Notes under the pieces: generated by a model
What the model was told of the DNA's origin: nothing
Database searches by the model: none
What the model saw: only the letters and a program-made list of their open reading frames with translations
Part shown: one piece after another, positions 1 to 64,000 of the stretch
Layout: every line of letters starts with the position of its first letter
How positions within the stretch are numbered: position 1 is the first letter of the stretch
Position numbers and translations under genes: made by a program
Assembly (NCBI GenBank): GCA_963767735.1
Contig: CAVYES010000005.1
Location: forward strand, 448,001-512,000
Length of the DNA: 64,000 nt
Direction: 5' to 3'
Source of the DNA: Candidatus Bathyarchaeota archaeon
GTDB taxonomy: Archaea; Thermoproteota; Bathyarchaeia; Bathyarchaeales; Bathycorpusculaceae

Positions 1-2
1 AC

Positions 3-122
3 AAAATACTGTACAGTACAAGAGACCTAAAAAGAAATGTCAGCACTGGCAACTTCGTTGAGGCTCCAGCAGAAGCTTCTTCGATGTTTTCAGAAAAATT
101 TCAGGAGATGAATGATCCATGA
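3..122 (+). CDS. 3' end of siroheme decarboxylase subunit (AhbA/AhbB, NirDLGH-like), partial
   Basis: Frame from nt 3 reads KILYSTRDLKR...NDP*, similar to the LYSTRExKK C-terminal motif of AhbA/B; its stop overlaps the ahbC ATG. Confidence 0.6.
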   Translation, partial: KILYSTRDLKRNVSTGNFVEAPAEASSMFSEKFQEMNDP

Positions 123-1267
123 ATAATATTACAAAGCTTTGGTGTGGCATTCCAGGTTCGATGGATCACTTACGATATGGCGCTGAAACTCACCAAAAAC
201 CAGTTGTTGTTTGGAATACTACACGGCGTTGTAACCTCAATTGTGTGCACTGCTATTCTAAATCCGAGAATAAGATTTACAGCAACGAATTAACAACCGG
301 TGAAGCCAAAGTTTTTGTGAAAGACCTAGCGGATTTCGGTGTTAAGGTACTGCTGTTTTCCGGTGGAGAACCCCTGCTTAGGGGCGACCTTTTTGAAGTT
401 GCGCGTTACGCTTCTGATCAAGGTTTAAGAGCAGTGCTATCTACAAACGGCACACTAATTACAGAGGCTGTGGCGCAGCAATTGAAAAATGCCGGGTTCT
501 CTTACGTAGGAATTAGTTTAGACGGCATAGGTGAAACTAACAACAAGTTTAGAGGCAAAAAAGAAGCCTTCGAGATGGCAGTTAAAGGAATTCGGAACTG
601 CCTTAAAGCCGAGGTTAAGACGGGTTTACGCTTTACCGTCACAGCATATAATTTCAAGGATCTTCCAGAAATTTTTGAACTCATCGAAGCGGAAGGAATC
701 CCTCGAGTATGCCTTTATCACTTGGCATACGTTGGACGGGGAACCGAAATTACAAAAGACGACCTAACACATGAACAGACACGAGAGTTCATGGATTACG
801 TTTTAAAGAAAGCCGAGACTTTCCACAAAAAAGCCTTAAACACTGAAATCTTAACCGTTGATAACCACGCGGATGCCGCCTATCTGTACCTTAAACTGAA
901 AGAGAAGGACCCGAAAAAAGCTGCAGAAGCGCTCCCGCTTCTAAAATTAAATGGCGGTAACAGCTCGGGCACAGGGATAGCCTGCGTTGATTTTAATGGG
1001 TATGTTCATCCAGATCAATTCTGGCAACATTATTCACTTGGCAATATACGCGACCGTAAATTCAGCCAAATATGGAGTGACGACTCTGAACCGCTGCTTC
1101 GAGCTCTCAGAAACAGAAAAAGTCACCTTCACGGCAAGTGTACAGAATGCCAATTTCTCGACATCTGTAACGGCAACCTCAGAGTTAGAGCGGAAGCAGT
1201 TTATGGAGATGTATGGGCATCTGACCCCGCCTGCTACTTAACTCCGCAAGAAATAAGACCCAATTAG
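119..1267 (+). CDS. ahbC: Radical SAM/SPASM 12,18-didecarboxysiroheme deacetylase (alternative heme biosynthesis)
   Basis: KPVVVWNTTRRCNLNCVHCY motif, GNSSGTGIACVD, C-terminal SPASM cysteines; next to ahbD. Confidence 0.85.
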   Translation: MNNITKLWCGIPGSMDHLRYGAETHQKPVVVWNTTRRCNLNCVHCYSKSENKIYSNELTTGEAKVFVKDLADFGVKVLLFSGGEPLLRGDLFEVARYASDQGLRAVLSTNGTLITEAVAQQLKNAGFSYVGISLDGIGETNNKFRGKKEAFEMAVKGIRNCLKAEVKTGLRFTVTAYNFKDLPEIFELIEAEGIPRVCLYHLAYVGRGTEITKDDLTHEQTREFMDYVLKKAETFHKKALNTEILTVDNHADAAYLYLKLKEKDPKKAAEALPLLKLNGGNSSGTGIACVDFNGYVHPDQFWQHYSLGNIRDRKFSQIWSDDSEPLLRALRNRKSHLHGKCTECQFLDICNGNLRVRAEAVYGDVWASDPACYLTPQEIRPN

Positions 1268-1279
1268 AAGGTATACAGC

Positions 1280-2326
1280 GTGAGCGCAACCGACAAATCG
1301 CACTCTTCTGAAATGCATGAGGTTGCGCCGAGAGTTGTGGCTTGGGAGTCTACGCGCGCCTGCAATTTTGCGTGTGTCCACTGCAGGGCTGAAGCGCAAA
1401 AAGAGCCTGATCCTAAACAACTCACAACCCAAGAAGCCCTCAATTTGGTGGATCAAATCGCCGAGTTATGTAAGCCCGTGTTCATTATAAGTGGCGGTGA
1501 TCCTCTTCAGAGGAAAGATATCTTTGAAATTGCCTCATACGCTTCCGGTTTAGGTTTGAGAGTAGTTATGTCTCCAAGCGGCAGCAACTTGACCGCAGAC
1601 ACATTTGAAAAAATGAAGGCTGCTGGCGTAAAGATGATTTCACTTAGCCTTGACGGTTCTAACGCGGAAGTGCATGATAATTTCAGGCAGGTTGCTGGCG
1701 CTTTCAATTTGGCTATGAAGAATATGTCGTTGGCTCGTCAAAGCGGATTTGCTTTTCGCATCAACACAACTGTCACCCAACATAACCTCGATGACCTCTT
1801 CAACATTCAAAAGGTAGCCTCCGAAATGGGAGCGCGTGAATGGGACGTCTTCATGCTGGTGCCGACGGGTCGCGGAAAAGTGAAGATGGAAATAACGCCA
1901 GATCAATACGAAGCGACCATCCAGTCTATCTATAAAGCGAGCCTCACCTCGCCAATTCCAATCAAAATGACCTGCGCACCCCAGTACATGAGAGTTATCG
2001 CCCAGCAGCAAAAAGAAAACCGCCAACCCCACGCAGGCGGCAGAGGATGCATGGCTGGCAACGGGTTTTGTTTTATCTCACACGTCGGAGAAGTCTTCGG
2101 CTGCGGCTTCCTCCCAATCTCAGCCGGCGACATCAGGCAACAAAAATTTAAGCAAATCTATCAGCAATCACCTTTGTTTGTTCAGCTGCGGAATCACGAG
2201 TCGCTTAAAGGAAAATGCGGCATGTGCGAGTATAAGGCGTTGTGCGGCGGTTGCCGTGCAAGGGCATTATCCATACACAAAGACTACTTAGAAGAAGAGC
2301 CCTACTGCATTTTCAAACCCAAATAG
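1280..2326 (+). CDS. ahbD: Radical SAM/SPASM heme b synthase (Fe-coproporphyrin III decarboxylase)
   Basis: AWESTRACNFACVHCRAEA, KMTCAPQY, GCMAGNGFCFISH, CGMCEYKALCGGCRARA. Confidence 0.85.
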   Translation: MSATDKSHSSEMHEVAPRVVAWESTRACNFACVHCRAEAQKEPDPKQLTTQEALNLVDQIAELCKPVFIISGGDPLQRKDIFEIASYASGLGLRVVMSPSGSNLTADTFEKMKAAGVKMISLSLDGSNAEVHDNFRQVAGAFNLAMKNMSLARQSGFAFRINTTVTQHNLDDLFNIQKVASEMGAREWDVFMLVPTGRGKVKMEITPDQYEATIQSIYKASLTSPIPIKMTCAPQYMRVIAQQQKENRQPHAGGRGCMAGNGFCFISHVGEVFGCGFLPISAGDIRQQKFKQIYQQSPLFVQLRNHESLKGKCGMCEYKALCGGCRARALSIHKDYLEEEPYCIFKPK

Positions 2327-2597
2327 AATTCTGAAATCCTGCAGTAATCAGATCGTCAAGGAAGAAAAAGCTCGAATGTGACGTTAGTAATTTCGCTTCG
2401 TCACGCAGCCAACATAGCCAATTCGAGACGAGATTTGGCTTTGGTTTTCTTGGCTTTCTCTTCTTTGGGCTCTGCAAGTTTCGCAAGGTCCGATGGTACC
2501 ATATTTGGTAAGCAACACATAGTCTTTCACAAAAATAATACTGTGAATTATTCTTAAGTATATGTGGTTGTCATAATGGAGCCACACCTTTGTTCAC

Positions 2598-2610
2598 ATT
2601 AAATTTTAAT
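2598..2610 (+). repeat. Left target-site duplication ATTAAATTTTAAT of the Cas1 element
   Basis: Identical 13-mer at 11080-11092; both copies lie immediately outside the TIRs. Confidence 0.9.
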
Positions 2611-2895
2611 CAAAAAAAAAATAATTGCTTTGTTGATTCCTCATGGAACGATACGAGCATGACCCCAAGAGCCCTCAGGGTTCTGCGCTTCGGAATGACG
2701 AACCATTGCCACTTCGCGCATGTGTTTTTTTTGATTCAGGGCATGCCAGAAAGAACACTGAGCACGTCAAGAAAGGTAGTATATCCTCAGTTCATTAGTA
2801 ATTACTCTCACTTATCATACACTACCTTTGTTTAATTATCATACACTACCTTTGTTCATAACGCCTAACTAAAGAAATTAGGGATATGTGAGGCT
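2611..2895 (+). repeat. Left terminal inverted repeat (285 bp)
   Basis: Reverse complement of 10795-11079, no mismatch found by eye; contains tandem 21-mers TTATCATACACTACCTTTGTT at 2812-2832 and 2836-2856. Confidence 0.95.
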
Positions 2896-3649
2896 ATTAA
2901 GGAAGGCTGACTTGTCGTTGAGTTCTGGGCAAGTCTTAAATCTGAATAGCAAAGAAAGTAGGATAGAGGAAATAAAAACGGAATCAGAAAAAAAGCAATC
3001 AGAAAAAGGCAACTGGGAAAAAACAGCTATTATTATTAGCATAATAAGCTTAATCGTTTCAACGAGTTTGACAGCCGTTATAGCATATACCAGTTATCAA
3101 GTAATAGAAAAGGCTGATAATATAGAAAATAACAGCCTTTTGCTACAAATAATGCAAAATGGCTATACCCCAAAAATTTCTGTGAGTAATCCCCAAATTG
3201 TTGTTCTTCAACAAGAAAATAGCTTATTTGATAATTGGACTTCACCCACTGAATGCTATGGGTGGGTAAATGGTTCAATTAATATCATGACTCCTCAAGT
3301 TGGAACAGTATCCATTAGCATAAGTAATTTCTCAATAAGCGACGATTATTCATACCTCTTACCAGAAAAAACAAATTTAACGATTGTTGAGCCAGTTCCT
3401 TCTTATTATCCCCAAGGTATCAATGATGTATATAATGTAGGTGAGGGTTTAACTGGATACAATTTTAGCCTTCCAATAGAAGCTTCATTTTATCCAAACC
3501 CTGAAAAACTACCTGTCAATACTGACTCTATTTTTCCTATCGGATATCTGCTTCTTAAAGCAAATTTTATCCCTCAAGCGACAAACTTCATACCACAAAC
3601 AGAATATTTTTCGGTAAATATCTTTGTTGACGTAAAGAATTATCCTTGA
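2888..3649 (+). CDS. Membrane-anchored extracellular protein (cargo); true start probably further downstream
   Basis: One TM helix (TAIIISIISLIVSTSLTAVIAY) then an N/S/T-rich domain with many NxS/T sequons. Confidence 0.65.
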   Translation: MRLLRKADLSLSSGQVLNLNSKESRIEEIKTESEKKQSEKGNWEKTAIIISIISLIVSTSLTAVIAYTSYQVIEKADNIENNSLLLQIMQNGYTPKISVSNPQIVVLQQENSLFDNWTSPTECYGWVNGSINIMTPQVGTVSISISNFSISDDYSYLLPEKTNLTIVEPVPSYYPQGINDVYNVGEGLTGYNFSLPIEASFYPNPEKLPVNTDSIFPIGYLLLKANFIPQATNFIPQTEYFSVNIFVDVKNYP

Positions 3650-3710
3650 GAGATTCCAGAGTGCATTAAACGGTTAGGGCTATTACCGAGTACATTCAAG
3701 GGTTAGCGCG

Positions 3711-3770
3711 CTAAGAAAGGCTTGCGATTCGAGGATTCCATTCCTTTATTTCTTCTCGCAAATATTTGGC
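3711..3770 (-). pseudogene. cas1: Relic of a cas1 3' end (AKYLREEIKEWNPRIASLS*)
   Basis: Matches the C-terminus of the intact Cas1 (AKYLREEIPDWNPRIATLVPS*) and has the same TAGCGCGCTA palindrome at its stop. Confidence 0.85.
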
Positions 3771-3854
3771 GTGTGCGTATTGTTTTCAAATTCATAAACC
3801 ATAATTCCATGTGACTTTCAAATTGTACTTTGAAGATAGCGAAGAAGGACTGAG

Positions 3855-4133
3855 CTTAAAACGAAACCCGAGTTATATACTTGCGTTAGTTGCGGAAAGA
3901 ATCATTTAAAATTATCAGAGATTGTTTGGATGAAAGAATATGAAGATGGAGACATTGACTTATCAACTGTTAGATGTGTGTCATGCCATGCGCGATTCTT
4001 GCCTACTACTTTGGTAGGTAAACTTCCTGAAGATGTTTTAAAAACTATAGACAAACCCCTCAAGAAATATGGCAAGAGAGTCAACCGTAATTACGACAGA
4101 AGAACCGTTAGACGAGCGCTGAAGAAGTCGTAA
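3855..4133 (+). CDS. Small zinc-finger protein (CVSC...CVSC), basic C-terminus; start uncertain
   Basis: The frame is open upstream of the listed ATG 3930 and adds a first CVSC (YTCVSCGKNH) to pair with RCVSCH. Confidence 0.5.
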   Translation, partial: LKTKPELYTCVSCGKNHLKLSEIVWMKEYEDGDIDLSTVRCVSCHARFLPTTLVGKLPEDVLKTIDKPLKKYGKRVNRNYDRRTVRRALKKS

Positions 4134-4144
4134 TAGCGCGCTAT

Positions 4145-5185
4145 TCAGGAAGGGACTAACGTAGCTATCCTCGGATTCCAATCAGGTATTTCCTCTCGCA
4201 AGTATTTAGCAAACAGCAAGGCTTCTTCAGCTATCAGCGTCTCTACCTCTTGTCTTTTCCCTACTTTAATCCTCGGGATTTCTACTTTGCTCCTGAAGAA
4301 AAGGCTTAAACTTTTCAGGAACTCGTCATTTTTCGCTCCGTTCAAATATTGTCTCTTGCCTTTTCTATTATTTGAGAAGGCTTCCTCTCTAAGCACGAAG
4401 TCCTTTTCTTTAAGGATTGATGCGTACTGAATAACGAAGTCGTCTACCAAAAATCTGTACAGCTCCTCAAAGTCACACACTAAGGAGGGCTTACCAAACT
4501 GCAAGCTGTGCAGAAAGCCCAAGTATGGTTCAAGCTTAGCTTTGATTAGCGCGGTATGAACGCGCCAAGATAAAACCGTGTAGGCGAGGTCAAGCAGATT
4601 GTTCGTTTTGTCATACGCTTTAAACGTCGTTCTGTTCTTAGGTCTCATGTACTCAGGGAAAAGCTCGAATATTTGCTGGAAGTATTGAGAAGCGCAATGC
4701 CCTTCGATGTTTGTTAAGGTATGCCTGAGGGTACTCAATGATTTAGCTTCTGCGTTCTTTACCTGCTCGTAACAAAAAGGGTCGAGCCTGTGCAAACCGT
4801 ATTTGCTGAGCAGGCTATCCTGTCCTCTTAGCTTGCCAATAAGAAACGCTTTCGCTATGTCAAACGACTTACCACTGGTAAAGGCTTGATACTGAGACAG
4901 CCGATTAAGGACATGAGAAGAATTGTCCAAGCCTACCAGAACGCCTACCGCGTGACCTCTCGCGGTTTCTACAATAAGGTCTATTCCAAAATAACAGCAA
5001 GTAACCAGCGCTCCGCTGCTGACCGCGTTACCTGAACGGATTTCTATTTCACCTATCGTGTTCATGTTTAGCGGGTATTTTCTTTTGTTGCCTTTGAAAT
5101 CCCGAACGAACAGGCAACCTTCTTCTCTGCCCAAAAAATAGCCCGAGCTATCTAAATTTAATTTCTCAGTTTTCGTTCCTTTCAC
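4145..5185 (-). CDS. cas1: Casposase (Cas1-solo integrase)
   Basis: Cas1 catalytic motifs NIEG, LEPYLGFLH, SLVCDFEELYR; lies inside a TIR/TSD element with no other cas genes. Confidence 0.92.
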   Translation of the reverse strand: MKGTKTEKLNLDSSGYFLGREEGCLFVRDFKGNKRKYPLNMNTIGEIEIRSGNAVSSGALVTCCYFGIDLIVETARGHAVGVLVGLDNSSHVLNRLSQYQAFTSGKSFDIAKAFLIGKLRGQDSLLSKYGLHRLDPFCYEQVKNAEAKSLSTLRHTLTNIEGHCASQYFQQIFELFPEYMRPKNRTTFKAYDKTNNLLDLAYTVLSWRVHTALIKAKLEPYLGFLHSLQFGKPSLVCDFEELYRFLVDDFVIQYASILKEKDFVLREEAFSNNRKGKRQYLNGAKNDEFLKSLSLFFRSKVEIPRIKVGKRQEVETLIAEEALLFAKYLREEIPDWNPRIATLVPS

Positions 5186-5308
5186 GCTCTATCCTCCTCC
5201 TTAATAGGGTATATAGTAAAGGGGAGCTATTTTAGCTTTAAACGTCAAAAGGGCTTATTTTTAGCCATATTAGCCGTTTTAGGCGCAATATTGTGGCTAT
5301 TTAGGAGC

Positions 5309-5345
5309 TCGTAGCCTTAAGCTACGAAAAGGCTTTATATAGTAT
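5309..5345. promoter_or_regulatory. Inverted repeat TCGTAGC-N5-GCTACGA next to a BRE/TATA-like AAAAGGCTTTATATA
   Basis: Seen in the AT-rich divergent intergenic region between cas1 and the ATPase. Confidence 0.4.
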
Positions 5346-5641
5346 ATAAGGAGGGTTGGACTTTTTAAACTATTTTTAAGCTCTAAACGTAAAATGACTT
5401 AAAATTCTTCCCCTATTAGCTATATTCATGTTTAAAATAGGCTTATTAGGATAAATTAAGCCCGATTTGTAGACTTCATGGATTTTGAAAAAAGATTTTT
5501 TAACTTGTTTATTTAAAAACGCGGGTATATACTACGAATTTAAGTATTAACGTATAAAAGCCTAAAATAGAACGAACCGAACGTAGAGGTTATAGATAGC
5601 CCGAATTTAGGAGATTAGGGATATGTCAAAGACAATAGGGC

Positions 5642-6493
5642 TTGAACCAATTGAAGAAATTCCTGAGATATTCCCTGTACTCAGGGTTTGTCAAGAACAA
5701 GAAAAGACCCGTATCGGCTTTGATTATGGCGCATCCAGAGAGGGCTAAGAGCACGGAGACTCTCAAGTTCGAAGGTCTTGGGATACTTTACATGACCGAT
5801 TTGACCCACTATGGTCTTATGGAAGAGCTAAAAGACATGCCAGCCGACAAAAGAGAAGCGTTGCATCATCTCGTAATACCTGATTTGGAGAAACTCCGAA
5901 CAAGAGGAAAGAGCGTCAGGGAAGAACTTATGTCTTGCTTTAGGGACTTGACCGAGGAGGGCTTGGGAAGAATGCATACGGGAAAGATAAACGTAAACTT
6001 TGACCCTCCCGTTGTTATGGGCGTTATAGCCTGCACCACTCCAGAAGACATAGGCGACAGGAGAAGCATACTCAGGAACGTAACATTCCTGTCCAGATTT
6101 ATTCCCTTTACTTACGATTACTCAGACCAAATGAAGATAGACATACTTAATTTCGTTGAAAAAGAGGATGAATTGACCGAAAGAAAAGACCAAATAATCG
6201 GAAAGGTGGCAAGAGTCGAATTGCCAGAGAGTTTGGCGGGCGAATTGACAACCTATGCAATTTATCTCGCACATAGAATACAGAAATTCGCTTCTACAAA
6301 ATCTGTAGACGGGAAAGACAGCCTGTTTGGAGTTAGGGCGAAAGAGAACCTTATGACGCTGTTAAAGAGCATAGCGTTGTACAACGGAAACAGAACGGTG
6401 GAGAAGGAAGACTTGAAAGAACTAATGCACCTCTACAAGTACATGAACTTCAATTTTAGGGAGATGGATGACAGAATATTCGGAGGTGAGTGA
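5642..6493 (+). CDS. MCM-clade AAA+ ATPase core without MCM N-terminal domain; possible true start ATG 5623 with a +1 frameshift
   Basis: Walker A-like AHPERAKST, Walker B-like LVIPD, Arg finger FLSRF, sensor-2-like GVRAKENL. Confidence 0.6.
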   Translation: MNQLKKFLRYSLYSGFVKNKKRPVSALIMAHPERAKSTETLKFEGLGILYMTDLTHYGLMEELKDMPADKREALHHLVIPDLEKLRTRGKSVREELMSCFRDLTEEGLGRMHTGKINVNFDPPVVMGVIACTTPEDIGDRRSILRNVTFLSRFIPFTYDYSDQMKIDILNFVEKEDELTERKDQIIGKVARVELPESLAGELTTYAIYLAHRIQKFASTKSVDGKDSLFGVRAKENLMTLLKSIALYNGNRTVEKEDLKELMHLYKYMNFNFREMDDRIFGGE

Positions 6494-6893
6494 GATTGGA
6501 CACAATTCCTGGGCGCGAATTTATGGGGATATTCATGCGAACAAGTATTACATAGACATGAAAGGCGCATACACTCGTGAGGAAATTAATAGAAGGGTCG
6601 AAGCTGCAGAAAAAGCTGCGCTATACCTCGGTCGTCGAGGAGACCTCGACCCTCAAACTGTCCGACAAAGGATAGCCCGTCTGGCGAAATTAAGAAAGGC
6701 TGACATCGGAAGCCGCGCCATCTCGGAAGCGCGAAGGCATCCTGACGGAATGGTAAACCTGACGCTGCATTACGGGCGTGATAAAGCCTTCGGCATGAGA
6801 ATTGACCGCATGCAACGCCTTAGGAGATTGGAAAAGACGCGAAGAGCGGAAAGGATGGAAAGGATGCGGAAAGCAAGGTTCGACAGAGGTTGA
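6468..6893 (+). CDS. Highly basic Arg-rich protein, possibly nucleic-acid binding
   Basis: Composition; overlaps both neighbours in an operon. Confidence 0.6.
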   Translation: MTEYSEVSEIGHNSWARIYGDIHANKYYIDMKGAYTREEINRRVEAAEKAALYLGRRGDLDPQTVRQRIARLAKLRKADIGSRAISEARRHPDGMVNLTLHYGRDKAFGMRIDRMQRLRRLEKTRRAERMERMRKARFDRG

Positions 6894-7198
6894 AAGAAAT
6901 GGTTGACGTAAGCACGCTCTTAATTTCTATGGTAACGGGATTATTCGCTGGAATAGGAACGACTGTCGGAACTTACTTGGCAAACAAGCATCTCGTCGAG
7001 AACATGAAGAAATTAGAGAAGGCTGCAGTCGAAGCCATAAGAGCACCGTTGTTCCAAGCAGAACGCAACGCGGAACCCTTATACCCTAAAGGGTATTCCC
7101 AAAGACGCATCAGGAATACCCGTAGTAAATTCCCTTATCACGTTACTCGCCCAGAAAAGCGCGGTCATCCCCGTAAGGTTATTGAACACACTCGATAG
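6890..7198 (+). CDS. Small membrane protein (N-terminal TM, basic tail)
   Basis: LLISMVTGLFAGIGTTVGTYLA; GAGGT RBS-like site; coupled to the upstream ORF. Confidence 0.6.
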   Translation: MKEMVDVSTLLISMVTGLFAGIGTTVGTYLANKHLVENMKKLEKAAVEAIRAPLFQAERNAEPLYPKGYSQRRIRNTRSKFPYHVTRPEKRGHPRKVIEHTR

Positions 7199-7224
7199 AG
7201 TACGCTTTAGGTTGGTGTCAAGTT

Positions 7225-7383
7225 TTGGACTTATTCGGAAGTGCTATAGCGATAGCGCTTATCCTTGTATTTTTCATCATGGCGCTTGGGTATATCGGCT
7301 TTGATAGAGTAGGGCAAGCCCTTCGCTCGCTCTGGGAAGCCTTTAGTGCAATATGGGTTATTCTTTTTGGAACATCCCCGTAA
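7225..7383 (+). CDS. 52-aa hydrophobic membrane protein (MDLFGSAIAIALILVFFIMALGYIGFDRVGQALRSLWEAFSAIWVILFGTSP)
   Basis: Hand translation, TTG start, below the ORF-track cutoff; fills the gap in the operon. Confidence 0.55.
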   Translation: MDLFGSAIAIALILVFFIMALGYIGFDRVGQALRSLWEAFSAIWVILFGTSP

Positions 7384-7534
7384 AGGCAGATGCGAGATTT
7401 TGCTTAAAAGGTTGGAACATACTCGGAAGAGTATAGCCGAATGGGGAAAACGAAATGAAATAGAAAGCCTGATTGTAGTCGTCGTACCCGTCGCGGTTTT
7501 TATCGTGGTAATTTTCTTGGCGAAATGGTTGTGA
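7346..7534 (+). CDS. Small protein with C-terminal TM helix; start probably near 7400
   Basis: SLIVVVVPVAVFIVVIFLAKWL. Confidence 0.5.
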   Translation: MQYGLFFLEHPRKGRCEILLKRLEHTRKSIAEWGKRNEIESLIVVVVPVAVFIVVIFLAKWL

Positions 7535-7540
7535 GTCCTT

Positions 7541-7684
7541 ATGGACATATCCAGCATATTCGGTACATTACTCGGGGCAGGCATTCTTGTTGCTTTCATA
7601 ATCTACGTTATGGTGAAGATAGGAATTTTGGGCAGGTTCGTTCGCGCTGTTAGCTCGCTCTTGCATTTAATATTCGGGGATTAA
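7541..7684 (+). CDS. 47-aa hydrophobic membrane protein (MDISSIFGTLLGAGILVAFIIYVMVKIGILGRFVRAVSSLLHLIFGD)
   Basis: Hand translation, ATG start; pattern resembles the 7225-7383 ORF. Confidence 0.55.
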   Translation: MDISSIFGTLLGAGILVAFIIYVMVKIGILGRFVRAVSSLLHLIFGD

Positions 7685-7686
7685 CA

Positions 7687-7959
7687 ATGCCACAGAAATA
7701 CTGGATAAAAGAAAAACTTGGATGTAATGAGCGGTGGGATTGTTCTCGCTGCGCAAAAATGCTGTCTTGTCTGGATAAGGCTATGGGAAAGCCAGATTGC
7801 GAAGAGCCCGAAGCAGAAGTAGAAACGAAGCCTAAAGAAACAACCCCAAAGAATAAACCCAGAAAGGAACCTGACAGCGATTTTAAAAAGTCACGAGGTT
7901 GCAAACGGGTTATTAAATGCAATTGCTGTAGGGAATTTTTCGTTAACTGCTTTCCTTAA
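7687..7959 (+). CDS. Cys-rich small protein with two similar Cys clusters
   Basis: GCNERWDCSRCAKMLSC and GCKRVIKCNCCREFFVNC separated by an E/K/P-rich linker. Confidence 0.55.
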   Translation: MPQKYWIKEKLGCNERWDCSRCAKMLSCLDKAMGKPDCEEPEAEVETKPKETTPKNKPRKEPDSDFKKSRGCKRVIKCNCCREFFVNCFP

Positions 7960-7979
7960 TGAATGAGGAGGTGATAAGG

Positions 7980-8021
7980 ATGGCAAAAGCACCAAAAAGA
8001 AACCCGAAAAGAAACATGTAA
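7980..8021 (+). CDS. 13-aa basic micro-ORF MAKAPKRNPKRNM
   Basis: Strong GGAGGTGA RBS just upstream. Confidence 0.3.
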   Translation: MAKAPKRNPKRNM

Positions 8022-8028
8022 GTGAACC

Positions 8029-8286
8029 AAGCGAAAGCTCCTCAAAGGCTTAGGGTTTTCCATTCGGGAATACCCAAAGAACTTTTGGGAATACCCTGTA
8101 GGGTAAAACCCCAAGGCTCAGAATGAAGGCGCTCCTCACCTAAGCGCGTACTCAGAGTAGCCATTGCTGCCAGCTATTCGGTACTGCGCAGTCGCGCTTG
8201 GAGCGTGAGGAGCCGAGGTTTCGCTTAGGTTTTTCCACATCCTCGTTGAAAGATGCGGCTCAAGGTTTTCTCACCTCGTCTTTCAA
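8029..8286 (+). ncRNA. Candidate structured RNA (multibranch plus 3' hairpin)
   Basis: Nested stems 8029-8040/8215-8226, 8049-8059/8105-8115, 8073-8079/8083-8089, 8131-8139/8205-8213, 8142-8148/8193-8199, 8155-8161/8173-8179, 8246-8255/8277-8286; several G-U pairs on the + strand. Confidence 0.55.
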
Positions 8287-8377
8287 GCCTTCCTGAAATG
8301 CCCCTTACTGAGAAATCTGTGTCCCTCACTACATATAACACTAAGAAGTCTTAAATCTGAAATAATACTATGACTAA

Positions 8378-8728
8378 ATGGTGAATGTTATGAGTAGAAT
8401 ACCAGAATTTGAAATAAAGGATAGCGAAAACTTCAAAATCATTTACTCTACAGGTGTATTTGGCGGTCTTGCGCCAAATGACGGAAGAATGGTTTTGTAT
8501 ATAGATTTGCTGAAAACAAAACCAGTTAGAGGAGAACCTGGAAAGGAAGAACTTGACAAAATTGTTAGGGAAAGGGAAGTTGAAATTCACCTGTCACCAG
8601 CAACTTGGAAAAGTATTGCAAAATGGATGACCGCGCATGTAGAGCAACTTGAAAAAGTTTATGGAAAAATACCTGAAGAACCAAAAAGTATCATTCCACA
8701 AACACAATCTGGAAATCCTATCGTTTAG
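8378..8728 (+). CDS. DUF3467-like small protein
   Basis: FKIIYSTGVFGG...EREVEIHLSPATWKSIAKWM pattern. Confidence 0.55.
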   Translation: MVNVMSRIPEFEIKDSENFKIIYSTGVFGGLAPNDGRMVLYIDLLKTKPVRGEPGKEELDKIVREREVEIHLSPATWKSIAKWMTAHVEQLEKVYGKIPEEPKSIIPQTQSGNPIV

Positions 8729-8738
8729 ATGGTCTTTT

Positions 8739-9299
8739 TTGAGTTTCAAAGTTTATATTTCTTCTGACTGCAACGACACGTTCTTTGTTAACAATGTACT
8801 TGGAGTTAACAATGTACTTGGAGCGATTCAAGAGAAAAGTGAAGAAATTCGCAACGCTATAGGCATAGAAATCCATCCAATCTATCCACCAAGACAAGCC
8901 ACAACTGGGATGACTGTTGAAGATAAGATAGCCCAAATAAGAGATTCGGCTTTAGTTATTATGAACATTACTCCAAGAATCATTGCAACTGAGTATGTTG
9001 TTAATTCTGGTGTTCTTATAGAATATGGGATTGTATTAGGTTTAGGCATAGCTGATAATCTCTGCATCCTATGTAATCAAGAATTTGAAAGAGCCCGACT
9101 GTCGCCGATTTTTCATGGTCATGACATTTAACAATTCATACAGACTACTGAAGGAACAGAATTAAAAAACATCATAAAAAATATTCTAAGTAATCACATC
9201 GCCAAGATTGTCCAAAGAAGCAGCCAACTTGCTCAAAGTGATAGGATTAAGCAAGATTTCATAGAAGAGCAAATAAGGTCAGCGAGCAACGCCACATAA
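8739..9299 (+). pseudogene. Nucleoside 2-deoxyribosyltransferase/TIR-like fold protein with an in-frame TAA at 9129-9131
   Basis: IRDSALVIMNITP...NSGVLIEYGIVLGLG; the same frame continues 55 codons past the stop. Confidence 0.5.
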
Positions 9300-9315
9300 C
9301 GGGAGTCATAAAAAG

Positions 9316-9393
9316 TCAGATTGTTGGGATTCTTGGATTCCTGTCTTTCCGTTCGTTTATCGAATACTTCGCAAACAACAGAGCCTCTTCACT
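9316..9393 (-). pseudogene. cas1: Second relic of a cas1 3' end (SEEALLFAKYSINERKDRNPRIPTI*)
   Basis: EEALLFAKY identical to the intact Cas1 and NPRI conserved in register. Confidence 0.8.
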
Positions 9394-9516
9394 AAGGCTT
9401 CACCATACCATTTTTGTTCTGCTTACGCAGAACCTCTTTTCGGGTCTACCCTTCTCCCGCCCTTACTGCACTACACGCGCTAAAGGGTACGCCTTCCTGA
9501 ACAACGCTTTTAGCGT

Positions 9517-10062
9517 TTACTGAAAAACCAGAGGTAGTATTTTTGCGCCTTGTGGTATTACAAGTGGTTTTACGTCATTGATGATGTTAGCTGTCTTAGC
9601 CTCTATAGGAGTTAAAGTCTTTGCTTCGAGAAACATCTCTTTGACTTTATCCGAATCAAGTTTCGAGTTTGCGACAATAATGTCAGTTATTAGTTTTTGG
9701 TCTCGTTCAATGCTCAGTAAGCCCTCTTTGATTTGTTTTTCATCAAATCTCGCTTGCTGTAATATGTTCAAAGCTACGCCATGAAATAGAAATGATGAGT
9801 TTGGAACAGCATATCTTTCGGTACCAGCTAATAATACAATATTGGCGATTGAGTCAACTATCCCGATATTGAACGTTATAGTTTTTATTGGAAGCGACTT
9901 GATGTAGTTGAATAATGTAATTCCACTGTTTGTCGCTCCTCCAGGTGAAGACAGCATTAGACAAACCTCTTTTTCACCTATGTTTACTTGTTCTGCCAAG
10001 ACACTCATTAGAGTTTGAGAAGTCTTACCATCGATTCCTGCGTGGAAATTAATAAACAACAT
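9517..10062 (-). CDS. Stand-alone ClpP/crotonase-like serine protease
   Basis: LSSPGG, catalytic DSIA (Ser), FLFH (His). Confidence 0.75.
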   Translation of the reverse strand: MLFINFHAGIDGKTSQTLMSVLAEQVNIGEKEVCLMLSSPGGATNSGITLFNYIKSLPIKTITFNIGIVDSIANIVLLAGTERYAVPNSSFLFHGVALNILQQARFDEKQIKEGLLSIERDQKLITDIIVANSKLDSDKVKEMFLEAKTLTPIEAKTANIINDVKPLVIPQGAKILPLVFQ

Positions 10063-10190
10063 TGGATTAGCTCCTTATTCTACTTTGAATTGCCTTTGCA
10101 TATAAGTTTATGCACTACCCGATACCGTAAAGTTACCCATAACAAACCTTAAGCCAACTTCTTCTAATACCGTCTTTCGAGGGATTAAGG

Positions 10191-10700
10191 ATGCCCAATG
10201 AAGAAATCAACAAAACAAAACAGAAAATTATAGAATGGTTAAAGGAAGAGGGATTCTCGGCAGAAGAAAAACAAGACCCAAATGCTTACTTTAATATTCA
10301 AGCAACAAAAGGCAGAATAAATGTGAACATTATCCAAAACCCACCTTTCAATGATAGTATCTTCATTGGTGGAAACATCGCCGTTGCTCCAGAACAACAA
10401 GCGCTTCTGAAATCAAGGAGTCGAGATAAAAGGGAAGATTTCATTTGGGATTTACAAATGAGCCTCGCAGCGAACAATGAATTAGGCGATTTTGCGCTAA
10501 AACCCAATCCACCTGACGATATACAAACCATTTTTGTTTCCTCTCGGAGAATCTACTATGATGAACTGACTAAAGGGAAACTCTTTACTTCAATCAATAT
10601 TGTCATGAAAAACATCATATTGACTATTTGGAAACTGCAAAAATTTGTTGGAATGCATATGCCCAAAACGCCTGCAACAAAGCAAGATTATTCTACGTAA
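10191..10700 (+). CDS. DUF2299-like archaeal protein
   Basis: IIEWLKEEGF...REDFIWDL...IYYDELTK pattern. Confidence 0.6.
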   Translation: MPNEEINKTKQKIIEWLKEEGFSAEEKQDPNAYFNIQATKGRINVNIIQNPPFNDSIFIGGNIAVAPEQQALLKSRSRDKREDFIWDLQMSLAANNELGDFALKPNPPDDIQTIFVSSRRIYYDELTKGKLFTSINIVMKNIILTIWKLQKFVGMHMPKTPATKQDYST

Positions 10701-10794
10701 AGTAATGCCCTTTCTTTCTTAATTGATAGAATACCTGAAGGTCTTCTTCTTTCTTTAGGTGGTACACATTCTTCAGGTTGCTGAATGCCTGAAC

Positions 10795-11079
10795 AGCCTC
10801 ACATATCCCTAATTTCTTTAGTTAGGCGTTATGAACAAAGGTAGTGTATGATAATTAAACAAAGGTAGTGTATGATAAGTGAGAGTAATTACTAATGAAC
10901 TGAGGATATACTACCTTTCTTGACGTGCTCAGTGTTCTTTCTGGCATGCCCTGAATCAAAAAAAACACATGCGCGAAGTGGCAATGGTTCGTCATTCCGA
11001 AGCGCAGAACCCTGAGGGCTCTTGGGGTCATGCTCGTATCGTTCCATGAGGAATCAACAAAGCAATTATTTTTTTTTTG
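10795..11079 (-). repeat. Right terminal inverted repeat (285 bp)
   Basis: Reverse complement of 2611-2895. Confidence 0.95.
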
Positions 11080-11092
11080 ATTAAATTTTAAT
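11080..11092 (+). repeat. Right target-site duplication ATTAAATTTTAAT
   Basis: Identical to 2598-2610. Confidence 0.9.
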
Positions 11093-11459
11093 CCAACCAA
11101 CCAACGAAAAAGTAAGGAAAAGTTAGACCTTTTTGAAAAGGTTGCAGGTGTTACTCAGTTCGGCATAGGCATATCACATAAGGTTAAGGTATAGTATGTG
11201 TAGTATCGGAATCGAGTAAACACTCAAAACTATGGAAAAAATAAGAAAAAATAAAGGAAAAAGAGATAAGGGTTCTGGTAACTTCGTTGGATAGTTTTTC
11301 GGTGTAAACTGTCTTGGGATATTTTTCTCGGTGTTAAGTTTCATGGGACACTTGTTTATGTGTTAATTTATATATATATATATAGATTATTAAGAGAAGC
11401 TATATTAGCTCCCCAATGGATACTCTCTGCTTCCGAACATAAGTAGAGGTGAAAAAAGA

Positions 11460-11648
11460 ATGCTTTCAAGAGATTGCGATGGCTGCTCAATGCTTAAGGC
11501 ATGCAGTGTACGATACAAAAAAACTTTAAAAGGTGACAAAGTCTACTGCCCAGACGGAACAGCACACCTGATTGACTGTGACAGCATAAAGCAAAGCACC
11601 GATATAATCTGTGTCTTTGAAGCGAGTCAATTAATCGAAAAAACTTAA
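11460..11648 (+). CDS. Small Cys-rich hypothetical protein
   Basis: GAGGTG RBS; CDGC and YCPDG motifs. Confidence 0.55.
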   Translation: MLSRDCDGCSMLKACSVRYKKTLKGDKVYCPDGTAHLIDCDSIKQSTDIICVFEASQLIEKT

Positions 11649-11833
11649 AGATTAGCGACTAAACAGAAAAACTGAAAAAAAATCAAAAAACCATAATTGC
11701 CCCTTAAGCTGTTTTTGCAGCGTTTTGTATTAGTGTTTTCCATTTGTTTTCGCCTTCGATTGTTATTTCACATGCTCACTCGGAGTTTTGCCGTCTAAGG
11801 CTTCTGTGCGGTTTTTTAGTGATTTAAAACCTT

Positions 11834-12058
11834 TCAGCGGAAAACCGTGCAGTCATTTGCTTCTCTCATCGTTAACCCGTGTTTGAGGGCAAAATTAGTT
11901 AAGAGGGTTTTTTCGCTGTTTCCGACAAGCCATTTAACGTGTAGTTCCCAATCTTGCGATTTTTCAGCCTGTACTGTATACACTATAGGTGTGCCTTTCA
12001 CCGTTTCAAAGATAACCAACAACTCATCAAGTATTGAAAGAGCCTCTTCTCTATTCAT
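11834..12058 (-). CDS. Small hypothetical protein, likely paralog of 13362-13613
   Basis: MNREEALSILDEL...ALKHGLTMRE vs MKREEAVAIYKEI...AKSHNLAVRE. Confidence 0.55.
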   Translation of the reverse strand: MNREEALSILDELLVIFETVKGTPIVYTVQAEKSQDWELHVKWLVGNSEKTLLTNFALKHGLTMREANDCTVFR

Positions 12059-12184
12059 AATCCGCAATATATGCGGAACTAATTTAAAGATTTTTGGAAT
12101 GCGGTTAAAAAAAATTACTTCTCAGCGTGGAATTGCAATTTTCTATCTTGTATCACACTCAAGCGCGCGCAACTATTAAATTGC

Positions 12185-12355
12185 TCATTCTTTTGCCTCA
12201 ATGATTAATCGCCAATCTGTTATCGTAAGCTCTAGGTGTTGTCCATCATTCCAGCCTAATTCGTTGACTGCCTCTTCTGGAATGACTATTACATGTTTGT
12301 ATTGACGTTTGTCCTTGTCCTTGTAATCAAGTTGCTTCTGGAGTTTAGATTTCAT
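12185..12355 (-). CDS. AbrB/MazE/SpoVT-type small DNA-binding protein (56 aa)
   Basis: Hand translation: ...YKHVIVIPEEAVNELGWNDGQHLELTITDWRLIIE; GAGGA RBS. Confidence 0.65.
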   Translation of the reverse strand: MKSKLQKQLDYKDKDKRQYKHVIVIPEEAVNELGWNDGQHLELTITDWRLIIEAKE

Positions 12356-12596
12356 TTTTGGGATTCCTCAAATTTGTAAATCAAGAGGAAACAAATACGT
12401 GATAGGGTACATTCTTTTTCTTTAACCAACAATGTTTACTTCCAGCTTCAATTGTTAAACATGAAAAGCTATTATGAAGGTTTGTGGGCACAAAAAGAGG
12501 CAACAAACGTTCAGAATCACAAATAGACGAATTTTTACATCAAAAATAAAGTAAGTCTTAAATCTGCGCGTCGCGCAGTTGAAAATTTACCATTTA

Positions 12597-12950
12597 TTAT
12601 GTCGATTTGACAAACGAGCTTTTTTCCTTAACTGAGTGTAGGTATACCTGTGGAATTTTATAGCTGATGGTGTTTGCGTAATTTTTTTGACTGGTACACA
12701 CCTCAACGCTAATTTCTTTATCATCTGAATCTTCCGAAGGATTACTAACAAAGAGTATGTCCATGTTTCCTATACGAAAGTGTAAGTGAGCTCCTTTAGC
12801 TTTCTCTAATAATAAAATTACTGTATTCATTTGTTGCTGGCTCAAGCCTAATGCTATCCGAATATCATCTAGAAAAGTAATTATATTCTTTGCAGATGCG
12901 GTAACCAAAGGAGATTTTTCCTTCAACATTCTAATCATCCGTGAGGTCAC
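12597..12950 (-). CDS. Hypothetical protein
   Basis: 117-aa ORF, no recognised motif. Confidence 0.4.
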   Translation of the reverse strand: MTSRMIRMLKEKSPLVTASAKNIITFLDDIRIALGLSQQQMNTVILLLEKAKGAHLHFRIGNMDILFVSNPSEDSDDKEISVEVCTSQKNYANTISYKIPQVYLHSVKEKSSFVKST

Positions 12951-13233
12951 GTTTCACAGTGTTTTCAATTTAAGCTTTATGAAGTTGAGATTAATTACGG
13001 AATCGCATCCTTTGAATTTATTTCCACAGTAATTCTAATAGGTGTCTTATTGAATTCTCCTTGCAAATCCACAGTGTACCTTGTCCCATTTCGTCTTTTT
13101 GTCTCTTGTGGTTATTAAGCGCGGCGCGCTGAAAACATATATCCAAATTGGATGCGTTCTATTGTTGCGACAAGATGTTACACCAAATACTAATATCGTC
13201 ATGAAGCAAGACTTAAGGTGAGGCGTCATCCGA

Positions 13234-13359
13234 GTGGCTGAATGCCCTTACTGCCATAATGAAGTTTCTAAAACTCAGGCTAAATTACAGAACAGCTTCT
13301 TCACAATCGAAACCTTCACATGTGATAGATGCGGAAGAAGATTCACTGTAACAAAATAA
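13234..13359 (+). CDS. 41-aa zinc-ribbon microprotein (CPYC...CDRC)
   Basis: Hand translation, GTG start after AGGTGAGG. Confidence 0.55.
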   Translation: MAECPYCHNEVSKTQAKLQNSFFTIETFTCDRCGRRFTVTK

Positions 13360-13361
13360 CT

Positions 13362-13613
13362 CTATTCTGTTTTTTTGGGTTTGTAGACTATTACTTCGCC
13401 TTTCTCTTCTCGCACAGCTAAGTTATGTGATTTAGCGATATGGACAATCTGTTCTTTGACTGAGCCATCTGATAACATTGTAATACATATTTGATAGCCT
13501 TCTGAGGTTGGGTCACCTATTTTCGATAACTTTAGGTTAAAGGAGTTTGACCCCATGTGTTCACCTAAATTCAGGATTTCTTTATAGATAGCGACTGCTT
13601 CCTCTCTCTTCAC
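13362..13613 (-). CDS. Small hypothetical protein (83 aa)
   Basis: GTG start MKREEAVAIY; similar to 11834-12058; the upstream part of the listed 224-aa ORF is IS antisense. Confidence 0.55.
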   Translation of the reverse strand: MKREEAVAIYKEILNLGEHMGSNSFNLKLSKIGDPTSEGYQICITMLSDGSVKEQIVHIAKSHNLAVREEKGEVIVYKPKKTE

Positions 13614-13710
13614 GTGCTTCCCCAAGTTCGCTACCTGCGTACAAACTATTAAACTTGTGTAGCTGTAAACGTCCAGCAACAGAGCGGCTGCTATATTCAA
13701 ATCAAGCGCG

Positions 13711-14812
13711 CTGGCTTGTCCCTTAATTAAGTAAACGTTTATTTTTGAGTTGGGGCCTCGTTTCAAATGAGTTACGTCCAAGCTTAGGAGGTGACCCCAA
13801 GCGGGACAAGATGAACACGAGACCCTAGAAACCCTCTTCAGAAACGTAGACTTAAGTTTTGCTAAAGCAGCCTTACTCGACTGCTTCCATTCCGATGGTC
13901 CAGGAAGACCCCCCAGAAACCCAATGGGACTTTTCAGAACCTTCATCGTTATGCGCATGAAGGGCGTTCGCAGCCTAAGAGAAATGACCAGACTACTCGA
14001 CGCAGACCCAAGACTTAGACGATTGTGCCTCATCAAACCAGCCGAAAAAGGTTACCCACGAAGCGTTCTCAGCAGGTTCATCCGCAAAGTTGGAGAAATC
14101 CGCCTCATTAACATAATAGACGAGAAAGTTGTTAAGCTCTCGAAACACAGCAGTGCAAGAGACGTTGATTCCATTTTTGATGCTTCCTTTATAGATGCGT
14201 GGAGTACACGTGATCCACTGGACAACCAGACCGGCTATTCAGACAAGGAAGCCAGAGTCGGACGCGCAGGCAGATCATTCGGACTCGGCTACAAGCTGCA
14301 CTTAGCTATCGATTCTGCGACTATGCTTCCTTTAGCCTGCATTTTTGCTTCGGCTAATCAGAACGAGCAGAAACACTCATTGAACCTGCTGGAGAAGACC
14401 AAGCTGATTCTCAAGCAGTCTGAGGCTAAATTGAGAAGTGTGATAGCTGACAGCCAGTACAGCGACGGCAAACTCAGAGACGCTGTCGACGCTGCGGTGA
14501 TACCGTATCGTTCAAACCAGAAACGGGACGTTAAGGGCTTGCTGAGAGTGGACAAGAAGTTTCGAGCCTATGGACCGGAAGAACAGAAGAAGGAGTACCA
14601 CAAAAGACCTCATGTAGAGGCAGTCTACAGCTTCCTAAAGACACAGTACAGCCTAACCGTCAATAAAGTAAGAGGCTTAGGCAACGTAGCTTCATATGCG
14701 CTCTTTAGCATTCTATGCTTAGTTCTGAACCGAGAGGCGGCAGAAAACTTCGGAAGATACGATAAAGCAGTCTCACCAACATACTTCAACACGTAATATC
14801 GGGACAAGGCAG
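13711..14812 (+). mobile_element. Insertion sequence (DDE, IS5/IS1182-like), ~1.1 kb
   Basis: Ends CTGGCTTGTCCC and GGGACAAGGCAG (11/12 inverted match) flanked by CGCG; exact ends are ambiguous because CGCG is palindromic. Confidence 0.8.
13801..14796 (+). CDS. DDE transposase; frame open to a GCG codon after GGAGGTGA, first ATG at 13924
   Basis: GRPP N-terminal motif, IFDASFI, GYKLH, IADSQY, YHKRPHVEAVYSFLK. Confidence 0.85.
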   Translation, partial: AGQDEHETLETLFRNVDLSFAKAALLDCFHSDGPGRPPRNPMGLFRTFIVMRMKGVRSLREMTRLLDADPRLRRLCLIKPAEKGYPRSVLSRFIRKVGEIRLINIIDEKVVKLSKHSSARDVDSIFDASFIDAWSTRDPLDNQTGYSDKEARVGRAGRSFGLGYKLHLAIDSATMLPLACIFASANQNEQKHSLNLLEKTKLILKQSEAKLRSVIADSQYSDGKLRDAVDAAVIPYRSNQKRDVKGLLRVDKKFRAYGPEEQKKEYHKRPHVEAVYSFLKTQYSLTVNKVRGLGNVASYALFSILCLVLNREAAENFGRYDKAVSPTYFNT

Positions 14813-15189
14813 CGCGGGGTAACTTTTCTTATATTTTTTACCCCTAATGCCATTATTTTAATTAATTTACGAGGGGTAACTTTTACTGAACTTCTTACTC
14901 CTCATACCAATACCTAACTACAATATACCTTAGTGACCTATCAAAAGTCTTTACCTAACGTTATTTTTTTTTATTAAAATTTAATCCCACATGCATTTCA
15001 GCAATTTTACTTCGAACACCAAGCCATATGTTGCGAGCGCGCGAATATATATTTTTCAATTTTTGGCTGTGATTATGCACATACACCGTTTTCACATTCT
15101 TCATAAAGTCTTCTTCTCATCCTTAACACAAATCTTAACAAAGAAAAGATGTGAGAGGTTGAAAACGATTAAGACGGCTACGACTTAAG

Positions 15190-15483
15190 CTAAGAGTGGG
15201 GTGCCGTGAGCATTTTGGTGGCTTCTGCCTCTGTCCAAGCCTTCATCGTCATCGTGCGGATGTTTCCCATGCTGCCTGTGCACAAAAGAATTGCCGCCAT
15301 ATCTTCATCTTTGGGAATTTCAACAAAAAGCACAAAATCATATTTTCCCATGGTTGTGAAGAACTTCATTTTTCCGCCAGCTTTTTCAATCATTTCTCTG
15401 GCTGCTTTGACTCTTTCCGGAGATTCTGTCACGTTTTTTATACCCTGTTCGGTCCAGTTTCCAAGAATAATAAAATTCGACAA
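15190..15483 (-). CDS. GYD domain protein
   Basis: NWTEQGIKNV...TMGKYDFV...GNIRTMTMKA. Confidence 0.8.
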   Translation of the reverse strand: MSNFIILGNWTEQGIKNVTESPERVKAAREMIEKAGGKMKFFTTMGKYDFVLFVEIPKDEDMAAILLCTGSMGNIRTMTMKAWTEAEATKMLTAPHS

Positions 15484-15601
15484 AAATAATCACCAATATA
15501 ACTTTGGAAAATTGACTATAAAAGTGTTCTGACCATCAGGAAACAATGGAAACTAACAGTACGTTGAGCTTTGTATTTCTCCGGGAACGCTTAATTTTGG
15601 T

Positions 15602-15892
15602 TCATTTTTTTTTGGTTTGTTTAGGTACATAATCAAAGAATTTTTCAATAGTATCTTCAGAGGTCCATTCCGAGCGCATTCGCGTTTTCTTTTCAGCCCT
15701 GCGCAGCTCGGAGAGTAGCATGCGGTTTAAGTCTCTAGCGTTTTCGCCTTTGAATTCAGCGTTGACCTCGAACCCGTCGGCGGTTGGTTTGATGGAGCTG
15801 TTGTTGCCAACTACTCGTTCTAACACTGGTTTTATAGCTGAGGGATTAGCGCTGCTCACTTGTGCAGACAGCTTGAATTTTCTCTCGGACAA
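15602..15892 (-). CDS. Hypothetical protein
   Basis: GAGGA RBS; GENARDLNRMLLSELRR...FFDYVPK. Confidence 0.6.
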   Translation of the reverse strand: MSERKFKLSAQVSSANPSAIKPVLERVVGNNSSIKPTADGFEVNAEFKGENARDLNRMLLSELRRAEKKTRMRSEWTSEDTIEKFFDYVPKQTKKK

Positions 15893-15913
15893 AAATTGTC
15901 GATCCTCTTCAGT

Positions 15914-16117
15914 TTACATGGGTTTAATGTGCGTGAGTCTTTCCGAATGTAATTGTCCTCCCGTTGCCCAATTGCTCTTTGGCGCCTCATAAATAACGAT
16001 CTCGACTGCCTCCCTGCGAACCCCTAAATCTTCAAAAACCTTAGTTATCCCTTCGACTGTTTTCTTCTTATTCTCAAGGGTCATGCCTTCCCAAACAGAA
16101 ACCTGAACTATTGGCAT
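15914..16117 (-). CDS. 4-oxalocrotonate tautomerase family protein
   Basis: N-terminal Pro (MPIVQV), NWATGG. Confidence 0.85.
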   Translation of the reverse strand: MPIVQVSVWEGMTLENKKKTVEGITKVFEDLGVRREAVEIVIYEAPKSNWATGGQLHSERLTHIKPM

Positions 16118-16316
16118 TTCATTTTACCTCAAATTAACACATTCTTCGTTTCCCTAATTAATGTATTCTCAATGACAGTGAAGCTGAAACCAGGTGCAGT
16201 GCAACTACCACAAAATCATTTATTCTTGTGTTTTTTCTGCATTAAAAAAACAGGCTTTTCTATGTTGAAAAGCATCATTCTACATTCAAAGTGCCGGTCT
16301 TCGTTCTATGCACATT

Positions 16317-16392
16317 TATGTTGAATCATATTTGAAGCATATTAGAAGCATCTAGTAGACCGGGTAGGTAGGTTGTGCACACACAAATACCT
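16317..16392 (+). repeat. Dispersed intergenic repeat, copy 1
   Basis: TATGTTGAA-CATATTTG...CATCTAGTAGACCGGG...GCACACACAAATAC; inverted copy at 60189-60265. Confidence 0.7.
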
Positions 16393-16531
16393 CAAGACAA
16401 AAAACGAACGCTGAATACATATCCTCCTGAAAATTCTAAACATCAAGCTTTCCTGAAAGTTTGTCACTATTTAAATATAGAAAGCTATTTTCATATTCCA
16501 GCAAATAACTAACAATCTAGGCGCAACTTGG

Positions 16532-17563
16532 ATGGAAAGAAAAGATTACTTAGAAACTCCGGTTAAGCACATAAAAATAAACGGTACGCTAACAGTTGAC
16601 CAGTTGATGCAGCAGTTCAAAAACTCAGGTGCCTTAGGCGCTGGAAGACTTTCCACGGCATGTGACATTTATGAGAAGATGCTCAAGGATAAAGATTGCA
16701 CGGTATTCTTGGCGCTTTCAGGTGCAGTTGTGCCTGCGGGCATGCGTACGTTAATCACTGACTTAATAAGAAAAAGGTTTGTCGATGTGATTGTCAGCAC
16801 GGGCGCATGCATGGTTCATGACGCCATAGAAGCTGTCGGTGGACATCATTACAAGGGAACATGGGCAGTCAACGACAACGAACTCTACAAGTACCACGTA
16901 TTTCGCATTTACGATATTTTTGTTCCCGAAGAAGACTACGTTAAGTTAGACTTCAAACTGTCAGAAATGTACGATGACATTGCATTAGAACACAAAGGAG
17001 AAAGCTTAGCTTCAAACGAGTTCAGCTGGGAAATCGGCAAACGCCTAATCGACCCAAACTCCATACTGCGAGCCGCCTACGAAGAGAACGTGCCCATTTT
17101 CTTGCCGTCCGTTCGTGACTCAGAATTTGGCTTCATCCATTGGCTTCACGCAGCCCAGAAAAACGGTAAGCCTGTGCTTCAGGTTGACGCTTTCAAAGAT
17201 GTGCCAACTATATGCGGCATCAGCGCGAAATCACCCAAAAACGGGATGATAGTTATCGGCGGCGGAGTCCCACGCAACACTATTCAATCATCGGTGTTAG
17301 CGTCAAAGAAAGGCTTAGATTACGCTGTGGTAATCACTCTGGACCGTCCTGAAACAGGCGGCTTATCTGGCTCTACATTGGAGGAGACGGTGAGTTGGGG
17401 GAAAATGAAGGGCGGAGCAGACCATGTTACGGTTATTGGTGAAGCATTGATGGTTTTCCCGTTTCTGGTTGCTTCCGTAACCGAACGATTAGGAATGGGC
17501 TTCAAGCGCAACCCTGTTTCGCTGCTTAGAAAAACCAGCAAGCCAAGGAAGCAAAAATCATGA
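16532..17563 (+). CDS. dys: Deoxyhypusine synthase family protein
   Basis: SGAVVPAGMR, IVSTGA, IGGGVPRN, GGLSGSTLEETVSWGK (catalytic Lys). Confidence 0.88.
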   Translation: MERKDYLETPVKHIKINGTLTVDQLMQQFKNSGALGAGRLSTACDIYEKMLKDKDCTVFLALSGAVVPAGMRTLITDLIRKRFVDVIVSTGACMVHDAIEAVGGHHYKGTWAVNDNELYKYHVFRIYDIFVPEEDYVKLDFKLSEMYDDIALEHKGESLASNEFSWEIGKRLIDPNSILRAAYEENVPIFLPSVRDSEFGFIHWLHAAQKNGKPVLQVDAFKDVPTICGISAKSPKNGMIVIGGGVPRNTIQSSVLASKKGLDYAVVITLDRPETGGLSGSTLEETVSWGKMKGGADHVTVIGEALMVFPFLVASVTERLGMGFKRNPVSLLRKTSKPRKQKS

Positions 17564-17778
17564 GCGGTAACGAAGCTGGAAAATACTGCGGCAACTGCGA
17601 CGGCCACAACTCATACGATTACCCCACCAAAGTTTTCTGCTCAACCCGCCACGCTCAAAACAAAAACCCCATAGTTGACACCCTGTGGTACTGCAGTGAC
17701 TGGAATAAGATTAGCCAAGACTGTTACTGTGTCCGAGAAGCATTAAAGAAAAACGGCAACGAAACAACGCAACGTTAA
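17560..17778 (+). CDS. Small Cys-rich protein
   Basis: CGNC and CYC motifs; ATGA overlap with dys. Confidence 0.6.
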   Translation: MSGNEAGKYCGNCDGHNSYDYPTKVFCSTRHAQNKNPIVDTLWYCSDWNKISQDCYCVREALKKNGNETTQR

Positions 17779-17814
17779 AGTTATAATAGTGAAGCATGTT
17801 TTGGTGTTGGTTGA

Positions 17815-17887
17815 AGCCCGGTGGTGTAGTGGTCAAGCATAGGGGCCTCTGGAGCCTCTGACGAGAGTCCGAATCTCTCCCGGGCTA
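17815..17887 (+). tRNA. tRNA-Gln(CTG), integration target
   Basis: Acceptor AGCCCGG/CCGGGCT, anticodon arm GGGGC-CTCTGGA-GCCTC, T arm GAGAG-TCCGAAT-CTCTC; TATA-like TTATAATA ~30 nt upstream. Confidence 0.93.
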
Positions 17888-19263
17888 CTTTGTCCCAGGC
17901 GTGAATTCATACTTTTTTGACCTTGACTCTCGCAAATTTCTTTGATCATCTGTTGCTTTAAAACAGCCGTTAGTTGTGTCAGTTGAGTTTGTTCTAGTTG
18001 AGCTCGGTCTATGACTGTTATGTTGGATTGGGATAGTGCTTCTCTTGACATGACTTGGTCGGGGTTAAGTCCCCATGCGCGAATCATTTCTTTGAGGGCT
18101 TCAAGTTTGTTTAGGCGAGTTTTCGGTTTTATGCTTAGTCCTGAGGAGATGTATACGCCGCGGAGGTATTCTATGCCTTTCATGCGTATGTCGTGATAAG
18201 TGCTGATTGTGTGCCCCATCATGTATTCGATGTAATCGGTTTGAATGCTAAGTGATGCTAGTTGCGTGCGGAAGTATTTGCGAATGCTGTGAGCTCTTAG
18301 GTCATAGCGTCTTCCTCGAGGGTTGCTGGTGACTAGTCCTGCTTTGACGTAGAGGTTGTGGACAACTGAGTGAATTCTGCCTGTTGTTATTGATTTGGCA
18401 AGGTTGCTTTGTCCATCGCGTATTAATGGTGAGTTGTCGTGGATAATTTCTGGGTGTTTTCGTCCTGTTGGGCTGCCTTGTCTTCGTAAGTCCAAGTAGG
18501 CTTTGAGATATTCGGCTGCTTCCTGGTTTAGGAATGTGTCGTAGTCGTGATATTTGCCCTTGGTTATCTCTGATTCGACATGTACGTGGATTGGGATTAT
18601 GCCTTTTTCTAGGTCGCGTTTGACATGGCGATACTGCAGCTTGGATAGAGTGCCGATGCGAAATCCGCCTAACGCCAGTAGCGATATTATTACCCGTTCG
18701 CGTAGATCGGCTAAGTCGAGCATTTTTTGCAGCTCGTCAGGTGCTGGTGCTCTGTCTTCGTAGATGCTTCTTTTACTCAGATTGTATGGAAGTTCAAGTT
18801 TTAGTCCGTTGCAGCGGAATAATGCTTTGACGCCTTTAACGTGATTGCTTATGGTTCCTGGTGCCAAGTTTTCGGCTTGCAGGTTGGCGACGAAGTCATC
18901 TAGCATTCGGCTGGTCTGCGAAAGAGCTTTTGGTTTTGGGTCGCCGTCTTGGTCTTGGCAGGCTTTGACAAGTTGGTCGGGTTGGGTGTTTGTCCATAGG
19001 CTGAATCGGTGGACGCCGTAGATGTATTGGTAGAGGGTTGCTGGGCTTCCTGTTCTGTGACGTAAGAGGTGTTTTGCTAGTTCTATAGTCGTGGTGTTTT
19101 GGAAGGTTAAGGTTACGAGGCTTGGCATTCTGGTTAGTAATGCGTCGATTATGTATTGTTGGAGTTTTTTGTCTGCGGCTGTCTCTGCTTCAGGCAAGGT
19201 GAGAGTTAGTGGTTTTTGCAGTTTGTGACCTCGGGAGCTCTCCGTTATAATTACGGTTTTCAT
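17833..19263 (-). CDS. int: Tyrosine recombinase/integrase; C-terminus encoded antisense to the tRNA
   Basis: GGFRIGTL (Arg), HSIRKYF (HxxR), YMMGH...TY (catalytic Tyr); GGGAG RBS before ATG 19263. Confidence 0.9.
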   Translation of the reverse strand: MKTVIITESSRGHKLQKPLTLTLPEAETAADKKLQQYIIDALLTRMPSLVTLTFQNTTTIELAKHLLRHRTGSPATLYQYIYGVHRFSLWTNTQPDQLVKACQDQDGDPKPKALSQTSRMLDDFVANLQAENLAPGTISNHVKGVKALFRCNGLKLELPYNLSKRSIYEDRAPAPDELQKMLDLADLRERVIISLLALGGFRIGTLSKLQYRHVKRDLEKGIIPIHVHVESEITKGKYHDYDTFLNQEAAEYLKAYLDLRRQGSPTGRKHPEIIHDNSPLIRDGQSNLAKSITTGRIHSVVHNLYVKAGLVTSNPRGRRYDLRAHSIRKYFRTQLASLSIQTDYIEYMMGHTISTYHDIRMKGIEYLRGVYISSGLSIKPKTRLNKLEALKEMIRAWGLNPDQVMSREALSQSNITVIDRAQLEQTQLTQLTAVLKQQMIKEICESQGQKSMNSRLGQSSPGEIRTLVRGSRGPYA

Positions 19264-19632
19264 TTGTTTGCTCCCGTTCCTGTTTTTGTTTGGAGTTTTT
19301 CGCTTCTTTGGCTGAAGCGCATACTCTGCTTTACCTGTAGTTTCTTGAGAATTTAAGTGCCACTTTAAACTTTCTTGTAGTGGTAGCTTGCGGATTTCGA
19401 TGATGCAGCTCTTTAAAATAATTAGTCCGTTGCTTTGACCGCTGCATAGTTCAGCGTTGGGCATTGTTCTGTCGTGCTCGACGAGAATTATTTCGCTGTT
19501 TTCTTTCGATAACCAGCCGATGGTTTCCCTCTGCATTGCTTCTTCCATGGGTTGCTGAATGTTTTTGAAGAGAACGTGATCTTTATAGCGGATATAAACG
19601 GGTGAACCCAAGGAAAAAGCAAGAGAAGTCAC
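19264..19632 (-). CDS. Accessory protein in frame with the integrase, no intervening stop
   Basis: VYIRYKDHV...ETIGWL...IILKSCIIEI small beta domain; GAGGT RBS. Confidence 0.5.
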
Positions 19633-19666
19633 TATGTAACCTCGCGTTCCAGATTAAGTTTGGGTT

Positions 19667-20185
19667 TTAAAGGGAGCTCTTCTTTTGATCTGCATTGACG
19701 TAGTCAATCTTTTTGGGTCTTATTTTTCTGTAGACATTCATGAATGCGTATATGGCGCCTTCCCAGAAAGCATCAGGAGCATCTGATGGGTAAGCTATGC
19801 TGTTGTCTCGGCAAAAACCACCCATCATGTGTTGCATTCCTCTTATTGCTCGATATATTGTGACGGGAGAAGGCGAAGGTGAATCGGCAGATACGATGCC
19901 TTCTCCGATCTCCGAAATGGTTCCGCTCACATGTGGATACCATGTGTCAAATTCTTTCAGAGACATTTTTGGCGCTATCTGGTAGAAAAGTATCTGGCCT
20001 TGTTTGTAGGCTTCATTGCTTTCTGCTTTAAGCTTTTCAAGCAGTGATGCTATGTCTATATGGCTGCGCGTATCTATGTAATCTATGACTGCTTTTCGGC
20101 AGATTTCGGACCAGTTTACTTCAGGATATTTTTCCATGTTTGCGGCTATTTCATCGGAGAGATAAATTGTTACATTTTTGGGGAT
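19667..20185 (-). CDS. RHH/CopG-type regulator with C-terminal extension; probable ATC start
   Basis: PKNVTIYLSDEIAANMEKYPEVNWSEICRKAV; GGAGG 8 nt before ATC 20185. Confidence 0.65.
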   Translation of the reverse strand: MPKNVTIYLSDEIAANMEKYPEVNWSEICRKAVIDYIDTRSHIDIASLLEKLKAESNEAYKQGQILFYQIAPKMSLKEFDTWYPHVSGTISEIGEGIVSADSPSPSPVTIYRAIRGMQHMMGGFCRDNSIAYPSDAPDAFWEGAIYAFMNVYRKIRPKKIDYVNADQKKSSL

Positions 20186-20279
20186 TTTTGATTCCTCCGT
20201 TATCTGAATGCATACTGCACAGTCTTATGATATAAAGTATTCTGTGTATTCTGTGGGTAAATGTCTTTTCTGAAAATGT

Positions 20280-20519
20280 TCAATGCATCGATTGTACAAT
20301 CTCGCTGAACAAGTTGAATTCCGCTAAATCATCAACAGTCTCATTTGAAATCCCGCGTAAAAGCAATGCTTTTCGAGTCATCTTTATTCTGCTCTTCACT
20401 TGTCGTTTTCTTCGCCGGAAGTACTCAATCCTGTGTGCTGGGCAGCAGTAGCGTGCTTTCAGACTTTTAGCTGAAAAGGGCTTGAAGCAGTATATGCATA
20501 GTCTCTCGCGTTGAACCAT
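20280..20519 (-). CDS. Small zinc-finger protein
   Basis: CIYC...RYCCPAHR. Confidence 0.55.
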   Translation of the reverse strand: MVQRERLCIYCFKPFSAKSLKARYCCPAHRIEYFRRRKRQVKSRIKMTRKALLLRGISNETVDDLAEFNLFSEIVQSMH

Positions 20520-21170
20520 ATCTAAGCCTTAAAAATACAATGATGCTAAGCAGATTAGAATCTTATTGACAAGCAAATAGCAAAATTGTTACATTAGCCA
20601 CTCTGTCATATCCCCATTTACCCGCTGCGTAGAAGGAAATATGTAACGGTTTTTTTGAGAGGCATATTCAGCTGGTTTTAGCGGTTTTTCTCTTGAAGAA
20701 ATCTCAAAGTGCTTGTAACTATTCTTTCAGTTAATATGACTACCCCCCGTTTCATGACAAATGCTGCCAAAGTGATGTAACGATTTTTTCACTTGGGGGA
20801 TGCAGCCCCTATAATAGTGCAAAAAGGTGCAAAAGTTCTGTGACGCTTCTTTAGAAAAATGTTCTTCCGCTAGTTCCAAAACAAATTTTAGGTTAAGGGT
20901 TCGGGTTACTGAGAAAAACTGTTGAGTTGTTCTGTTGATTTTTCAGTGTGCACCTGATTAAATAGAGTCTTCTAAAATTGTGGACGAACTACGTGTTAAA
21001 ATAGGCGGTTATTAACGTGGTGCCTTCTGGGATTTCGGGTATTGAGCAGGTGACAAAAAGTTTATTTAGTGACCGATATTGTGTTCTAATCAATGGTTAA
21101 AGCATGTGTAAATTTGTCTTCTTTATGCGGTTTTTCCGCTGAAAACGTTGATTTGTAGGGATGGAAAAGC

Positions 21171-21818
21171 TTGGAAAACGAACATTTTCCTGGAATAAGC
21201 GAATTAATGGACTTTCAGCTCCCCCGTAAGCAGTGTTTCAGCAACAAAGCAGGCCATTTTAATGCAAACAAGGCATCTTATCGCAAGGTTTCGGTCTATA
21301 CTAAGAGTATGAAGCGATACTTGAAGGAGAGAGAGCGAAGACGGCAGGTGCGGCTTCTCGCTGAAGCGGGGCATACGCAAAAGCAAATCGCGAGTGAGCT
21401 GGGTGTTTCTACTCGGACCATTAAACGAGACTGGAATAAAATACATTCATACGTTAAAGGTCAAACCCGCAAAGAGATTAGACAAGTTGTAGATGAGCGG
21501 CAAGCAGAGTTTGAGCGGCGGTACGAAGGATTAACTGCCAATGAAGAGCTTAAGCTTCTAAAACAAGATATTAAGGAAGCGTCTAAGATGGCACGAGCAT
21601 TGCAAGGAAGCACAAGGCGAAGAGAGTTGAAACAGCAAACCTTTCGGCAATTAGATTACACTTTTGATCTCGACCACCTGACAACTGACGGTTTTCCACG
21701 TGTAATGGCTCCCCCTGACGGCTGCACTCAACTTTCGAGAGGGCTTATCAAAATGCAGTTTTACGCCTTGAAAAACGGAGAAAAAAGAGAACTCCTCAAC
21801 ATCAGCATTTCAAAGTAG
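21171..21818 (+). CDS. HTH DNA-binding protein; start possibly ATG ~21309
   Basis: GHTQKQIASELGVSTRTIKRDW. Confidence 0.7.
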   Translation: MENEHFPGISELMDFQLPRKQCFSNKAGHFNANKASYRKVSVYTKSMKRYLKERERRRQVRLLAEAGHTQKQIASELGVSTRTIKRDWNKIHSYVKGQTRKEIRQVVDERQAEFERRYEGLTANEELKLLKQDIKEASKMARALQGSTRRRELKQQTFRQLDYTFDLDHLTTDGFPRVMAPPDGCTQLSRGLIKMQFYALKNGEKRELLNISISK

Positions 21819-22181
21819 GCTGCTTATCCTTTCCACTAAGGTCTCGATATTTAACTTCTACATGGTTAATCTAACGATATTGATCTTCTCGGAAAATAAA
21901 CTTGGGACATCATTATTTTAGGTCACCAAATACACTAGTGGAGCCTTAAATAGTTGGTTCAGCAATCATGGCAAATTCCGTATAGTCTTGGCGTTTTTCC
22001 CGGGCTTTTTTCTCTAGCACAAAGTTCGGAACGATATTTACTATTTTTTAGCTCATTTTAGTCAGGTTGGTTACTCAAAAGAAATCGACTTCTGACCTAA
22101 AATATATATAGAAAACTTCCCGCAATTTAATAAAGATATAAATTAAGACATTCGATACATCTACCCGGGATTGAAGGCTAT

Positions 22182-24260
22182 TTGAAAGTGGAATCGGTGC
22201 GAAAAGCAAGACAGACTACTTTTCAAAGAGGTTCCACAATGAACGCAGCAATTGTTAGAGCTAACTTGAAAGCTCCAACAAATCTAAAGACCATTTTTCA
22301 AGACATTAGAAATCATTTGGCAGGAATGGCAACTGGTATTACTAGGGATGAAGCATTAGCTCAAGAAATAATCTATCTTCTTTTCTGTAAAATATATGAT
22401 GAAATGAAAACTTTACCAACTGAAAAAGTCACTTTTCAGTTCTTTGCAGACGATTCCTCAACTCATGTTAAGGAAAGGGTAATAAGTTTATTCGAAACGA
22501 AGGTTAAAACTGAATATTCCGACGTCTTTCACACAGATGACCACATAAATCTTGACGAAGAGTCCCTTACTTATGTTGTCAAAAAACTACAAAATCTTTG
22601 TATTAATGATGCTGAAAGGGACGTTATTACCGAAGCATTTGAAGTATTTATTGGGCCAGCTCTCAGAGGCGGGGAAGGGCAGTTTTTTACACCTCTTAAT
22701 GTAATAAAAATGATGGTGGAAATGCTTAATCCGGCAGTTGGAGAATCATTAATTGATCCCGCCTGTGGCAGCGGAGCTATTTTAGTTTCAGCATTGGATA
22801 AGGTGTGGTCAGCTTTTGACGTAAGCAATCTATTGCGTGATTTGCCAACTGAAGCGATGACGATTGAAAAGAAGAAGGCAGCAGGTTATCTCGTAGGTAT
22901 AGATAAAGATAGATTTCTTGCGAGAGTAACAAGAGCCTATATGGCTATAGTTGGTGATGGGCGGAGAGGCGTTTTTTGCGAAAATAGCTTGGAAATTCCT
23001 TCTTGTTGGCATCAGGAAACTCAAGAAAGAGTGAAGTTGGGTGGATTCGATATTGTTGCAACCAATCCGCCACATGGTTCAAAAATTCAAGTCAAAGGCA
23101 AAAGAGTTTTGGAACAATACGATCTAGCAAAAATCTGGAAAAAAGATAAAGACTCAAAAAAATGGTCAATTTCTGGTCTGACGAAAGACGTTCAGTCTCC
23201 TCAAGTCCTTTTCATTGAACGTTGTCTTCAGCTCCTCAAGCCTGGAGGACGAATGGGAATAATTCTCCCAGAGAGTTTGTTTGGAAGTTCACTTCACGGA
23301 TACATAATGGCTTGGCTTAGAGAAAGGGCAAAGTTCATAGCCTTGGTTTCCATGCCAGAAGAACTATTTCAACCATACACTCATAATAAGACATGTGTGG
23401 CTATTATCGAAAAAACAACCGCTAACTATGACTACCCTATATTCATGGCAGTTGCAGATTGGTGTGGTCATGATTCAAGAGGTAACCCAGTTCCTTATGA
23501 TGACACCTCCAAGATAACTGAAAAATTCAAAGAATTTCAATCAAATCCCGACGACTTCATTAATGGTAAACTAGGCTTTGTCCACAATCTATCCAAAATA
23601 AAAGGAGAAATTTTTGTTCCAAAGTATTATGATCCTGAAATAGATCAGGAATTAGAGAATCTTGGACGAACTCACGATTTATTAGAAATAGGACAACTCG
23701 TCAAGGAAAAGGTTATAACAGTTTCAACAGGGGTAGAAATTGGTAGGCTTTCTTATGGAACGGGTACTATACCGTTTGTTCGAACTTCTGACATTAGTAA
23801 TTGGGAACTGAAAATTGATCCAAAACATGGTGTCAGTAAAGAAATTTATGAAGAAAATGTCTCAAAAGCAGATGTTAAAGAGCATGACATATTGATGGTG
23901 AGAGATGGAAGTTATCTGATTGGAACAGTCTGCATGATAACAAAATTTGATACCAAGATTCTATTTCAAAGCCATATCTGTCGATTACGCATAACCAAAC
24001 CTGGTGTTCTTTCTCCTTTCTTATTGCTTGTTGCATTGAATTCCCCAATAGTCAAAAAACAAATAAGGGCGAAACAGTTTACCCAAAACATCATTGATTC
24101 TCTGGGGAACAGAGTAATGGAACTGATAATTCCAATCCCTAAAGATAGCAACCTAAGAGCTTTTTTGACAAGTGAAGCTCAAAGAGTTGTTGAAGAAAGG
24201 GCAAAACTTAGAGAGAAGGCGCGGCAGCTCTCAACACAAGTGATGGGGCAATTAGATTAA
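22182..24260 (+). CDS. N6-adenine DNA methyltransferase (HsdM-like) fused to an HsdS-like TRD
   Basis: GQFFTP, DPACGSG, NPPH, C-terminal TRD-like region. Confidence 0.85.
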   Translation: MKVESVRKARQTTFQRGSTMNAAIVRANLKAPTNLKTIFQDIRNHLAGMATGITRDEALAQEIIYLLFCKIYDEMKTLPTEKVTFQFFADDSSTHVKERVISLFETKVKTEYSDVFHTDDHINLDEESLTYVVKKLQNLCINDAERDVITEAFEVFIGPALRGGEGQFFTPLNVIKMMVEMLNPAVGESLIDPACGSGAILVSALDKVWSAFDVSNLLRDLPTEAMTIEKKKAAGYLVGIDKDRFLARVTRAYMAIVGDGRRGVFCENSLEIPSCWHQETQERVKLGGFDIVATNPPHGSKIQVKGKRVLEQYDLAKIWKKDKDSKKWSISGLTKDVQSPQVLFIERCLQLLKPGGRMGIILPESLFGSSLHGYIMAWLRERAKFIALVSMPEELFQPYTHNKTCVAIIEKTTANYDYPIFMAVADWCGHDSRGNPVPYDDTSKITEKFKEFQSNPDDFINGKLGFVHNLSKIKGEIFVPKYYDPEIDQELENLGRTHDLLEIGQLVKEKVITVSTGVEIGRLSYGTGTIPFVRTSDISNWELKIDPKHGVSKEIYEENVSKADVKEHDILMVRDGSYLIGTVCMITKFDTKILFQSHICRLRITKPGVLSPFLLLVALNSPIVKKQIRAKQFTQNIIDSLGNRVMELIIPIPKDSNLRAFLTSEAQRVVEERAKLREKARQLSTQVMGQLD

Positions 24261-24280
24261 TGTCTGCCTCAAATCATTGA

Positions 24281-25393
24281 TTATTTGTTTAGGTATTTTT
24301 CATAATTCTTCCATATCTTTGAAATTAATTCTCTTGTTTCATTCAAAGAAAGGCTTCCTTGAATACGGTTGCCATTTGCCGAGAGCCAACTAATGTTTTG
24401 TGCCGTATGACCCACCTTTGGGTCATCAGTAATCATCTTAAGTGGATTTAAATGTCCTACGTGAAAGTTGGATCTCCCATGAAATGGACTTAAAACTTCT
24501 TTCTCAAATTCCGCGAATTGAAGCGCGCTCAAAGTAACTGGACACCTTGCTGTTTCTCTATAATCAGAAATTAATTCTTCTTTTTTCAACAGATTACGTA
24601 ACTCCGAAGGAAATCCTTCAAAACAACATAATTGCGATATTAGTTCTCGTTCTATTTCAAGGCAGGTCTGTCTAAAGGCAAAATGTACAGACTCCGGATG
24701 AACTTCCCATCGTTTCTCTCTATTTGTCTTATGCTTTCCGGTCTGAACCCTATCGGTAAGATATGCTTTAACCTTGATTTTGTCTTTCAATATAAAAGAA
24801 AATAATTTAGCCTTTGGGTTCTTTTTTGCGTTAAGTAGAATTTCTCTCAGACGTAACGTTTTCTGATACTTCTCAGCCCATATCCATGAGATATTCTCGG
24901 GACAATGGATATTTTGAAGCGATTTATTTCTGGCTGGAGAATCTACATAATCAAAAGGTATTTCATAGGGCAACACATTGTATTTTTCGAACAATTTTAA
25001 CAATCTTACCACTCCCGGGTCACCAATAGCAGACTTAAGGTCGTTTATCGACTTCAACCAGATTTTTAAACAATTTTCAAATGTGGAAAATCGGGGATCT
25101 GAGTCATCGAATCTTTCCTGTTTTTTTCCTTTTGAAATTTTTATTGCCCATCTGACTTCCATCTTTGTTGAGGATATATCGTCGTTAACAAGTTCAATCA
25201 AGAAGATATTTCTTACAAGACTTGTGATTACATATCTATAGGTGGATTGACCGAGTTTCTCTTTTGTTGAAGAAAGTATTTCTGAGCTGGATTGGTATTT
25301 TTCCAAAAAACTGTGTACCTGCTCAAACATCTCTTTTCCGCTGAACCTCTTTTTCTCTGTCAATTCTTGAAGAGACCGTTTCATTCGTTCCAA
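24281..25393 (-). CDS. Putative type II restriction endonuclease with HNH-like C-terminus
   Basis: RCPVT...FHVGHLNPL...HTAQNISW...GNRIQG; convergent with the MTase. Confidence 0.6.
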   Translation of the reverse strand: MERMKRSLQELTEKKRFSGKEMFEQVHSFLEKYQSSSEILSSTKEKLGQSTYRYVITSLVRNIFLIELVNDDISSTKMEVRWAIKISKGKKQERFDDSDPRFSTFENCLKIWLKSINDLKSAIGDPGVVRLLKLFEKYNVLPYEIPFDYVDSPARNKSLQNIHCPENISWIWAEKYQKTLRLREILLNAKKNPKAKLFSFILKDKIKVKAYLTDRVQTGKHKTNREKRWEVHPESVHFAFRQTCLEIERELISQLCCFEGFPSELRNLLKKEELISDYRETARCPVTLSALQFAEFEKEVLSPFHGRSNFHVGHLNPLKMITDDPKVGHTAQNISWLSANGNRIQGSLSLNETRELISKIWKNYEKYLNK

Positions 25394-25520
25394 CTACTTC
25401 CTGCCCCTTCAGTGCTGTAACGGAATCGATACAAATTGATAGTTACCAGATAGTGGAAAGTTGGTAACCAACTGGTCACAAGTCATATACCTAATGCTCA
25501 CCAAACTGATTGCGAGACAA

Positions 25521-25784
25521 ATGGATTGGAGTGACTACGGTTACATCATTGCGAGCAACTATCGAGTAAAAGTAATTAAGGCCCTTTTGTTGCATCCGAA
25601 AACACCCAAACAGCTTTCCTTAGAGACTCAAATAGGCATCACCCATGTAAGTAGAACGATTAAGGAACTATCTTTGCGCGAATTAGTTTTTTGCTCAAAT
25701 CCTAAAGACTTGAAAGGTAAGGTCTTTGGTCTTACCGATAAAGGCAGAGAATTAGCTGTAGTAATCGCAAAAGATGATAATTAA
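25521..25784 (+). CDS. ArsR-like winged-helix regulator
   Basis: PKTPKQLSLET...HVSRTIKEL...GLTDKG. Confidence 0.75.
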   Translation: MDWSDYGYIIASNYRVKVIKALLLHPKTPKQLSLETQIGITHVSRTIKELSLRELVFCSNPKDLKGKVFGLTDKGRELAVVIAKDDN

Positions 25785-26379
25785 TAATAAACGGTTTATT
25801 CAAGAAGTGAAAACTAAGTATTTAAAATGGCTTTGCGAATATTTCACCTTATTCCATTAAAACTTTTATTCAGAAAGGCTTCCCTTTTTTCATAAATTGT
25901 AAATTTTTTCTTAAGTAAAGAGTCAATGTAGAATGGGTGAGTGTTTTGGATCTCTATCAGATTCAGGTTTATCTCGGGAAAGCTGGGAAGAAAGAGCGCA
26001 GAATAATTTTGTGCCGAGAAAGAATTAAATTAATGATAAAAGACAACTCTTGGCAGGAAAAATCACTTCAACGCAATTCAGCAAGCGATTACATCGGCAA
26101 GATACTACGTTGCACAAAAAAATTCAAAAAGACATTTCCCTAAATCCTTAAAATGATATGTAAATATTTGGACAATGAAAAGCAACTGAGGCGGAATGAA
26201 GACGGAGATTAATGTGGATAGATTGCGCCGATCTTTAAATTTCATAGTTCTCGGTTCTGGAGACAGTGTTTCAATTAATATCGGGTGCAAAGGGTAAATA
26301 GCACTTTTGCTTGTGATTTTGGCTTTGAAGAAAAGAAACTTTCAAAGATTGTTTAGATATTTTCTAACGCTAAATACAG

Positions 26380-29300
26380 TTAACAATTAAACGTCTTATT
26401 TACAAGATCCTTTATTTCGTTAGAATTTATTCCACCTTTTTCCGTGTCCTTGGTAACTATCAAAATTCCTCGTTTTCCTTTGCCTTCTTCTATCGGAAGA
26501 ATACCTTGAGACGTATACCATTCAAGTTTCTTTTTCCACTTCTTCCGATAATTCTCTTCATAGTACATTCCTAGATGTTCCCAAAGATATAATTGACCAG
26601 ATTCATCTTCAATGGTGAAATCTGGATATCGGACTAGACCATCGTCACCAATGAACTGCTTTTCATATGAATACCTAATGTGTTCCGAGTCTAAGTTGTC
26701 GGCAATTATTACTTCGGACTTTGACCTAACAGTCTCTCCACGTCTTGTGCGATGGATTAAGCTATCTTCGAAGAAACGATCTTCAACCAAAACCAAATCT
26801 GGATCTTGGAATAGATTTGTATATCGTCTTGCTGTTTCTGAAAAGGTTTCTGAAGAGTATTTCTTAAATTCACTCCAGTTTCCTTGGTGAAGTATAACCA
26901 AACGATCTCGTTGGCGAGTTAAGGCAGTATAGAGTAATTCTCTGGAAAGCAATTTGCAATGATTCGGCAGAATAAGAAAACAAATATTGAATTCGCTTCC
27001 TTGAGATTTATGAACAGTGATTGCATACGCTAATTCGAGGGGTGGGTTTTCTTCGTCGCCGAAATCTGAACCCTTAAAAGAATAACTGAAGTTGGGTTGC
27101 GATGAAAACTCAACATTTACTGGTAAAGGTCCAGACCATTTATCATACTTTCCTCTAAACTTTCCCACAACAGTTCCTATTTCCCCGTTGGCAACATACT
27201 GCAAAGCATCTTCTTTAGGCCAGACAGAAAATCGCCTATGATTAAAAGTGTTAATTACTTTGTCGCCGTAAACTATCCTATCGGGCCCCAACGGTTTCGG
27301 TATGGACTTTTTTCGAAAATCATATGCGAGATCGATGGTGCGAGAACGGAATTGTTTCTGCACAAGTCTATTAATATCCCTAACTCCGTAAGTATTACCT
27401 TTAACAGGCGAAAGAATTTGCCACTTTTCAGCCCAGTTCGAGCAACCATTATTAAAATAAACATACTGCCCGCTTTGCTTGCCTCCAAGTGACACCTCAA
27501 AATGGATACTATCCGAAGAATTAACCAAATTTAGTTCTTTGACTAAAACCTCAAGAATTTTTTCGAAAATCTCATTTTCAGTATCCCATTGAGACATTGA
27601 GAGATGTTGAAGCAAATTGGTTCCATTGATATCATTGAATATTTCGTCTCCTCCCGGGCCTAAGTCTCGACCGCTATACCAATCAGCGAGCTCTAAATCT
27701 TCGCGCCTTTTTCCTACTTGGCGGCGGCGCACAGTTAATTCAGCATAAGCCGAACCAACTTTTGGAAAAGTAGTTTCTATGTTTTGGGGGGTACAAAGAG
27801 CTATTATATCAACAAAAGGTCGTCCGGCTCCAATTGGCGGAAGCTGTCTTGGATCTCCGACTAAAACATAACGATCAACACCAGTGAGGGAATCAAAAAG
27901 TGCAGCAAGCATCTCTTCCGTAAGCATTGAAGCTTCATCAACAACCACTGTCTTATAGTCTTCAACTGGCTCCGCTTCCGATAACTTATAAATCCCCGTG
28001 TTTTCATCGAAACGTCTTGAGGGGCGAAGGAACTGTGCAATAGTTTGTGCCGGAAGACCAGTTGCTTGTTGCATCTTTACTCTAGCTTTCCCAGTTGGAG
28101 CTAACAATAAAATTCCGCCTGCATTGATTTCAGGGTGATGACATAACGTAGAAACCACCAATTTTGTTTTCCCTGTGCCTGCAGGACCTATTAAAACTGA
28201 AAGTCGGCTTTCACCTAACTCTTTTAAAGCCGCAACTTTCTCCTCTCTTGCATGTTTTTCGTCTTGATTATCTGCTGCTTGAACACCTTTTTCTTTCAAC
28301 TCTCCGTTTAGCATCTGAGACCAAACCTTAAGCGATCCCTTTGCCAGACTATTCCTGCTACCGCCAATTCTCTTTTTAACAGTTTTTCGTATTATACTAT
28401 CCATTTGAGATAATCTATTCAATTGGTAAGCACGTTTGCCATCTTTCATTTTGGCCAAAGAAACAATAGGATCGAACTTATCATCAAGCACAGCGAGCAA
28501 ATCCTCGTCGATTGGACAAATAGGATCGAGATCGCTGTCGCGAATATAATTTATTACTTGGGATTGTGGAAGCAAAGTATGGCCTTCAAGAGCAGAGTTC
28601 TCTAACGTATTGACGATTAAAGCCCTGACTCTGCGCCAATCTGTTGCATCATTTATCAAAGATGGTTCAGGAATTGGATGTTTTGAGCGAACTATCTTAT
28701 CAGGGAATAAACCGTGATCAATTGTTGCTAAACTGATAGGAGATTGTGAATATCTGTCAAGTTCGAATAGAAGATAAGGGTTACGTAATAAGTCAGAATC
28801 TGAACAATCAATTCCTGATTTATTTCTATCTTCTTTCACGTAAAATCTAGTCGCTTGTTCTGAATTAAGCTCAAAACGACTAAGTAGCTTCAGCAAAGAT
28901 TTTCTTTGGTCTGGAAGATTCTTCCACTTTAATTGAAGCGATAAAGAGATCTGTGGCGAAACTTCATCTGACAGTAATTGTGGATGACAAAATACTTGAT
29001 TAACAAGCGGCCAAGGATCTTCATTTTCATCAATTTTCGAAAATATTTCTTCAGCAACAAAATACGATTGCTGGACGCCAAAGGCGCTTAAGGCTGCACC
29101 TAAGCCTGGACAGGGACCTCGCCTTGTCCACAGCTCAATAAGCCGATCATTAATCCATTTAAATTGGCCATCAAAATGGCCCTCAACTTTTTCGGATATT
29201 TTTCTCAAGGAATTAGCACAAGATAAAAGAGCACTAATAGCGGCATCATGTGTAACGTGTTCAGTTGCATAAGAAAACTCCTCATGGCGATCGTTCGGAG

Positions 29301-30102
29301 CGTATGCAACATAGCCAGCAGGGTTTATGGATTCGTCTTTTTCAGCTGCCGCAAGAATGGCTTGATATGGCAAAATAAAGCCGTCTTTAAAATCTGGCCT
29401 GATTGAATGTTGAATAGAGTGGTCCCAAATCAGGCATCGAAGGCCTTTGGTGCCATCGTTTTTGTATTCTTCCGAATTTCCCACATGCAAGACTCGACCA
29501 ACGCCTATCAAAACTCGTCTATTATCGTCAGAAAGAGGCGTTTGTTTAGCATAAAAAAAACAGAGAGATTTTTCTGGTTTGACGTAGCTAAAGAAGTAGT
29601 CAAGCAAAGGCTTTTGGTTTCTGTAATCCTGAACCCATGTTGTGTCAAACCCCAAATCAGGTTCCAAATCTTGGTTGCATTCAAGTTTAAATTCTTCAGA
29701 TAACTTCCATGCTGTTTTAGTGTTTACCCATCTGAACGGTATTGCTGGCGCAGAAAAAGGGGGATGTCGAAACTGTGTGGGAAGTATATGTTTATGTTGA
29801 GTGCTGGTTTTAGTATATGGGTGGCTAACTGTGCGGGTATATTCAAAAGGTGCCATAAAACATCCTCGTTCGCTCACGCAAGCAGGCCAATTATTTTCAT
29901 CTAATTCTTGCAGTGATTTTGCTGCATTAATTTGCTCTTTTGTTTCATCTTTTTTATCGCGAATTCTATCTAGAGCTAAGCAAGCAACGTTTTCTTTTGG
30001 TTTGTTACAAACGTTCCCGGCCCAACCTAAGTCATGCCAAGGAATACGAATCGAGATATGCTTGAGAATTTTGCCTTTTTCTGCTGTTGAACCAGATTTC
30101 AC
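26380..30102 (-). CDS. RecD2-like SF1 helicase with C-terminal PD-(D/E)XK nuclease domain
   Basis: GPAGTGKT, VVDEASM, LVGDPRQL, AYAITVHKSQGSE, YTALTR; RSKSEVIIA...PDFTI...WEHLG. Confidence 0.85.
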   Translation of the reverse strand: MKSGSTAEKGKILKHISIRIPWHDLGWAGNVCNKPKENVACLALDRIRDKKDETKEQINAAKSLQELDENNWPACVSERGCFMAPFEYTRTVSHPYTKTSTQHKHILPTQFRHPPFSAPAIPFRWVNTKTAWKLSEEFKLECNQDLEPDLGFDTTWVQDYRNQKPLLDYFFSYVKPEKSLCFFYAKQTPLSDDNRRVLIGVGRVLHVGNSEEYKNDGTKGLRCLIWDHSIQHSIRPDFKDGFILPYQAILAAAEKDESINPAGYVAYAPNDRHEEFSYATEHVTHDAAISALLSCANSLRKISEKVEGHFDGQFKWINDRLIELWTRRGPCPGLGAALSAFGVQQSYFVAEEIFSKIDENEDPWPLVNQVFCHPQLLSDEVSPQISLSLQLKWKNLPDQRKSLLKLLSRFELNSEQATRFYVKEDRNKSGIDCSDSDLLRNPYLLFELDRYSQSPISLATIDHGLFPDKIVRSKHPIPEPSLINDATDWRRVRALIVNTLENSALEGHTLLPQSQVINYIRDSDLDPICPIDEDLLAVLDDKFDPIVSLAKMKDGKRAYQLNRLSQMDSIIRKTVKKRIGGSRNSLAKGSLKVWSQMLNGELKEKGVQAADNQDEKHAREEKVAALKELGESRLSVLIGPAGTGKTKLVVSTLCHHPEINAGGILLLAPTGKARVKMQQATGLPAQTIAQFLRPSRRFDENTGIYKLSEAEPVEDYKTVVVDEASMLTEEMLAALFDSLTGVDRYVLVGDPRQLPPIGAGRPFVDIIALCTPQNIETTFPKVGSAYAELTVRRRQVGKRREDLELADWYSGRDLGPGGDEIFNDINGTNLLQHLSMSQWDTENEIFEKILEVLVKELNLVNSSDSIHFEVSLGGKQSGQYVYFNNGCSNWAEKWQILSPVKGNTYGVRDINRLVQKQFRSRTIDLAYDFRKKSIPKPLGPDRIVYGDKVINTFNHRRFSVWPKEDALQYVANGEIGTVVGKFRGKYDKWSGPLPVNVEFSSQPNFSYSFKGSDFGDEENPPLELAYAITVHKSQGSEFNICFLILPNHCKLLSRELLYTALTRQRDRLVILHQGNWSEFKKYSSETFSETARRYTNLFQDPDLVLVEDRFFEDSLIHRTRRGETVRSKSEVIIADNLDSEHIRYSYEKQFIGDDGLVRYPDFTIEDESGQLYLWEHLGMYYEENYRKKWKKKLEWYTSQGILPIEEGKGKRGILIVTKDTEKGGINSNEIKDLVNKTFNC

Positions 30103-30274
30103 GATTAAATCACCAGTGGTGCAAACTACTGATTTCTGAACAAGTGATATAATTGATTTTGCATATGAACCTAAAAGATTAAAACTAAAAATTTTGAATT
30201 CGTAATCTGCTAAAATTCAACTCTGATTTATTGAAATTCTAAATACTAGAAGAGACAACAACAGTCCGATTAAG

Positions 30275-33200
30275 ATGTCAGAAATTCCTCGCTTTGTTGA
30301 AGGACAAAACGTTTTGTACTTAGGAACAAACAAAGTTGGAACTGTAAACAAAGTAATCAAAGGCTCACGAAGCTATCAATACAAAATAACAATAGATGGA
30401 AAGGTACAAGTCGTCGGCGAACGGTTCCTAGAACCTGCAGTGGACACTGAAGAAAACATAATTGAAGATTTCACTGCTGGAAAACTCGGCAATCATGAGG
30501 AGTATAGACTATTTCAAACATGGCTACGCCTTTCAAGACCAATCGAAAGCAACCTATACAGTTACCTCGGAAGCAAAACAATTTTCAATCCACACCAATT
30601 CAAACCTCTCCTAAGATTCCTTTCACCTAACTCTGAAGAGAGGCTTTTCATCGCAGATGAAGTTGGAGTCGGGAAAACCATCGAAGCCGGCATAATTATA
30701 AAGGAAATGATGGCTCGTAACAGAATAGATTATAGGTCGCCCATCCTAATAGTTTGTCCTGTTTCTTTGGGACCAAAATGGGTTAAAGAAATGAAGGAAA
30801 GGTTTTCCTACCAATTTCACCTTCACGACGGAAACTCTTTAAAAAACATGTTAAAAACAACAATAAGAGAGGGAATTGTCCCTCAAGGATACACTTTCTC
30901 AATAGCTGGTTTGCAGCTCTTACGGCGAGAAGAATACATAACTTTGTTAAACGAACTTGATTCAAGAAGAAATACCCCCGTTTTTTCTCTAGTAATAATT
31001 GACGAAGCCCATCACCTTCGTAACTCGGAGACAGATAGTAATGAACTCGGCAACATTTTGAGTCGGATGACAGAAATGATGCTAATGCTTTCAGCGACTC
31101 CACTGAATCTAAAGAACGAAGACCTCTTCAACCAGATGCACATTTTAAACGAAGCGCAATTTCCTGACCCAACTACCTTTGAAACCATGCTTGTTCCAGT
31201 CGTGTCACTGAACCGAATTAGTCAATTAATAACAGAAAATGAGACAAATAAAGCTGAAAAAATACTTGAAGCGCTTGAACAGTTGAGGTTAGACCCTCTG
31301 GGGAAAACAATTCTTTCACACCCAAACGTTAAAGACTTTACGTGCCGACTGGAAAATCCAGCTCCTTTTTCAACAGAAGAAATAACTTACTTCCAGCGTA
31401 CTTTCACCTCCTTGAGCCCGTTATTTTACTCTTTTACTCGAACCAGAAAAAGAGAAGCACTCGATCACCAAATTATTAGAGAAGTTCACGAATTGCCAAT
31501 TACATTGACTCCACTGGAACAACAGTTCTCAGAAAATGCATTGAAGTTAATTGAACAGTATTACGCTTCTTTGGAAAATGAAGATCTTCCAATGGGTTTT
31601 ATCATGAACATTTACCAAAGAATGGTTAGCAGTTGCATTCCAGCATTGATACAATATCTGAAATGGATGGTTAGGGCCACGAAAATTCTCGATATAGAGC
31701 GGAAAAACCTTGAGGATTTTGAAGACGACACAGAAATCGAAACAACAGATATTAACATAGATTTTAGCCAAAAACTTTCAAATTTATTAGATGGAGCAAA
31801 GGAAATAGAAAGCGTCGACAGCAAGTATTCACAATTCAGGTTAATGATTCAAAAAGTTCTCGCAAATCCTGAAACTCCTCAAACGATGGTTTTTTCTTTC
31901 TTCGTTAGAACTCTCGAATACTTGAAGAAACGACTCATCGAGGACGGCTTCACAGTAGAAGTAATTCATGGCGAAGTTCCGATGCAGAGCCAAAACGGAG
32001 TTCTTGGAAGAGACCAAATAATGACAGCTTTCAAAGATGGCAAATATCAGATATTGCTTTCAAGCGAAGTTGGCGGTGAAGGACTTGACTTTCAATTTTG
32101 TCATGCAATTATCAACTACGATCTGCCTTATAACCCAATGAGAGTTGAACAACGAATTGGAAGAATAGACCGATTCGGTCAGAAAGCTGACAAAATAATT
32201 GTTACTAATCTCTTTATCGAAGGTACTATTGATGAAGAAATATACAATCGATTATACAAGCGCATTCGACTTATTGAAGATGGTATAGGTTCTTTGGAGA
32301 CAATAATAGGAAAAGAGTTGGCTGACCTTCAAACCGCCATCATAACAGGGACGTTGAATATAGAACAAAAGGAAGAACTGCAAAGACGTGTAGAAGAACG
32401 TGTGGCATCAGCAAAATCAGAGGCAGAAGAATTCGAAAAAAACCGTAAAGAACTATTGAGCGATGATTATCTTTCCGCTCCAATAAACAACTTATCCAAA
32501 GGCGACTTCATTAGTCCAAAAGATGCTCAAGAACTAACCGAGATTTGTCTCTCAAAATGGAAAGGATGCAAATTCACTACAGACAGCAAAGGATTAGCAC
32601 AAATACAAATATCACCAGAAATCTCAGCAGACCTAGAGCACTTCCTTCGAGCGCCTGGACGCGAAGGAGGTTATAACGAACTTCATCAATTGATTTCATC
32701 CAAAGGATCTATCAAAATAATTTTTAATGGTCAAGAGGCTGAAGCGAACCCAGATAGAGTTTTCTTATCACCTACGGGTTATTGGTCTCGGTTTTTGGTT
32801 GAAAAACTCGAACTTGAAAAAGCTATTTTCAAAACTTTCGGTTTTGCTTCCTCCAATATTGGCCTTCCAAATGGGAACTATATGATTTTCTTTTTTGAGA
32901 TTAGAATGGAAGGAATTAAGACAGAAATTGAGCTTTTAGGTATTCCAATTGACCTTCTTGAAACCAAAGTCGCAGAGACAGATTTCAATACCTTGCCCAG
33001 ACTGATTGCTAATACAAAAGGATCCATAATTGAGCTAACGGAAAATGTTGACCCTAAATCCTACTTGGATTTAGCAATGGCATATCTTGATGAACTACTC
33101 GAAGACAAGAGGAAGAAAGTATCAGACGAAAATAGATACAGAGCTGAAAGCCGAATCGCCGCCCTGAAAAAAGGAACCGAAATAAGAAATGAACGACTTG

Positions 33201-33400
33201 AACAACAAATTAAAAATCATGTAACTAATAGAATAGATGAAGGAAGAGCGCCAGATGAGAACTATATTCGACTAACAAAATCAAGGATTGAAAAAGAAAA
33301 CGCAAAACTACTTTTTGCTGTAGAAACCCTGCAGAAAAAACAGATTCTAACACTTGATTACAATCTACAAGCGATAGCTTACATTATGGTTCGAGGATGA
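30275..33400 (+). CDS. SNF2/RapA-like SF2 helicase
   Basis: IADEVGVGKT, IIDEAHH, LSATP, GGEGLDFQ, EQRIGRIDRFGQ. Confidence 0.88.
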   Translation: MSEIPRFVEGQNVLYLGTNKVGTVNKVIKGSRSYQYKITIDGKVQVVGERFLEPAVDTEENIIEDFTAGKLGNHEEYRLFQTWLRLSRPIESNLYSYLGSKTIFNPHQFKPLLRFLSPNSEERLFIADEVGVGKTIEAGIIIKEMMARNRIDYRSPILIVCPVSLGPKWVKEMKERFSYQFHLHDGNSLKNMLKTTIREGIVPQGYTFSIAGLQLLRREEYITLLNELDSRRNTPVFSLVIIDEAHHLRNSETDSNELGNILSRMTEMMLMLSATPLNLKNEDLFNQMHILNEAQFPDPTTFETMLVPVVSLNRISQLITENETNKAEKILEALEQLRLDPLGKTILSHPNVKDFTCRLENPAPFSTEEITYFQRTFTSLSPLFYSFTRTRKREALDHQIIREVHELPITLTPLEQQFSENALKLIEQYYASLENEDLPMGFIMNIYQRMVSSCIPALIQYLKWMVRATKILDIERKNLEDFEDDTEIETTDINIDFSQKLSNLLDGAKEIESVDSKYSQFRLMIQKVLANPETPQTMVFSFFVRTLEYLKKRLIEDGFTVEVIHGEVPMQSQNGVLGRDQIMTAFKDGKYQILLSSEVGGEGLDFQFCHAIINYDLPYNPMRVEQRIGRIDRFGQKADKIIVTNLFIEGTIDEEIYNRLYKRIRLIEDGIGSLETIIGKELADLQTAIITGTLNIEQKEELQRRVEERVASAKSEAEEFEKNRKELLSDDYLSAPINNLSKGDFISPKDAQELTEICLSKWKGCKFTTDSKGLAQIQISPEISADLEHFLRAPGREGGYNELHQLISSKGSIKIIFNGQEAEANPDRVFLSPTGYWSRFLVEKLELEKAIFKTFGFASSNIGLPNGNYMIFFFEIRMEGIKTEIELLGIPIDLLETKVAETDFNTLPRLIANTKGSIIELTENVDPKSYLDLAMAYLDELLEDKRKKVSDENRYRAESRIAALKKGTEIRNERLEQQIKNHVTNRIDEGRAPDENYIRLTKSRIEKENAKLLFAVETLQKKQILTLDYNLQAIAYIMVRG

Positions 33401-33403
33401 TTT

Positions 33404-36400
33404 TTGATGTTTGAAAATATATACGATCAAATTAGAGAAGAAAATAAAATAAACTATGGAACCAAGGTTAGTGTTTATGGGCCAATCTTACTGGGCAATT
33501 TGTATAGTGAAAGAACACATTTTATTTTTGAGATCCTTCAGAATGCAGAAGATGCTTGTGCAAGGGCCAGAAAAGCTGGCGAGATCAGAAAATTTGCGGT
33601 AAATTTCAGATTGTACCCTGATCGGTTGGAAGCGACTAACAATGGTATTCAATTTGACGATAGAGATGTTCGGGGAATTTGTGGAATAGTTGATTCCACT
33701 AAAGATCAAACTGTCACTCAGATTGGCAAGTTTGGAATTGGCTTCAAATCCGTTTACGCTTATACAGTTTCTCCCGAAGTCTTCAGCGGCCAACATTCTT
33801 TTTCAATAAAAGATCTTGTCCACCCGTTTTATGAAAAAAGAAAAGAACAAATCCATCAAGAAGAAACGGTTTTCATTATCCCGTTTAACAGACCTGACGT
33901 CAAACCCGAGACGGCATTTGAAGAGATTAAGAAAAAACTAAACAATCTAAGCCTAAGATCAATGCTCTTCTTAAATAACATAGAAGAAATTTCATTCAAA
34001 ATGGGATCAATTGAAAGCAAATACAATAGATCTTCAAAAAAAGAAGATGATCATTTCTTTATCACCCTTCGTAAAATTGAAAATGGTGTACAAAAGAGCA
34101 GGGAGAATTGGCTTGTATTTGAAAAACCGTTAGATGATTCCGGAAAGCACTCGCTGAATACCGCATACATGATTGTCACTGAAATACGTACTGGAAAAGA
34201 TAAAATAATGCCTGCAGATGACGCATTGCTCTTTGTTTATTTCCCAACAGACATGGAAACACATCTAAAATTCATAATTCACGGTCCATTCAATACTACG
34301 CCTGCAAGAGATAACATCAATAAGAACGATCAAAAAAATCTGAGAATTATTCAAGAAATAGGTGACTTTGTTGCAGAAAATATGACAAAAATCAAACAAC
34401 TAAATTTGTTTGATGTCGATTTTCTTAATGCACTTCCAATTGACACAGACCATTTTGCAGTGCGCGAGTCTATTTTTAGACCAATTTATGAAAAGGTTAA
34501 AGATAGACTTTGTTCAACCGAGGCTCTCCTGCCAACTTACGACAAAAGCTTTACAACTTCGAGGCAAGCGTTGATTTCAAGAAGTGAAGACCTTCGAAAG
34601 CTAATGTCAAGTGATCAACTTGATTTCTTATTTGGCAGAAAAAATAGCCGATGGCTTGATCCAGCCATAACAGAAAACAGGACGCCTGAACTTTGGAAAT
34701 ATTTGACTGGTACTCTGCTGATTGATGTTATCGACTCAGAGACTTTCGCTAAGTCTCTAACTGAAACTTTCTTTAAAAAACAGGCTGATGAGTGGATTAT
34801 TCGTTTCTACGACTTTCTTGGGGATCAAAAAGCTCTGTGGAGAGAGAACGACTGGGGGAACAACGGTATTCTTCGTTCAAAGCCAATAATAAGATTAGAA
34901 GACGATTCACACAAGCCTCCATTTGACGTTATTGGAAAATCCAACGTCTATCTTCCAAGCAAGGATCCGGCCATAAACAGTCAGTTCCGAAACATAGTAA
35001 AAAGTACGATATCATCCGACAAGAGAGCAAGAGGGTTTCTAAAAGCATTGGGCATTGAGGAACCCGATATAAGTGCCACAGTAATTGATTTGGTACTTCC
35101 TCTTTACGGAAAGGAAAACAAAGTTACGGATAACAATAATCTTTTGCATGTCAAAATGATCCTTCAATCTCTTGGAACCTGTTCCGAAAATAAGAAAGAA
35201 ACCTTGGTCGCTCAACTTCAGAAAATCTCATTTCTTAAAGCAGTTAATGCCGCAAAAAAAGAAAAAGGATACAAAAAACCCGGTGAGATTCATCTTGGGA
35301 AAGTTTATACAGGAATAGAAGGGGTCGAAGAATATTTTTCTGGGAACAATGCAATTTGGCTCTTAGATGAAAGCTATGTTTCAATTATGGAAAAAACCAG
35401 CTTGCTTCAAAAACTGAGAGAATTGGGTTGCTTTAGCGGAATCTGGTATTCTTGTACCAAACCTGATTACATGAATCATGTAGTAATAAATAACAGCTTT
35501 GGATGGCATTCGAGAGGATTGAATGGATTTGATCCCGATTGTGAGATAGAAGGTTTAGACTTCGCTTTAAAAAACATAAATGTTTTTCGCGCGAAAATTG
35601 TTTGGCAATTCGCGATGGATCTTAATCAAAGTATATTCGGTGAAGTGGAGAAAAGTACAAAACAAGACTATCAAGATTCCTCCAGGCAGTTTCAATATTC
35701 AAAAATGGGAAAGCTGCTCCACGAGAAAAAATGGGTTCCAGATTCAAAATCAATTTTCCACGAACCATCGACAATAAAGCTATCTGAAATTCCGGATGAT
35801 TTTGATAAAGAGAGCAACGAAGCAAAAAATGCCGCTGAGAAAATAGGTTTCAAATCGGAAACAAATCAGGAAATTGAGCGATTGTGCGCAAATGCTCCAG
35901 AAGATATTAAGCATCTACTCAAGCATGCTCAGCCACTTTTGGACATATTCAGTTCAGCAGGGCCAGAACAAAGAAACAAAATAATTGAAAGTGCGCGCCA
36001 AATCCTAATGGAGAAAAAAGAAATTTTGTTTGAAGATGATGGCAAAAATGTTTCGTACATTACACCAACGCGTTCAGAACTTTTGAGCGATTTTACATCG
36101 GCAATGAAAGCTGACCAAAATCAAGTGCCTATTCCAGGAGATAAAACCTGGACTGGCCCCACACCAGAGCAAGAAATCGAGATTCAAAAACGCAAACTTG
36201 AAGCATTATCAAAAATGTCTGAAGATCACCAAGTCATGTTGAAAGAAGAAAAACTGATTAAACGTGTGAAAAGCAAAGATAACCTTGAGCCCAATCTAAG
36301 AGCTTTCTTGCTTAACCAATACCACGGCAACTGCCAAGTCTGCAACGAGAGGCTCGACTTAGGTGTCTCTAAAGATCCATACTTTGAAATCTATCGTCTG

Positions 36401-36691
36401 GACGAAAAAAAGAACCTGCACGGCGAATGGAGCAACCAAGAACATAACGCAATATGTCTATGCCCAAACTGTCATGCACTAATGAAGTATGGCGGGAGAG
36501 ATTTGACAAAAATAATAGAGAAAGCTCAAAACGTCGCTAATCACGAAGAAGCACCCGATCCGGTTTCGAAAAGAAACGGAGATTTCTATATTACCGAAGT
36601 AAACATTGCTGGAGTAAAGAAAGAGATTTTCTACACTCCGATCCATATGGCAAGCATTATAGCCTTTCTAAAGTTTAGTCAACAGACATAA
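33404..36691 (+). CDS. Sacsin-like GHKL ATPase with C-terminal HNH-like Zn domain
   Basis: EILQNAED, NNG, IGKFGIGFKSVY; CQVC...CLCPNCH. Confidence 0.8.
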   Translation: MMFENIYDQIREENKINYGTKVSVYGPILLGNLYSERTHFIFEILQNAEDACARARKAGEIRKFAVNFRLYPDRLEATNNGIQFDDRDVRGICGIVDSTKDQTVTQIGKFGIGFKSVYAYTVSPEVFSGQHSFSIKDLVHPFYEKRKEQIHQEETVFIIPFNRPDVKPETAFEEIKKKLNNLSLRSMLFLNNIEEISFKMGSIESKYNRSSKKEDDHFFITLRKIENGVQKSRENWLVFEKPLDDSGKHSLNTAYMIVTEIRTGKDKIMPADDALLFVYFPTDMETHLKFIIHGPFNTTPARDNINKNDQKNLRIIQEIGDFVAENMTKIKQLNLFDVDFLNALPIDTDHFAVRESIFRPIYEKVKDRLCSTEALLPTYDKSFTTSRQALISRSEDLRKLMSSDQLDFLFGRKNSRWLDPAITENRTPELWKYLTGTLLIDVIDSETFAKSLTETFFKKQADEWIIRFYDFLGDQKALWRENDWGNNGILRSKPIIRLEDDSHKPPFDVIGKSNVYLPSKDPAINSQFRNIVKSTISSDKRARGFLKALGIEEPDISATVIDLVLPLYGKENKVTDNNNLLHVKMILQSLGTCSENKKETLVAQLQKISFLKAVNAAKKEKGYKKPGEIHLGKVYTGIEGVEEYFSGNNAIWLLDESYVSIMEKTSLLQKLRELGCFSGIWYSCTKPDYMNHVVINNSFGWHSRGLNGFDPDCEIEGLDFALKNINVFRAKIVWQFAMDLNQSIFGEVEKSTKQDYQDSSRQFQYSKMGKLLHEKKWVPDSKSIFHEPSTIKLSEIPDDFDKESNEAKNAAEKIGFKSETNQEIERLCANAPEDIKHLLKHAQPLLDIFSSAGPEQRNKIIESARQILMEKKEILFEDDGKNVSYITPTRSELLSDFTSAMKADQNQVPIPGDKTWTGPTPEQEIEIQKRKLEALSKMSEDHQVMLKEEKLIKRVKSKDNLEPNLRAFLLNQYHGNCQVCNERLDLGVSKDPYFEIYRLDEKKNLHGEWSNQEHNAICLCPNCHALMKYGGRDLTKIIEKAQNVANHEEAPDPVSKRNGDFYITEVNIAGVKKEIFYTPIHMASIIAFLKFSQQT

Positions 36692-36711
36692 TGAAACTTT
36701 AATTCAGAACG

Positions 36712-37080
36712 TTACTCTTTCACAGAAACCCAATCGTACCTGTATCTAGGCACTTTACCTTTGCTCACATTTTTCTTCAGCATTTTCTTTCCAGCGACAA
36801 ACATATCTATCGCGGTTCTAACAACGTCACCGTATCCAGGTCCGCGTATTTGAAAAGCATCAATGAAATCACGTGTTCCCAAATCCTTTCCGCCTAATTG
36901 CTTCGCTATTTTTGGAATCGCAACCCGAAGTCTTTCAATAACTTTTGCTGTTCCCTCGATTCTTTCGTCACCATCATACATAACAGTTGTGAAAAGGCGC
37001 TCACCTGTTCGAGCATCTTTTAGATACTTTCGGTCTTCATATGAATTGGACATACAAATTTCTAACCAGATCAAATTCAA
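36712..37080 (-). CDS. Hypothetical protein
   Basis: 122-aa ORF, no recognised motif. Confidence 0.45.
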   Translation of the reverse strand: MNLIWLEICMSNSYEDRKYLKDARTGERLFTTVMYDGDERIEGTAKVIERLRVAIPKIAKQLGGKDLGTRDFIDAFQIRGPGYGDVVRTAIDMFVAGKKMLKKNVSKGKVPRYRYDWVSVKE

Positions 37081-37538
37081 CAGTATTCTCTATTTACCTT
37101 TGCGGTTATTTCTTTAAACTCAATACTGTCAACCGATTGTAAGAACCAAAAGTCGGACCGATTAACCCTCATTTTTCAGTATGCTGTCTATTTCAGTGCT
37201 TATTTTCTTAATTCACCAAGTCTATGGTTCGTTTTCTGGGTTATCTTCTTCGCCATCGTCACCATCAAAGGCATCGTACGGTTCAGGCTCTTCTTCTTCA
37301 AACATTGTTTTTCATCCTTTAGATTTATTGACGCAATCTGATTATAAAGATTTTAGAAACTTGTCCCTCAACTTCTTTTCCCGCCGTCCTTTATCAAAAA
37401 TGACGCTCCTTGAATCCAATAATAAGTAGCAGCTATGTGCTCTATGAACAGATTCATCATCTCTTCTACGTTAATGCTTGCTGAGGGATCAGATACAGAA
37501 CTCCCCCCAAGCAATGGGTTTGGAGATTAACGACTAGT

Positions 37539-40298
37539 TTAGATTTCGTTGTTGCTAGGGAAAGGTTGAGGTAACTTCCCTGATTCTACGCTTGAATAGC
37601 CTTCTTTCTTCTTAACGGAATACACAACGTCAGCCACTTCTTCTATTTCGCTATGATGAGTAATTATAAGCATTTGTGGAATTATTCTGCCGCCTTCCCT
37701 AAAAAACGAGTTCAAAATGTTCACCAGTTCCTTGCGTCTTTCCTCATCCAGGTGCGTCGTGGGCTCATCCATAATAACAGTCTCAATCCTGCCGGACAGT
37801 ACCTGAGCAATGGCCAACCTTAGAGCTATTGCCAGAGCAACACGTTCACCCCCACTGATCTGATCGATATCTTGTTCTCCCGAAGGCCCTAATACACTAA
37901 TGTTGTAGTCATCATCAATTTTAATGTCGGAATAAGCAAGATTAAACCTTTCAAACAAGTCTCGTGTAGTTTTCTCAAGAAGAGGTCTAGCTCTAGCGCG
38001 AATCATCTTTTGAATGCCATCCTTGCCATAAGCATCTCTAATTTTGTTCAAAACGATGATGTAATTGTCCACCATTTTCTTTTCTGCGGCTTTTGCTTCA
38101 AGAACTTTAAGCTCTTCTCTATGTCTCTGTGCCTCATCTTCTGCGCTGATTTTGGCCTGCTCAGTTGCTGCAATATCTGCTGTAAAATTCTTCACTTCTT
38201 GGTTCTTGTACTTATAACCATCTTGCTTCGTTGAATGTTCTTTTTCATCATAGCCAAGGTCTTCTAACGCTCGAGTTGTTTTAGAATATTCATCTTTGCA
38301 GTTCCCTAACTCTTTTGAGGTTGATGTTACGCTTGATTCGTATTCAGCCTTTCTTTTCGCAATTGGGAGATTTTGATCGTACTGTTCTTTTATTTTTCTT
38401 AGTCTAACTAGCTCTTTTTGAGGTTCATTAGGTTCATGACCGAGTTTCTCAACCGATAGCGCAAGTGTTTTAGCGACTTCTTGAAGCGCTATACTCAAAG
38501 GTTTCTTTTCTTGTTCGATTGCTTCCTCAGCGGGCATTTTGTCCAGTTGTCGTTTTGCCAATTCATACTCCCTGTAAGAATAATCAAAGGCACCTTTTTC
38601 GCCTTCCACACACTTCAACTCTTCATCAATAGTCGCTAGCATTTCAACCTGATTCTCAAACTTTGAAATCTCCAACTTCGCGCTAGCAACCTCGTTTGAT
38701 GCTTCCGATAGCTCTAATGCCAGGCTCTCTAGCCTTCCAGAGTCAAGAGCATCAATCTGCTTCTTTTTTTCATAAATTTTGTCTCTTTCTCTTTCTGTCT
38801 CCTGAGACTTTATCTTTAATGCAGCAACGTCGTCATTCGCCACTCTTCGGTCCAAAGTATACTTGTTTATCAACTGTGCAACTCGTTCAGGAGACAACTC
38901 GGTGTCACACGTTGGACAGGCCTTAACCTCACTCTCGCTTGAAAATTTCAACAGGTTTTCATCCAATTCCTTAAGACTCTGATTCAAAACACCAATAGCT
39001 GAAGCATTAGCCTTGACTTTTACGTCAAATTCCTTTGCCTTATCCTCCAATCTCTTCTTAACCTTTTCGAGGACTAATCCAATGTTATAAATGGAAACTG
39101 TTTCTTCAAGGGCAGCACAATATTTTGCGATTTCTCCACTCAGGCGCTCATTCCTTCGCTTCTCCTCCTTTTCGCATTTTGCCAGCTCCTTCTTCGCCTT
39201 GACTAACGCCGTATCCGAACCTTCGAACTCTTTGCGGTCGCCTTTTTTCTCGATTAGCAGTTTTTCTTTTTCAAGGAAAAGCGCGTGGTCTTTCGCGTTT
39301 TCTTCTAAAGTCTTTTTGAGTGCCATTAATTCGTCTAGCTTGGTTTGAAGTGCACTTTGTTTGAGTTCTAAGCTATTCTTTTCGGCAAGACAATTTACAT
39401 ATGCGTCCAGAAAAGGAAGCCTATTGACGTTTCCTTCAAGAGTGATTATTATTTCTGTGGCTGAAACAGCTTTTCTGAGTTCCTCTTCCTCTTTTTTCAG
39501 TTTGCCCTCCAAATGTTCAATTCTCTGTCCAGTGATTCCTCTTTCTTTGTCAATCTTGTCAAAGTCTTTCTTCATAGCTGCTAGTTTCTCTAAGTCGGCT
39601 TCAAGATTCTTCAGCTCGCAATCAAGCACCCCTAACTTTTTCTTCTTAGATTCTAGCTGACCGCTGAGTTCTTTCATTCTACCTTCAGCTTGATCTTTTT
39701 GTTTTTCAACAATAGGTTTGCGTGCAAGTTCAGTTTCAAGTTTTATCTGATTATTGACATATTCCTGAATTACGGTTTTCATGCCGTTCCAGGCTCTATC
39801 TAGATCCTCAACTCCGAGTAATCTGGAGATGAGCTCTTTTCTGTCTCCTGGTCTCGCAGTGACAAGTTTTTCGATTTCACCTTGCCTAACGTAAACTGAC
39901 TGCATAAACATGTTTTTATCAATGCCAAGAATTTTCTGGACTTCAGGAACAACAGATCGCTCGCCACCTCTAACCAGCAGATTCTTCTTGTCTCCATCTA
40001 ATCGATATAGACTACCCTTGGCAGCGCCCTTTCGCTCCATTATCCAGTCACTTTCATAACCGATTCCGCCTTCCGTGAAGGCCAAACAAACTTTGCACTT
40101 ATCGGCCTTGGAATTGATGAGATTCTCTTTCTTTCCACGACTACTGCTATCACTGAACAAAGCGAAGCTTATACCGTCCAAAATCGAAGTCTTGCCAGAC
40201 CCGTTGGGTCCGACAATAACGTTGATGCCATAGCCTAACTCCAGCTCGGTTTTTTTATGCGAAATGAAATTTTCAAGCCTAATCTTGTTAAGAATCAT
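37539..40298 (-). CDS. rad50: DNA double-strand break repair ATPase Rad50
   Basis: GPNGSGKT, Q-loop VRQGEI, zinc hook CPTC, ISGGE, IMDEPT, ITHH. Confidence 0.93.
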   Translation of the reverse strand: MILNKIRLENFISHKKTELELGYGINVIVGPNGSGKTSILDGISFALFSDSSSRGKKENLINSKADKCKVCLAFTEGGIGYESDWIMERKGAAKGSLYRLDGDKKNLLVRGGERSVVPEVQKILGIDKNMFMQSVYVRQGEIEKLVTARPGDRKELISRLLGVEDLDRAWNGMKTVIQEYVNNQIKLETELARKPIVEKQKDQAEGRMKELSGQLESKKKKLGVLDCELKNLEADLEKLAAMKKDFDKIDKERGITGQRIEHLEGKLKKEEEELRKAVSATEIIITLEGNVNRLPFLDAYVNCLAEKNSLELKQSALQTKLDELMALKKTLEENAKDHALFLEKEKLLIEKKGDRKEFEGSDTALVKAKKELAKCEKEEKRRNERLSGEIAKYCAALEETVSIYNIGLVLEKVKKRLEDKAKEFDVKVKANASAIGVLNQSLKELDENLLKFSSESEVKACPTCDTELSPERVAQLINKYTLDRRVANDDVAALKIKSQETERERDKIYEKKKQIDALDSGRLESLALELSEASNEVASAKLEISKFENQVEMLATIDEELKCVEGEKGAFDYSYREYELAKRQLDKMPAEEAIEQEKKPLSIALQEVAKTLALSVEKLGHEPNEPQKELVRLRKIKEQYDQNLPIAKRKAEYESSVTSTSKELGNCKDEYSKTTRALEDLGYDEKEHSTKQDGYKYKNQEVKNFTADIAATEQAKISAEDEAQRHREELKVLEAKAAEKKMVDNYIIVLNKIRDAYGKDGIQKMIRARARPLLEKTTRDLFERFNLAYSDIKIDDDYNISVLGPSGEQDIDQISGGERVALAIALRLAIAQVLSGRIETVIMDEPTTHLDEERRKELVNILNSFFREGGRIIPQMLIITHHSEIEEVADVVYSVKKKEGYSSVESGKLPQPFPSNNEI

Positions 40299-41440
40299 GC
40301 CGTCTTCACTTTCTGGAAATATTCATCCGCAATTTTCTGAGCTTCATCAGAATCCCCAACCCTCAGATACTTCCACATCTCCAAAGCAAGCCCAGCCACC
40401 TTCTCGTCCTTGAAGAAGCTCTGAATAACCTGATTGACATTAAACGACCCAGCTTTCAATTCGGGTAATCTCATTTCCGAATCCTCCAAAATCTCAGGCC
40501 TAAAGCCCAAAACAACGTCAGCCAAAGCCCGAGTCAAAATCTGATGGACACTCTGTCTATCAATGTCTTTGCCCTCAACAACCACATGGACAAGAGGCAA
40601 CTTCAACATGCCTTCAAAAGTCTTAACCAGTTCCCTCAGGCTATCCTCAAAATGAACATAATTTAGCTTTACATCAACCTGTGGCCTAATACACTCAAGA
40701 TTAACATCTCTAACCTCGACATCATCGCCCTCAAGATCCACGAGGAAAAAGCCCTTTCCAATTTTCTTCCAACCGCTGATCTCAGTTCTGCTAATAATCT
40801 CCGAAGAACCCGGATAAGCCAGCTCACCCCCGCCAAAGGAAGCTTTAATCCGCTGGTGAAGATGCCCCATAGCAACGTAATCAAAATTTCGTGGAATCTC
40901 ATCTAAACAGACCTCAAAGGCGCCCTCAAAAGGCAAAAACTTGTCAATAGCTTCATGAAGCAGAAGAATTCCGCTTTTGCCATCCAACTGAAGGCCTCCA
41001 AGTTTCTTAAGTTCCTCCAGAAGTAACGGGCGATAGGTCCTGCTTAGATTAGACAACCCCGCAACCAAAACATCTTTTCCACCAATTTTCACCTGTTGAT
41101 GTTGAGCAGTTCCCCCAACACCAAGAATCTGCATTTGATCCTCAAAAAGCACATGAGGCGCCACACCACGACTTTTAGGTCTATCATGATCGCCCAACAC
41201 AGCAAAAACCTTAGCCTTTCCATCCAGCTTAGAGAGAAACCTCTTGAAAGCCCGGTACGCCTGTGGCGGAGGTCTTGGCGAATCAAAAAGATCCCCACAG
41301 TGAACAACAATATCCACATGCTCCTCAAGAATTTTATTGCCGATCTCATCTAAAGCGTCATAAATGTCCTTTTCCCGCTCATCCAAATTGTACTGTTTGT
41401 AACCAAGATGGGTGTCTGCCAGATGCGCAATTCTAACCAT
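40295..41440 (-). CDS. mre11: Mre11 nuclease
   Basis: HLADTHLG, HCGDLFD, LGDHD, AMGHLH, YPGS. Confidence 0.92.
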   Translation of the reverse strand: MVRIAHLADTHLGYKQYNLDEREKDIYDALDEIGNKILEEHVDIVVHCGDLFDSPRPPPQAYRAFKRFLSKLDGKAKVFAVLGDHDRPKSRGVAPHVLFEDQMQILGVGGTAQHQQVKIGGKDVLVAGLSNLSRTYRPLLLEELKKLGGLQLDGKSGILLLHEAIDKFLPFEGAFEVCLDEIPRNFDYVAMGHLHQRIKASFGGGELAYPGSSEIISRTEISGWKKIGKGFFLVDLEGDDVEVRDVNLECIRPQVDVKLNYVHFEDSLRELVKTFEGMLKLPLVHVVVEGKDIDRQSVHQILTRALADVVLGFRPEILEDSEMRLPELKAGSFNVNQVIQSFFKDEKVAGLALEMWKYLRVGDSDEAQKIADEYFQKVKTA

Positions 41441-41441
41441 A

Positions 41442-43061
41442 CTATTGCTTATCCTCCGCTGTGAAGCCTTCGAGTTCATCTCTCAAGCGTTTACTCTGGT
41501 TCTCAGAGGTCTCCTCATTCGCTTTCTCAATGGCCGACTTCATCTTGCTAACTATGTCAATGTCGCTGCCGCCTTCACGAGTCCGCCGACGCTTAACCTT
41601 TACCATAACAGGCGCTCTAGTCATCTCTCCGACAAGCACAGCTTCCCCTGTGTTAAGTCCAGGCAGATCTTCAAGTAAACTCTGCCCTAAGCGTTCCGAA
41701 CTTCTTGCAATCGCTAGTTGGTCGTCAGGATTGGTCATCCGCATAACAATCTGACTGTTGCACTGACTCAAAGCATCAGGATGAATCTTTGAAGGCCGCT
41801 GAGTAATCACAACCAAGAATACGCCAAACTTTCTGCCTTCCGCCGCAATCTTCTTAATAATTCGACTAGATTTTGTGTTGCCTTGAAAAGGAATAAACCG
41901 GTGCGCCTCTTCCACAAAAACAAAAACCGGAAATGGAAACTCGCCGTTAGAAACTTGATCATAAATATCCGATAGCAGCCTAAACGCAATGTAATCCGCA
42001 ACTTCGTCACTTAAACCTGAAAGATCAACATCAGACAAATGCCTGGGCCTAAGCAAAGCGTCAATACCCGTAGAAACGGAAGTGAATACATGCATCTTCA
42101 CAATTTGTTTAACATATTTCTGAGCAGATTTAGCACCTGCAATCTTGTTTTTTTCTACACCTTTTTCTTTCCAGCCATCAGCCTTCAGCTCTTCAAGCAA
42201 ATCCTCAGGCTGAAAAACATCTTTCTTTGCCCTCAAGTATTCAATTGCCTGCTCTAATCCTTCCTGGATATTAGTCATGTTCTTGCCAATATTTGCAATA
42301 AGGCAAATCTCATCAACGTCCAAGTCTGAGAAGCATATTTCATAAGGCTCAACCTTGCCAACTTCCCCCTCAGAGTATCTCCCAGTGCTCGCAGGGTTTC
42401 TGAATATAGTAATTCGGTCAGAAAGTTCATGTCTCTTGCCATCTGCGTTTCTTCCCAAAAACACATAGTCCGCATGTGGATCCAACATTACAATAGTTCC
42501 TCCCTTGGCAAGTAATTCATCAGCGAGAATGCCGGCAAGATACGTCTTCCCCGAACCCGTCTGTGCTAAAAGCGCCAAATGCCTTCTAAACCCTTTAATC
42601 GAAAGCGCCACAGGAACCTCGCTGCGAGTAATCAAACTGCCCACTGCTATTGATTCGTCGATTGGATACGAATAAAACTTCTCAAGCAACTCCGTTGGAG
42701 CAATATAAACGGGCTTTCCTGGAGTGATGGCTTTCTTAGGCAACTGAAGCTCACCTGAATCAGTTAAGAAACCAAGAACTCTTGCTCGCCCCCAAACCTT
42801 GCTGTCCGCAAGGCCTGACTCAATAATCTTTTTGATAATTTCAAAATTCAACTCTTTCGTCAAGGCCTGACTCGCTGACATAACTCTCTCAATCTGAGCA
42901 ATCACTTGAACCTGCTTCATCTGCCCATCCAACTCTTCTTCCGAATAGATCATCAAATACTCCCAACGCGACGGCATCTCACTGGGTTTAGAAGAAAAAT
43001 CAAAAGAAACTGAATTTGCCTCGCCGATTATTATTCCAACTTCTTTAAGGGAACCTGACAC
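41442..43061 (-). CDS. herA: HerA helicase/translocase
   Basis: HAS-barrel N-terminus, RHLALLAQTGSGKT, DPHADY, EEAHRF, EGRKFG, TQRPS. Confidence 0.92.
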   Translation of the reverse strand: MSGSLKEVGIIIGEANSVSFDFSSKPSEMPSRWEYLMIYSEEELDGQMKQVQVIAQIERVMSASQALTKELNFEIIKKIIESGLADSKVWGRARVLGFLTDSGELQLPKKAITPGKPVYIAPTELLEKFYSYPIDESIAVGSLITRSEVPVALSIKGFRRHLALLAQTGSGKTYLAGILADELLAKGGTIVMLDPHADYVFLGRNADGKRHELSDRITIFRNPASTGRYSEGEVGKVEPYEICFSDLDVDEICLIANIGKNMTNIQEGLEQAIEYLRAKKDVFQPEDLLEELKADGWKEKGVEKNKIAGAKSAQKYVKQIVKMHVFTSVSTGIDALLRPRHLSDVDLSGLSDEVADYIAFRLLSDIYDQVSNGEFPFPVFVFVEEAHRFIPFQGNTKSSRIIKKIAAEGRKFGVFLVVITQRPSKIHPDALSQCNSQIVMRMTNPDDQLAIARSSERLGQSLLEDLPGLNTGEAVLVGEMTRAPVMVKVKRRRTREGGSDIDIVSKMKSAIEKANEETSENQSKRLRDELEGFTAEDKQ

Positions 43062-44379
43062 GTCTATAACTCCTTCCGCGAATTATTTTCTCCCCGAACA
43101 ACTTTTCCATATAGGGGACATAGATATTATCAACCGTTTTCTTCTTAAGCCTGACTCTCTCGTCAACATTCTTCAGCCAAAAGTTGTGACAATCCAACCC
43201 ACAGTAACCCGTTGCCAAAACCTTCAAGGCCCCCTCCAAATCCAAAGTCGCTGGCTTATGCCAACCAACATCAACTAGCTTTTGATCCCAAAAAGGAATA
43301 TCAATTCTAATAGGGGAATCACGCCTGTCAAACAAAACATAAAAAGACGCAATAGCGGGAAACTCTGGAATCCCCGCAATAACCTGCGCCGCCTCATCCA
43401 CAAAACCCTTACCCACCTCTCTAAGGGTGTTCGGAAAATTCTTCCTCACATAAGACTTCGGATCTGAACGCGATTCCTCCAACCTCCTAGCCAACCGCGG
43501 TGAAGGCCCAAGAAGCAAAGGCTTAGTGTAGCCCACTGACCCAGAAAAATTCATGACCAGCTGGTAATCAGGCCTAGAACGCGCCAACTCATCAAAAACC
43601 AATCTAATCGTTTCCAACTTCTCGCCATACTTCTGCCTAAAACGCTCAAACTTATGCAACCCCAAAGTCGAGTTGTCCACAACCTCCATAAAAAGAGGCT
43701 TCAACATCCGAGCATCATCATCCTCAATTTCCAATCTCTTCAGATCCTCCCTAAAAATCAGGCTCAACAAATAATCCCTGAAAGAAGTGGACCGGCTCTC
43801 CTTGGCAACACCAAGCAAGAGAACATTGTTCTTTCTGCACAGATCAAGCAACTCTCGATAAACTTTGAAATAATCGAGAAGTATCAAACGCTCCTCTTCC
43901 ACCTTGGACTCAAGCGGAACATGCACCAACCGCCCAAAAAGTGAACCATCAATCAAAATCATGCCACACCCCAGACCGCTCTTCAAAGCATCTATAGCAA
44001 CCTGAAACTCCAGCATCTCCATTTTAACCGAAATAAACTCTCGCTCAGCAACAGAACCGCCTTTAGAGAAAAAGACGTCACTCTCAAGCCGCTTATGCTC
44101 TATTTCCCTGCAAACCGCTAAAGAACGGACAACATAGAAAACGCCTCCAGTTGAAAGCAGATTCGAGTAAACACTAGAATCAACAGCCATAACACTCAAT
44201 TCAGCCAAACTTGCACCAAGCTTCGCTGGATCACTTATTTCAACCCAAAAAGAAGGAAACTTTTCTCTAAAACGATTTGCCAACGGATTTGGCGTACCCT
44301 TCAAGACCTTATCTTTTACTGCATCTTTCTTGGGTGCTAAAGAAGCGGCAAACTCATCAAGAAACTCAGGCATAAACAT
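43045..44379 (-). CDS. nurA: NurA nuclease
   Basis: AVDSS, LIDGSL, GVAKES; first gene of the operon. Confidence 0.85.
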   Translation of the reverse strand: MFMPEFLDEFAASLAPKKDAVKDKVLKGTPNPLANRFREKFPSFWVEISDPAKLGASLAELSVMAVDSSVYSNLLSTGGVFYVVRSLAVCREIEHKRLESDVFFSKGGSVAEREFISVKMEMLEFQVAIDALKSGLGCGMILIDGSLFGRLVHVPLESKVEEERLILLDYFKVYRELLDLCRKNNVLLLGVAKESRSTSFRDYLLSLIFREDLKRLEIEDDDARMLKPLFMEVVDNSTLGLHKFERFRQKYGEKLETIRLVFDELARSRPDYQLVMNFSGSVGYTKPLLLGPSPRLARRLEESRSDPKSYVRKNFPNTLREVGKGFVDEAAQVIAGIPEFPAIASFYVLFDRRDSPIRIDIPFWDQKLVDVGWHKPATLDLEGALKVLATGYCGLDCHNFWLKNVDERVRLKKKTVDNIYVPYMEKLFGEKIIRGRSYRRVRFP

Positions 44380-44662
44380 ACCAACCTTAAGTCATTACAC
44401 ATTGTTGAAACAGAATACTACCGATTATAATTTAAGCGTATTTTCGTTTATGCTCACGCAATAAGCGGCATTTTTCTATCTCTTGAGTTCCGAATTTACT
44501 GTGCTATTTGGCATTCTTTGTAATCTGCGAGGCAAGACTTTTTCCATTCAGAAGGCGTAAAAATCAGCCCTCGCTTAGAGAATGAATTAAACCTTTTTCC
44601 AACATTTATCATGATTTGGTGTTCAGTTACAATCGTGTCAAAGTCGAAACTTGATATTATCT

Positions 44663-45097
44663 TTACGCTCCCTTGAAATAATGCCCATAATTTTCATCAA
44701 CTGGAACAAAGGAGACTTTTCCTCTCAAGCGTTCGATCGGCAAGGTCTTATTCATTCTTGTTATGTTTTTCAAATAGACCCCATGATTCAAATCTATATA
44801 TTGTTCGTGAGATAATCTGTCAATCTCATCTTTGCATAGGGTAACAAACACAGAAGCAAGTGCAGCTGTCCCAAGAAACCGTTTTCCAAATTCTCCAATT
44901 AAATAGAAAACAATCCCATCATTTTCTTTTAAAGAACTTATGTTTGCCACTTTCCGCCCGTCAGAAGTATATTCTCGTAATCCCCAAAAGCCCTCAAGTA
45001 TCCTATGGTTGTAAATTTCAATCCCTTTTCTGTGATATTTCTTATTTTGGTCGTCCTTGACATTAAAAATCAAGAAATCTACCAATTGTTTTAACAC
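44663..45097 (-). CDS. EVE/PUA-like domain protein, apparently frameshifted near the C-terminus
   Basis: FWGL...LKENDGIVFYL...FLGTA; an alternative frame continues FQGSVKIISSFDFDTI. Confidence 0.55.
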   Translation of the reverse strand: MLKQLVDFLIFNVKDDQNKKYHRKGIEIYNHRILEGFWGLREYTSDGRKVANISSLKENDGIVFYLIGEFGKRFLGTAALASVFVTLCKDEIDRLSHEQYIDLNHGVYLKNITRMNKTLPIERLRGKVSFVPVDENYGHYFKGA

Positions 45098-46754
45098 AGC
45101 TTTTCTTAATCATAATAGTCTCAAAAATTTTCCCATGGATAGGCATTTTTTCTAAATCATGCGGCTCAAATTTCATGAGTCCACCAGCATATAACCGATA
45201 TCCCGATTCTTTTTGAACCCAATCAGCAACAGAAAAGTTCAGAACCTTGGTCAGTTCAACCAAGTCTTTAACAGAATATTTTTCTGGAAAATTAAGATAG
45301 ACTCCAAGCAGATTGGTAAGGATATGCACACGTGCTTCATTCACGACGAATTTTGGTATTCCTCTAAACATATAAGTAAATAGCAAATCAGGAGCCCTTT
45401 TTGGTGTCTTTACACTATACCAAGGATCCCTTGCTTTTGACGTAGCCAAAGTATGTAGTCCGAGCGCTTCTCCATCTCTAATATATTGCTTCAGAGTACC
45501 ATGCAAGTCATCAAATTTTATTTTTGAATCTATTGTAAGTAGATAGCATTGCTTTTTTTGTTTGCTGAAATTGTCCATTCTGTCATTGGTAAGAATTGCA
45601 TCGATGAAATCAATAGAAACCTTTGTAGGCATTATTTTTCTTAACCACTTTTGTGGAATAGCAAGTGAGGAAACAGAATCTTCTGTGAGTATGAAAAAAG
45701 CATTCGCTCCTGTTGATATGCCTCGATGGACTGAGGCTAAATCCTTTAACGTAATCGCATTCCTTTTCTTAGTTGCCACTTCTTCAGGTAATTTGGTTTC
45801 AGCTTTTTCCTCTACTGACTCAAAAAATATTACACTCGCAGCAGAATTAACAGCAAGTGATTGGGAAAAATCTCTTCTACTCAAAGGTCCGATAAAATAA
45901 TCATTTCTATCATTATAGATACCCATTTCGTCTATCGAAAACCTTCTTTCGAGACTTGAAAATAGTTTTGAGCCATACCCTGTTCGTCTCATCTCCGAAG
46001 GTAAAATAAAAGCCATTTTTCCTTTGTCGATAAAAGTTGCGGATCTGGCTAAGAAATACGAATGAAGCCCAGCAAGATTCGTTAGCCCGAGCAATTTGCT
46101 CGTTCGGTTTCTTTTTCCAAGTCTGTGAAACCTAACAAACGGTGGGTTAGAAATAATCACATCAAATTTGCTTATGCAAAGTTGTTCAAAATCGGTCCTC
46201 GATAATTCTAAGAAATTGCTATAAAAAATTTTCCATGAACATGGAGCCTTAACCCAGTCAAGGGATAAAGCGGCAGAGAGAGCAAGAAGGGGATCATTTT
46301 CCACGCCAATATAATGCATGGAGTCAGCAATTTCAGGATAAGACTTCAAAATCATAGTTGGAAAGATACCTGTTCCTGTTCCGGGTTCCAATATATTTTG
46401 TCCGTTCTTCAAAGCTAAGCGGTTGATGGTTTCTATCGCAACTTTTTGAGGAGTAAAATATTGTCCATGGTTTTTTCTATATTTTAATTCGGTAGCGTGT
46501 TCAAACAAAAAACTCAGTGTACTCGATATTTCAAAAGGGTTTGGCGTGGTTTTATGAAAAAGTTGCAACATATCTTGAAGATCTCGGGTAAACACCTTTG
46601 CGGGAAACGTCGGACAACAGACAATTCGATTAAGCGTACTATTTGTGCTTAGAGCAAGGAGCATTTGAGGGAGTAACCATTTGTCTTTTTCAACAAACCC
46701 TGTTAGTTCTATCAAAGAGCGATTTGCACCATTATTCTTGAAGGTTGTTGTCAT
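45063..46754 (-). CDS. Gamma-class N6-adenine DNA methyltransferase (Eco57I/PstI-like)
   Basis: GQYFTP, LEPGTGTG, NPPF, RGISTGANAFF; ATG 46754 follows the kinase-HD stop directly. Confidence 0.82.
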   Translation of the reverse strand: MTTTFKNNGANRSLIELTGFVEKDKWLLPQMLLALSTNSTLNRIVCCPTFPAKVFTRDLQDMLQLFHKTTPNPFEISSTLSFLFEHATELKYRKNHGQYFTPQKVAIETINRLALKNGQNILEPGTGTGIFPTMILKSYPEIADSMHYIGVENDPLLALSAALSLDWVKAPCSWKIFYSNFLELSRTDFEQLCISKFDVIISNPPFVRFHRLGKRNRTSKLLGLTNLAGLHSYFLARSATFIDKGKMAFILPSEMRRTGYGSKLFSSLERRFSIDEMGIYNDRNDYFIGPLSRRDFSQSLAVNSAASVIFFESVEEKAETKLPEEVATKKRNAITLKDLASVHRGISTGANAFFILTEDSVSSLAIPQKWLRKIMPTKVSIDFIDAILTNDRMDNFSKQKKQCYLLTIDSKIKFDDLHGTLKQYIRDGEALGLHTLATSKARDPWYSVKTPKRAPDLLFTYMFRGIPKFVVNEARVHILTNLLGVYLNFPEKYSVKDLVELTKVLNFSVADWVQKESGYRLYAGGLMKFEPHDLEKMPIHGKIFETIMIKKSCVKTIGRFLDF

Positions 46755-46755
46755 T

Positions 46756-49581
46756 TTATGGCTCTTCCAAAACACCATCTATTATTTCCAAGAGCTTAGT
46801 CTGATTTACACAATAGTGAAGCCATTGACGCAGATCAGGATGACAAAGGATCCTAACAGGAGAAACTGATTCAAGAAGTGCGTCCTGTGCTTTATTTAGA
46901 CTCTCTGCTTCAGAAGGCAGTGTGCTTGGGTGATAATAGGTTTTCCTTTCAAGCTCTGGCATGTAAATTAAAGGACGCTCAGCATTAATTCGTTCTACAT
47001 TAGGAATGTCGACTAATATTGCAAGCTTATCTGAAAATACTTTTTCGATATCATCTGGGCATGAAAGGGATTTTGTCTGTATCTCTGAGGCTTTTTTCTC
47101 GATCAGTTCTTTAATACTTGATTGGATTTTTTCACTCAGTTCTACCCTTTTTGGCCAAGGTAATGCATTAAGGGTATTAATTAGCTTCTTATTGTGATCG
47201 TTACGAGGTATCGTTAAGACTCTTTTGTATAGTTCTCTTTTTTGGATCATGTTGATGAGAGCTATTCCACGGGAATCATCAGATAAGCCTTTTATCCATT
47301 CGAGCATAAGCCAATCTGTCCATGAAATGCCGGGATACCAATGTTTATCTTGAGAAACGTGAGGCTTATCCGCTTCTAACATTTTGAACGCATCATTGGA
47401 TTGTTTTTTGCCCTCAACGACTTCTTTAGAAATAGAAGATTTCTTAGAAATTTCAGTATTCCAGGCTAAGTTCTCAAAAGGTGGAGTGAGGTTCATTAGG
47501 AAAGTAATCAGTCTTGCTCTAATTCGCTTTATCTCGTTCTCTCCAGCTGTTGTGAATACTTCATCGGGCAAGAGCATGGTGGTAGCATATTGCAGCATTG
47601 CTTTCGAGATTCGAGAAGTATGATGCCAGTAGACAGAGGAATAAAGAAGATATCGAGCGAGACTGAATGCATCTGCACTCGCGCGACCTTTTTCATAAAC
47701 GCCAATCGTTACTTTGTGCTTAGCTCTTAAATGCTCAGGTATGGGAACAGCTGTTATGACTCTCAGTAACCGTTCAATGTCAAGTTGGCTCCCGTAAGGA
47801 ACTCGGCATTGAGCTGAATCTCTTATTATGTAGTCAGCCTTATCTGCGTCTATAGGTCCATCGATTAAAGCTGAAAGCATATCCGCTTTGAAGTCTCTGG
47901 TTTCTGATTCACCTAACTGACGACCTGAGTGTGCCCTGAGAATCTTCTTTAAGCAACTTAAGTTAACATTCCAACAATCTTTTCCCTCAATTATTTCAGC
48001 CAGAGTTCTGCCATCATCATCTTGTTTTGGATTTGATAGCAACTCAATCGAAATGCTGGAATGCCCAAAAATCTTTGGGACTACCTCACCAAGGTCATGA
48101 GCAAGAGGAAATTGCCCAAGGTCATGTACGAGTGCTGCAATTAGAACACCCTTAAGATATTGTTCGTCTACCACATTACGGAAGATGGGGTTTTGAGAGT
48201 CATGGAATAAAGCATTAACATAATTGGCAGTGTACGTATAAGCACCAAGGACATGATCGTATCGGGAATGATCAGCGGTTGGATAAACCAAAGAGACAAG
48301 ACCCAATTGGCTTATCATTTTTAACCTAGCAAGCAAAGGATGTTCAAGAAGCTTTCTCAATCGAGGAGTAATGACCGTATTTAAGTTGGGAACAACTCTT
48401 ACCACATTTTTAGCATAGATTCCTAATTCTGCGATTTTATCTTCAGGATTCCATGATCCAAGTTCTTTCTCGAGATCAATTAATACATCGTATAAATCAC
48501 TATAGAATATTGTTTTGTAGTCATATGATTGAAGACCAGGGAATGTCTCAGTTAATAAGTCTTGATCAACTAATCCCGTTTGGCTCCTTTTGCTTTCATT
48601 GGCTCCATTTAGAAGTCTTGTTGCAAGAAAATGTATGGAACGGAAAAGTGGTCTTTGGGGAAAATCATTTCTATGAGATTCAGAAATTATTGATAGTAAT
48701 TCTAAAATTGATTTTCCGATCGCGTAGTAATCCAAGTCTTTGGTAAGTTCTTTTCCTTTTACACCGCATCTAACTCTATTTGAAGATGATTTATCTAAGA
48801 ACTTTTCCTTTAGTCGAGGATCGGCGTAATAACGAGTAACAAAAACCTCAAATGATTCATTACTTTCAGGATTAATCTTTTGTGCCGATCCATAATCTAT
48901 TAAGAATAGATGCCCTTCTCTATCCAAAAGTGCGTTATCTGGTTTAACATCAAGATAGATGTAGCCTTTTTGATGGGTGTAAATAAGTGCTGATATCCAT
49001 TGATGTATCGCAAATATCAATTTCCTCATTGAATCATCAATGGCTTCCGGAGATATTTGGGCTTGATCTGAAAGTGCTAAAGATAGAGCATATTTTTTCA
49101 GCGTGACATTACCTTGTATGAAAGGCATTACTATGAAGGATAAAGAACGAAATTTATCACTGGCAACTTCAAAGTGGCCCACATCTAACGCTTGGATTAT
49201 ATTTGCGTGATTAAAAAGTGGAAGGATCTTACGCTCAGTCTCGACCATCGATGTAGGTTGACCATCTATTACAGGAAGCAGTTCTGGGGCTAAGGGTCGA
49301 TTAAACTTTAGAACGAGTTCTTGGCAAGAGATATTTCTGTGAATAGCCTTGAAAACAACGCCACTCCCACCCACAAAAAGTGGGGAAGTCATCGTACAGA
49401 TAGAATAATGGTTGATGTTAATCTGTTCATAAAGTGTTTTTAGGTACTCGACGAGGTAATTTTTTTCTTGCTCAAATTCCTTTTGCCTTTTTTCACCATA
49501 CAACTTTTTGATCTCTTCAAGCCAACGGTCGATCTCCGTTAATTTGTCCTTGTTTGGAACATCTACATGCGATTCAGCCAT
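46756..49581 (-). CDS. Ser/Thr protein kinase fused to a SAMHD1-like HD phosphohydrolase
   Basis: Kinase: VGGSGVVF, LVLKF, YLDVKPDN, IDYG. HD: RLKMISQLG, HSRYDH, VHDLGQFPLAH, DADKADYIIRD. Confidence 0.85.
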   Translation of the reverse strand: MAESHVDVPNKDKLTEIDRWLEEIKKLYGEKRQKEFEQEKNYLVEYLKTLYEQININHYSICTMTSPLFVGGSGVVFKAIHRNISCQELVLKFNRPLAPELLPVIDGQPTSMVETERKILPLFNHANIIQALDVGHFEVASDKFRSLSFIVMPFIQGNVTLKKYALSLALSDQAQISPEAIDDSMRKLIFAIHQWISALIYTHQKGYIYLDVKPDNALLDREGHLFLIDYGSAQKINPESNESFEVFVTRYYADPRLKEKFLDKSSSNRVRCGVKGKELTKDLDYYAIGKSILELLSIISESHRNDFPQRPLFRSIHFLATRLLNGANESKRSQTGLVDQDLLTETFPGLQSYDYKTIFYSDLYDVLIDLEKELGSWNPEDKIAELGIYAKNVVRVVPNLNTVITPRLRKLLEHPLLARLKMISQLGLVSLVYPTADHSRYDHVLGAYTYTANYVNALFHDSQNPIFRNVVDEQYLKGVLIAALVHDLGQFPLAHDLGEVVPKIFGHSSISIELLSNPKQDDDGRTLAEIIEGKDCWNVNLSCLKKILRAHSGRQLGESETRDFKADMLSALIDGPIDADKADYIIRDSAQCRVPYGSQLDIERLLRVITAVPIPEHLRAKHKVTIGVYEKGRASADAFSLARYLLYSSVYWHHTSRISKAMLQYATTMLLPDEVFTTAGENEIKRIRARLITFLMNLTPPFENLAWNTEISKKSSISKEVVEGKKQSNDAFKMLEADKPHVSQDKHWYPGISWTDWLMLEWIKGLSDDSRGIALINMIQKRELYKRVLTIPRNDHNKKLINTLNALPWPKRVELSEKIQSSIKELIEKKASEIQTKSLSCPDDIEKVFSDKLAILVDIPNVERINAERPLIYMPELERKTYYHPSTLPSEAESLNKAQDALLESVSPVRILCHPDLRQWLHYCVNQTKLLEIIDGVLEEP

Positions 49582-49738
49582 TTTGATCCCCCTTAGACAG
49601 TCAATTTGTTGGATCTTACCTATATCTTATGCGCAAATCTGATATACGGAGGGGACCGTTTTGGAATTATGCAAAAACTTACACAGCACTTGCACAATCT
49701 AAGACTTTCTTTGCCTCTAAAAGGAGTCATAGCAAATT

Positions 49739-50686
49739 ATGGGTTTTAATAAGAAACTTAAAATTACGAACACAGAAGACTATGTTAAACACTTAACAAT
49801 TATCGAAGACATTGCTTATGTAAAATTGATTAGACACATAATCGCTCAACTTAAAAGTGAGCAAAAAATTGGAAAAGGTATCACCGTTTTTGGCAGATTG
49901 ATTTATTTAACGTTGCCGTGGGATGCGACAATTATAGGGGACATTCACGGAGATCTAAAAAGTTTGGTTCGTATATTAGATGGTAGCCTGTTTTTTAGAA
50001 GCGATAACTCTTATCTAATATTTTTAGGGGATTATGGGGACAGGGGCCTTTATTCACCTGAGGTTATTGCTGTTGTTCTAAGGCTGAAAGAGGCATTCCC
50101 CGACAGGGTCATAATGTTGCGAGGCAATCATGAAGGACCACAAGATATGATTCCGTTCCCCTACGATTTACCAATGCAATTTCAACAAAAATATGGATTG
50201 GAAAATGGGAACAAAATTGTGGTCGAACTACGCAAACTCTTTGATTATCTCTACAATATCGCGATAATAAAGGACAAGGCGGTACTAATTCACGGAGGGT
50301 TCCCGAGCGAAGCAAATAGTATACAGGATGTGGCTTTTGCTCATAAGAATTTTGAAAATACAAATATGGAAGAAATGCTTTGGAGTGATCCTCATGATTG
50401 CGTAAGATTGACCAAATCATCCCCTTGCGGGTCTGGCAAATTTTTTGGCAAGGAGATTACTGAGAGGTTTCTCAAAATGCTTAGTGTTAACGTTCTAATT
50501 CGCGGACATGAATATTGCAAAGAAGGTTTTAAAATTAACCATGACGGAAAAGTATTAACTTTATTTTCAAATATAGGGTCCCATTATGGTAGCAAGCAGG
50601 CGGCATATCTAGAACTTAAGACAACTGATAAATTTGAAAATGCATTCGGGCTCGAAAAAAATATTAGAATTTTAAAGGATGATTAA
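49739..50686 (+). CDS. PPP-family Ser/Thr protein phosphatase
   Basis: GDIHG, GDYGDRG, RGNHE, HGG, LWSDP, IRGHE. Confidence 0.9.
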   Translation: MGFNKKLKITNTEDYVKHLTIIEDIAYVKLIRHIIAQLKSEQKIGKGITVFGRLIYLTLPWDATIIGDIHGDLKSLVRILDGSLFFRSDNSYLIFLGDYGDRGLYSPEVIAVVLRLKEAFPDRVIMLRGNHEGPQDMIPFPYDLPMQFQQKYGLENGNKIVVELRKLFDYLYNIAIIKDKAVLIHGGFPSEANSIQDVAFAHKNFENTNMEEMLWSDPHDCVRLTKSSPCGSGKFFGKEITERFLKMLSVNVLIRGHEYCKEGFKINHDGKVLTLFSNIGSHYGSKQAAYLELKTTDKFENAFGLEKNIRILKDD

Positions 50687-50999
50687 TAATCTAAGTGTGG
50701 AGTAATGCTGAAATCGCTATTAGCTAGGGCATGTTTTGGTTTAATGCGTTGACCTCATCAGTTACGGGGAAGCGCTCAGTGCGAAGAAAGGAATTCCCTA
50801 TGTCGTAAACGCGATTTAATTTGAAAAACGCATTTTTGATTAAAAACGTTTTTATGAAATAGGATCTTCGTATCTTCACACCGAAGGTTTTTCTAAATGA
50901 AGTTTTGACACCGCGTAATTATCGCGATTTTTATGACTCGCCCTCTAGAATTAATCGTTTTAATACTTGAATCGATTCCGCAGAGAGACATTAGACGAA

Positions 51000-52583
51000 T
51001 TAGTCTAACTCTATGAGGTTAATCACTTCGTTAATGTTTGAAAAATAGATATCTTTCCTTGTGGTTGCTATAACAATTTGTGTGAAATTGTTTCTTAATT
51101 CGCTTAAGAGATTTAGAAACTTCTTGATTCGTTTTTCGTCGAAGCAAATTATAGGGTCCTCCAGAATTAGTAGATTATTTTGTCCTAATTCTTCCAATGT
51201 GCCAATTCTTATAAGCATATTCAGGAAACCTTTTTCGCCTGCGCTCAATACATCAAAGTCTGTTTCTACATCACTATTTTTGAACTTAGCCATGACTTGA
51301 TCTTCTGTAATTTTAAGATCGATGCCTACGTCTATTTTGCCCAAATACCTGTTTACTCGTTCAGCAATTCGTTTAAGAGTTATTGAGATTGTAGAATCCA
51401 TGGCGGTAACTGCTAAATTTCTTAGAGATTCAGAAATTAGATTTTCTTTTTTGTAGTTTTCCAAATCGAGAGTGTAACTTTCAAGTAGCAGCTTTGTTTT
51501 CTCTTGTTCTCTTAAGAATGTGGATGTCAAAGCTAAATCATGTGAGATACGTTCAAGCCTTGAAATATGAACTACAATGTTTTTGCGCTCTTCATCTAAT
51601 TGATATGATAATTTCATTCTTTTCTCAGATAGATTATCTTGGGCATCTTTTTGATAAGCGATTATTTGATCTATGAATTTTTTGAAGTCTTGAGTTTGAT
51701 TCAAAAAAAGGTTGCTTCTACTTTGGTATTCCCCGTAAAAGTCATTCATATACTTGTCTTCAAAGAGTTTTTTGAATTTATCATCAGAAAAAAGAAATCG
51801 AATTTTCTGTTCAAAGCGGTCAATTTGTTTTAATTCATTTTCTATGTCTGCTATTGATTTAGCTCTTTCTCTTTCCTTAACTTCTTCAGCAATTTTCATG
51901 TCCTCCAGTCTTCTCAGGGTTGCTTGTTTTACTTCTAACTCGCCATCTAATTTGCTCTGTTCTTCTTCAAGTTCTGCTATTTTTTTATCTGTAATACTTA
52001 TTTCAGCCAATTGCTTTTCTGATTTGCTAACCATGTCGTTAAGAAGAGATTGTTTTGATTTTAGGTATATCGAGAATGATTTCATGTTATCTAAAACCAT
52101 TTGAGGATTCCACTGAAGACGATAAGCTGATAATATTTGACGGAATCTTTGCTGATTTAAGTCAGCCAAGTCTTGTCTTAGGTTATCGATAAACATTAGC
52201 TCATAGAATACATCCTTAGAAGGGAGATTCTTGTCGATTTTTGACAAATCTGTTACTGAGATTTCTTTGCCGTTAAAAATCGTTTTTTGGTTCGCAATGC
52301 TGTTAGATAGCCTTATTTCTCGCGATATCTCAAGTTTTTTAGAGTTTGACATTGTTAGGCTAACGGTAGCAAGATTTGATCTACCTCTAAGACCATAATG
52401 TAAATTGTCTCGTAAATTAGTACCTGAAATGGGCTCGCCATAAATGGCATAACCGATTGCATCAAGAATAGTGCTCTTCCCAGAGCCGTTTAACCCCATG
52501 ATCAAATTTATTCCTGGCTTGAAAGAGAATTGCGCTTCTTCAAATTTTCTATATCCTTTAAATCGAATACTTTCCACAATCAT
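51000..52583 (-). CDS. Short SMC/Rad50-like ABC ATPase
   Basis: GLNGSGKS, coiled coil, LSAGE, LILEDP; no CxxC hook. Confidence 0.8.
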   Translation of the reverse strand: MIVESIRFKGYRKFEEAQFSFKPGINLIMGLNGSGKSTILDAIGYAIYGEPISGTNLRDNLHYGLRGRSNLATVSLTMSNSKKLEISREIRLSNSIANQKTIFNGKEISVTDLSKIDKNLPSKDVFYELMFIDNLRQDLADLNQQRFRQILSAYRLQWNPQMVLDNMKSFSIYLKSKQSLLNDMVSKSEKQLAEISITDKKIAELEEEQSKLDGELEVKQATLRRLEDMKIAEEVKERERAKSIADIENELKQIDRFEQKIRFLFSDDKFKKLFEDKYMNDFYGEYQSRSNLFLNQTQDFKKFIDQIIAYQKDAQDNLSEKRMKLSYQLDEERKNIVVHISRLERISHDLALTSTFLREQEKTKLLLESYTLDLENYKKENLISESLRNLAVTAMDSTISITLKRIAERVNRYLGKIDVGIDLKITEDQVMAKFKNSDVETDFDVLSAGEKGFLNMLIRIGTLEELGQNNLLILEDPIICFDEKRIKKFLNLLSELRNNFTQIVIATTRKDIYFSNINEVINLIELD

Positions 52584-52771
52584 AGAATTCTCTCCAATAA
52601 TGCCATATTTTTATGAATAATTTTGTCAGCTTCCTCAATTTCGCCTTTGTTTAGGGCGTTAATGTAAGCCGACATTATATCCGCAATTTCCTTTCTTTTG
52701 TTCTCAGGGATTTCCGGTAATTTTTCCTGAAGAATTGACAATAGAAGACTCTGGAAACTAAATTCGCTCAT
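52580..52771 (-). CDS. Small helical protein (63 aa)
   Basis: ATGA coupling on both sides. Confidence 0.6.
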   Translation of the reverse strand: MSEFSFQSLLLSILQEKLPEIPENKRKEIADIMSAYINALNKGEIEEADKIIHKNMALLERIL

Positions 52772-53953
52772 CTAAGACACTCCTTTATTTTTGCCATAAT
52801 ATTATCAATTGTACCCTGGTTATCGAGAAAAATTGTTTTTATCTCAATGCCATTAGCACTTGATATTTCTTGGATTTTTTCTTCAACTGCTTGTTTATTC
52901 TGATCCGCAATGTTAACAACAAAATTCATTTTTATGCTTGGATTTTTCAAATTAGCCACTTTCTCAATTTTGCCATTTATATCAGTAATGTCACTTGCGG
53001 AAAGTCTGTCACTGAATGCGCGATCTTTAGTTTCAAATATTACTAAATTATTCGAGTAAGCCGCTAGAACATCCGCTTCGATGGTAATTCCGCCTGAAGA
53101 CAGGAGCGCGTTCAATAGACGACTCGAACAACCTGCTTTTTCAAGCGTTAAAAAAATGTACGATTCAAACCAATTTCCATTCTTAAAAAAATTAACAAAA
53201 TTCTCTCTCGCTTCTTCTATTGACGAGAAACCCTTCTTATCGAAAACCTTTGTTCCCAAAAATAGATCATGAATATTTCGAGGGAGTGGATCCAATGCAG
53301 CTACTTGTTCTGGTCTGTAGGCCCTAACCAGATTTAACGTATTTGTTCTTTGTTGAATATTGGATAATTCTTTTAGAAACGTAGTCATTCCAGGAAAACG
53401 AAGAATTTTTTTATTGAGTTCTATCCTCTCATCTTGACTATAGCTGATATTAACTCCATTAGCCAATGTCATATATTCATCAAAATTGTCCTCAAAAACA
53501 GGTGGCGGGCCGTCAGCAATTAAGTCAAAGGCTTTTTTTAAGCAATCTGTTATTGCATGTTCTTTTTGGCTGTTCTCGGAAATATATTCATAATGTGCAG
53601 TCAACCGGCTTATTAAGGCTAACATGTTTGATTCTATACTTAAAAGAGCCGTTGAAATTGCTGCCTCATTATTATGCACTATTCCTGCAATAATCGCATT
53701 GGCTTGACCATCCACCCTTCTTGCCTAGATCTGCACAACTGTTAGCAAGTGTAACTTCGTCCGTTTCTATGTTGACTATATCAATTAGCTCTTTGGTTTT
53801 TATAGGTAAAGATAATCTTATAACTTCTGTATTTCTAAGAAAGTCACTTAACTTAATTTGTTTTGTCTGATATTTGGAGAATTCAAACCCTAAATTTGAA
53901 TATAGACTAACAATTGGAGGTATTCTATTTAGGATTGAATTGAGTAGTGGCAT
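52768..53953 (-). CDS. Protein with C-terminal PD-(D/E)XK nuclease domain, probably one gene split by a frameshift near 53715
   Basis: GNWFESYI...EADVL...IFETKD; upstream ORF ...ADLGKK joins VDGQANA if one G of a GGG run is removed. Confidence 0.55.
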
Positions 53954-54362
53954 TGGCTTACTATTTTGCACTGCAAATGCTTTTAAGTTATTTGTTCCGC
54001 ATAGCCATCTAAACCTTTCGGGTTCAAATCGACACAGACTAATGCCTGTTAAAAAGATTCATAAAAATGCAAAAACGCAACGACGGTTTAAACGACGGCT
54101 TCAAGTTAACCCCTGCACCCTCATAAGTTAAAAAGGCCTATGGTCCAGCTGGTGATGCTTAGATTTTTTTCGCACGTTAGACTTTTCTTTTTCGGAAGAT
54201 TTTAGCGTCTTCAAATTCTGTGACGTATTCCATTCAAAACGGCTATAATCCCTAGCTGCCTTAGGGAAAAGGAGCTGAAGATTCTGACTGATACGATAAT
54301 TTTTCTTTGAAAGACAACATGCTGCAAATTTTTCAGGTGCAGGAGTAAGGTCATAGGTAAAA

Positions 54363-54725
54363 ATGAACTTGGAGCTTTTTCATCGTCGAAAACAGCTTTT
54401 AGCCGCTTATTACAGCGGTATCTTAAATCCGGCTTCCATGCGTGTGCTTGCGGAGCAGTATCATTGTAGCCAGGCAGCGCTATATGCGGATTGGGAGCGT
54501 CGGGCGAAATGGGAGCCTTTCATCTGGGCAAGCCAAGAAGCTCACGAAGACGGCAAAGCTTTACTTTTTCAACTGCAGCTTGCCCGTGAAGCAGCTTTGA
54601 GTCATATGCTAAATCCGCGGATAGGCGAGGGTGTAAGGGTCGGCGCCATTGGCCAATTTACTAAAGCAGTTAAAACAGAGATTGAGATGAGGCAGAGCCT
54701 TGGCTTGCTGCCAAAGGTAACTTAA
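54363..54725 (+). CDS. Hypothetical HTH-like protein
   Basis: LAEQYHCSQAALYADW. Confidence 0.5.
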   Translation: MNLELFHRRKQLLAAYYSGILNPASMRVLAEQYHCSQAALYADWERRAKWEPFIWASQEAHEDGKALLFQLQLAREAALSHMLNPRIGEGVRVGAIGQFTKAVKTEIEMRQSLGLLPKVT

Positions 54726-54785
54726 CCTCCGCAAGTGCAGGTAAAGCAGCAGTAAACTTTGATGCCCAACAGAACCAGAAATCCA

Positions 54786-54848
54786 GCAATCGGGGGCGCA
54801 GGAACACTCTCAGAAATCGCTTACGCATGGTCACTAAAACGATTGTAA
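54786..54848 (+). pseudogene. Fragment of a LOG/TIGR00725-family gene
   Basis: Reads AIGGAGTLSEIAYAWSLKRL*, the GGxGTxxE motif. Confidence 0.55.
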
Positions 54849-54859
54849 TAGCTTTCGAC

Positions 54860-55207
54860 CTATGAAATCTTAAGGTAACTCTTTATTAGTAGTTTGATTT
54901 GGTCAAAGTGGCATTGTTCAATTACGCCAAACCTGTCCAGGAATCTTGTGGATGAAGCAGTGAGGCAACGCATTTGATAAATTAATGCAACAGAATTCAT
55001 TGAGAGTCCGTTGGTGTTTGACATTTTTACTTGGTATGAGTAAGGAAAACGCAAGCAATCTTGATTTTTGGTCAGTGGTACAACCATAGTTACATTGGCT
55101 TGAGGATGCATGGCCATTACGATTGCGGGGCGCTCCCCTGTCTGTTCGTGCCCCTCAGCATCGGGCAAATTGACTCTCCATATTTCACCAGGTTGCATAC
55201 GTGGCAT
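54860..55207 (-). CDS. PemK/MazF family toxin
   Basis: GEIWRVNL...GHEQTGERPAIVM...VVPLT. Confidence 0.88.
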   Translation of the reverse strand: MPRMQPGEIWRVNLPDAEGHEQTGERPAIVMAMHPQANVTMVVPLTKNQDCLRFPYSYQVKMSNTNGLSMNSVALIYQMRCLTASSTRFLDRFGVIEQCHFDQIKLLIKSYLKIS

Positions 55208-55217
55208 CGGTTCTCAA

Positions 55218-55742
55218 CTAACTGTCAAGTCTATCCCATTCGTCCATTTCTTTCGCTATTTCCTCAGTCAAATACTCGGGTTTGAATAAGAGCTCCTTGG
55301 CTCGGGTTATTCCAATAGTCCGTTCTCCATCGGTTAAGTGAGGTTTAAGCCATTTCAATCTTACAAACAAATCATCATCTGTAAGTTCAGGATTTTGTGT
55401 CTTCAAATATACAATTGTAGAGACCGCTTCCATAAGACCCATGTTATCGTAGATATCAGAACAAGCCTTAATTTTTTCCAACACTTGAACATCTGACTGT
55501 GTCAATTCATAATCTGTTTGGAGCGATTGAAGTTTTGTACTTTGTGCATAATAGTCGCAAGTTAATTCGCGCGAATATGGTCCAGCAACATAAACTGTGA
55601 AATCATATGTAATCTCCATGCCCAACGCCTTTGCCAAGAAAGCGGTTTTTTGGGTAAAAAAACGACCGCGGTATTCGTGGACATTTGGAGATAACCCTAA
55701 GAATTTGAGTCCTGCAATTACTTTGTCAAGGTTATTTGGCAT
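55218..55742 (-). CDS. YwgA/DUF4065-like protein, candidate antitoxin
   Basis: QKTAFL...YDF..Y..GPYSREL; directly upstream of the toxin. Confidence 0.6.
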   Translation of the reverse strand: MPNNLDKVIAGLKFLGLSPNVHEYRGRFFTQKTAFLAKALGMEITYDFTVYVAGPYSRELTCDYYAQSTKLQSLQTDYELTQSDVQVLEKIKACSDIYDNMGLMEAVSTIVYLKTQNPELTDDDLFVRLKWLKPHLTDGERTIGITRAKELLFKPEYLTEEIAKEMDEWDRLDS

Positions 55743-56101
55743 TTTTCATCCCCTTCTTTTGCTACTTTCTCAATTATCTTCATCCACTCGGTAATCTTGT
55801 TCAATTCGTTTCGCCCTTTTTGGTTCAGACTGTAAACATCTATCTTTTTTCGGTCTACTTCAACTTCATTCTTCTCAACATATCCCAGTTTTTTCAAGAG
55901 CTTGAGATTTGAAATGAGTTTTCCATCCGAAATCTTCAATGATGCTTTCAATTCCCGGAACTGCACGCCGTCAACAAAATAAGCGAGCAACGCAAGAATG
56001 ACACATCTTGTCAAAGATAGAACCTGACTGTTTAATGTTTCAGAAGTTTCCAAAAGACGATTGACATCGTCATTCACTACTACTCCCTCGACACTTTGCA
56101 T
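55718..56101 (-). CDS. Winged-helix (ArsR/MarR-like) regulator
   Basis: QFRELKASLKISDGKLISNLKLL...YSLNQKG. Confidence 0.75.
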   Translation of the reverse strand: MQSVEGVVVNDDVNRLLETSETLNSQVLSLTRCVILALLAYFVDGVQFRELKASLKISDGKLISNLKLLKKLGYVEKNEVEVDRKKIDVYSLNQKGRNELNKITEWMKIIEKVAKEGDEKCQITLTK

Positions 56102-56238
56102 TTTACTTTCAAAACTAAAGTAATTGTGAAAGTTATTTAAAGTTTGTTAGACCCTAATGTCAATCTGCACGTTTAAAAAAGACGAGGACCGCACTTTTAT
56201 CTGAATGCTGGGTTCTGCAAGCTTTGTAAACAAATGTT

Positions 56239-56781
56239 TTACTGTATTGTTCCTCTGTCCGGTGAGTATTCGCTGACTCGTTCTGCCAGAAAATAAAATC
56301 TTGGAAGCGTACGTTGAGGATTTGCCACGACTTTGCCTTTGCGCCTTAAGCGCAGTATGATTCTGCGAAAAGCGTCATGTTTGATTTCCAAGAAGTCCCT
56401 ATAGCTAAATTCCCTCGTTAAATCTCGCGCTTTGTTGAGAACGTAGGACTCAAAAAGAATACTACTGATTGTTTTCTGATACTCCTTCTTTACACAACTC
56501 AAGTCGTACGGTTCTCGGCGAGGCTTAGAAACCTGATACTGGAAAACATTATTCTGCTGAATGTTAACGACCTGTTTTCCATTGCGAACCTCAGCTGCCC
56601 CCTCAATACCCTTCATAAAAGAATCAGTCAAGCTCAGCGTCAAGTGACAGACATCCATGCCATTGTCTTTAGCCCATTGAACATACTCTTTCCAGCGCTG
56701 AAACTCCTCTAAGTTAGGGGCCCGAAAATTACAAATTAGATTCTTAGGCTGAATAACAGAAACCGCGTGTGATTCAACCAC
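56239..56781 (-). CDS. Hypothetical protein with wHTH-like C-terminus at the island end
   Basis: 180-aa ORF, GGAG RBS; HDAFRRIILRLRRKG. Confidence 0.55.
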   Translation of the reverse strand: MVESHAVSVIQPKNLICNFRAPNLEEFQRWKEYVQWAKDNGMDVCHLTLSLTDSFMKGIEGAAEVRNGKQVVNIQQNNVFQYQVSKPRREPYDLSCVKKEYQKTISSILFESYVLNKARDLTREFSYRDFLEIKHDAFRRIILRLRRKGKVVANPQRTLPRFYFLAERVSEYSPDRGTIQ

Positions 56782-56882
56782 CCTTGGTTCAGTCTCCTAT
56801 TCGAAATCGGAACAAAGAAAAAAGGGGAAAAAAGCTAATTACCCGAGGCTTAATTTCGTATGTATTCATGCCTGGGCGCCCG

Positions 56883-56898
56883 TCTCTCCCGGGCTACT
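56883..56898 (+). repeat. attR core (duplicated tRNA-Gln 3' end)
   Basis: TCTCTCCCGGGCTACT identical to 17874-17889. Confidence 0.85.
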
Positions 56899-57203
56899 AC
56901 ATCAAAATGGATTAGGTGAAAAGTATGGCTGATTTGAAAGGTTGCCCCTATGGTCAAGACACAAAAGGTGACTGCAAAGGCTGTGATTACGGTAAAACGT
57001 ATCATTTTGATAGTGCTACTGAGCAATGTGTCAAGCGATAATTTCTCCCTATCGAAACTCATATTTGGCATTAGTTAGGCGTTCTTTAGCCCTTGGTGAG
57101 AGTTCGAATTGCTCATGGTTGCAATGGAAAAAAGTGCTGATAAGAGCAGTTATAAAGATTTTTGGCTAAACTCTTTTAAGAACCTAATAAAATACTTGAC
57201 TCG

Positions 57204-58124
57204 ATGATTATGGGTCAAAAAGCCTTCATATCGGATGCCGACTTGGCACTGGCAAACTTTATCTGGAACGGCATAAAAAATGGACCTGCAGCAAAAAACA
57301 TGGTCTCAAGCCAAGAACAAATTTCGTTTTCCTCTCCAAAAGCCACTAGTGCTCATGGAAACAGGAAACTGTCGATTTTTCTATACAACATTACTGAAGA
57401 AACGGCAAAAAGAAACATGTCGTCCACCATAGATTGCTCGAACAAAAACACAGAGTCGTTTGCTCTGCGCTATATTATTACGCCATTAACCGGAAATGAC
57501 AAAGACGACCATGCATTACTTGAAGAAATAATTCATTTGTTTTTGGCCACGCAGCTTCTTGTTAGTTCAGATGATGAAAACAAGGGCGGGCTCACGGTGA
57601 AAATGGATTCACTTTCTTTAGAGGAGCTAAGTAAACTATGGAATGCGTTGGGGTCTCCACTTAGGCTTTCAATAAGCTTAACCGTTTCTCCTGCTGTGCC
57701 GCGGTATAGCTCACAAGCACAGGTAACACGCGACGCGGTAGCGTCTCAAAAATCCGAACCTGACACAGAACATGTTGTCCAACTCTACCAAGCCGTGCTC
57801 AAAACCTTCACTGAACAATCTACTGGATGGAAAAAACGCAATATGGTCGTCAAACAATGGTTGCTTCAAAACTTTGAGAAAAACACAGATATGACCGTGG
57901 AGGAGATGCTCACCGCGCTTAACAATTTAGGCGACAAACTGGGACAACACGGGTCGACTGCACAGTTTATAAAGCCTCTAAATATGCTGGCGGGATACTA
58001 CCAACTCCAACTTGATCAACTAAAAGGAATGCAGAAGGTGTCACATGGACAGAGAGAGAACCTCGAAGCAATAAACATGTGGATTAAAGACGTCAAGACT
58101 TTAGTAGAAGCGCTGGGCAGCTAG
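57204..58124 (+). CDS. Pvc16/DUF4255-like N-terminal domain protein
   Basis: ISFSSP...KLSIFLYNITE...LRYIITP...LSLEELSKLWNALG...LSI. Confidence 0.65.
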   Translation: MIMGQKAFISDADLALANFIWNGIKNGPAAKNMVSSQEQISFSSPKATSAHGNRKLSIFLYNITEETAKRNMSSTIDCSNKNTESFALRYIITPLTGNDKDDHALLEEIIHLFLATQLLVSSDDENKGGLTVKMDSLSLEELSKLWNALGSPLRLSISLTVSPAVPRYSSQAQVTRDAVASQKSEPDTEHVVQLYQAVLKTFTEQSTGWKKRNMVVKQWLLQNFEKNTDMTVEEMLTALNNLGDKLGQHGSTAQFIKPLNMLAGYYQLQLDQLKGMQKVSHGQRENLEAINMWIKDVKTLVEALGS

Positions 58125-58265
58125 AAGAGCGGGCTGCAAATATGCCCAGATGACCGAACTTAGGGTCTCACTTACGAGAGTTTGAACCTAATCCAGCTGC
58201 TTTAGATTTCTCTTTTCTTATGAGAAAATCGTTAATTTGGGTTTATCATTTTTCTGTTTGCTGGG

Positions 58266-58679
58266 TTATGGGCAACATTTGCCTTTTGGGATAGCGTGTC
58301 CATGGGGGCATTTTCTTGGGTGATTAAGTTGTGTGCATAGGGCATCCATGAATTCTTCGTCCATGTGGTGTTCCATGCCGCAAACGCTTTCTTCTTGAAT
58401 GTCAGTTTTTAGCGCTTCTTTCATCAATACTTCGGTCAGTCTGTGTGCACGTATGATTCTTTTTGCTATTTTTCTTCCTTTTTCAGTAAGTTCGATGCCC
58501 TGTCTTGCCAAGTAAATTACGTAGCCTTCTTTTTCTAATTTCTTAAGCATTTCTAAGGCACTTGGCGCCGCTACTCCGAGGTGATCTGCCACCCACGTAA
58601 GGTGAGCCAATTTTTCGCCTCTTTCTTCCGATACCCAAAGTGCTTCAAGATATTCTTCAACGCTTTCGGAGGTTGGCAT
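58266..58679 (-). CDS. DtxR/MntR-family metal-dependent repressor
   Basis: EEYLEAL, IRAHRLTE, CGMEH, PRKCPHGHAIP. Confidence 0.9.
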   Translation of the reverse strand: MPTSESVEEYLEALWVSEERGEKLAHLTWVADHLGVAAPSALEMLKKLEKEGYVIYLARQGIELTEKGRKIAKRIIRAHRLTEVLMKEALKTDIQEESVCGMEHHMDEEFMDALCTQLNHPRKCPHGHAIPKGKCCP

Positions 58680-58762
58680 TAGTTATGTTCTCATTAGTTA
58701 ATTGTTTGATTTTAGATATAAGTTTTGAAGGCTGAGTGTTTATTGTTTACGGAGGAAATGAC

Positions 58763-58814
58763 TTAGGTTTGCCTAAAAGTTAATATATCTATAGATACTT
58801 AGGTTGACCTAAGT
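58763..58814. promoter_or_regulatory. Two DtxR/MntR boxes flanking the transporter TATA box
   Basis: TTAGGTTTGCCTAA (58763-58776) and ACTTAGGTTGACCTAAGT (58797-58814) around TAATATAT. Confidence 0.8.
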
Positions 58815-58852
58815 GCATGCGATTTTGACCTGCACATTAAAGAGGCACCAAA

Positions 58853-60037
58853 ATGAATTTCAAAGTAGGCGACTGGCTCAGAAACTTCGGTCCAGCCTGG
58901 ATAGTGATGATAGCAGACATAGATATAGCCTCAATCATCACCGCCCTACAATCCGGCGCAAGCTACGGCTACAGAATGGCGTTTATTCTTCTATTATTGA
59001 TTTTTCCGCTTTTTATTATCCAAGATGCAGCTGGCAGACTGGGAACGTGTGCGGGACTTGGGCTTGGAGAGGCAACCAGAAAACAATTCGGAAGCCGCAA
59101 GGCACTATTCGCCGCCATCCCTATGGGTATAAGCGATTTTCTTGAGTACGTAGCTGAATACGCGGGCATGGCCATTGGCCTTTACTTACTGCGCTTTCCT
59201 ATCCTCCTTGGACTTATACTAATTTTCTTGATTCACACAGGTGTGGTGGTTGGTAAGCAGTACCGTAGAGCAGAGATGGTGCTTATACCTTTGAGTTTCA
59301 TGTTGGTTGCAGCTATAGTAGCCTCAGCATTCATATTTCCCGTAAATCTAAAAGAATTCATTTCTCTGGGGCTCTCTCCATTGCAACCATACACTAAACC
59401 ATCTTTTGACTTCCTTCTCGCCGCCAGTGTAGGGGCAGTTATTATGCCGTGGATGCTCTACTATCATTCTGGCGCTGATGCCCGCAGAAAGAAACAGCCA
59501 AAGGACCTAAAGAACGAGCGCATCGAAACGATTCTCGGAGCTGTAGTATCGGAAGTTCTTATGGTCATACTGATTTTTCCAGGAATACGTCTTGCCAACG
59601 GAGGCAGCTTGATCAGCGCGCTGGCGCTGTCAAACGTGCTCTCATTCTTTGGACCATATGCAATGCCCATCATGGGCGCGTTGTTTCTATTTGCAGGTTT
59701 TCTTGCACTTATCGTTATATCCCTTGGCTCAGCTTGGGGTGTTCTCGAAGCAACAGGCAAAACCTCACAAACCTCCTTCATGACGGTGTATCTGCTCGAA
59801 AGTGTTCCCGCAATAATCATAGTAGCCACAATAACAGGTTACATTCAACTGATGCTAAGTCTAATGGTTATCTATCCAATAGTGATTATACCGTCTCTGT
59901 ACTTTCTGGGGAAGCTTGTTTCAGATAAAAAAGTGATGTCAGGCTACCAGTACAACAAATACGAGGTAGCCGCCTTCGTAATAGCATCAATAATGATTGT
60001 AGCAGGCGGAATCCTAGGCTTATACGCTCTACTCTAA
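58853..60037 (+). CDS. Nramp-family divalent metal transporter
   Basis: FGPAWIVMIADID, VGAVIMPW, many TM helices; divergent from the DtxR gene. Confidence 0.85.
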   Translation: MNFKVGDWLRNFGPAWIVMIADIDIASIITALQSGASYGYRMAFILLLLIFPLFIIQDAAGRLGTCAGLGLGEATRKQFGSRKALFAAIPMGISDFLEYVAEYAGMAIGLYLLRFPILLGLILIFLIHTGVVVGKQYRRAEMVLIPLSFMLVAAIVASAFIFPVNLKEFISLGLSPLQPYTKPSFDFLLAASVGAVIMPWMLYYHSGADARRKKQPKDLKNERIETILGAVVSEVLMVILIFPGIRLANGGSLISALALSNVLSFFGPYAMPIMGALFLFAGFLALIVISLGSAWGVLEATGKTSQTSFMTVYLLESVPAIIIVATITGYIQLMLSLMVIYPIVIIPSLYFLGKLVSDKKVMSGYQYNKYEVAAFVIASIMIVAGGILGLYALL

Positions 60038-60188
60038 AAACTTGCCTCTGCTAACGAGACAAACAGTTTTGAGACAGGCGCCAGCAAGGAACCCTTCCTC
60101 TCAGCAAAGCTTCATTTACGAACCTGCAGAAACCTCGTTTGGTTAAGAAGGTGCTGTTAACTTGGTGTAAGATTTCGGTTTAGATAGA

Positions 60189-60265
60189 AGTATTTGTGTG
60201 TGCCTACAGTCTACCCCCCGGTCTACTAGATGATCCTATTTAGGCTCCAAATATGTTTCAACATA
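60189..60265 (-). repeat. Dispersed intergenic repeat, copy 2
   Basis: Reverse complement aligns to 16317-16392. Confidence 0.7.
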
Positions 60266-60552
60266 CTTCAACGGAGAAGCGGAGTGCGCACTTTTCTATG
60301 CAGAATTGGTGAAATTACATGTTGAATTGTAGCAAATTTGTTAGCTTAACATCTTGCCTATAAAAATCCTAAAAATACCTCCTAAGATAAAGCGACTTAT
60401 CACCCGATGTGTTCCGCCTAGAAAAAAATGCCCATCATCCTAAAACACACCAGAACTAGATGATGAGTTGTAATCAATAATAGCAATTCATAAAAGATTA
60501 CTATTTCAACTAACATTTGTTTGGACGAGTGGTTTGTAAATAAGCTTGTGAG

Positions 60553-61716
60553 ATGACTAAGTTGATGAGAATATCTCTTATCTTAAGTTTGTGTCTTTTG
60601 TTAGCGGTTTCTTTAATGTTGCCAGGTTTTGCTGCAGCTCAGGCGGCGAGTTCAGGTAATCAGTCGCCTTCTTCGTCGAGCCAAAGCGGTCAAGTGCCTG
60701 CCCCGACAGTATCATTCAGCAATAGCCCAAGGCCGGGTTCTGGTGACTTGATTAACCTTGCTGTATCGGTTATTCAGGGGCAACCGCAAGTTTGCGGAAC
60801 TGCTTGGAGCGCGCACAAGACAATTTTGCCTATTGGCGGAGCGCTAGGTGAAGGGTTCCAAGGCGAAATAGGAACAACCGTCGGCAATGTCTCAAGTACC
60901 CTTGAGATTAATCTTGGAGACAACTATCCACAAGGGCTTCAGCTTCCCGCGATGTTCATAGATTCGCAGTACGGCAGTATCCCCATAAGCTTCTGCAACG
61001 CCAGCTCCTTTAACATGCAGGTCGGCAACGTAACCTACGTTAACGGTTTACCCACTGTGACAAACACCGTAACTTTCAACAACATTGCCCTTCCAACCTA
61101 TGGTCAAGGCTCATCCTCAATCACGCTTGTAATATCCCAAACCGTTATAGCTAACTGGACTAACATGATAGTTAGTATTGGCGTTTACGCTGACCTCACA
61201 AACATGAAACTCTTCCTGCCAGATGGCGCGGAGATTCCTCAAAACACCGACTTCTCTTTTAATCTAATGTATGGAATTGACATGAATACCCCTGCTCCTT
61301 CAGGAACTCCAGGTCCGATTGACTATCCCCCGTCAAACATAACTCCGACAAGCGTGTTCTTTGCGGTTAATGGCACAGCAGGCACACAATTATCAATCGC
61401 AAATATGAATTTCGGAGGCACATACACCGATATTCAAGGCTCAAATCAATTTGCAGATAAAACGCCTATAATATATTTCTCACAGTCAGCTGCGCCAACT
61501 TGGGCAGTTAACTGCTTTCAGACCTTTCCCAACCTAATATATGGGGTAACTACAGCCGTTGAGAGTGACCCAACCATCACTATGCAGCACAACGCAGTTT
61601 CTGCCGCGGGCGGGATCTCGACTGGCAATTTGATATTTTATGCTGCAATCGTTGGAGTTGTAGCTTCCGTTGCTGTTGTAGGAACCGTTATTTCTGTTAA
61701 ACGAAGAAAACAATAG
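60553..61716 (+). CDS. Cell-surface protein with signal peptide and C-terminal TM anchor
   Basis: Hydrophobic N-terminus, S/T/N/G-rich body, TM followed by KRRKQ. Confidence 0.8.
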   Translation: MTKLMRISLILSLCLLLAVSLMLPGFAAAQAASSGNQSPSSSSQSGQVPAPTVSFSNSPRPGSGDLINLAVSVIQGQPQVCGTAWSAHKTILPIGGALGEGFQGEIGTTVGNVSSTLEINLGDNYPQGLQLPAMFIDSQYGSIPISFCNASSFNMQVGNVTYVNGLPTVTNTVTFNNIALPTYGQGSSSITLVISQTVIANWTNMIVSIGVYADLTNMKLFLPDGAEIPQNTDFSFNLMYGIDMNTPAPSGTPGPIDYPPSNITPTSVFFAVNGTAGTQLSIANMNFGGTYTDIQGSNQFADKTPIIYFSQSAAPTWAVNCFQTFPNLIYGVTTAVESDPTITMQHNAVSAAGGISTGNLIFYAAIVGVVASVAVVGTVISVKRRKQ

Positions 61717-61861
61717 GGACATGCTCCCACCTATGACTACTAATCGCTTCAAACTAGGCGTAATAGGCCTGAAAAGCAAAGAAGCATGTTGACAAAACAA
61801 ATTTTTTTTAGGTATAGATATTAAGCTTGCTTACACTTATTTCTGGAAGACTTGATTAAAA

Positions 61862-62272
61862 ATGAGTGTTAAGCTGCAAATTTTCGAGCATAACGGTAAG
61901 GATGATAATCCTTTTCGAAGAAGCTTTCGCTTCGCTGTTGTTGACTTCAGTAAGTCTCAGAGTTACCCCTCAAACTTCGTTTGCATGTTACCATTAAAAT
62001 TAGGAGTCGGAAAACCAGATAGCGTTTTCTTGAAGGTTTATGGGAATAGAAGTTTAGAACAAGCTAAAATATTGTTAACTGGCGCTTTGAAGGCCGAAAA
62101 TGACATTGAAATCAAAGCTGAAATCGAAAGACGGTTAAAACTGCTTGATCCTTCACAGGCAACGCAAATCAAGTGCAGTTCTTGCGGCAAACTTTTTCAA
62201 CCTCAAAGAATAAGACGGTATAAGAAAAATTTTTGCCAAGCTTGCATGAAAAAAAGGTACGGCAACCGATAA
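61862..62272 (+). CDS. Hypothetical protein with C-terminal Zn ribbon
   Basis: CSSC...CQAC. Confidence 0.65.
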   Translation: MSVKLQIFEHNGKDDNPFRRSFRFAVVDFSKSQSYPSNFVCMLPLKLGVGKPDSVFLKVYGNRSLEQAKILLTGALKAENDIEIKAEIERRLKLLDPSQATQIKCSSCGKLFQPQRIRRYKKNFCQACMKKRYGNR

Positions 62273-62401
62273 GTTATCCTATTTTTTAGGCAGCTTATTT
62301 AATGGACTGAGACGGGTTTAACTTTAGAATTTTGATATTAAAATTTTATTAAAATTCCTTATTACTCAAACATATACCTTTTAAATTTGCCAAAACCGAC
62401 T

Positions 62402-62656
62402 TTAGTCTTTTGTTTCAATTGTCCCGTTAGGGTGCTTTCCCATCCAGTCCAAGGCGAAGGCTTCGGCTTTAGTTTCTTTGGAGAAGTCAGGCGAGATTTT
62501 TTTACTCTCCTCTTCGTTCGTTTGCTCTCCAGCAAAGAGCAATACATGGTAGTTTGCACTGAATTCTTTTTTGGAAATGATTAAAGTTTGCCCAGTGTTT
62601 TCGTTAACATAGCCGCCTTGATTGCTTATTTTCTTCCATCCTTTAATGATCTTCAA
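62402..62656 (-). CDS. Hypothetical protein
   Basis: 84-aa ORF ending WMGKHPNG. Confidence 0.55.
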   Translation of the reverse strand: MKIIKGWKKISNQGGYVNENTGQTLIISKKEFSANYHVLLFAGEQTNEEESKKISPDFSKETKAEAFALDWMGKHPNGTIETKD

Positions 62657-62740
62657 GGTATTTGCCTTTTTGTAAGTTACTTACTGGTTTTCTCTGCCGT
62701 TAGAAATAGTAGTTAAAATAAAATAAAAGGTGCTTGGCTA

Positions 62741-62935
62741 CTATCTTCGCCGTGCCCACGCTTGTTTAGGCTCAAAATTAGCGTGTGTGCTTCCGGTTCT
62801 TAGCGGTTGATTAGTTGATTGTTTGGCAAAGCAAGCTTTGCAGTAAACTGGCTTGCCTGGAGTAGGCTTGAATGGCACAGTGGCGATTTGATTGCAAGAA
62901 GTACATTTTACCTCATAAACAGTCCTTTGAGACAT
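62741..62935 (-). CDS. CxxC-x17-CxxC domain protein
   Basis: CTSC...VPFKPTPGKPVYCKAC; GAGGTG RBS. Confidence 0.8.
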   Translation of the reverse strand: MSQRTVYEVKCTSCNQIATVPFKPTPGKPVYCKACFAKQSTNQPLRTGSTHANFEPKQAWARRR

Positions 62936-63482
62936 TATTTCACCTCGATTATCTTATAGTGAGAAAAATTTAGCATTGAAATTTGGAAATTTTGGTTTGG
63001 AATTAAGCTTTTTCGCCTTTTTTCTTGTTATCTGTAAAGCTCTTTTTTGATGCTTTCTTTCTTGATACACAAGTTAGCCGTACAGAAGATTTGCATCTGC
63101 GACAGTTCTTAACTAAACCCGCTCTCAACATACACATTTTCATTTACCTCAATATTTCTTTTGAAAAGAATCAATTATACGAAAGGGGAAGCCCGAGAGG
63201 ATAAGAGAAACTCTTCAACTAACAGTTCTTCTGTCGAGCTTATAAAGGCACTTCTAAAGAAACGGTTTTTTAGAATAACAAAAAGCTATTTTCCAGATAA
63301 ATTAAACAAACGTAAAGTAAACCATAGAAAAACGATTTACCGTTAAGCCAAGCTAATATAGTTCTACACGCCTTTGTGTTTAAGGATTAGAATTCTTTGG
63401 AGAAGAGTTATACTCGGCATTCGCAAGTGTGCTTTCTTTCCAGATTGTTCTAAAAGAAGTGTTACGGAAAGAGGTTAACAAA

Positions 63483-63656
63483 ATAATCTTAAAATGCTCA
63501 GAATGCGGAAATACCTTCAAAATAAATGAAGTTAAAGAGGGCGAGATAGTCGCTTGCCCAATTTGTGAAGCTGACTATAAAGTAGTAATTAAAGATGGAA
63601 AAACCCGATTAGAAGAATACGTTTATGAAACCGAAGACTTAGGCGAATTATCATAA
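63483..63656 (+). CDS. lysW: LysW/ArgW-like zinc-ribbon carrier protein; probable ATA start
   Basis: CSECG...GEIVACPICEAD...EDLGE; GAGGT 7 nt before ATA. Confidence 0.65.
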   Translation: MILKCSECGNTFKINEVKEGEIVACPICEADYKVVIKDGKTRLEEYVYETEDLGELS

Positions 63657-63708
63657 TAACGCTGACTTTGCATAAAGTAAATTAATTTTTATACAAACAC
63701 AAACTGCG

Positions 63709-63987
63709 TTAACTTGCTAGTTCAACCCTTGTGCCTATCGCTTGACCGGGAACCCCATGCGTGAATCTTACTATGACCATTCCGTTTCTTCCGTGGGTAC
63801 TCATAATTTTTCCAACAAACTTGTTGTTGCCGCTTTTCCAAGTTACTTTTTGTCCCACGAGTTTGCCCGCTGAGGATGCGGAATCAATCGTTTCTAATTC
63901 AATTAAGCATTGTCTTGAGTACTGTGCTTTTGGACCTGTTCTGTAATTAACTATTCTTCCGTGTACTATTTGACTCAAAATATTCAC
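63709..63987 (-). CDS. rpl35ae: 50S ribosomal protein L35Ae
   Basis: GRIVNYR, GKIMSTHGRNG, VPGQAIG. Confidence 0.9.
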   Translation of the reverse strand: MNILSQIVHGRIVNYRTGPKAQYSRQCLIELETIDSASSAGKLVGQKVTWKSGNNKFVGKIMSTHGRNGMVIVRFTHGVPGQAIGTRVELAS

Positions 63988-64000
63988 CGCTTCGCTCCCC

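What the first reader, a model, noticed from the sequence alone, without database searches (positions are those of the whole stretch)
3703..9393. Three cas1 3' ends, each convergent with a cargo gene: cassette-like cargo acquisition
Seen: besides the intact cas1 end (AEEALLFAKYLREEIPDWNPRIATLVPS*), divergent relics sit at 3711-3770 (AKYLREEIKEWNPRIASLS*) and 9316-9393 (SEEALLFAKYSINERKDRNPRIPTI*). All three are on the minus strand, tail-to-tail with a plus-strand cargo gene. Two share a TAGCGCGCTA palindrome at the stop (3703-3714, 4132-4145). Inference: cargo genes move between related elements together with the donor's cas1 tail, so the cas1 3' end acts as a recombination or capture site, building an integron-like cargo stack.
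Basis: partly seen in the sequence, partly recalled or inferred. Interest (0 to 1): 0.8.

Follow-up and report, generated by a model that had tools for sequence, protein, structure and literature searches.

The report
Cas1 tail scars in mosaic transposon
Two short leftovers of the end of a Cas1 integrase gene lie inside a mobile element of an uncultured archaeon and probably mark where pieces of older related elements were merged into it; the element looks like a polymerase-less relative of casposons that I did not find described, and it inserts at a 15-base repeat.

Summary
There is an intact cas1 (4145-5185, minus) and two diverged cas1 3'-end relics (3711-3773 and 9316-9396, minus). Each is tail-to-tail with a plus-strand ORF, and two carry TAGCGCGCTA at the stop.

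All three lie in an 8.5-kb element (2597-11093) with 305-nt inverted ends. It encodes a solo Cas1 and an MCM-like ATPase, has no PolB and no nearby CRISPR array, and is flanked by direct copies of a 15-nt near-palindrome, GATTAAATTTTAATC. A second, cas1-less element (11079-14986) shares the middle copy. A relative has the empty site with one such copy.

Across 166 related loci, the flanks hold 29 tail-only relics in 24 loci, 2 longer 3' pieces and no N-terminal pieces. The relics lie on either strand and either side of the resident cas1, and their break points vary (codons 272-329). The two window relics come from different cas1 lineages.

Best reading: they are scars of other elements of this family, stacked at the repeat and then partly deleted, which left the accessory ORFs and made a mosaic. 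The integron-like idea is partly supported: the cas1 end is a recurrent mosaic boundary. But insertion happens at the 15-nt repeat, and the GC palindrome also follows other genes' stops. Why break points cluster in the last 72 codons is unexplained.

The parts
2597..2611 (.). R1: left copy of the 15-nt near-palindromic target repeat (cATTAAATTTTAATC)
   Evidence: 4 matches in the window against 0.65 expected; it aligns with the single R-like 14-mer of the empty site in relative G036.
2598..2902 (.). Left terminal inverted repeat of element E1 (305 nt). It holds two tandem 21-nt repeats at 2812-2856 and the start of the 253-aa ORF.
   Evidence: 305 nt, 99% complementary to 10788-11092; no other full copy in the genome.
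2888..3649 (+). 253-aa ORF between the left end and relic 1 (accessory ORF, no family)
   Evidence: only 3 weak relatives in 400 genomes of the class.
3704..3713 (.). TAGCGCGCTA palindrome. It supplies the stop codon of relic 1.
3711..3773 (-). Relic 1: the last 19-20 codons of a cas1 from the same sub-lineage as the resident gene, with no start codon
   Evidence: E 1.2e-5; 5e-8.
3930..4133 (+). 67-aa ORF convergent with the intact cas1 (accessory ORF, no family)
4134..4143 (.). Second TAGCGCGCTA palindrome, between the two convergent stop codons
4145..5185 (-). Intact solo cas1 (346 aa), the predicted integrase of the element
   Evidence: E161, H226 and D238 are invariant and E241 nearly so in 29 homologues..
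5642..6493 (+). 283-aa MCM-like AAA+ ATPase, divergent from cas1; a conserved core gene of the family
   Evidence: a cluster found in 18 loci; pLDDT 83.8, pTM 0.85. MCM chains at Foldseek E 2.5e-8, TM-score about 0.6 on the query.
6468..6893 (+). 141-aa conserved core ORF of unknown function
   Evidence: homologues lie next to the MCM-like gene in the closest cas1 loci.
9316..9396 (-). Relic 2: the last 25-26 codons of a cas1 from another lineage. It is decayed: the invariant W is replaced by R.
   Evidence: E 1.5e-4; 8e-7.
9517..10062 (-). ClpP-like serine protease ORF directly upstream of relic 2. This sets the relic's 5' break between 9397 and 9516.
   Evidence: 3.6e-16; head maturation protease families.
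10788..11092 (.). Right terminal inverted repeat of E1
11079..11093 (.). R2: middle copy of the target repeat, shared by E1 and E2. It has the same centre base as R1.
11079..14986 (.). E2: a second, cas1-less element (3.9 kb) that carries an IS-type DDE transposase gene at 13924-14796
   Evidence: absent from the empty site of G036.
14972..14986 (.). R3: right copy of the target repeat (tATTAAAATTTAATC)

Best explanation
The window holds a casposon-like transposon, E1 (2597-11093).

What E1 is:
- It encodes a solo Cas1 with the catalytic residues in place and an MCM-like ATPase.
- It has no family B polymerase and no cas2, and no CRISPR array was found in the window.
- It has 305-nt inverted ends.
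- It is flanked by direct copies of a 15-nt near-palindrome, R.
- A second, cas1-less element, E2, shares the middle R copy.

What the relics are: scars of two other, diverged cas1 genes of the same element family.

Most likely path (inferred):
1. Related elements pile up at the same R site, in either orientation, because R is regenerated at every insertion.
2. Older copies then lose their transposition genes by deletion, or are copied only in part.
3. The roughly 0.6-1.5 kb between the cas1 stop and the element end survives. This stretch holds variable accessory ORFs.
4. That surviving stretch fuses to a neighbouring element that still works.

E1 is therefore a mosaic of at least three elements.

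Shown here: the relics, their different origins, R and its duplication, the empty site, and the family-wide excess of tail-only relics. Inferred: the stacking-then-deletion path, and the reason why the tail is the part that stays.
For: 1. Insertion at R. In relative G036, window 2320-2611 and window 14973-16138 are contiguous and overlap on one R-like 14-mer. So window 2611-14972 is an insertion, and the occupied site has three R copies.

2. R behaves as a target-site duplication. Of 17 R pairs whose inner flanks are inverted repeats, 15 have the same centre base. Of 89 pairs without inverted flanks, 45 do.

3. R arrays with inserts of 0.26-8.5 kb are common. There are 90 sites in 38 of 88 loci, 43 sites in 27 of 80 metagenome loci, and 12 sites in this genome, mostly in pairs.

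4. Secondary cas1 pieces in the flanks of 166 loci number 34. They are 29 tail-only relics, 3 full genes, 2 longer 3' pieces and 0 N-terminal-only pieces. N-terminal pieces of 25 aa would have been detected in 118 of 127 trials.

5. The relics' flanks are unrelated to each other, except in two pairs of loci. The relics are therefore mostly independent events.

6. Relics sit at the usual distance from an element end. From the cas1 stop to the next R is 594-1534 nt for 11 of the 18 full genes with a downstream R. For relics the values include 703, 732, 1297, 1400 and 1414 nt. Relic 1 is 1.1 kb from R1.

7. Some relics abut an R at their break: 18 nt in L039, 61 nt in L021, and a 1-kb R-tail-R mini-element in L039.

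8. The two window relics best match tails of other lineages, not the resident gene.

9. Tandem casposons sharing one duplicated target, inactivated copies and solo-end remnants are described for Methanosarcina (PMC4779613, passages read). Tandem casposons are also described for Thaumarchaeota (PMC6563490, passages read).
Against: 1. No vestigial R or end repeat is detectable at the internal junctions of E1 (9 matches against 10.2 expected, none convincing inside E1).

2. E1's two 305-nt ends are 99% alike. That is unexpected if its ends came from different ancestors, unless the ends are homogenised.

3. Random deletion does not predict the break points. Of 31 partial secondary pieces, 29 start in the last 72 codons. 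The binomial P against uniform starts is 7e-19, or 2e-17 after dropping two near-duplicates.

4. Relics of the other core genes are rare. Of 40 hits for the HExxH gene 5 were partial; four lie at the very end of a short locus (L111, L113, L115, L150), so only one looks internal. Of 44 hits for the MCM-like gene 5 were partial, of which 2 look like internal 3' pieces. Something is therefore special about the cas1 tail or its position.

5. Relic 2 lies 6.7 kb from the end it points to and 1.7 kb from the other end. It needs an extra rearrangement.

6. No intermediate state was found, such as E1 without the 67-aa ORF unit.
Confidence: 0.55

Rival explanations
1. Integron-like capture. The conserved cas1 3' end, with or without the GC palindrome at the stop, is a recombination site. 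Cargo units carrying a donor's cas1 tail are inserted there one after another.
For: - Break points are confined to the last 72 codons: 29 of 31 partial pieces.
- In about 107 of 133 pairs of related cas1 loci, DNA homology ends within 100 nt of the stop. One example is L023 against L106-L108, at 87-88% identity.
- Both window units end in tail plus TAGCGCGCTA.
- A GC motif follows cas1 stops about twice as often as other stops: 13.8% against 7.4%, Fisher p = 0.005.
- Relics of other core genes are rare.
Against: - There is no fixed crossover. Relic starts spread evenly over codons 272-329.
- Relics lie on either strand and either side of the resident cas1: 10, 9, 8 and 7 in the four arrangements. 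They do not form an ordered stack.
- The GC motif is present after only 24 of 174 tails, and it follows 130 of 1756 other stops too.
- E1 holds no recombinase other than Cas1. The tyrosine integrase at 17833-19632 lies outside it.
- No window cargo ORF recurs beside any cas1.
- At 78-88% identity, loss of detectable homology past a stop codon is expected anyway.
Confidence: 0.15
2. By-products of transposition itself. The relics are internally deleted or partial copies made during repair or copying from the element end inward (abortive gap repair with template switching). Or they are short terminal fragments that Cas1 integrated into R arrays.
For: - In three cases the relic's break lies 18-207 nt from an R (L039 twice, L021), where about 0.4 cases would be expected from the R density (my estimate).
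- One 1-kb R-tail-R insert exists in L039, and R arrays hold inserts as small as 260-670 nt.
- A limited copy length measured from the end would explain both the 3' bias and the sharp length limit.
Against: - Most relics, including both in the window, are not next to an R.
- The mechanism is inferred by analogy with eukaryotic DNA transposons (recalled, not tested here).
- The distance from the stop to the end varies from 0.05 to 6 kb, so one copy length does not fit all cases.
Confidence: 0.2
3. The tails are kept because they still do something. They might encode a small protein made of the Cas1 C-terminal extension, for instance a regulator of the integrase, or they might act in cis as DNA.
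For: - There is a strong and specific excess of tails.
- The relics correspond to the part of Cas1 beyond the Pfam domain, which matches residues 11-282.
- Two of the nine longest relics (L063 and L153) have a start codon in frame upstream.
Against: - Seven of those nine longest relics lack a usable start, including L165, the near-copy of L153.
- Both window relics lack a start and have stops upstream.
- Relic 2 has lost invariant residues.
- Similarity among relics follows the protein pattern of full-length genes. No extra DNA conservation was seen.
Confidence: 0.08

Closest known systems
Casposons (Cas1-encoding self-synthesizing transposons, families 1-4)
   Same: A Cas1-family integrase gene lies near one end. 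There are terminal inverted repeats and a duplicated target of about 15 nt. Insertion is sequence-specific, and the same target is re-used to give tandem elements that share one duplicated copy. Inactivated copies and end remnants occur (PMC4779613 and PMC6563490, passages read).
   Different: There is no family B DNA polymerase, which is the defining 'self-synthesizing' gene; an MCM-like ATPase is conserved instead. By sequence the Cas1 is nearer to a CRISPR Cas1 than to the solved casposase: 4n06 at 2e-27 against 6opm at 4e-17. The target is a conserved near-palindrome found in many unrelated places. The ends are simple-sequence repeats. Cas1 3'-end relics did not come up in the passages I read of that literature.
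CRISPR adaptation (Cas1-Cas2 inserting spacers next to a duplicated repeat)
   Same: The enzyme is of the Cas1 family. A short, partly palindromic repeat is duplicated at each insertion. This gives repeat-insert-repeat arrays.
   Different: There is no cas2. The gene that follows cas1 in the closest relatives is a 110-aa HExxH protein. No CRISPR array lies within 10 kb. The inserts are 0.26-8.5-kb elements with their own inverted ends, not 30-40-nt spacers.
Integrons
   Same: Variable accessory ORFs lie next to an integrase gene, with short palindromes at ORF ends.
   Different: There is no tyrosine integrase and no fixed attI/attC-like crossover. There is no common orientation. The palindrome is not specific to the units.
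Solo ends and deletion derivatives of transposons (solo-TIRs of casposons, solo LTRs, non-autonomous elements)
   Same: Remnants outnumber the extra full copies found nearby. End-proximal sequence survives while the transposition genes are lost.
   Different: Here the surviving marker is the last 15-72 codons of the integrase gene itself, with a sharp length limit that simple decay does not explain.

Membership tests
Casposon | Cas1-family integrase with catalytic residues | tested here: met
   Pfam Cas_Cas1 at 2.2e-46. E161, H226 and D238 are invariant and E241 is at least 90% conserved in 29 homologues. Mapping these onto the E. coli catalytic residues rests on recall and on the passage in PMC4046053.
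Casposon | Family B DNA polymerase encoded in the element | tested here: not met
   The largest non-cas1 ORF in E1 is 283 aa. Nine E1 ORFs gave no polymerase hit in Pfam, and eight of them none in NCBIfam. No polymerase cluster appeared among the conserved neighbours in 88 loci.
Casposon | Terminal inverted repeats | tested here: met
   305 nt at 99% in E1. 80-119 nt at 96-100% in L097, L149 and L165. 17 R pairs have inverted inner flanks.
Casposon | Target-site duplication of about 14-15 nt (length recalled) | tested here: met
   The empty site has one copy and the occupied site has three. 15 of 17 flanking pairs are direct repeats, against 45 of 89 control pairs.
Casposon | C-terminal helix-turn-helix domain of the casposase (families 2-4; recalled) | not tested
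   The protein is 346 aa and ends in a conserved tail of about 60 aa beyond the Pfam domain. No structure of the tail was predicted.
CRISPR-Cas adaptation module | cas2 next to cas1 | tested here: not met
   No Cas2 hit in any neighbour. The conserved downstream gene in relatives is an HExxH protein.
CRISPR-Cas adaptation module | CRISPR array nearby | tested here: not met
   A repeat scan of the window and of loci L001-L101 found an array only beside the unrelated cas1 on contig C10 (L003). It also gave one hit inside a large ORF in L046, which I judged to be coding repeats without further check. Loci L106-L185 were not scanned.
Integron | Tyrosine integrase with an adjacent attI, and cassettes in one orientation | tested here: not met
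   There is no tyrosine recombinase in E1; the one at 17833-19632 lies outside it. Relics lie in all four arrangements: 10, 9, 8 and 7.
Integron | attC-like palindrome at each cassette end, specific to cassettes | tested here: inconclusive
   TAGCGCGCTA follows 2 of the 3 window tails. A similar GC motif follows 24 of 174 tails and 130 of 1756 other ORFs.
Integrative element targeting a gene's 3' end (att duplication) | Near-identical direct copies of the gene's 3' end flanking an element that carries an integrase | tested here: not met
   The copies are 61-70% identical in DNA. There is no integrase between them. Across the family the copies lie on either strand.

The most novel reading that the evidence does not exclude
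This would be a large family of Cas1 elements without a polymerase, which I did not find described, mostly in Bathyarchaeia MAGs. It writes repeat-insert-repeat arrays at a 15-nt palindrome. The last ~70 codons of cas1 would not be a passive scar. They would be a preferred joining or cis-acting zone through which the element's own Cas1, or copying from the end, picks up end-fragments of rival elements together with their accessory genes. That would be a living intermediate between casposon insertion and CRISPR spacer capture.
Probability: 0.15. Interest if true: 0.85.

Novelty: new variant of a known kind. Interest (0 to 1): 0.6.

Why it matters
Casposons are held to be the ancestors of the CRISPR adaptation machinery, and every family described so far carries its own polymerase.

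Here a Cas1 family sits in elements without a polymerase. It is large: 1791 database proteins at E <= 1e-20, many of them 54-85% identical to this one. The elements insert at a short palindromic repeat that is duplicated each time, so that repeat-insert arrays build up.

The cas1 tail relics give a readable record of turnover and merging among these elements. Their sharp length limit hints at a rule of the recombination or copying step that is not yet understood.

Both points can be tested directly with the purified Cas1 and with long-read population data.

Tried and rejected
1. Relics as part of long inverted ends that reach into cas1. Rejected. In L097, L149 and L165 the ends are 80-119 nt at 96-100% identity. 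In L168, L174 and L165 the opposed tails are only 72-80% complementary, and nothing joins them to the ends.

2. Relics as eroded full-length pseudogenes. Rejected for the window. An intact ClpP-like ORF lies 120 nt upstream of relic 2, and the 67-aa ORF and cas1 lie upstream of relic 1. Real pseudogenes show several profile pieces, as at L096 14879-15263.

3. A separate clade of mini-genes. Rejected. The YET[DN].LA motif of the longest relics also occurs in five full-length genes and one 5'-truncated gene, and most long relics lack a start codon.

4. TAGCGCGCTA as a cas1-specific site. Weakened by the control on 1756 other ORFs.

5. Vestigial R copies inside E1. None above chance.

6. Relics of the HExxH or MCM-like genes in the window. 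None.

7. Viral origin. Only 2 loci were found in the viral collection. PADLOC gave no hits, and PHROGs matched the ClpP-like ORF (head maturation protease families) and gave one weak match (E 0.003) of unknown function for the DUF2299 ORF.

8. Homologues of the 253-aa ORF. Three weak hits in 400 genomes of the class, none with a cas1 tail.

9. Public runs. Four runs from three studies hold scattered short contigs, many with no differences. No contig bridges a junction or shows an empty site or a variant stack, so the runs give no evidence either way.

10. A pseudo-target resembling R inside the cas1 tail. This was considered by eye only and not tested. The spread of break points speaks against it.

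11. Profile searches of the MCM-like and HExxH proteins against solved structures by sequence gave nothing significant. Only the fold search was informative.

12. Literature. The searches were 'Cas1-solo'/'casposon', 'casposon'+'Bathyarchaeota', 'Cas1'+'Bathyarchaeia'+'mobile genetic element', and 'casposon'+'MCM'+'Cas1'. They found no description of these elements.

Full report
OBSERVATION

The intact cas1 is the 346-aa ORF at 4145-5185 on the minus strand. It matches Pfam Cas_Cas1 at 2.2e-46 and the generic NCBIfam cas1 model at 151.8 bits, against a cut-off of 71.7. It reaches no subtype-specific cut-off.

Against the whole 3.04-Mb genome, the last 40 residues of Cas1 find only four hits better than E = 2:
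- the gene itself;
- a second cas1 at C5:32874-33902, which is 50% identical over the whole protein;
- relic 1, at 1.2e-5;
- relic 2, at 1.5e-4.

A profile of the family's tail scores the relics at 5e-8 and 8e-7. The palindrome TAGCGCGCTA lies at 3704-3713 and 4134-4143. Each tail faces the stop of a plus-strand ORF of 253, 67 or 160 aa. None of these ORFs has a family hit.

The tail itself is the best conserved stretch outside the catalytic core. E320, E321, A322, L324, A326, L329, R330, W336, P338 and R339 are invariant in 29 homologues.

THE ELEMENT AROUND THE RELICS

A 305-nt inverted repeat at 99% identity (2598-2902 and 10788-11092) brackets all three tails. Its outer edge is a 15-nt near-palindrome, GATTAAA[T/A]TTTAATC, here called R. 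R occurs at 2597, 11079 and 14972 in the window: 4 matches with up to 2 mismatches against 0.65 expected, the fourth (2 mismatches, at 44423) not linked to any element.

So there are two abutting elements that share the middle copy:
- E1 (2597-11093), which holds cas1 and both relics;
- E2 (11079-14986), which has no cas1 and carries an IS-type DDE transposase gene.

The genome holds 12 R sites with up to one mismatch, mostly in pairs 2.8-8.5 kb apart. One pair brackets the second cas1.

In relative G036, window 2320-2611 and window 14973-16138 are contiguous and overlap on a single R-like 14-mer. The 12.4 kb between them is therefore an insertion at an R-like site.

Across all loci and this genome, 17 R pairs have inner flanks that are inverted repeats. 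These flanks are simple sequences such as CCCAAA, TC, CA or A runs. In 15 of the 17 pairs the two R copies have the same centre base, so they are direct repeats. Among 89 pairs without inverted flanks, 45 have the same centre base. R therefore behaves as a duplicated target, as in casposons.

E1 has no polymerase gene. Its largest other ORF is 283 aa. No CRISPR array was found in the window or in loci L001-L101, except beside an unrelated cas1 on contig C10.

The 283-aa ORF at 5642-6493 belongs to a cluster found next to cas1 in 18 loci. Its model has pLDDT 83.8 and pTM 0.85. It matches MCM ATPase domains at Foldseek E 2.5e-8, with a TM-score of about 0.6 on the query.

In the closest cas1 relatives (57-68% identity), a 110-aa protein with a conserved HELYHH motif follows cas1 by about 10 nt. 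That gene is absent from the window.

Almost all of the 79 related genome loci come from Candidatus Bathyarchaeia MAGs.

THE FAMILY-WIDE SURVEY

I collected 166 loci:
- the window;
- 8 loci from relatives;
- 79 from genome contigs;
- 78 of the 80 from metagenome contigs, after dropping two that duplicate genome loci.

I scanned all six frames with profiles of the whole Cas1 and of its tail.

The primary hits are 135 full genes, 27 5'-truncated genes and 4 C-truncated genes. These are biased by the search patterns, which lie at residues 235-283.

The unbiased secondary pieces in the flanks number 34:
- 29 tail-only relics, starting at profile positions 272-329, in 24 loci;
- 3 full genes;
- 2 longer 3' pieces, starting at 184 and 215;
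- no N-terminal-only piece.

As a control, N-terminal fragments of 25 aa from 127 family members were detected in 118 cases, and fragments of 30 aa in 124.

The relics' flanks are unrelated to each other except for L149/L151, which are identical, and L153/L165. With uniform break points, 29 of 31 in the last 58 scorable codons has P = 7e-19, or 2e-17 after dropping the two near-duplicates.

Relative to the resident cas1, relics lie in all four arrangements: 10 opposite-strand upstream, 9 opposite-strand downstream, 8 same-strand downstream and 7 same-strand upstream. The neighbour just past a relic's stop is convergent in 14 cases and co-directional in 14. For full genes the counts are 40 and 81. 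So 'tail-to-tail with cargo' is not a rule of the family.

WHERE THE RELICS SIT

From the cas1 stop to the next R is 594-1534 nt for 11 of the 18 full genes that have a downstream R in the locus. For relics the values include 703, 732, 1297, 1400 and 1414 nt. Relic 1 is 1.1 kb from R1.

In three cases the 5' break of a relic lies 18-207 nt from an R: L039 twice and L021. One of these is a 1-kb R-tail-R insert.

Relics of the other core genes are rare. Of 40 hits for the HExxH gene, 5 were partial; four of these lie at the very end of a short locus, so only one looks internal. Of 44 hits for the MCM-like gene, 5 were partial, and 2 of those look like internal 3' pieces.

ORIGIN OF THE WINDOW RELICS

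Relic 1 is closest to the tails in L106/L108 (89% aa, 81% nt). It is less close to the resident gene (83% aa, 70% nt). Relic 2 is closest to L072/L020 (75% aa, 76-81% nt), against 67% aa and 61% nt to the resident gene. So there were three different cas1 ancestors.

None of the accessory ORFs of E1 has a homologue in any of the 166 loci. This covers the 253-, 67-, 116- and 160-aa ORFs, the ClpP-like ORF and the DUF2299 ORF. The 253-aa ORF has three weak relatives in 400 genomes of the class, none with a cas1 tail nearby.

THE PALINDROME

A GC-alternating motif lies within 40 nt after 24 of 174 cas1 tails. It also follows 130 of 1756 other ORFs of at least 100 aa in the same loci. That is 13.8% against 7.4%, Fisher p = 0.005. 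So it is a general gene-end feature that is about twice as frequent after cas1, not a cas1-specific site.

HOMOLOGY BREAKS

Among 133 pairs of loci with at least 78% DNA identity in the cas1 3' part, homology ends within 100 nt of the stop in about 107 pairs. It runs on in about 24 pairs, mostly through the HExxH gene. At these divergences this result is only weakly informative. L023 against L106-L108 (87-88% identity) is one clear case of different downstream content.

READING

Together the data show a family of Cas1 elements that insert at R, stack in arrays in either orientation, and decay. The relics are scars of other elements' cas1 genes, and E1 is a mosaic.

I infer that stacking followed by deletion, or partial copying, fused the end-proximal accessory stretches of older elements to a working one.

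Several things do not fit this reading:
- the sharp limit of relic length;
- the rarity of relics of other genes;
- the absence of vestigial R inside E1;
- the 99% identity of E1's ends;
- the position of relic 2.

These points keep the capture idea and a transposition by-product alive as rivals.

Tandem casposons that share a duplicated target are in print for Methanosarcina and Thaumarchaeota, and inactivated copies and solo ends for Methanosarcina (PMC4779613 and PMC6563490, passages read). I found no description of these polymerase-less elements or of cas1 tail relics in four searches of the held library. Supplements were not seen.

Public runs gave only fragmentary contigs and no junction evidence.

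Noticed in passing
window 11079-14986: A second element (E2, 3.9 kb) bounded by R copies. It has no cas1 and carries an IS-type DDE transposase gene (13924-14796) and small unknown ORFs. Its two inner flanks do not match each other, so it may itself be a fusion of two half-elements.
   Followed up: partly
window 17815-19632: A 599-aa tyrosine integrase ORF (17833-19632, minus strand) overlaps tRNA-Gln (17815-17888). An HTH protein and an N6 DNA methylase follow. This looks like another integrated element at the tRNA gene.
   Followed up: no
window 3660-3706: A repeat of about 45 nt just before the first palindrome has copies at 78-94% identity on contigs C4, C5, C6 and C8. No long ORF ends in it. 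Contigs from two public runs diverge exactly at 3706.
   Followed up: partly
window 2812-2856 and 10834-10878: Two perfect tandem 21-nt repeats lie inside each inverted end of E1, with a degenerate inverted copy at 2769-2789. They are iteron-like and could be binding sites. A 75%-similar stretch lies inside another R-bounded element at C4:134233-134347.
   Followed up: no
window 7079-8108: A 57-nt inverted repeat (70% complementary) brackets about 1 kb of very small ORFs inside E1.
   Followed up: no
L106:4343-4678 and 15 other loci (alignment A3): A conserved protein of about 110 aa with an invariant HELYHH (HExxH-type) motif follows cas1 by about 10 nt in many elements. It has no Pfam, PADLOC or PHROGs hit. 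It may be a metallopeptidase-like partner of this Cas1.
   Followed up: partly
L014, L015, L020, L083, L084, L087, L088, L091, L096-L101 and others: Many 5'-truncated cas1 genes in relatives start at about residues 184-217. Part of this clustering is search bias. Whether they share an origin was not examined.
   Followed up: no
L099:5855-8503, L086:5866-7779, L061:5916-6585: R arrays hold very short inserts (260-1700 nt), each with its own simple-repeat inverted ends. These are miniature non-autonomous elements in CRISPR-like repeat-insert order.
   Followed up: partly
window 8787-8822: A perfect 18-nt tandem duplication lies inside the 160-aa ORF that faces relic 2.
   Followed up: no
G000:C10:6259-7014 (L003): A third, distant cas1 (28% identical) sits next to a CRISPR array. 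The host therefore also has an ordinary CRISPR locus.
   Followed up: no

Follow-up and report, generated by a model that had tools for sequence, protein, structure and literature searches.

A strongly folded non-coding segment downstream of the core operon of a Cas1 element in a Bathyarchaeota archaeon: candidate 3’ tail of the operon RNA

What is the function of the highly structured non-coding segment at positions 8029-8286, which lies directly behind the core operon of a Cas1-encoding element in a Candidatus Bathyarchaeota archaeon? The window, that is, the whole stretch of DNA analysed here, is 64 kb long, and all positions refer to it unless a contig is named. According to the original prediction, the segment is a functional RNA (regulatory, antitoxin, packaging or Cas1/ATPase cofactor) or a folded ssDNA origin.

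The Cas1 element and the position of the segment

The host element carries the 14-nt direct repeat ATTAAATTTTAATC at both tips (Table 1). In addition to Cas1 and the AAA+-like ORF283 it contains ORF141, ORF102, three small ORFs which appear membrane-like in their translations, the Cys-rich ORF90, a micro-ORF, ORF116, ORF160, a ClpP-like gene and DUF2299. The match of ORF116 to DUF3467 is below the threshold (23.9 vs 25 bits). No PolB was found in the element. Judged by its sequence, it looks like a casposon-type transposon without PolB. The related element L031 has the same GATTAAAWTTTAATCC tip motif and the same GGTTGGTTGG flank, and a Pfam scan of its 10 ORFs revealed no PolB.

We call ORF283 an ATPase because K36, D81 and R152, which occupy the Walker-A, Walker-B and arginine-like positions, are kept in its homologs. 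Profile matches in PDB and Pfam are weak (AAA_16, AAA_22, AAA-lid domains, MCM and RuvB-like lids; E 0.0004-0.1), and a structure model was unusable (mean pLDDT 40.8). Relatives of ORF283 were found in 23 of 301 family genomes, and at 16 of the 26 loci examined they are located beside Cas1. No second ORF283 match exists elsewhere in the genome. A second Cas1 homolog (50% identity) is encoded on contig C5 (32874-33902), and a third, distant one (27%) on contig C10, beside a CRISPR array of at least about 28 repeats.

Two observations concern the region upstream of ORF283. The sequence ATGTCAAAGACAATAGGG (5623-5660) is conserved directly ahead of this gene in 4/4 aligned relatives. Its ATG and the 283-aa ORF of the window, which starts at TTG 5642, are in different frames, indicating a frameshift, an error in sequencing or a true start at another position. 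Further, the divergent region between Cas1 and ORF283 (5186-5641) is AT-rich (33% GC) and has many short palindromes, for example GGCTTATTTTTAGCC and AGCTATTTTAGCT. The sequence of this region is itself not conserved; in L031, L035, L036, L037 and L070 the most stable 200-nt window is located just upstream of the start of the ORF283 homolog or overlaps it, on the strand of this gene only. The region is a candidate operator, origin or 5’ leader.

The segment is located between the core operon, which extends from ORF283 to ORF90 and includes the micro-ORF, and a promoter-like box upstream of ORF116. The 13-aa micro-ORF and its GGAGGTGA ribosome binding site were found as originally described; of the 11 start contexts considered for plus strand ORFs of the element, this is the only one with a strong Shine-Dalgarno (SD) sequence. 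The box, (G)ATAAGTCTTAAATCTG, is present in 14 copies in the genome, including those at 2932-2944, 8347-8359 and 12554-12566 in the window. An ORF of at least 40 aa starts not more than 120 nt downstream of nine of the 14 copies, and in seven of these nine cases the distance is 25-61 nt. The recurrent box is likely a strong consensus archaeal promoter; here and below, archaeal promoters and terminators were assigned by eye according to consensus. Since ORF116 has its own promoter-like box, the segment is not the leader of ORF116.

Table 1. Features of the segment and its surroundings (positions in the window; P, pair probability)
Feature	Position	Strand	Remarks
Host Cas1 element, 8.5 kb	2598-11092	.	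305-nt TIRs at 99% (2598-2902, 10788-11092)
Cas1	4145-5185	-	Pfam E 2.2e-46
AAA+-like ORF283	5642-6493		weak profile matches
Inverted duplicate of arm B in 3’ end of ORF102	7079-7135	+	57 nt, 70% complementarity; first 25 nt 23/25
GGAGGTGA, Shine-Dalgarno-like, complementary to 16S rRNA 3’ end (GGAUCACCUCCU)	7966-7973	+
A-rich micro-ORF, 13 aa (MAKAPKRNPKRNM)	7981-8022	+	minus strand reads T3-T5 runs
Y-shaped fold, 53% GC	8029-8226	.	closing stem, arm B and arm A
15-nt direct repeat GCTTAGGGTTTTCCA	8048-8062	+	copy 2 at 8223-8237 (14/15), degenerate copy 3 at 8258-8272
GGGAATACCC twice (8066, 8087; 21 nt apart), then palindrome TACCCTGTAGGGTA (8092-8105)	8066-8105	+
T5 run 3 nt past closing stem; possible plus strand termination signal	8230-8234	+	read from sequence
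Hairpin C, stem UUGAAAGA/UCUUUCAA, with UCACCUCG (8271-8278) on its 3’ side	8246-8286	+	P 0.95
Stretch with CCUUCCUGAA, predicted to pair with SD/AUG region 7964-7984	8287-8307	+	P 0.68-0.99
Promoter-like box AGTCTTAAATCTG	8347-8359	+	31 nt upstream of ORF116 ATG

Several other features of the window were recorded. The convergent ORF160 and ClpP-like gene are separated by a second structured stretch (9300-9540; z of about -3 to -4 for either strand, based on only 12 shuffles), which probably serves as a terminator in both directions, and inside ORF160 (8787-8822) the 18-nt sequence GTTAACAATGTACTTGGA is present as a perfect tandem duplication of two copies. Two adjacent radical-SAM/SPASM genes (119-2326) are located in the left flank of the element. 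To its right, a third end-like copy (a T-run with ATTAAAATTTAAT) at 14959-14986 suggests, at the sequence level, that 11079-14986 may be a further element in tandem, now decayed, which used the same insertion site; an insertion sequence with a DDE_Tnp_1 transposase (13924-14796) is found inside this region. Further downstream, tRNA-Gln(CTG) directly adjoins a 599-aa tyrosine integrase gene on the opposite strand (17815-19632), which probably marks the edge of a further integrated element.

Fold and repeats of the segment

The claimed architecture of a closing stem enclosing two long arms was borne out. In the MFE folds the same 12-nt stem (8029-8040/8215-8226) forms with 11 of 12 pairs (92% complementary), and it encloses arm B at 8044-8120 and arm A at 8128-8216. 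For plus strand RNA of the region 7950-8345, the closing stem has a pair probability of 0.99, arm A one of 0.98-0.99 and arm B one of 0.77. The separate hairpin described downstream also exists (hairpin C in Table 1); its pair probability on the minus strand of the window is 0.00.

The stability of the folds was compared to 200 dinucleotide shuffles per stretch and strand, as had been proposed originally. The region 8029-8286 has an MFE of -96.1 kcal/mol on the plus strand (z -3.83) and of -103.9 kcal/mol on the minus strand (z -6.03), and 200 of 200 shuffles were beaten on both strands. The corresponding values for the Y domain (8029-8226) are -83.0 kcal/mol (z -4.41) on the plus and -83.6 kcal/mol (z -5.78) on the minus strand, and with DNA parameters -48.0 (z -5.75) and -44.9 (z -5.36), respectively; in each case 0/200 shuffles were as good. 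Since the z-scores for RNA and for DNA are both near -5, the energy cannot separate RNA from ssDNA.

How exceptional is this fold? When the MFE was regressed on GC for 638 windows of 200 nt covering the whole 64 kb, the region 8101-8300 ranked first on both strands. In a coarse scan of the element (160-nt windows, 12 shuffles), z was below -3 in 8 of 107 windows, and therefore z alone is not unique to the segment. It is the full-length fold together with the GC-adjusted rank which distinguishes the segment from the rest. The GC content is 51-53% for the whole segment, 40% for the element and 34-41% for the flanks.

G-U wobbles had been reported on the plus strand. They are indeed present there, but they are not specific to it: the MFE folds of 8029-8300 contain 4 such pairs on the plus and 10 on the minus strand. 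Folded in isolation, the part 8227-8300 is no better than shuffles on the plus strand (z -0.30) and forms three other hairpins on the minus strand (z -3.66). The reading of the T5 run behind the closing stem as a termination signal is based on the archaeal oligo-T terminator rule. A generic terminator scan, which considers loops of 3-8 nt only, revealed no site on the plus strand and one on the minus strand, at 8147-8129. On plus strand RNA, the predicted helix between 7964-7984 and 8287-8307 closes a domain of ~345 nt. Two alternative pairings were rejected. Pairing of the SD with UCACCUCG (15/18 complementarity) has an ensemble probability of 0.00, the SD being paired with 8287-8307 instead, and for a ‘switch’ pairing between 8037-8043 and 8207-8213 it is 0.00-0.05.

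The segment is made up of internal repeats. Exact copies of the 15-nt repeat were found nowhere else in the genome, and the shorter GCTTAGGKTTTTCCA is located at 8048 and 8223. The motif GGGAATACCC, when up to one mismatch is allowed, has four copies within 1 kb, compared to 1.9 expected per 64 kb. Its second pair, at 7091/7112, is inverted and also shows a distance of 21 nt. The equal spacing at both loci is due to a single 57-nt duplication and not to independent iterons. TACCCTnnAGGGTA is present at two places only in the 3.04-Mb genome, in arm B and in the duplicate in ORF102, and GCTTAGGKTTTTCC has no further occurrence in the 3.04 Mb outside the element. L035, a relative with which the window is otherwise collinear, lacks the ORF102 region (6891-7202) and with it the inverted duplicate of arm B; from the sequence comparison, this looks like a recent insertion or deletion.

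Known families and related elements

We found no known family to which the segment could be assigned. With Rfam 15 at gathering thresholds, the only hit in the whole window was the tRNA at 17815-17887, so that the Rfam check suggested originally yielded no family for the segment. Searching 7500-8800 at E up to 10 resulted in four matches with E of at least 2.2 and 13.7-18.5 bits, while the cut-offs are 40-79. A tRNA/tmRNA search revealed none in the segment, and only ORFs of up to 52 aa overlap it. When the segment was compared by tblastx with the spacer at the corresponding position of the relative L038, E was above 0.1 throughout, and stop codons were present within several of the listed matches.

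The segment is present in one full copy in the 3.04-Mb genome, next to a 25-nt partial copy at 7079-7103; being single-copy, it is not a MITE or dispersed repeat. A CRISPR array was rejected on the basis of the irregular repeat spacings (175, 35 and 21 nt), and the array repeat on contig C10 is unrelated. In type III antitoxin RNAs (ToxI-like), near-identical repeats of ~36 nt are arranged in tandem, immediately ahead of the gene of an endoribonuclease toxin. Here only two copies 36 nt apart, at 8227 and 8263, were found; they are 75% alike, and ORF116 is preceded by its separate promoter box. No toxin-like neighbour was detected either, and the antitoxin role is unsupported. The same is true of the proposed ssDNA origin, the segment being GC-rich and not AT-rich, which is atypical of an origin. 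With respect to an iteron-type origin or a centromere-like site, repeats 21 nt apart are present, and no initiator or partition protein was recognised in the element.

A guide or bridge RNA (IS110 bridge RNA, TnpB/IscB omega RNA) was also considered and rejected, as complementarity to the element ends does not reach 10 nt. No words of at least 10 nt, in either orientation, are common to 7960-8380 and the TIR tips, their flanks or the third tip copy, and neither a TnpB nor an IS110 gene is present inside the element. Absence of the segment from the other Cas1/ORF283 elements examined argues in the same direction. The same results bear on the cofactor of Cas1 or the ATPase envisaged in the original prediction, a role which appears unlikely because the segment is missing from most related elements.

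Four metagenome contigs encode ORF283 at 80-93% identity. The contig L035 is collinear with the window and ends 7 nt into the segment. Over the 99 nt ahead of the segment its identity is 81%, compared to 70% over the coding stretch 7202-7715. The start and the SD of the micro-ORF are kept in L035, and a 1-nt indel alters frame and stop. Because of this shift the peptide is not conserved.

The only relative which covers the position of the segment is the metagenome contig L038. At the protein level it and the window are collinear: it encodes homologs of ORF141 (36%), ORF47 and ORF90 (31%), and it harbours a spacer of 339 nt at the position of the segment. The most stable windows of the L038 contig fall in this spacer, which folds with -110.6 kcal/mol on the plus strand (z -4.45) and -97.4 kcal/mol on the minus strand (z -2.88). 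The Y shape is absent from this spacer, in which nothing corresponds to arm A and the shared blocks take up a different topology. These blocks are short and collinear, and comprise AAUACCCU-loop-AGGGUAA, GGUUUUCC, hairpin C and CCUUCCUGAA. In the shared hairpin UUGARAGA...UCACCUCG.CUYUCAAG (L038 2436-2469) seven pairs are kept, one of them by a compensatory change from A-U to G-C, the covariation thus comprising a single pair in two sequences. The spacing within the palindrome is 2 nt in the window and 6 nt in L038.

The similarity of the two spacers on the same strand was reached by shuffled sequences in 11 of 500 cases for the local score and in 4 of 300 for the chained score (p about 0.01-0.02). 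The reverse-complement control does not stand out (67/500 local, 141/300 chained). A global MAFFT alignment of the spacers was not meaningful, since only short blocks align. In the elements L070 and L079 the layout of Cas1, ORF283 and ORF141 is the same and no long spacer follows the core operon; therefore elements of this family can do without the segment.

Broader searches revealed no further relatives of the segment. A covariance model of hairpin C (R1), run against 27 sources with 363 kb, recovered only its two training sequences, the next best hit having E of at least 2.2. Nothing usable was found among 61 relatives, and 332 family genomes including G000 (331 others) yielded only chance-level matches of 19-45 nt; of three such matches inspected, none resembles the segment and two looked coding by eye. 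Plasmid and phage collections, queried with the segment and with ORF283, contained no usable homolog, and neither an ORF283 search of genome contigs nor an ORF283 profile search of viral contigs gave anything usable. The pattern TCACCTCG..CTYTCAAGYCT had 23 matches in genome contigs (0 archaeal) and one in viral contigs, which we took as chance. Contigs of 4 runs from 4 studies yielded 13 pieces, all with 0 differences to the window, and the segment itself is identical in contigs of 3 studies, which probably represent the same strain. With 0 differences, these contigs offer no variation usable for covariation analysis. A search for sequencing runs with this DNA listed 15 DNA runs and no RNA run.

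Possible functions and comparison with known systems

The general notion of a functional folded nucleic acid thus gains from the strong fold, the non-coding GC island and the structured spacer of L038 with its shared hairpin, while the specific roles assigned to it are unsupported. As the best explanation we tentatively propose, at somewhat less than an even chance, that the segment forms a folded and untranslated 3’ tail on the plus strand RNA of the core operon, a tail which would terminate, stabilise and insulate this RNA and possibly sequester the start of the micro-ORF. If so, the segment would also mark where the conserved core (ORF283 to ORF90 and the micro-ORF) gives way to variable cargo. 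A transcript starting in the promoter region of ORF283 would proceed through ORF90 and the micro-ORF into the GC-rich Y domain, where the closing stem and U5 (8230-8234) may stop or pause it and shield its 3’ end. The core operon would thereby be insulated from the separate consensus promoter of ORF116. In addition, the helix between 7964-7984 and 8287-8307, together with the UCACCUCG/CCUC motifs, which are 16S-tail-like, could hold the SD and AUG of the micro-ORF in a paired state.

We favour the 3’ tail because hairpin C forms on the plus strand in the window and in L038 and not on the minus strand of the window, because L038 clearly prefers the plus strand, and because the segment comes after a plus strand operon, with T5 following the closing stem. 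The extreme fold, the GC island (0.53 vs 0.40) and the lack of coding conservation are in line with it. Similarly, the spacer of L038, at the same place, folds better on the plus strand and resembles the segment on the same strand above the level of shuffles. Pairing of the SD and AUG with P 0.68-0.99, and a lead-in which is 81% identical in L035 vs 70% for coding DNA, also speak for this explanation. Against the 3’ tail, the minus strand of the window folds better (z -6.03 vs -3.83) and has more G-U pairs (10 vs 4), and 8227-8300 is structured on the minus strand only. The Y shape is missing in L038, where the similarity is weak and the covariation amounts to a single pair in two sequences. 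Further, L070 and L079 have no such spacer, and the generic scan found no plus strand terminator. Archaeal termination is not known to need such a structure, and a multi-branch domain of 270 nt far exceeds what termination would require.

Two further explanations have to be weighed. The folds obtained with RNA and with DNA parameters do not differ in significance, and no conservation of the fold is seen. The first one, which we regard as unlikely, is a role at the DNA level. The cluster of repeats and palindromes, with GGGAATACCC (four copies in the element), TACCCTnnAGGGTA (two) and GCTTAGGKTTTTCCA (two), could be a platform bound by a regulator, a partition or a replication protein, or an attC-like hairpin or cruciform recombination site at the junction of core and cargo. 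The motifs are specific to the element, TACCCTnnAGGGTA and GCTTAGGKTTTTCC being found nowhere else in the 3.04 Mb, and GGGAATACCC with up to one mismatch is clustered well above expectation (4 in 1 kb vs 1.9 in 64 kb). Copies in both orientations, one of them within a coding region, are tolerable for a DNA site. The folds with DNA parameters are as significant as those of RNA (z -5.75 and -5.36), and the genes directly downstream differ between the window and L038. However, the segment is GC-rich, and the AT-rich region 5186-5641, filled with palindromes, is more origin- or operator-like. The change of the palindrome spacer from 2 nt in the window to 6 nt in L038 is awkward for a dimeric protein binding to dsDNA, the equal 21-nt distances stem from the one 57-nt duplication and not from independent iterons, and no recognisable DNA-binding or initiator protein was identified in the element, which also contains no tyrosine recombinase.

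The second explanation, likewise unlikely in our estimate, is that the segment has no function and is a harmless by-product of local duplications, an inversion and a GC-rich palindrome that was inserted into a rapidly evolving spacer. In line with this, the segment consists of internal repeats and an inverted duplicate of ORF102 sequence, arm A has no counterpart in L038, no homolog was found in the 331 other family genomes, in plasmids or in phages, and L070 and L079 do without such a spacer. But the spacers of the window and of L038 are both, independently, outliers in stability, and their collinear short blocks persist though the flanking proteins are only 31-36% identical. The compensatory pair in hairpin C, the lead-in, whose conservation in L035 exceeds that of the adjacent coding DNA, and the identical sequence in contigs of 3 studies (though probably from the same strain) also speak against a by-product.

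An independent sRNA of ~300 nt from the minus strand, acting in trans or as a protein-binding RNA, is kept in consideration because the energetics and the G-U counts in the window favour this strand; we consider it quite unlikely. Such an sRNA would start from a TATA-like TTATATGT near 8341-8334, run through three hairpins (8300-8227) and the Y domain, and end at T-runs at about 8016-7990, which are the complement of the A-rich micro-ORF. On this strand the MFE is lower (-103.9 vs -96.1 kcal/mol, z -6.03 vs -3.83), 8227-8300 is structured (z -3.66 vs -0.30), and G-U pairs are more frequent (10 vs 4). The peptide of the micro-ORF is not conserved in L035, and its A-rich nucleotides (T-rich on the minus strand) are about 80% conserved. 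Further, the ORF102 duplicate (23/25) is oppositely oriented, and thus a minus strand RNA would bear the motif in the sense of the ORF102 mRNA, and both would show the same UACCCUnnAGGGUAUUCCCAAA hairpin. On the other hand, L038 favours the plus strand by 13 kcal/mol, and for hairpin C, the sole structure supported by comparison, P is 0.00 on the minus strand of the window. The putative promoter and terminator of the sRNA were assigned by eye on the basis of consensus, and the SD-like CGAGGUG motifs of this strand are not followed by a start codon at a suitable distance.

Last, a structured nucleic acid working with the Cas1/AAA+-ATPase machinery, either as an RNA scaffold or regulator of transposition or as an attC-like site for the exchange of cargo, is very improbable in view of the lack of complementarity to the ends, the absence from most relatives and the Y fold not being conserved in L038.

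Returning to the 3’ tail, the segment resembles the 3’ UTRs and hairpin-oligo-U regions of archaeal operons in its location at the operon end, its GC-rich stem with U5 within 3 nt, and the separate promoter which follows. It differs from them in being far larger, with a three-way junction of roughly 200 nt and extra hairpins, and in having conserved single-stranded CCUC/UCACCUCG motifs and an SD which is predicted to be paired. With the small regulatory and antisense RNAs of plasmids and transposons it shares that it is non-coding, strongly folded, element-specific and complementary (23/25) to the 3’ end of ORF102; unlike them, it has no Rfam match and is not conserved across the element family. 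It is also comparable to integron attC sites in being an imperfect palindrome at a junction with variable downstream genes. In attC sites, which are folded single-strand recombination sites, structure and not sequence is conserved, and between the window and L038 structure is likewise better conserved than sequence. In contrast to integrons, there is no integron integrase and there are no repeated cassettes here, the only tyrosine integrase (17833-19632) being located outside the element.

Alone, the segment is a lineage-restricted structured spacer, a candidate ncRNA or terminator in the mobile element of an uncultured soil or sediment archaeon. A narrow literature search, too narrow for claiming that such a case is unpublished, gave no description of a PolB-less Cas1/ATPase element or of a casposon ncRNA, and the word ‘non-coding’ has 0 occurrences in the available part of the article by Krupovic et al. 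2014 (PMC4046053). The context is more valuable than the segment: an element without PolB in which Cas1 is paired with a divergent AAA+-like ATPase, and whose ends have 305-nt TIRs and a 14-nt direct repeat. If the Cas1/ORF283 family is a working transposon, this bears on the use of the Cas1 integrase outside CRISPR and classical casposons, and any RNA or DNA site controlling its core operon would gain relevance. Casposons are Cas1-encoding self-synthesizing transposons (Krupovic et al. 2014, PMC4046053). The host element is similar to them in its long TIRs, its Cas1 homolog and the 14-nt direct repeat at its tips, and differs from them in that neither it nor L031 has PolB and that a divergent AAA+-like ATPase accompanies Cas1.
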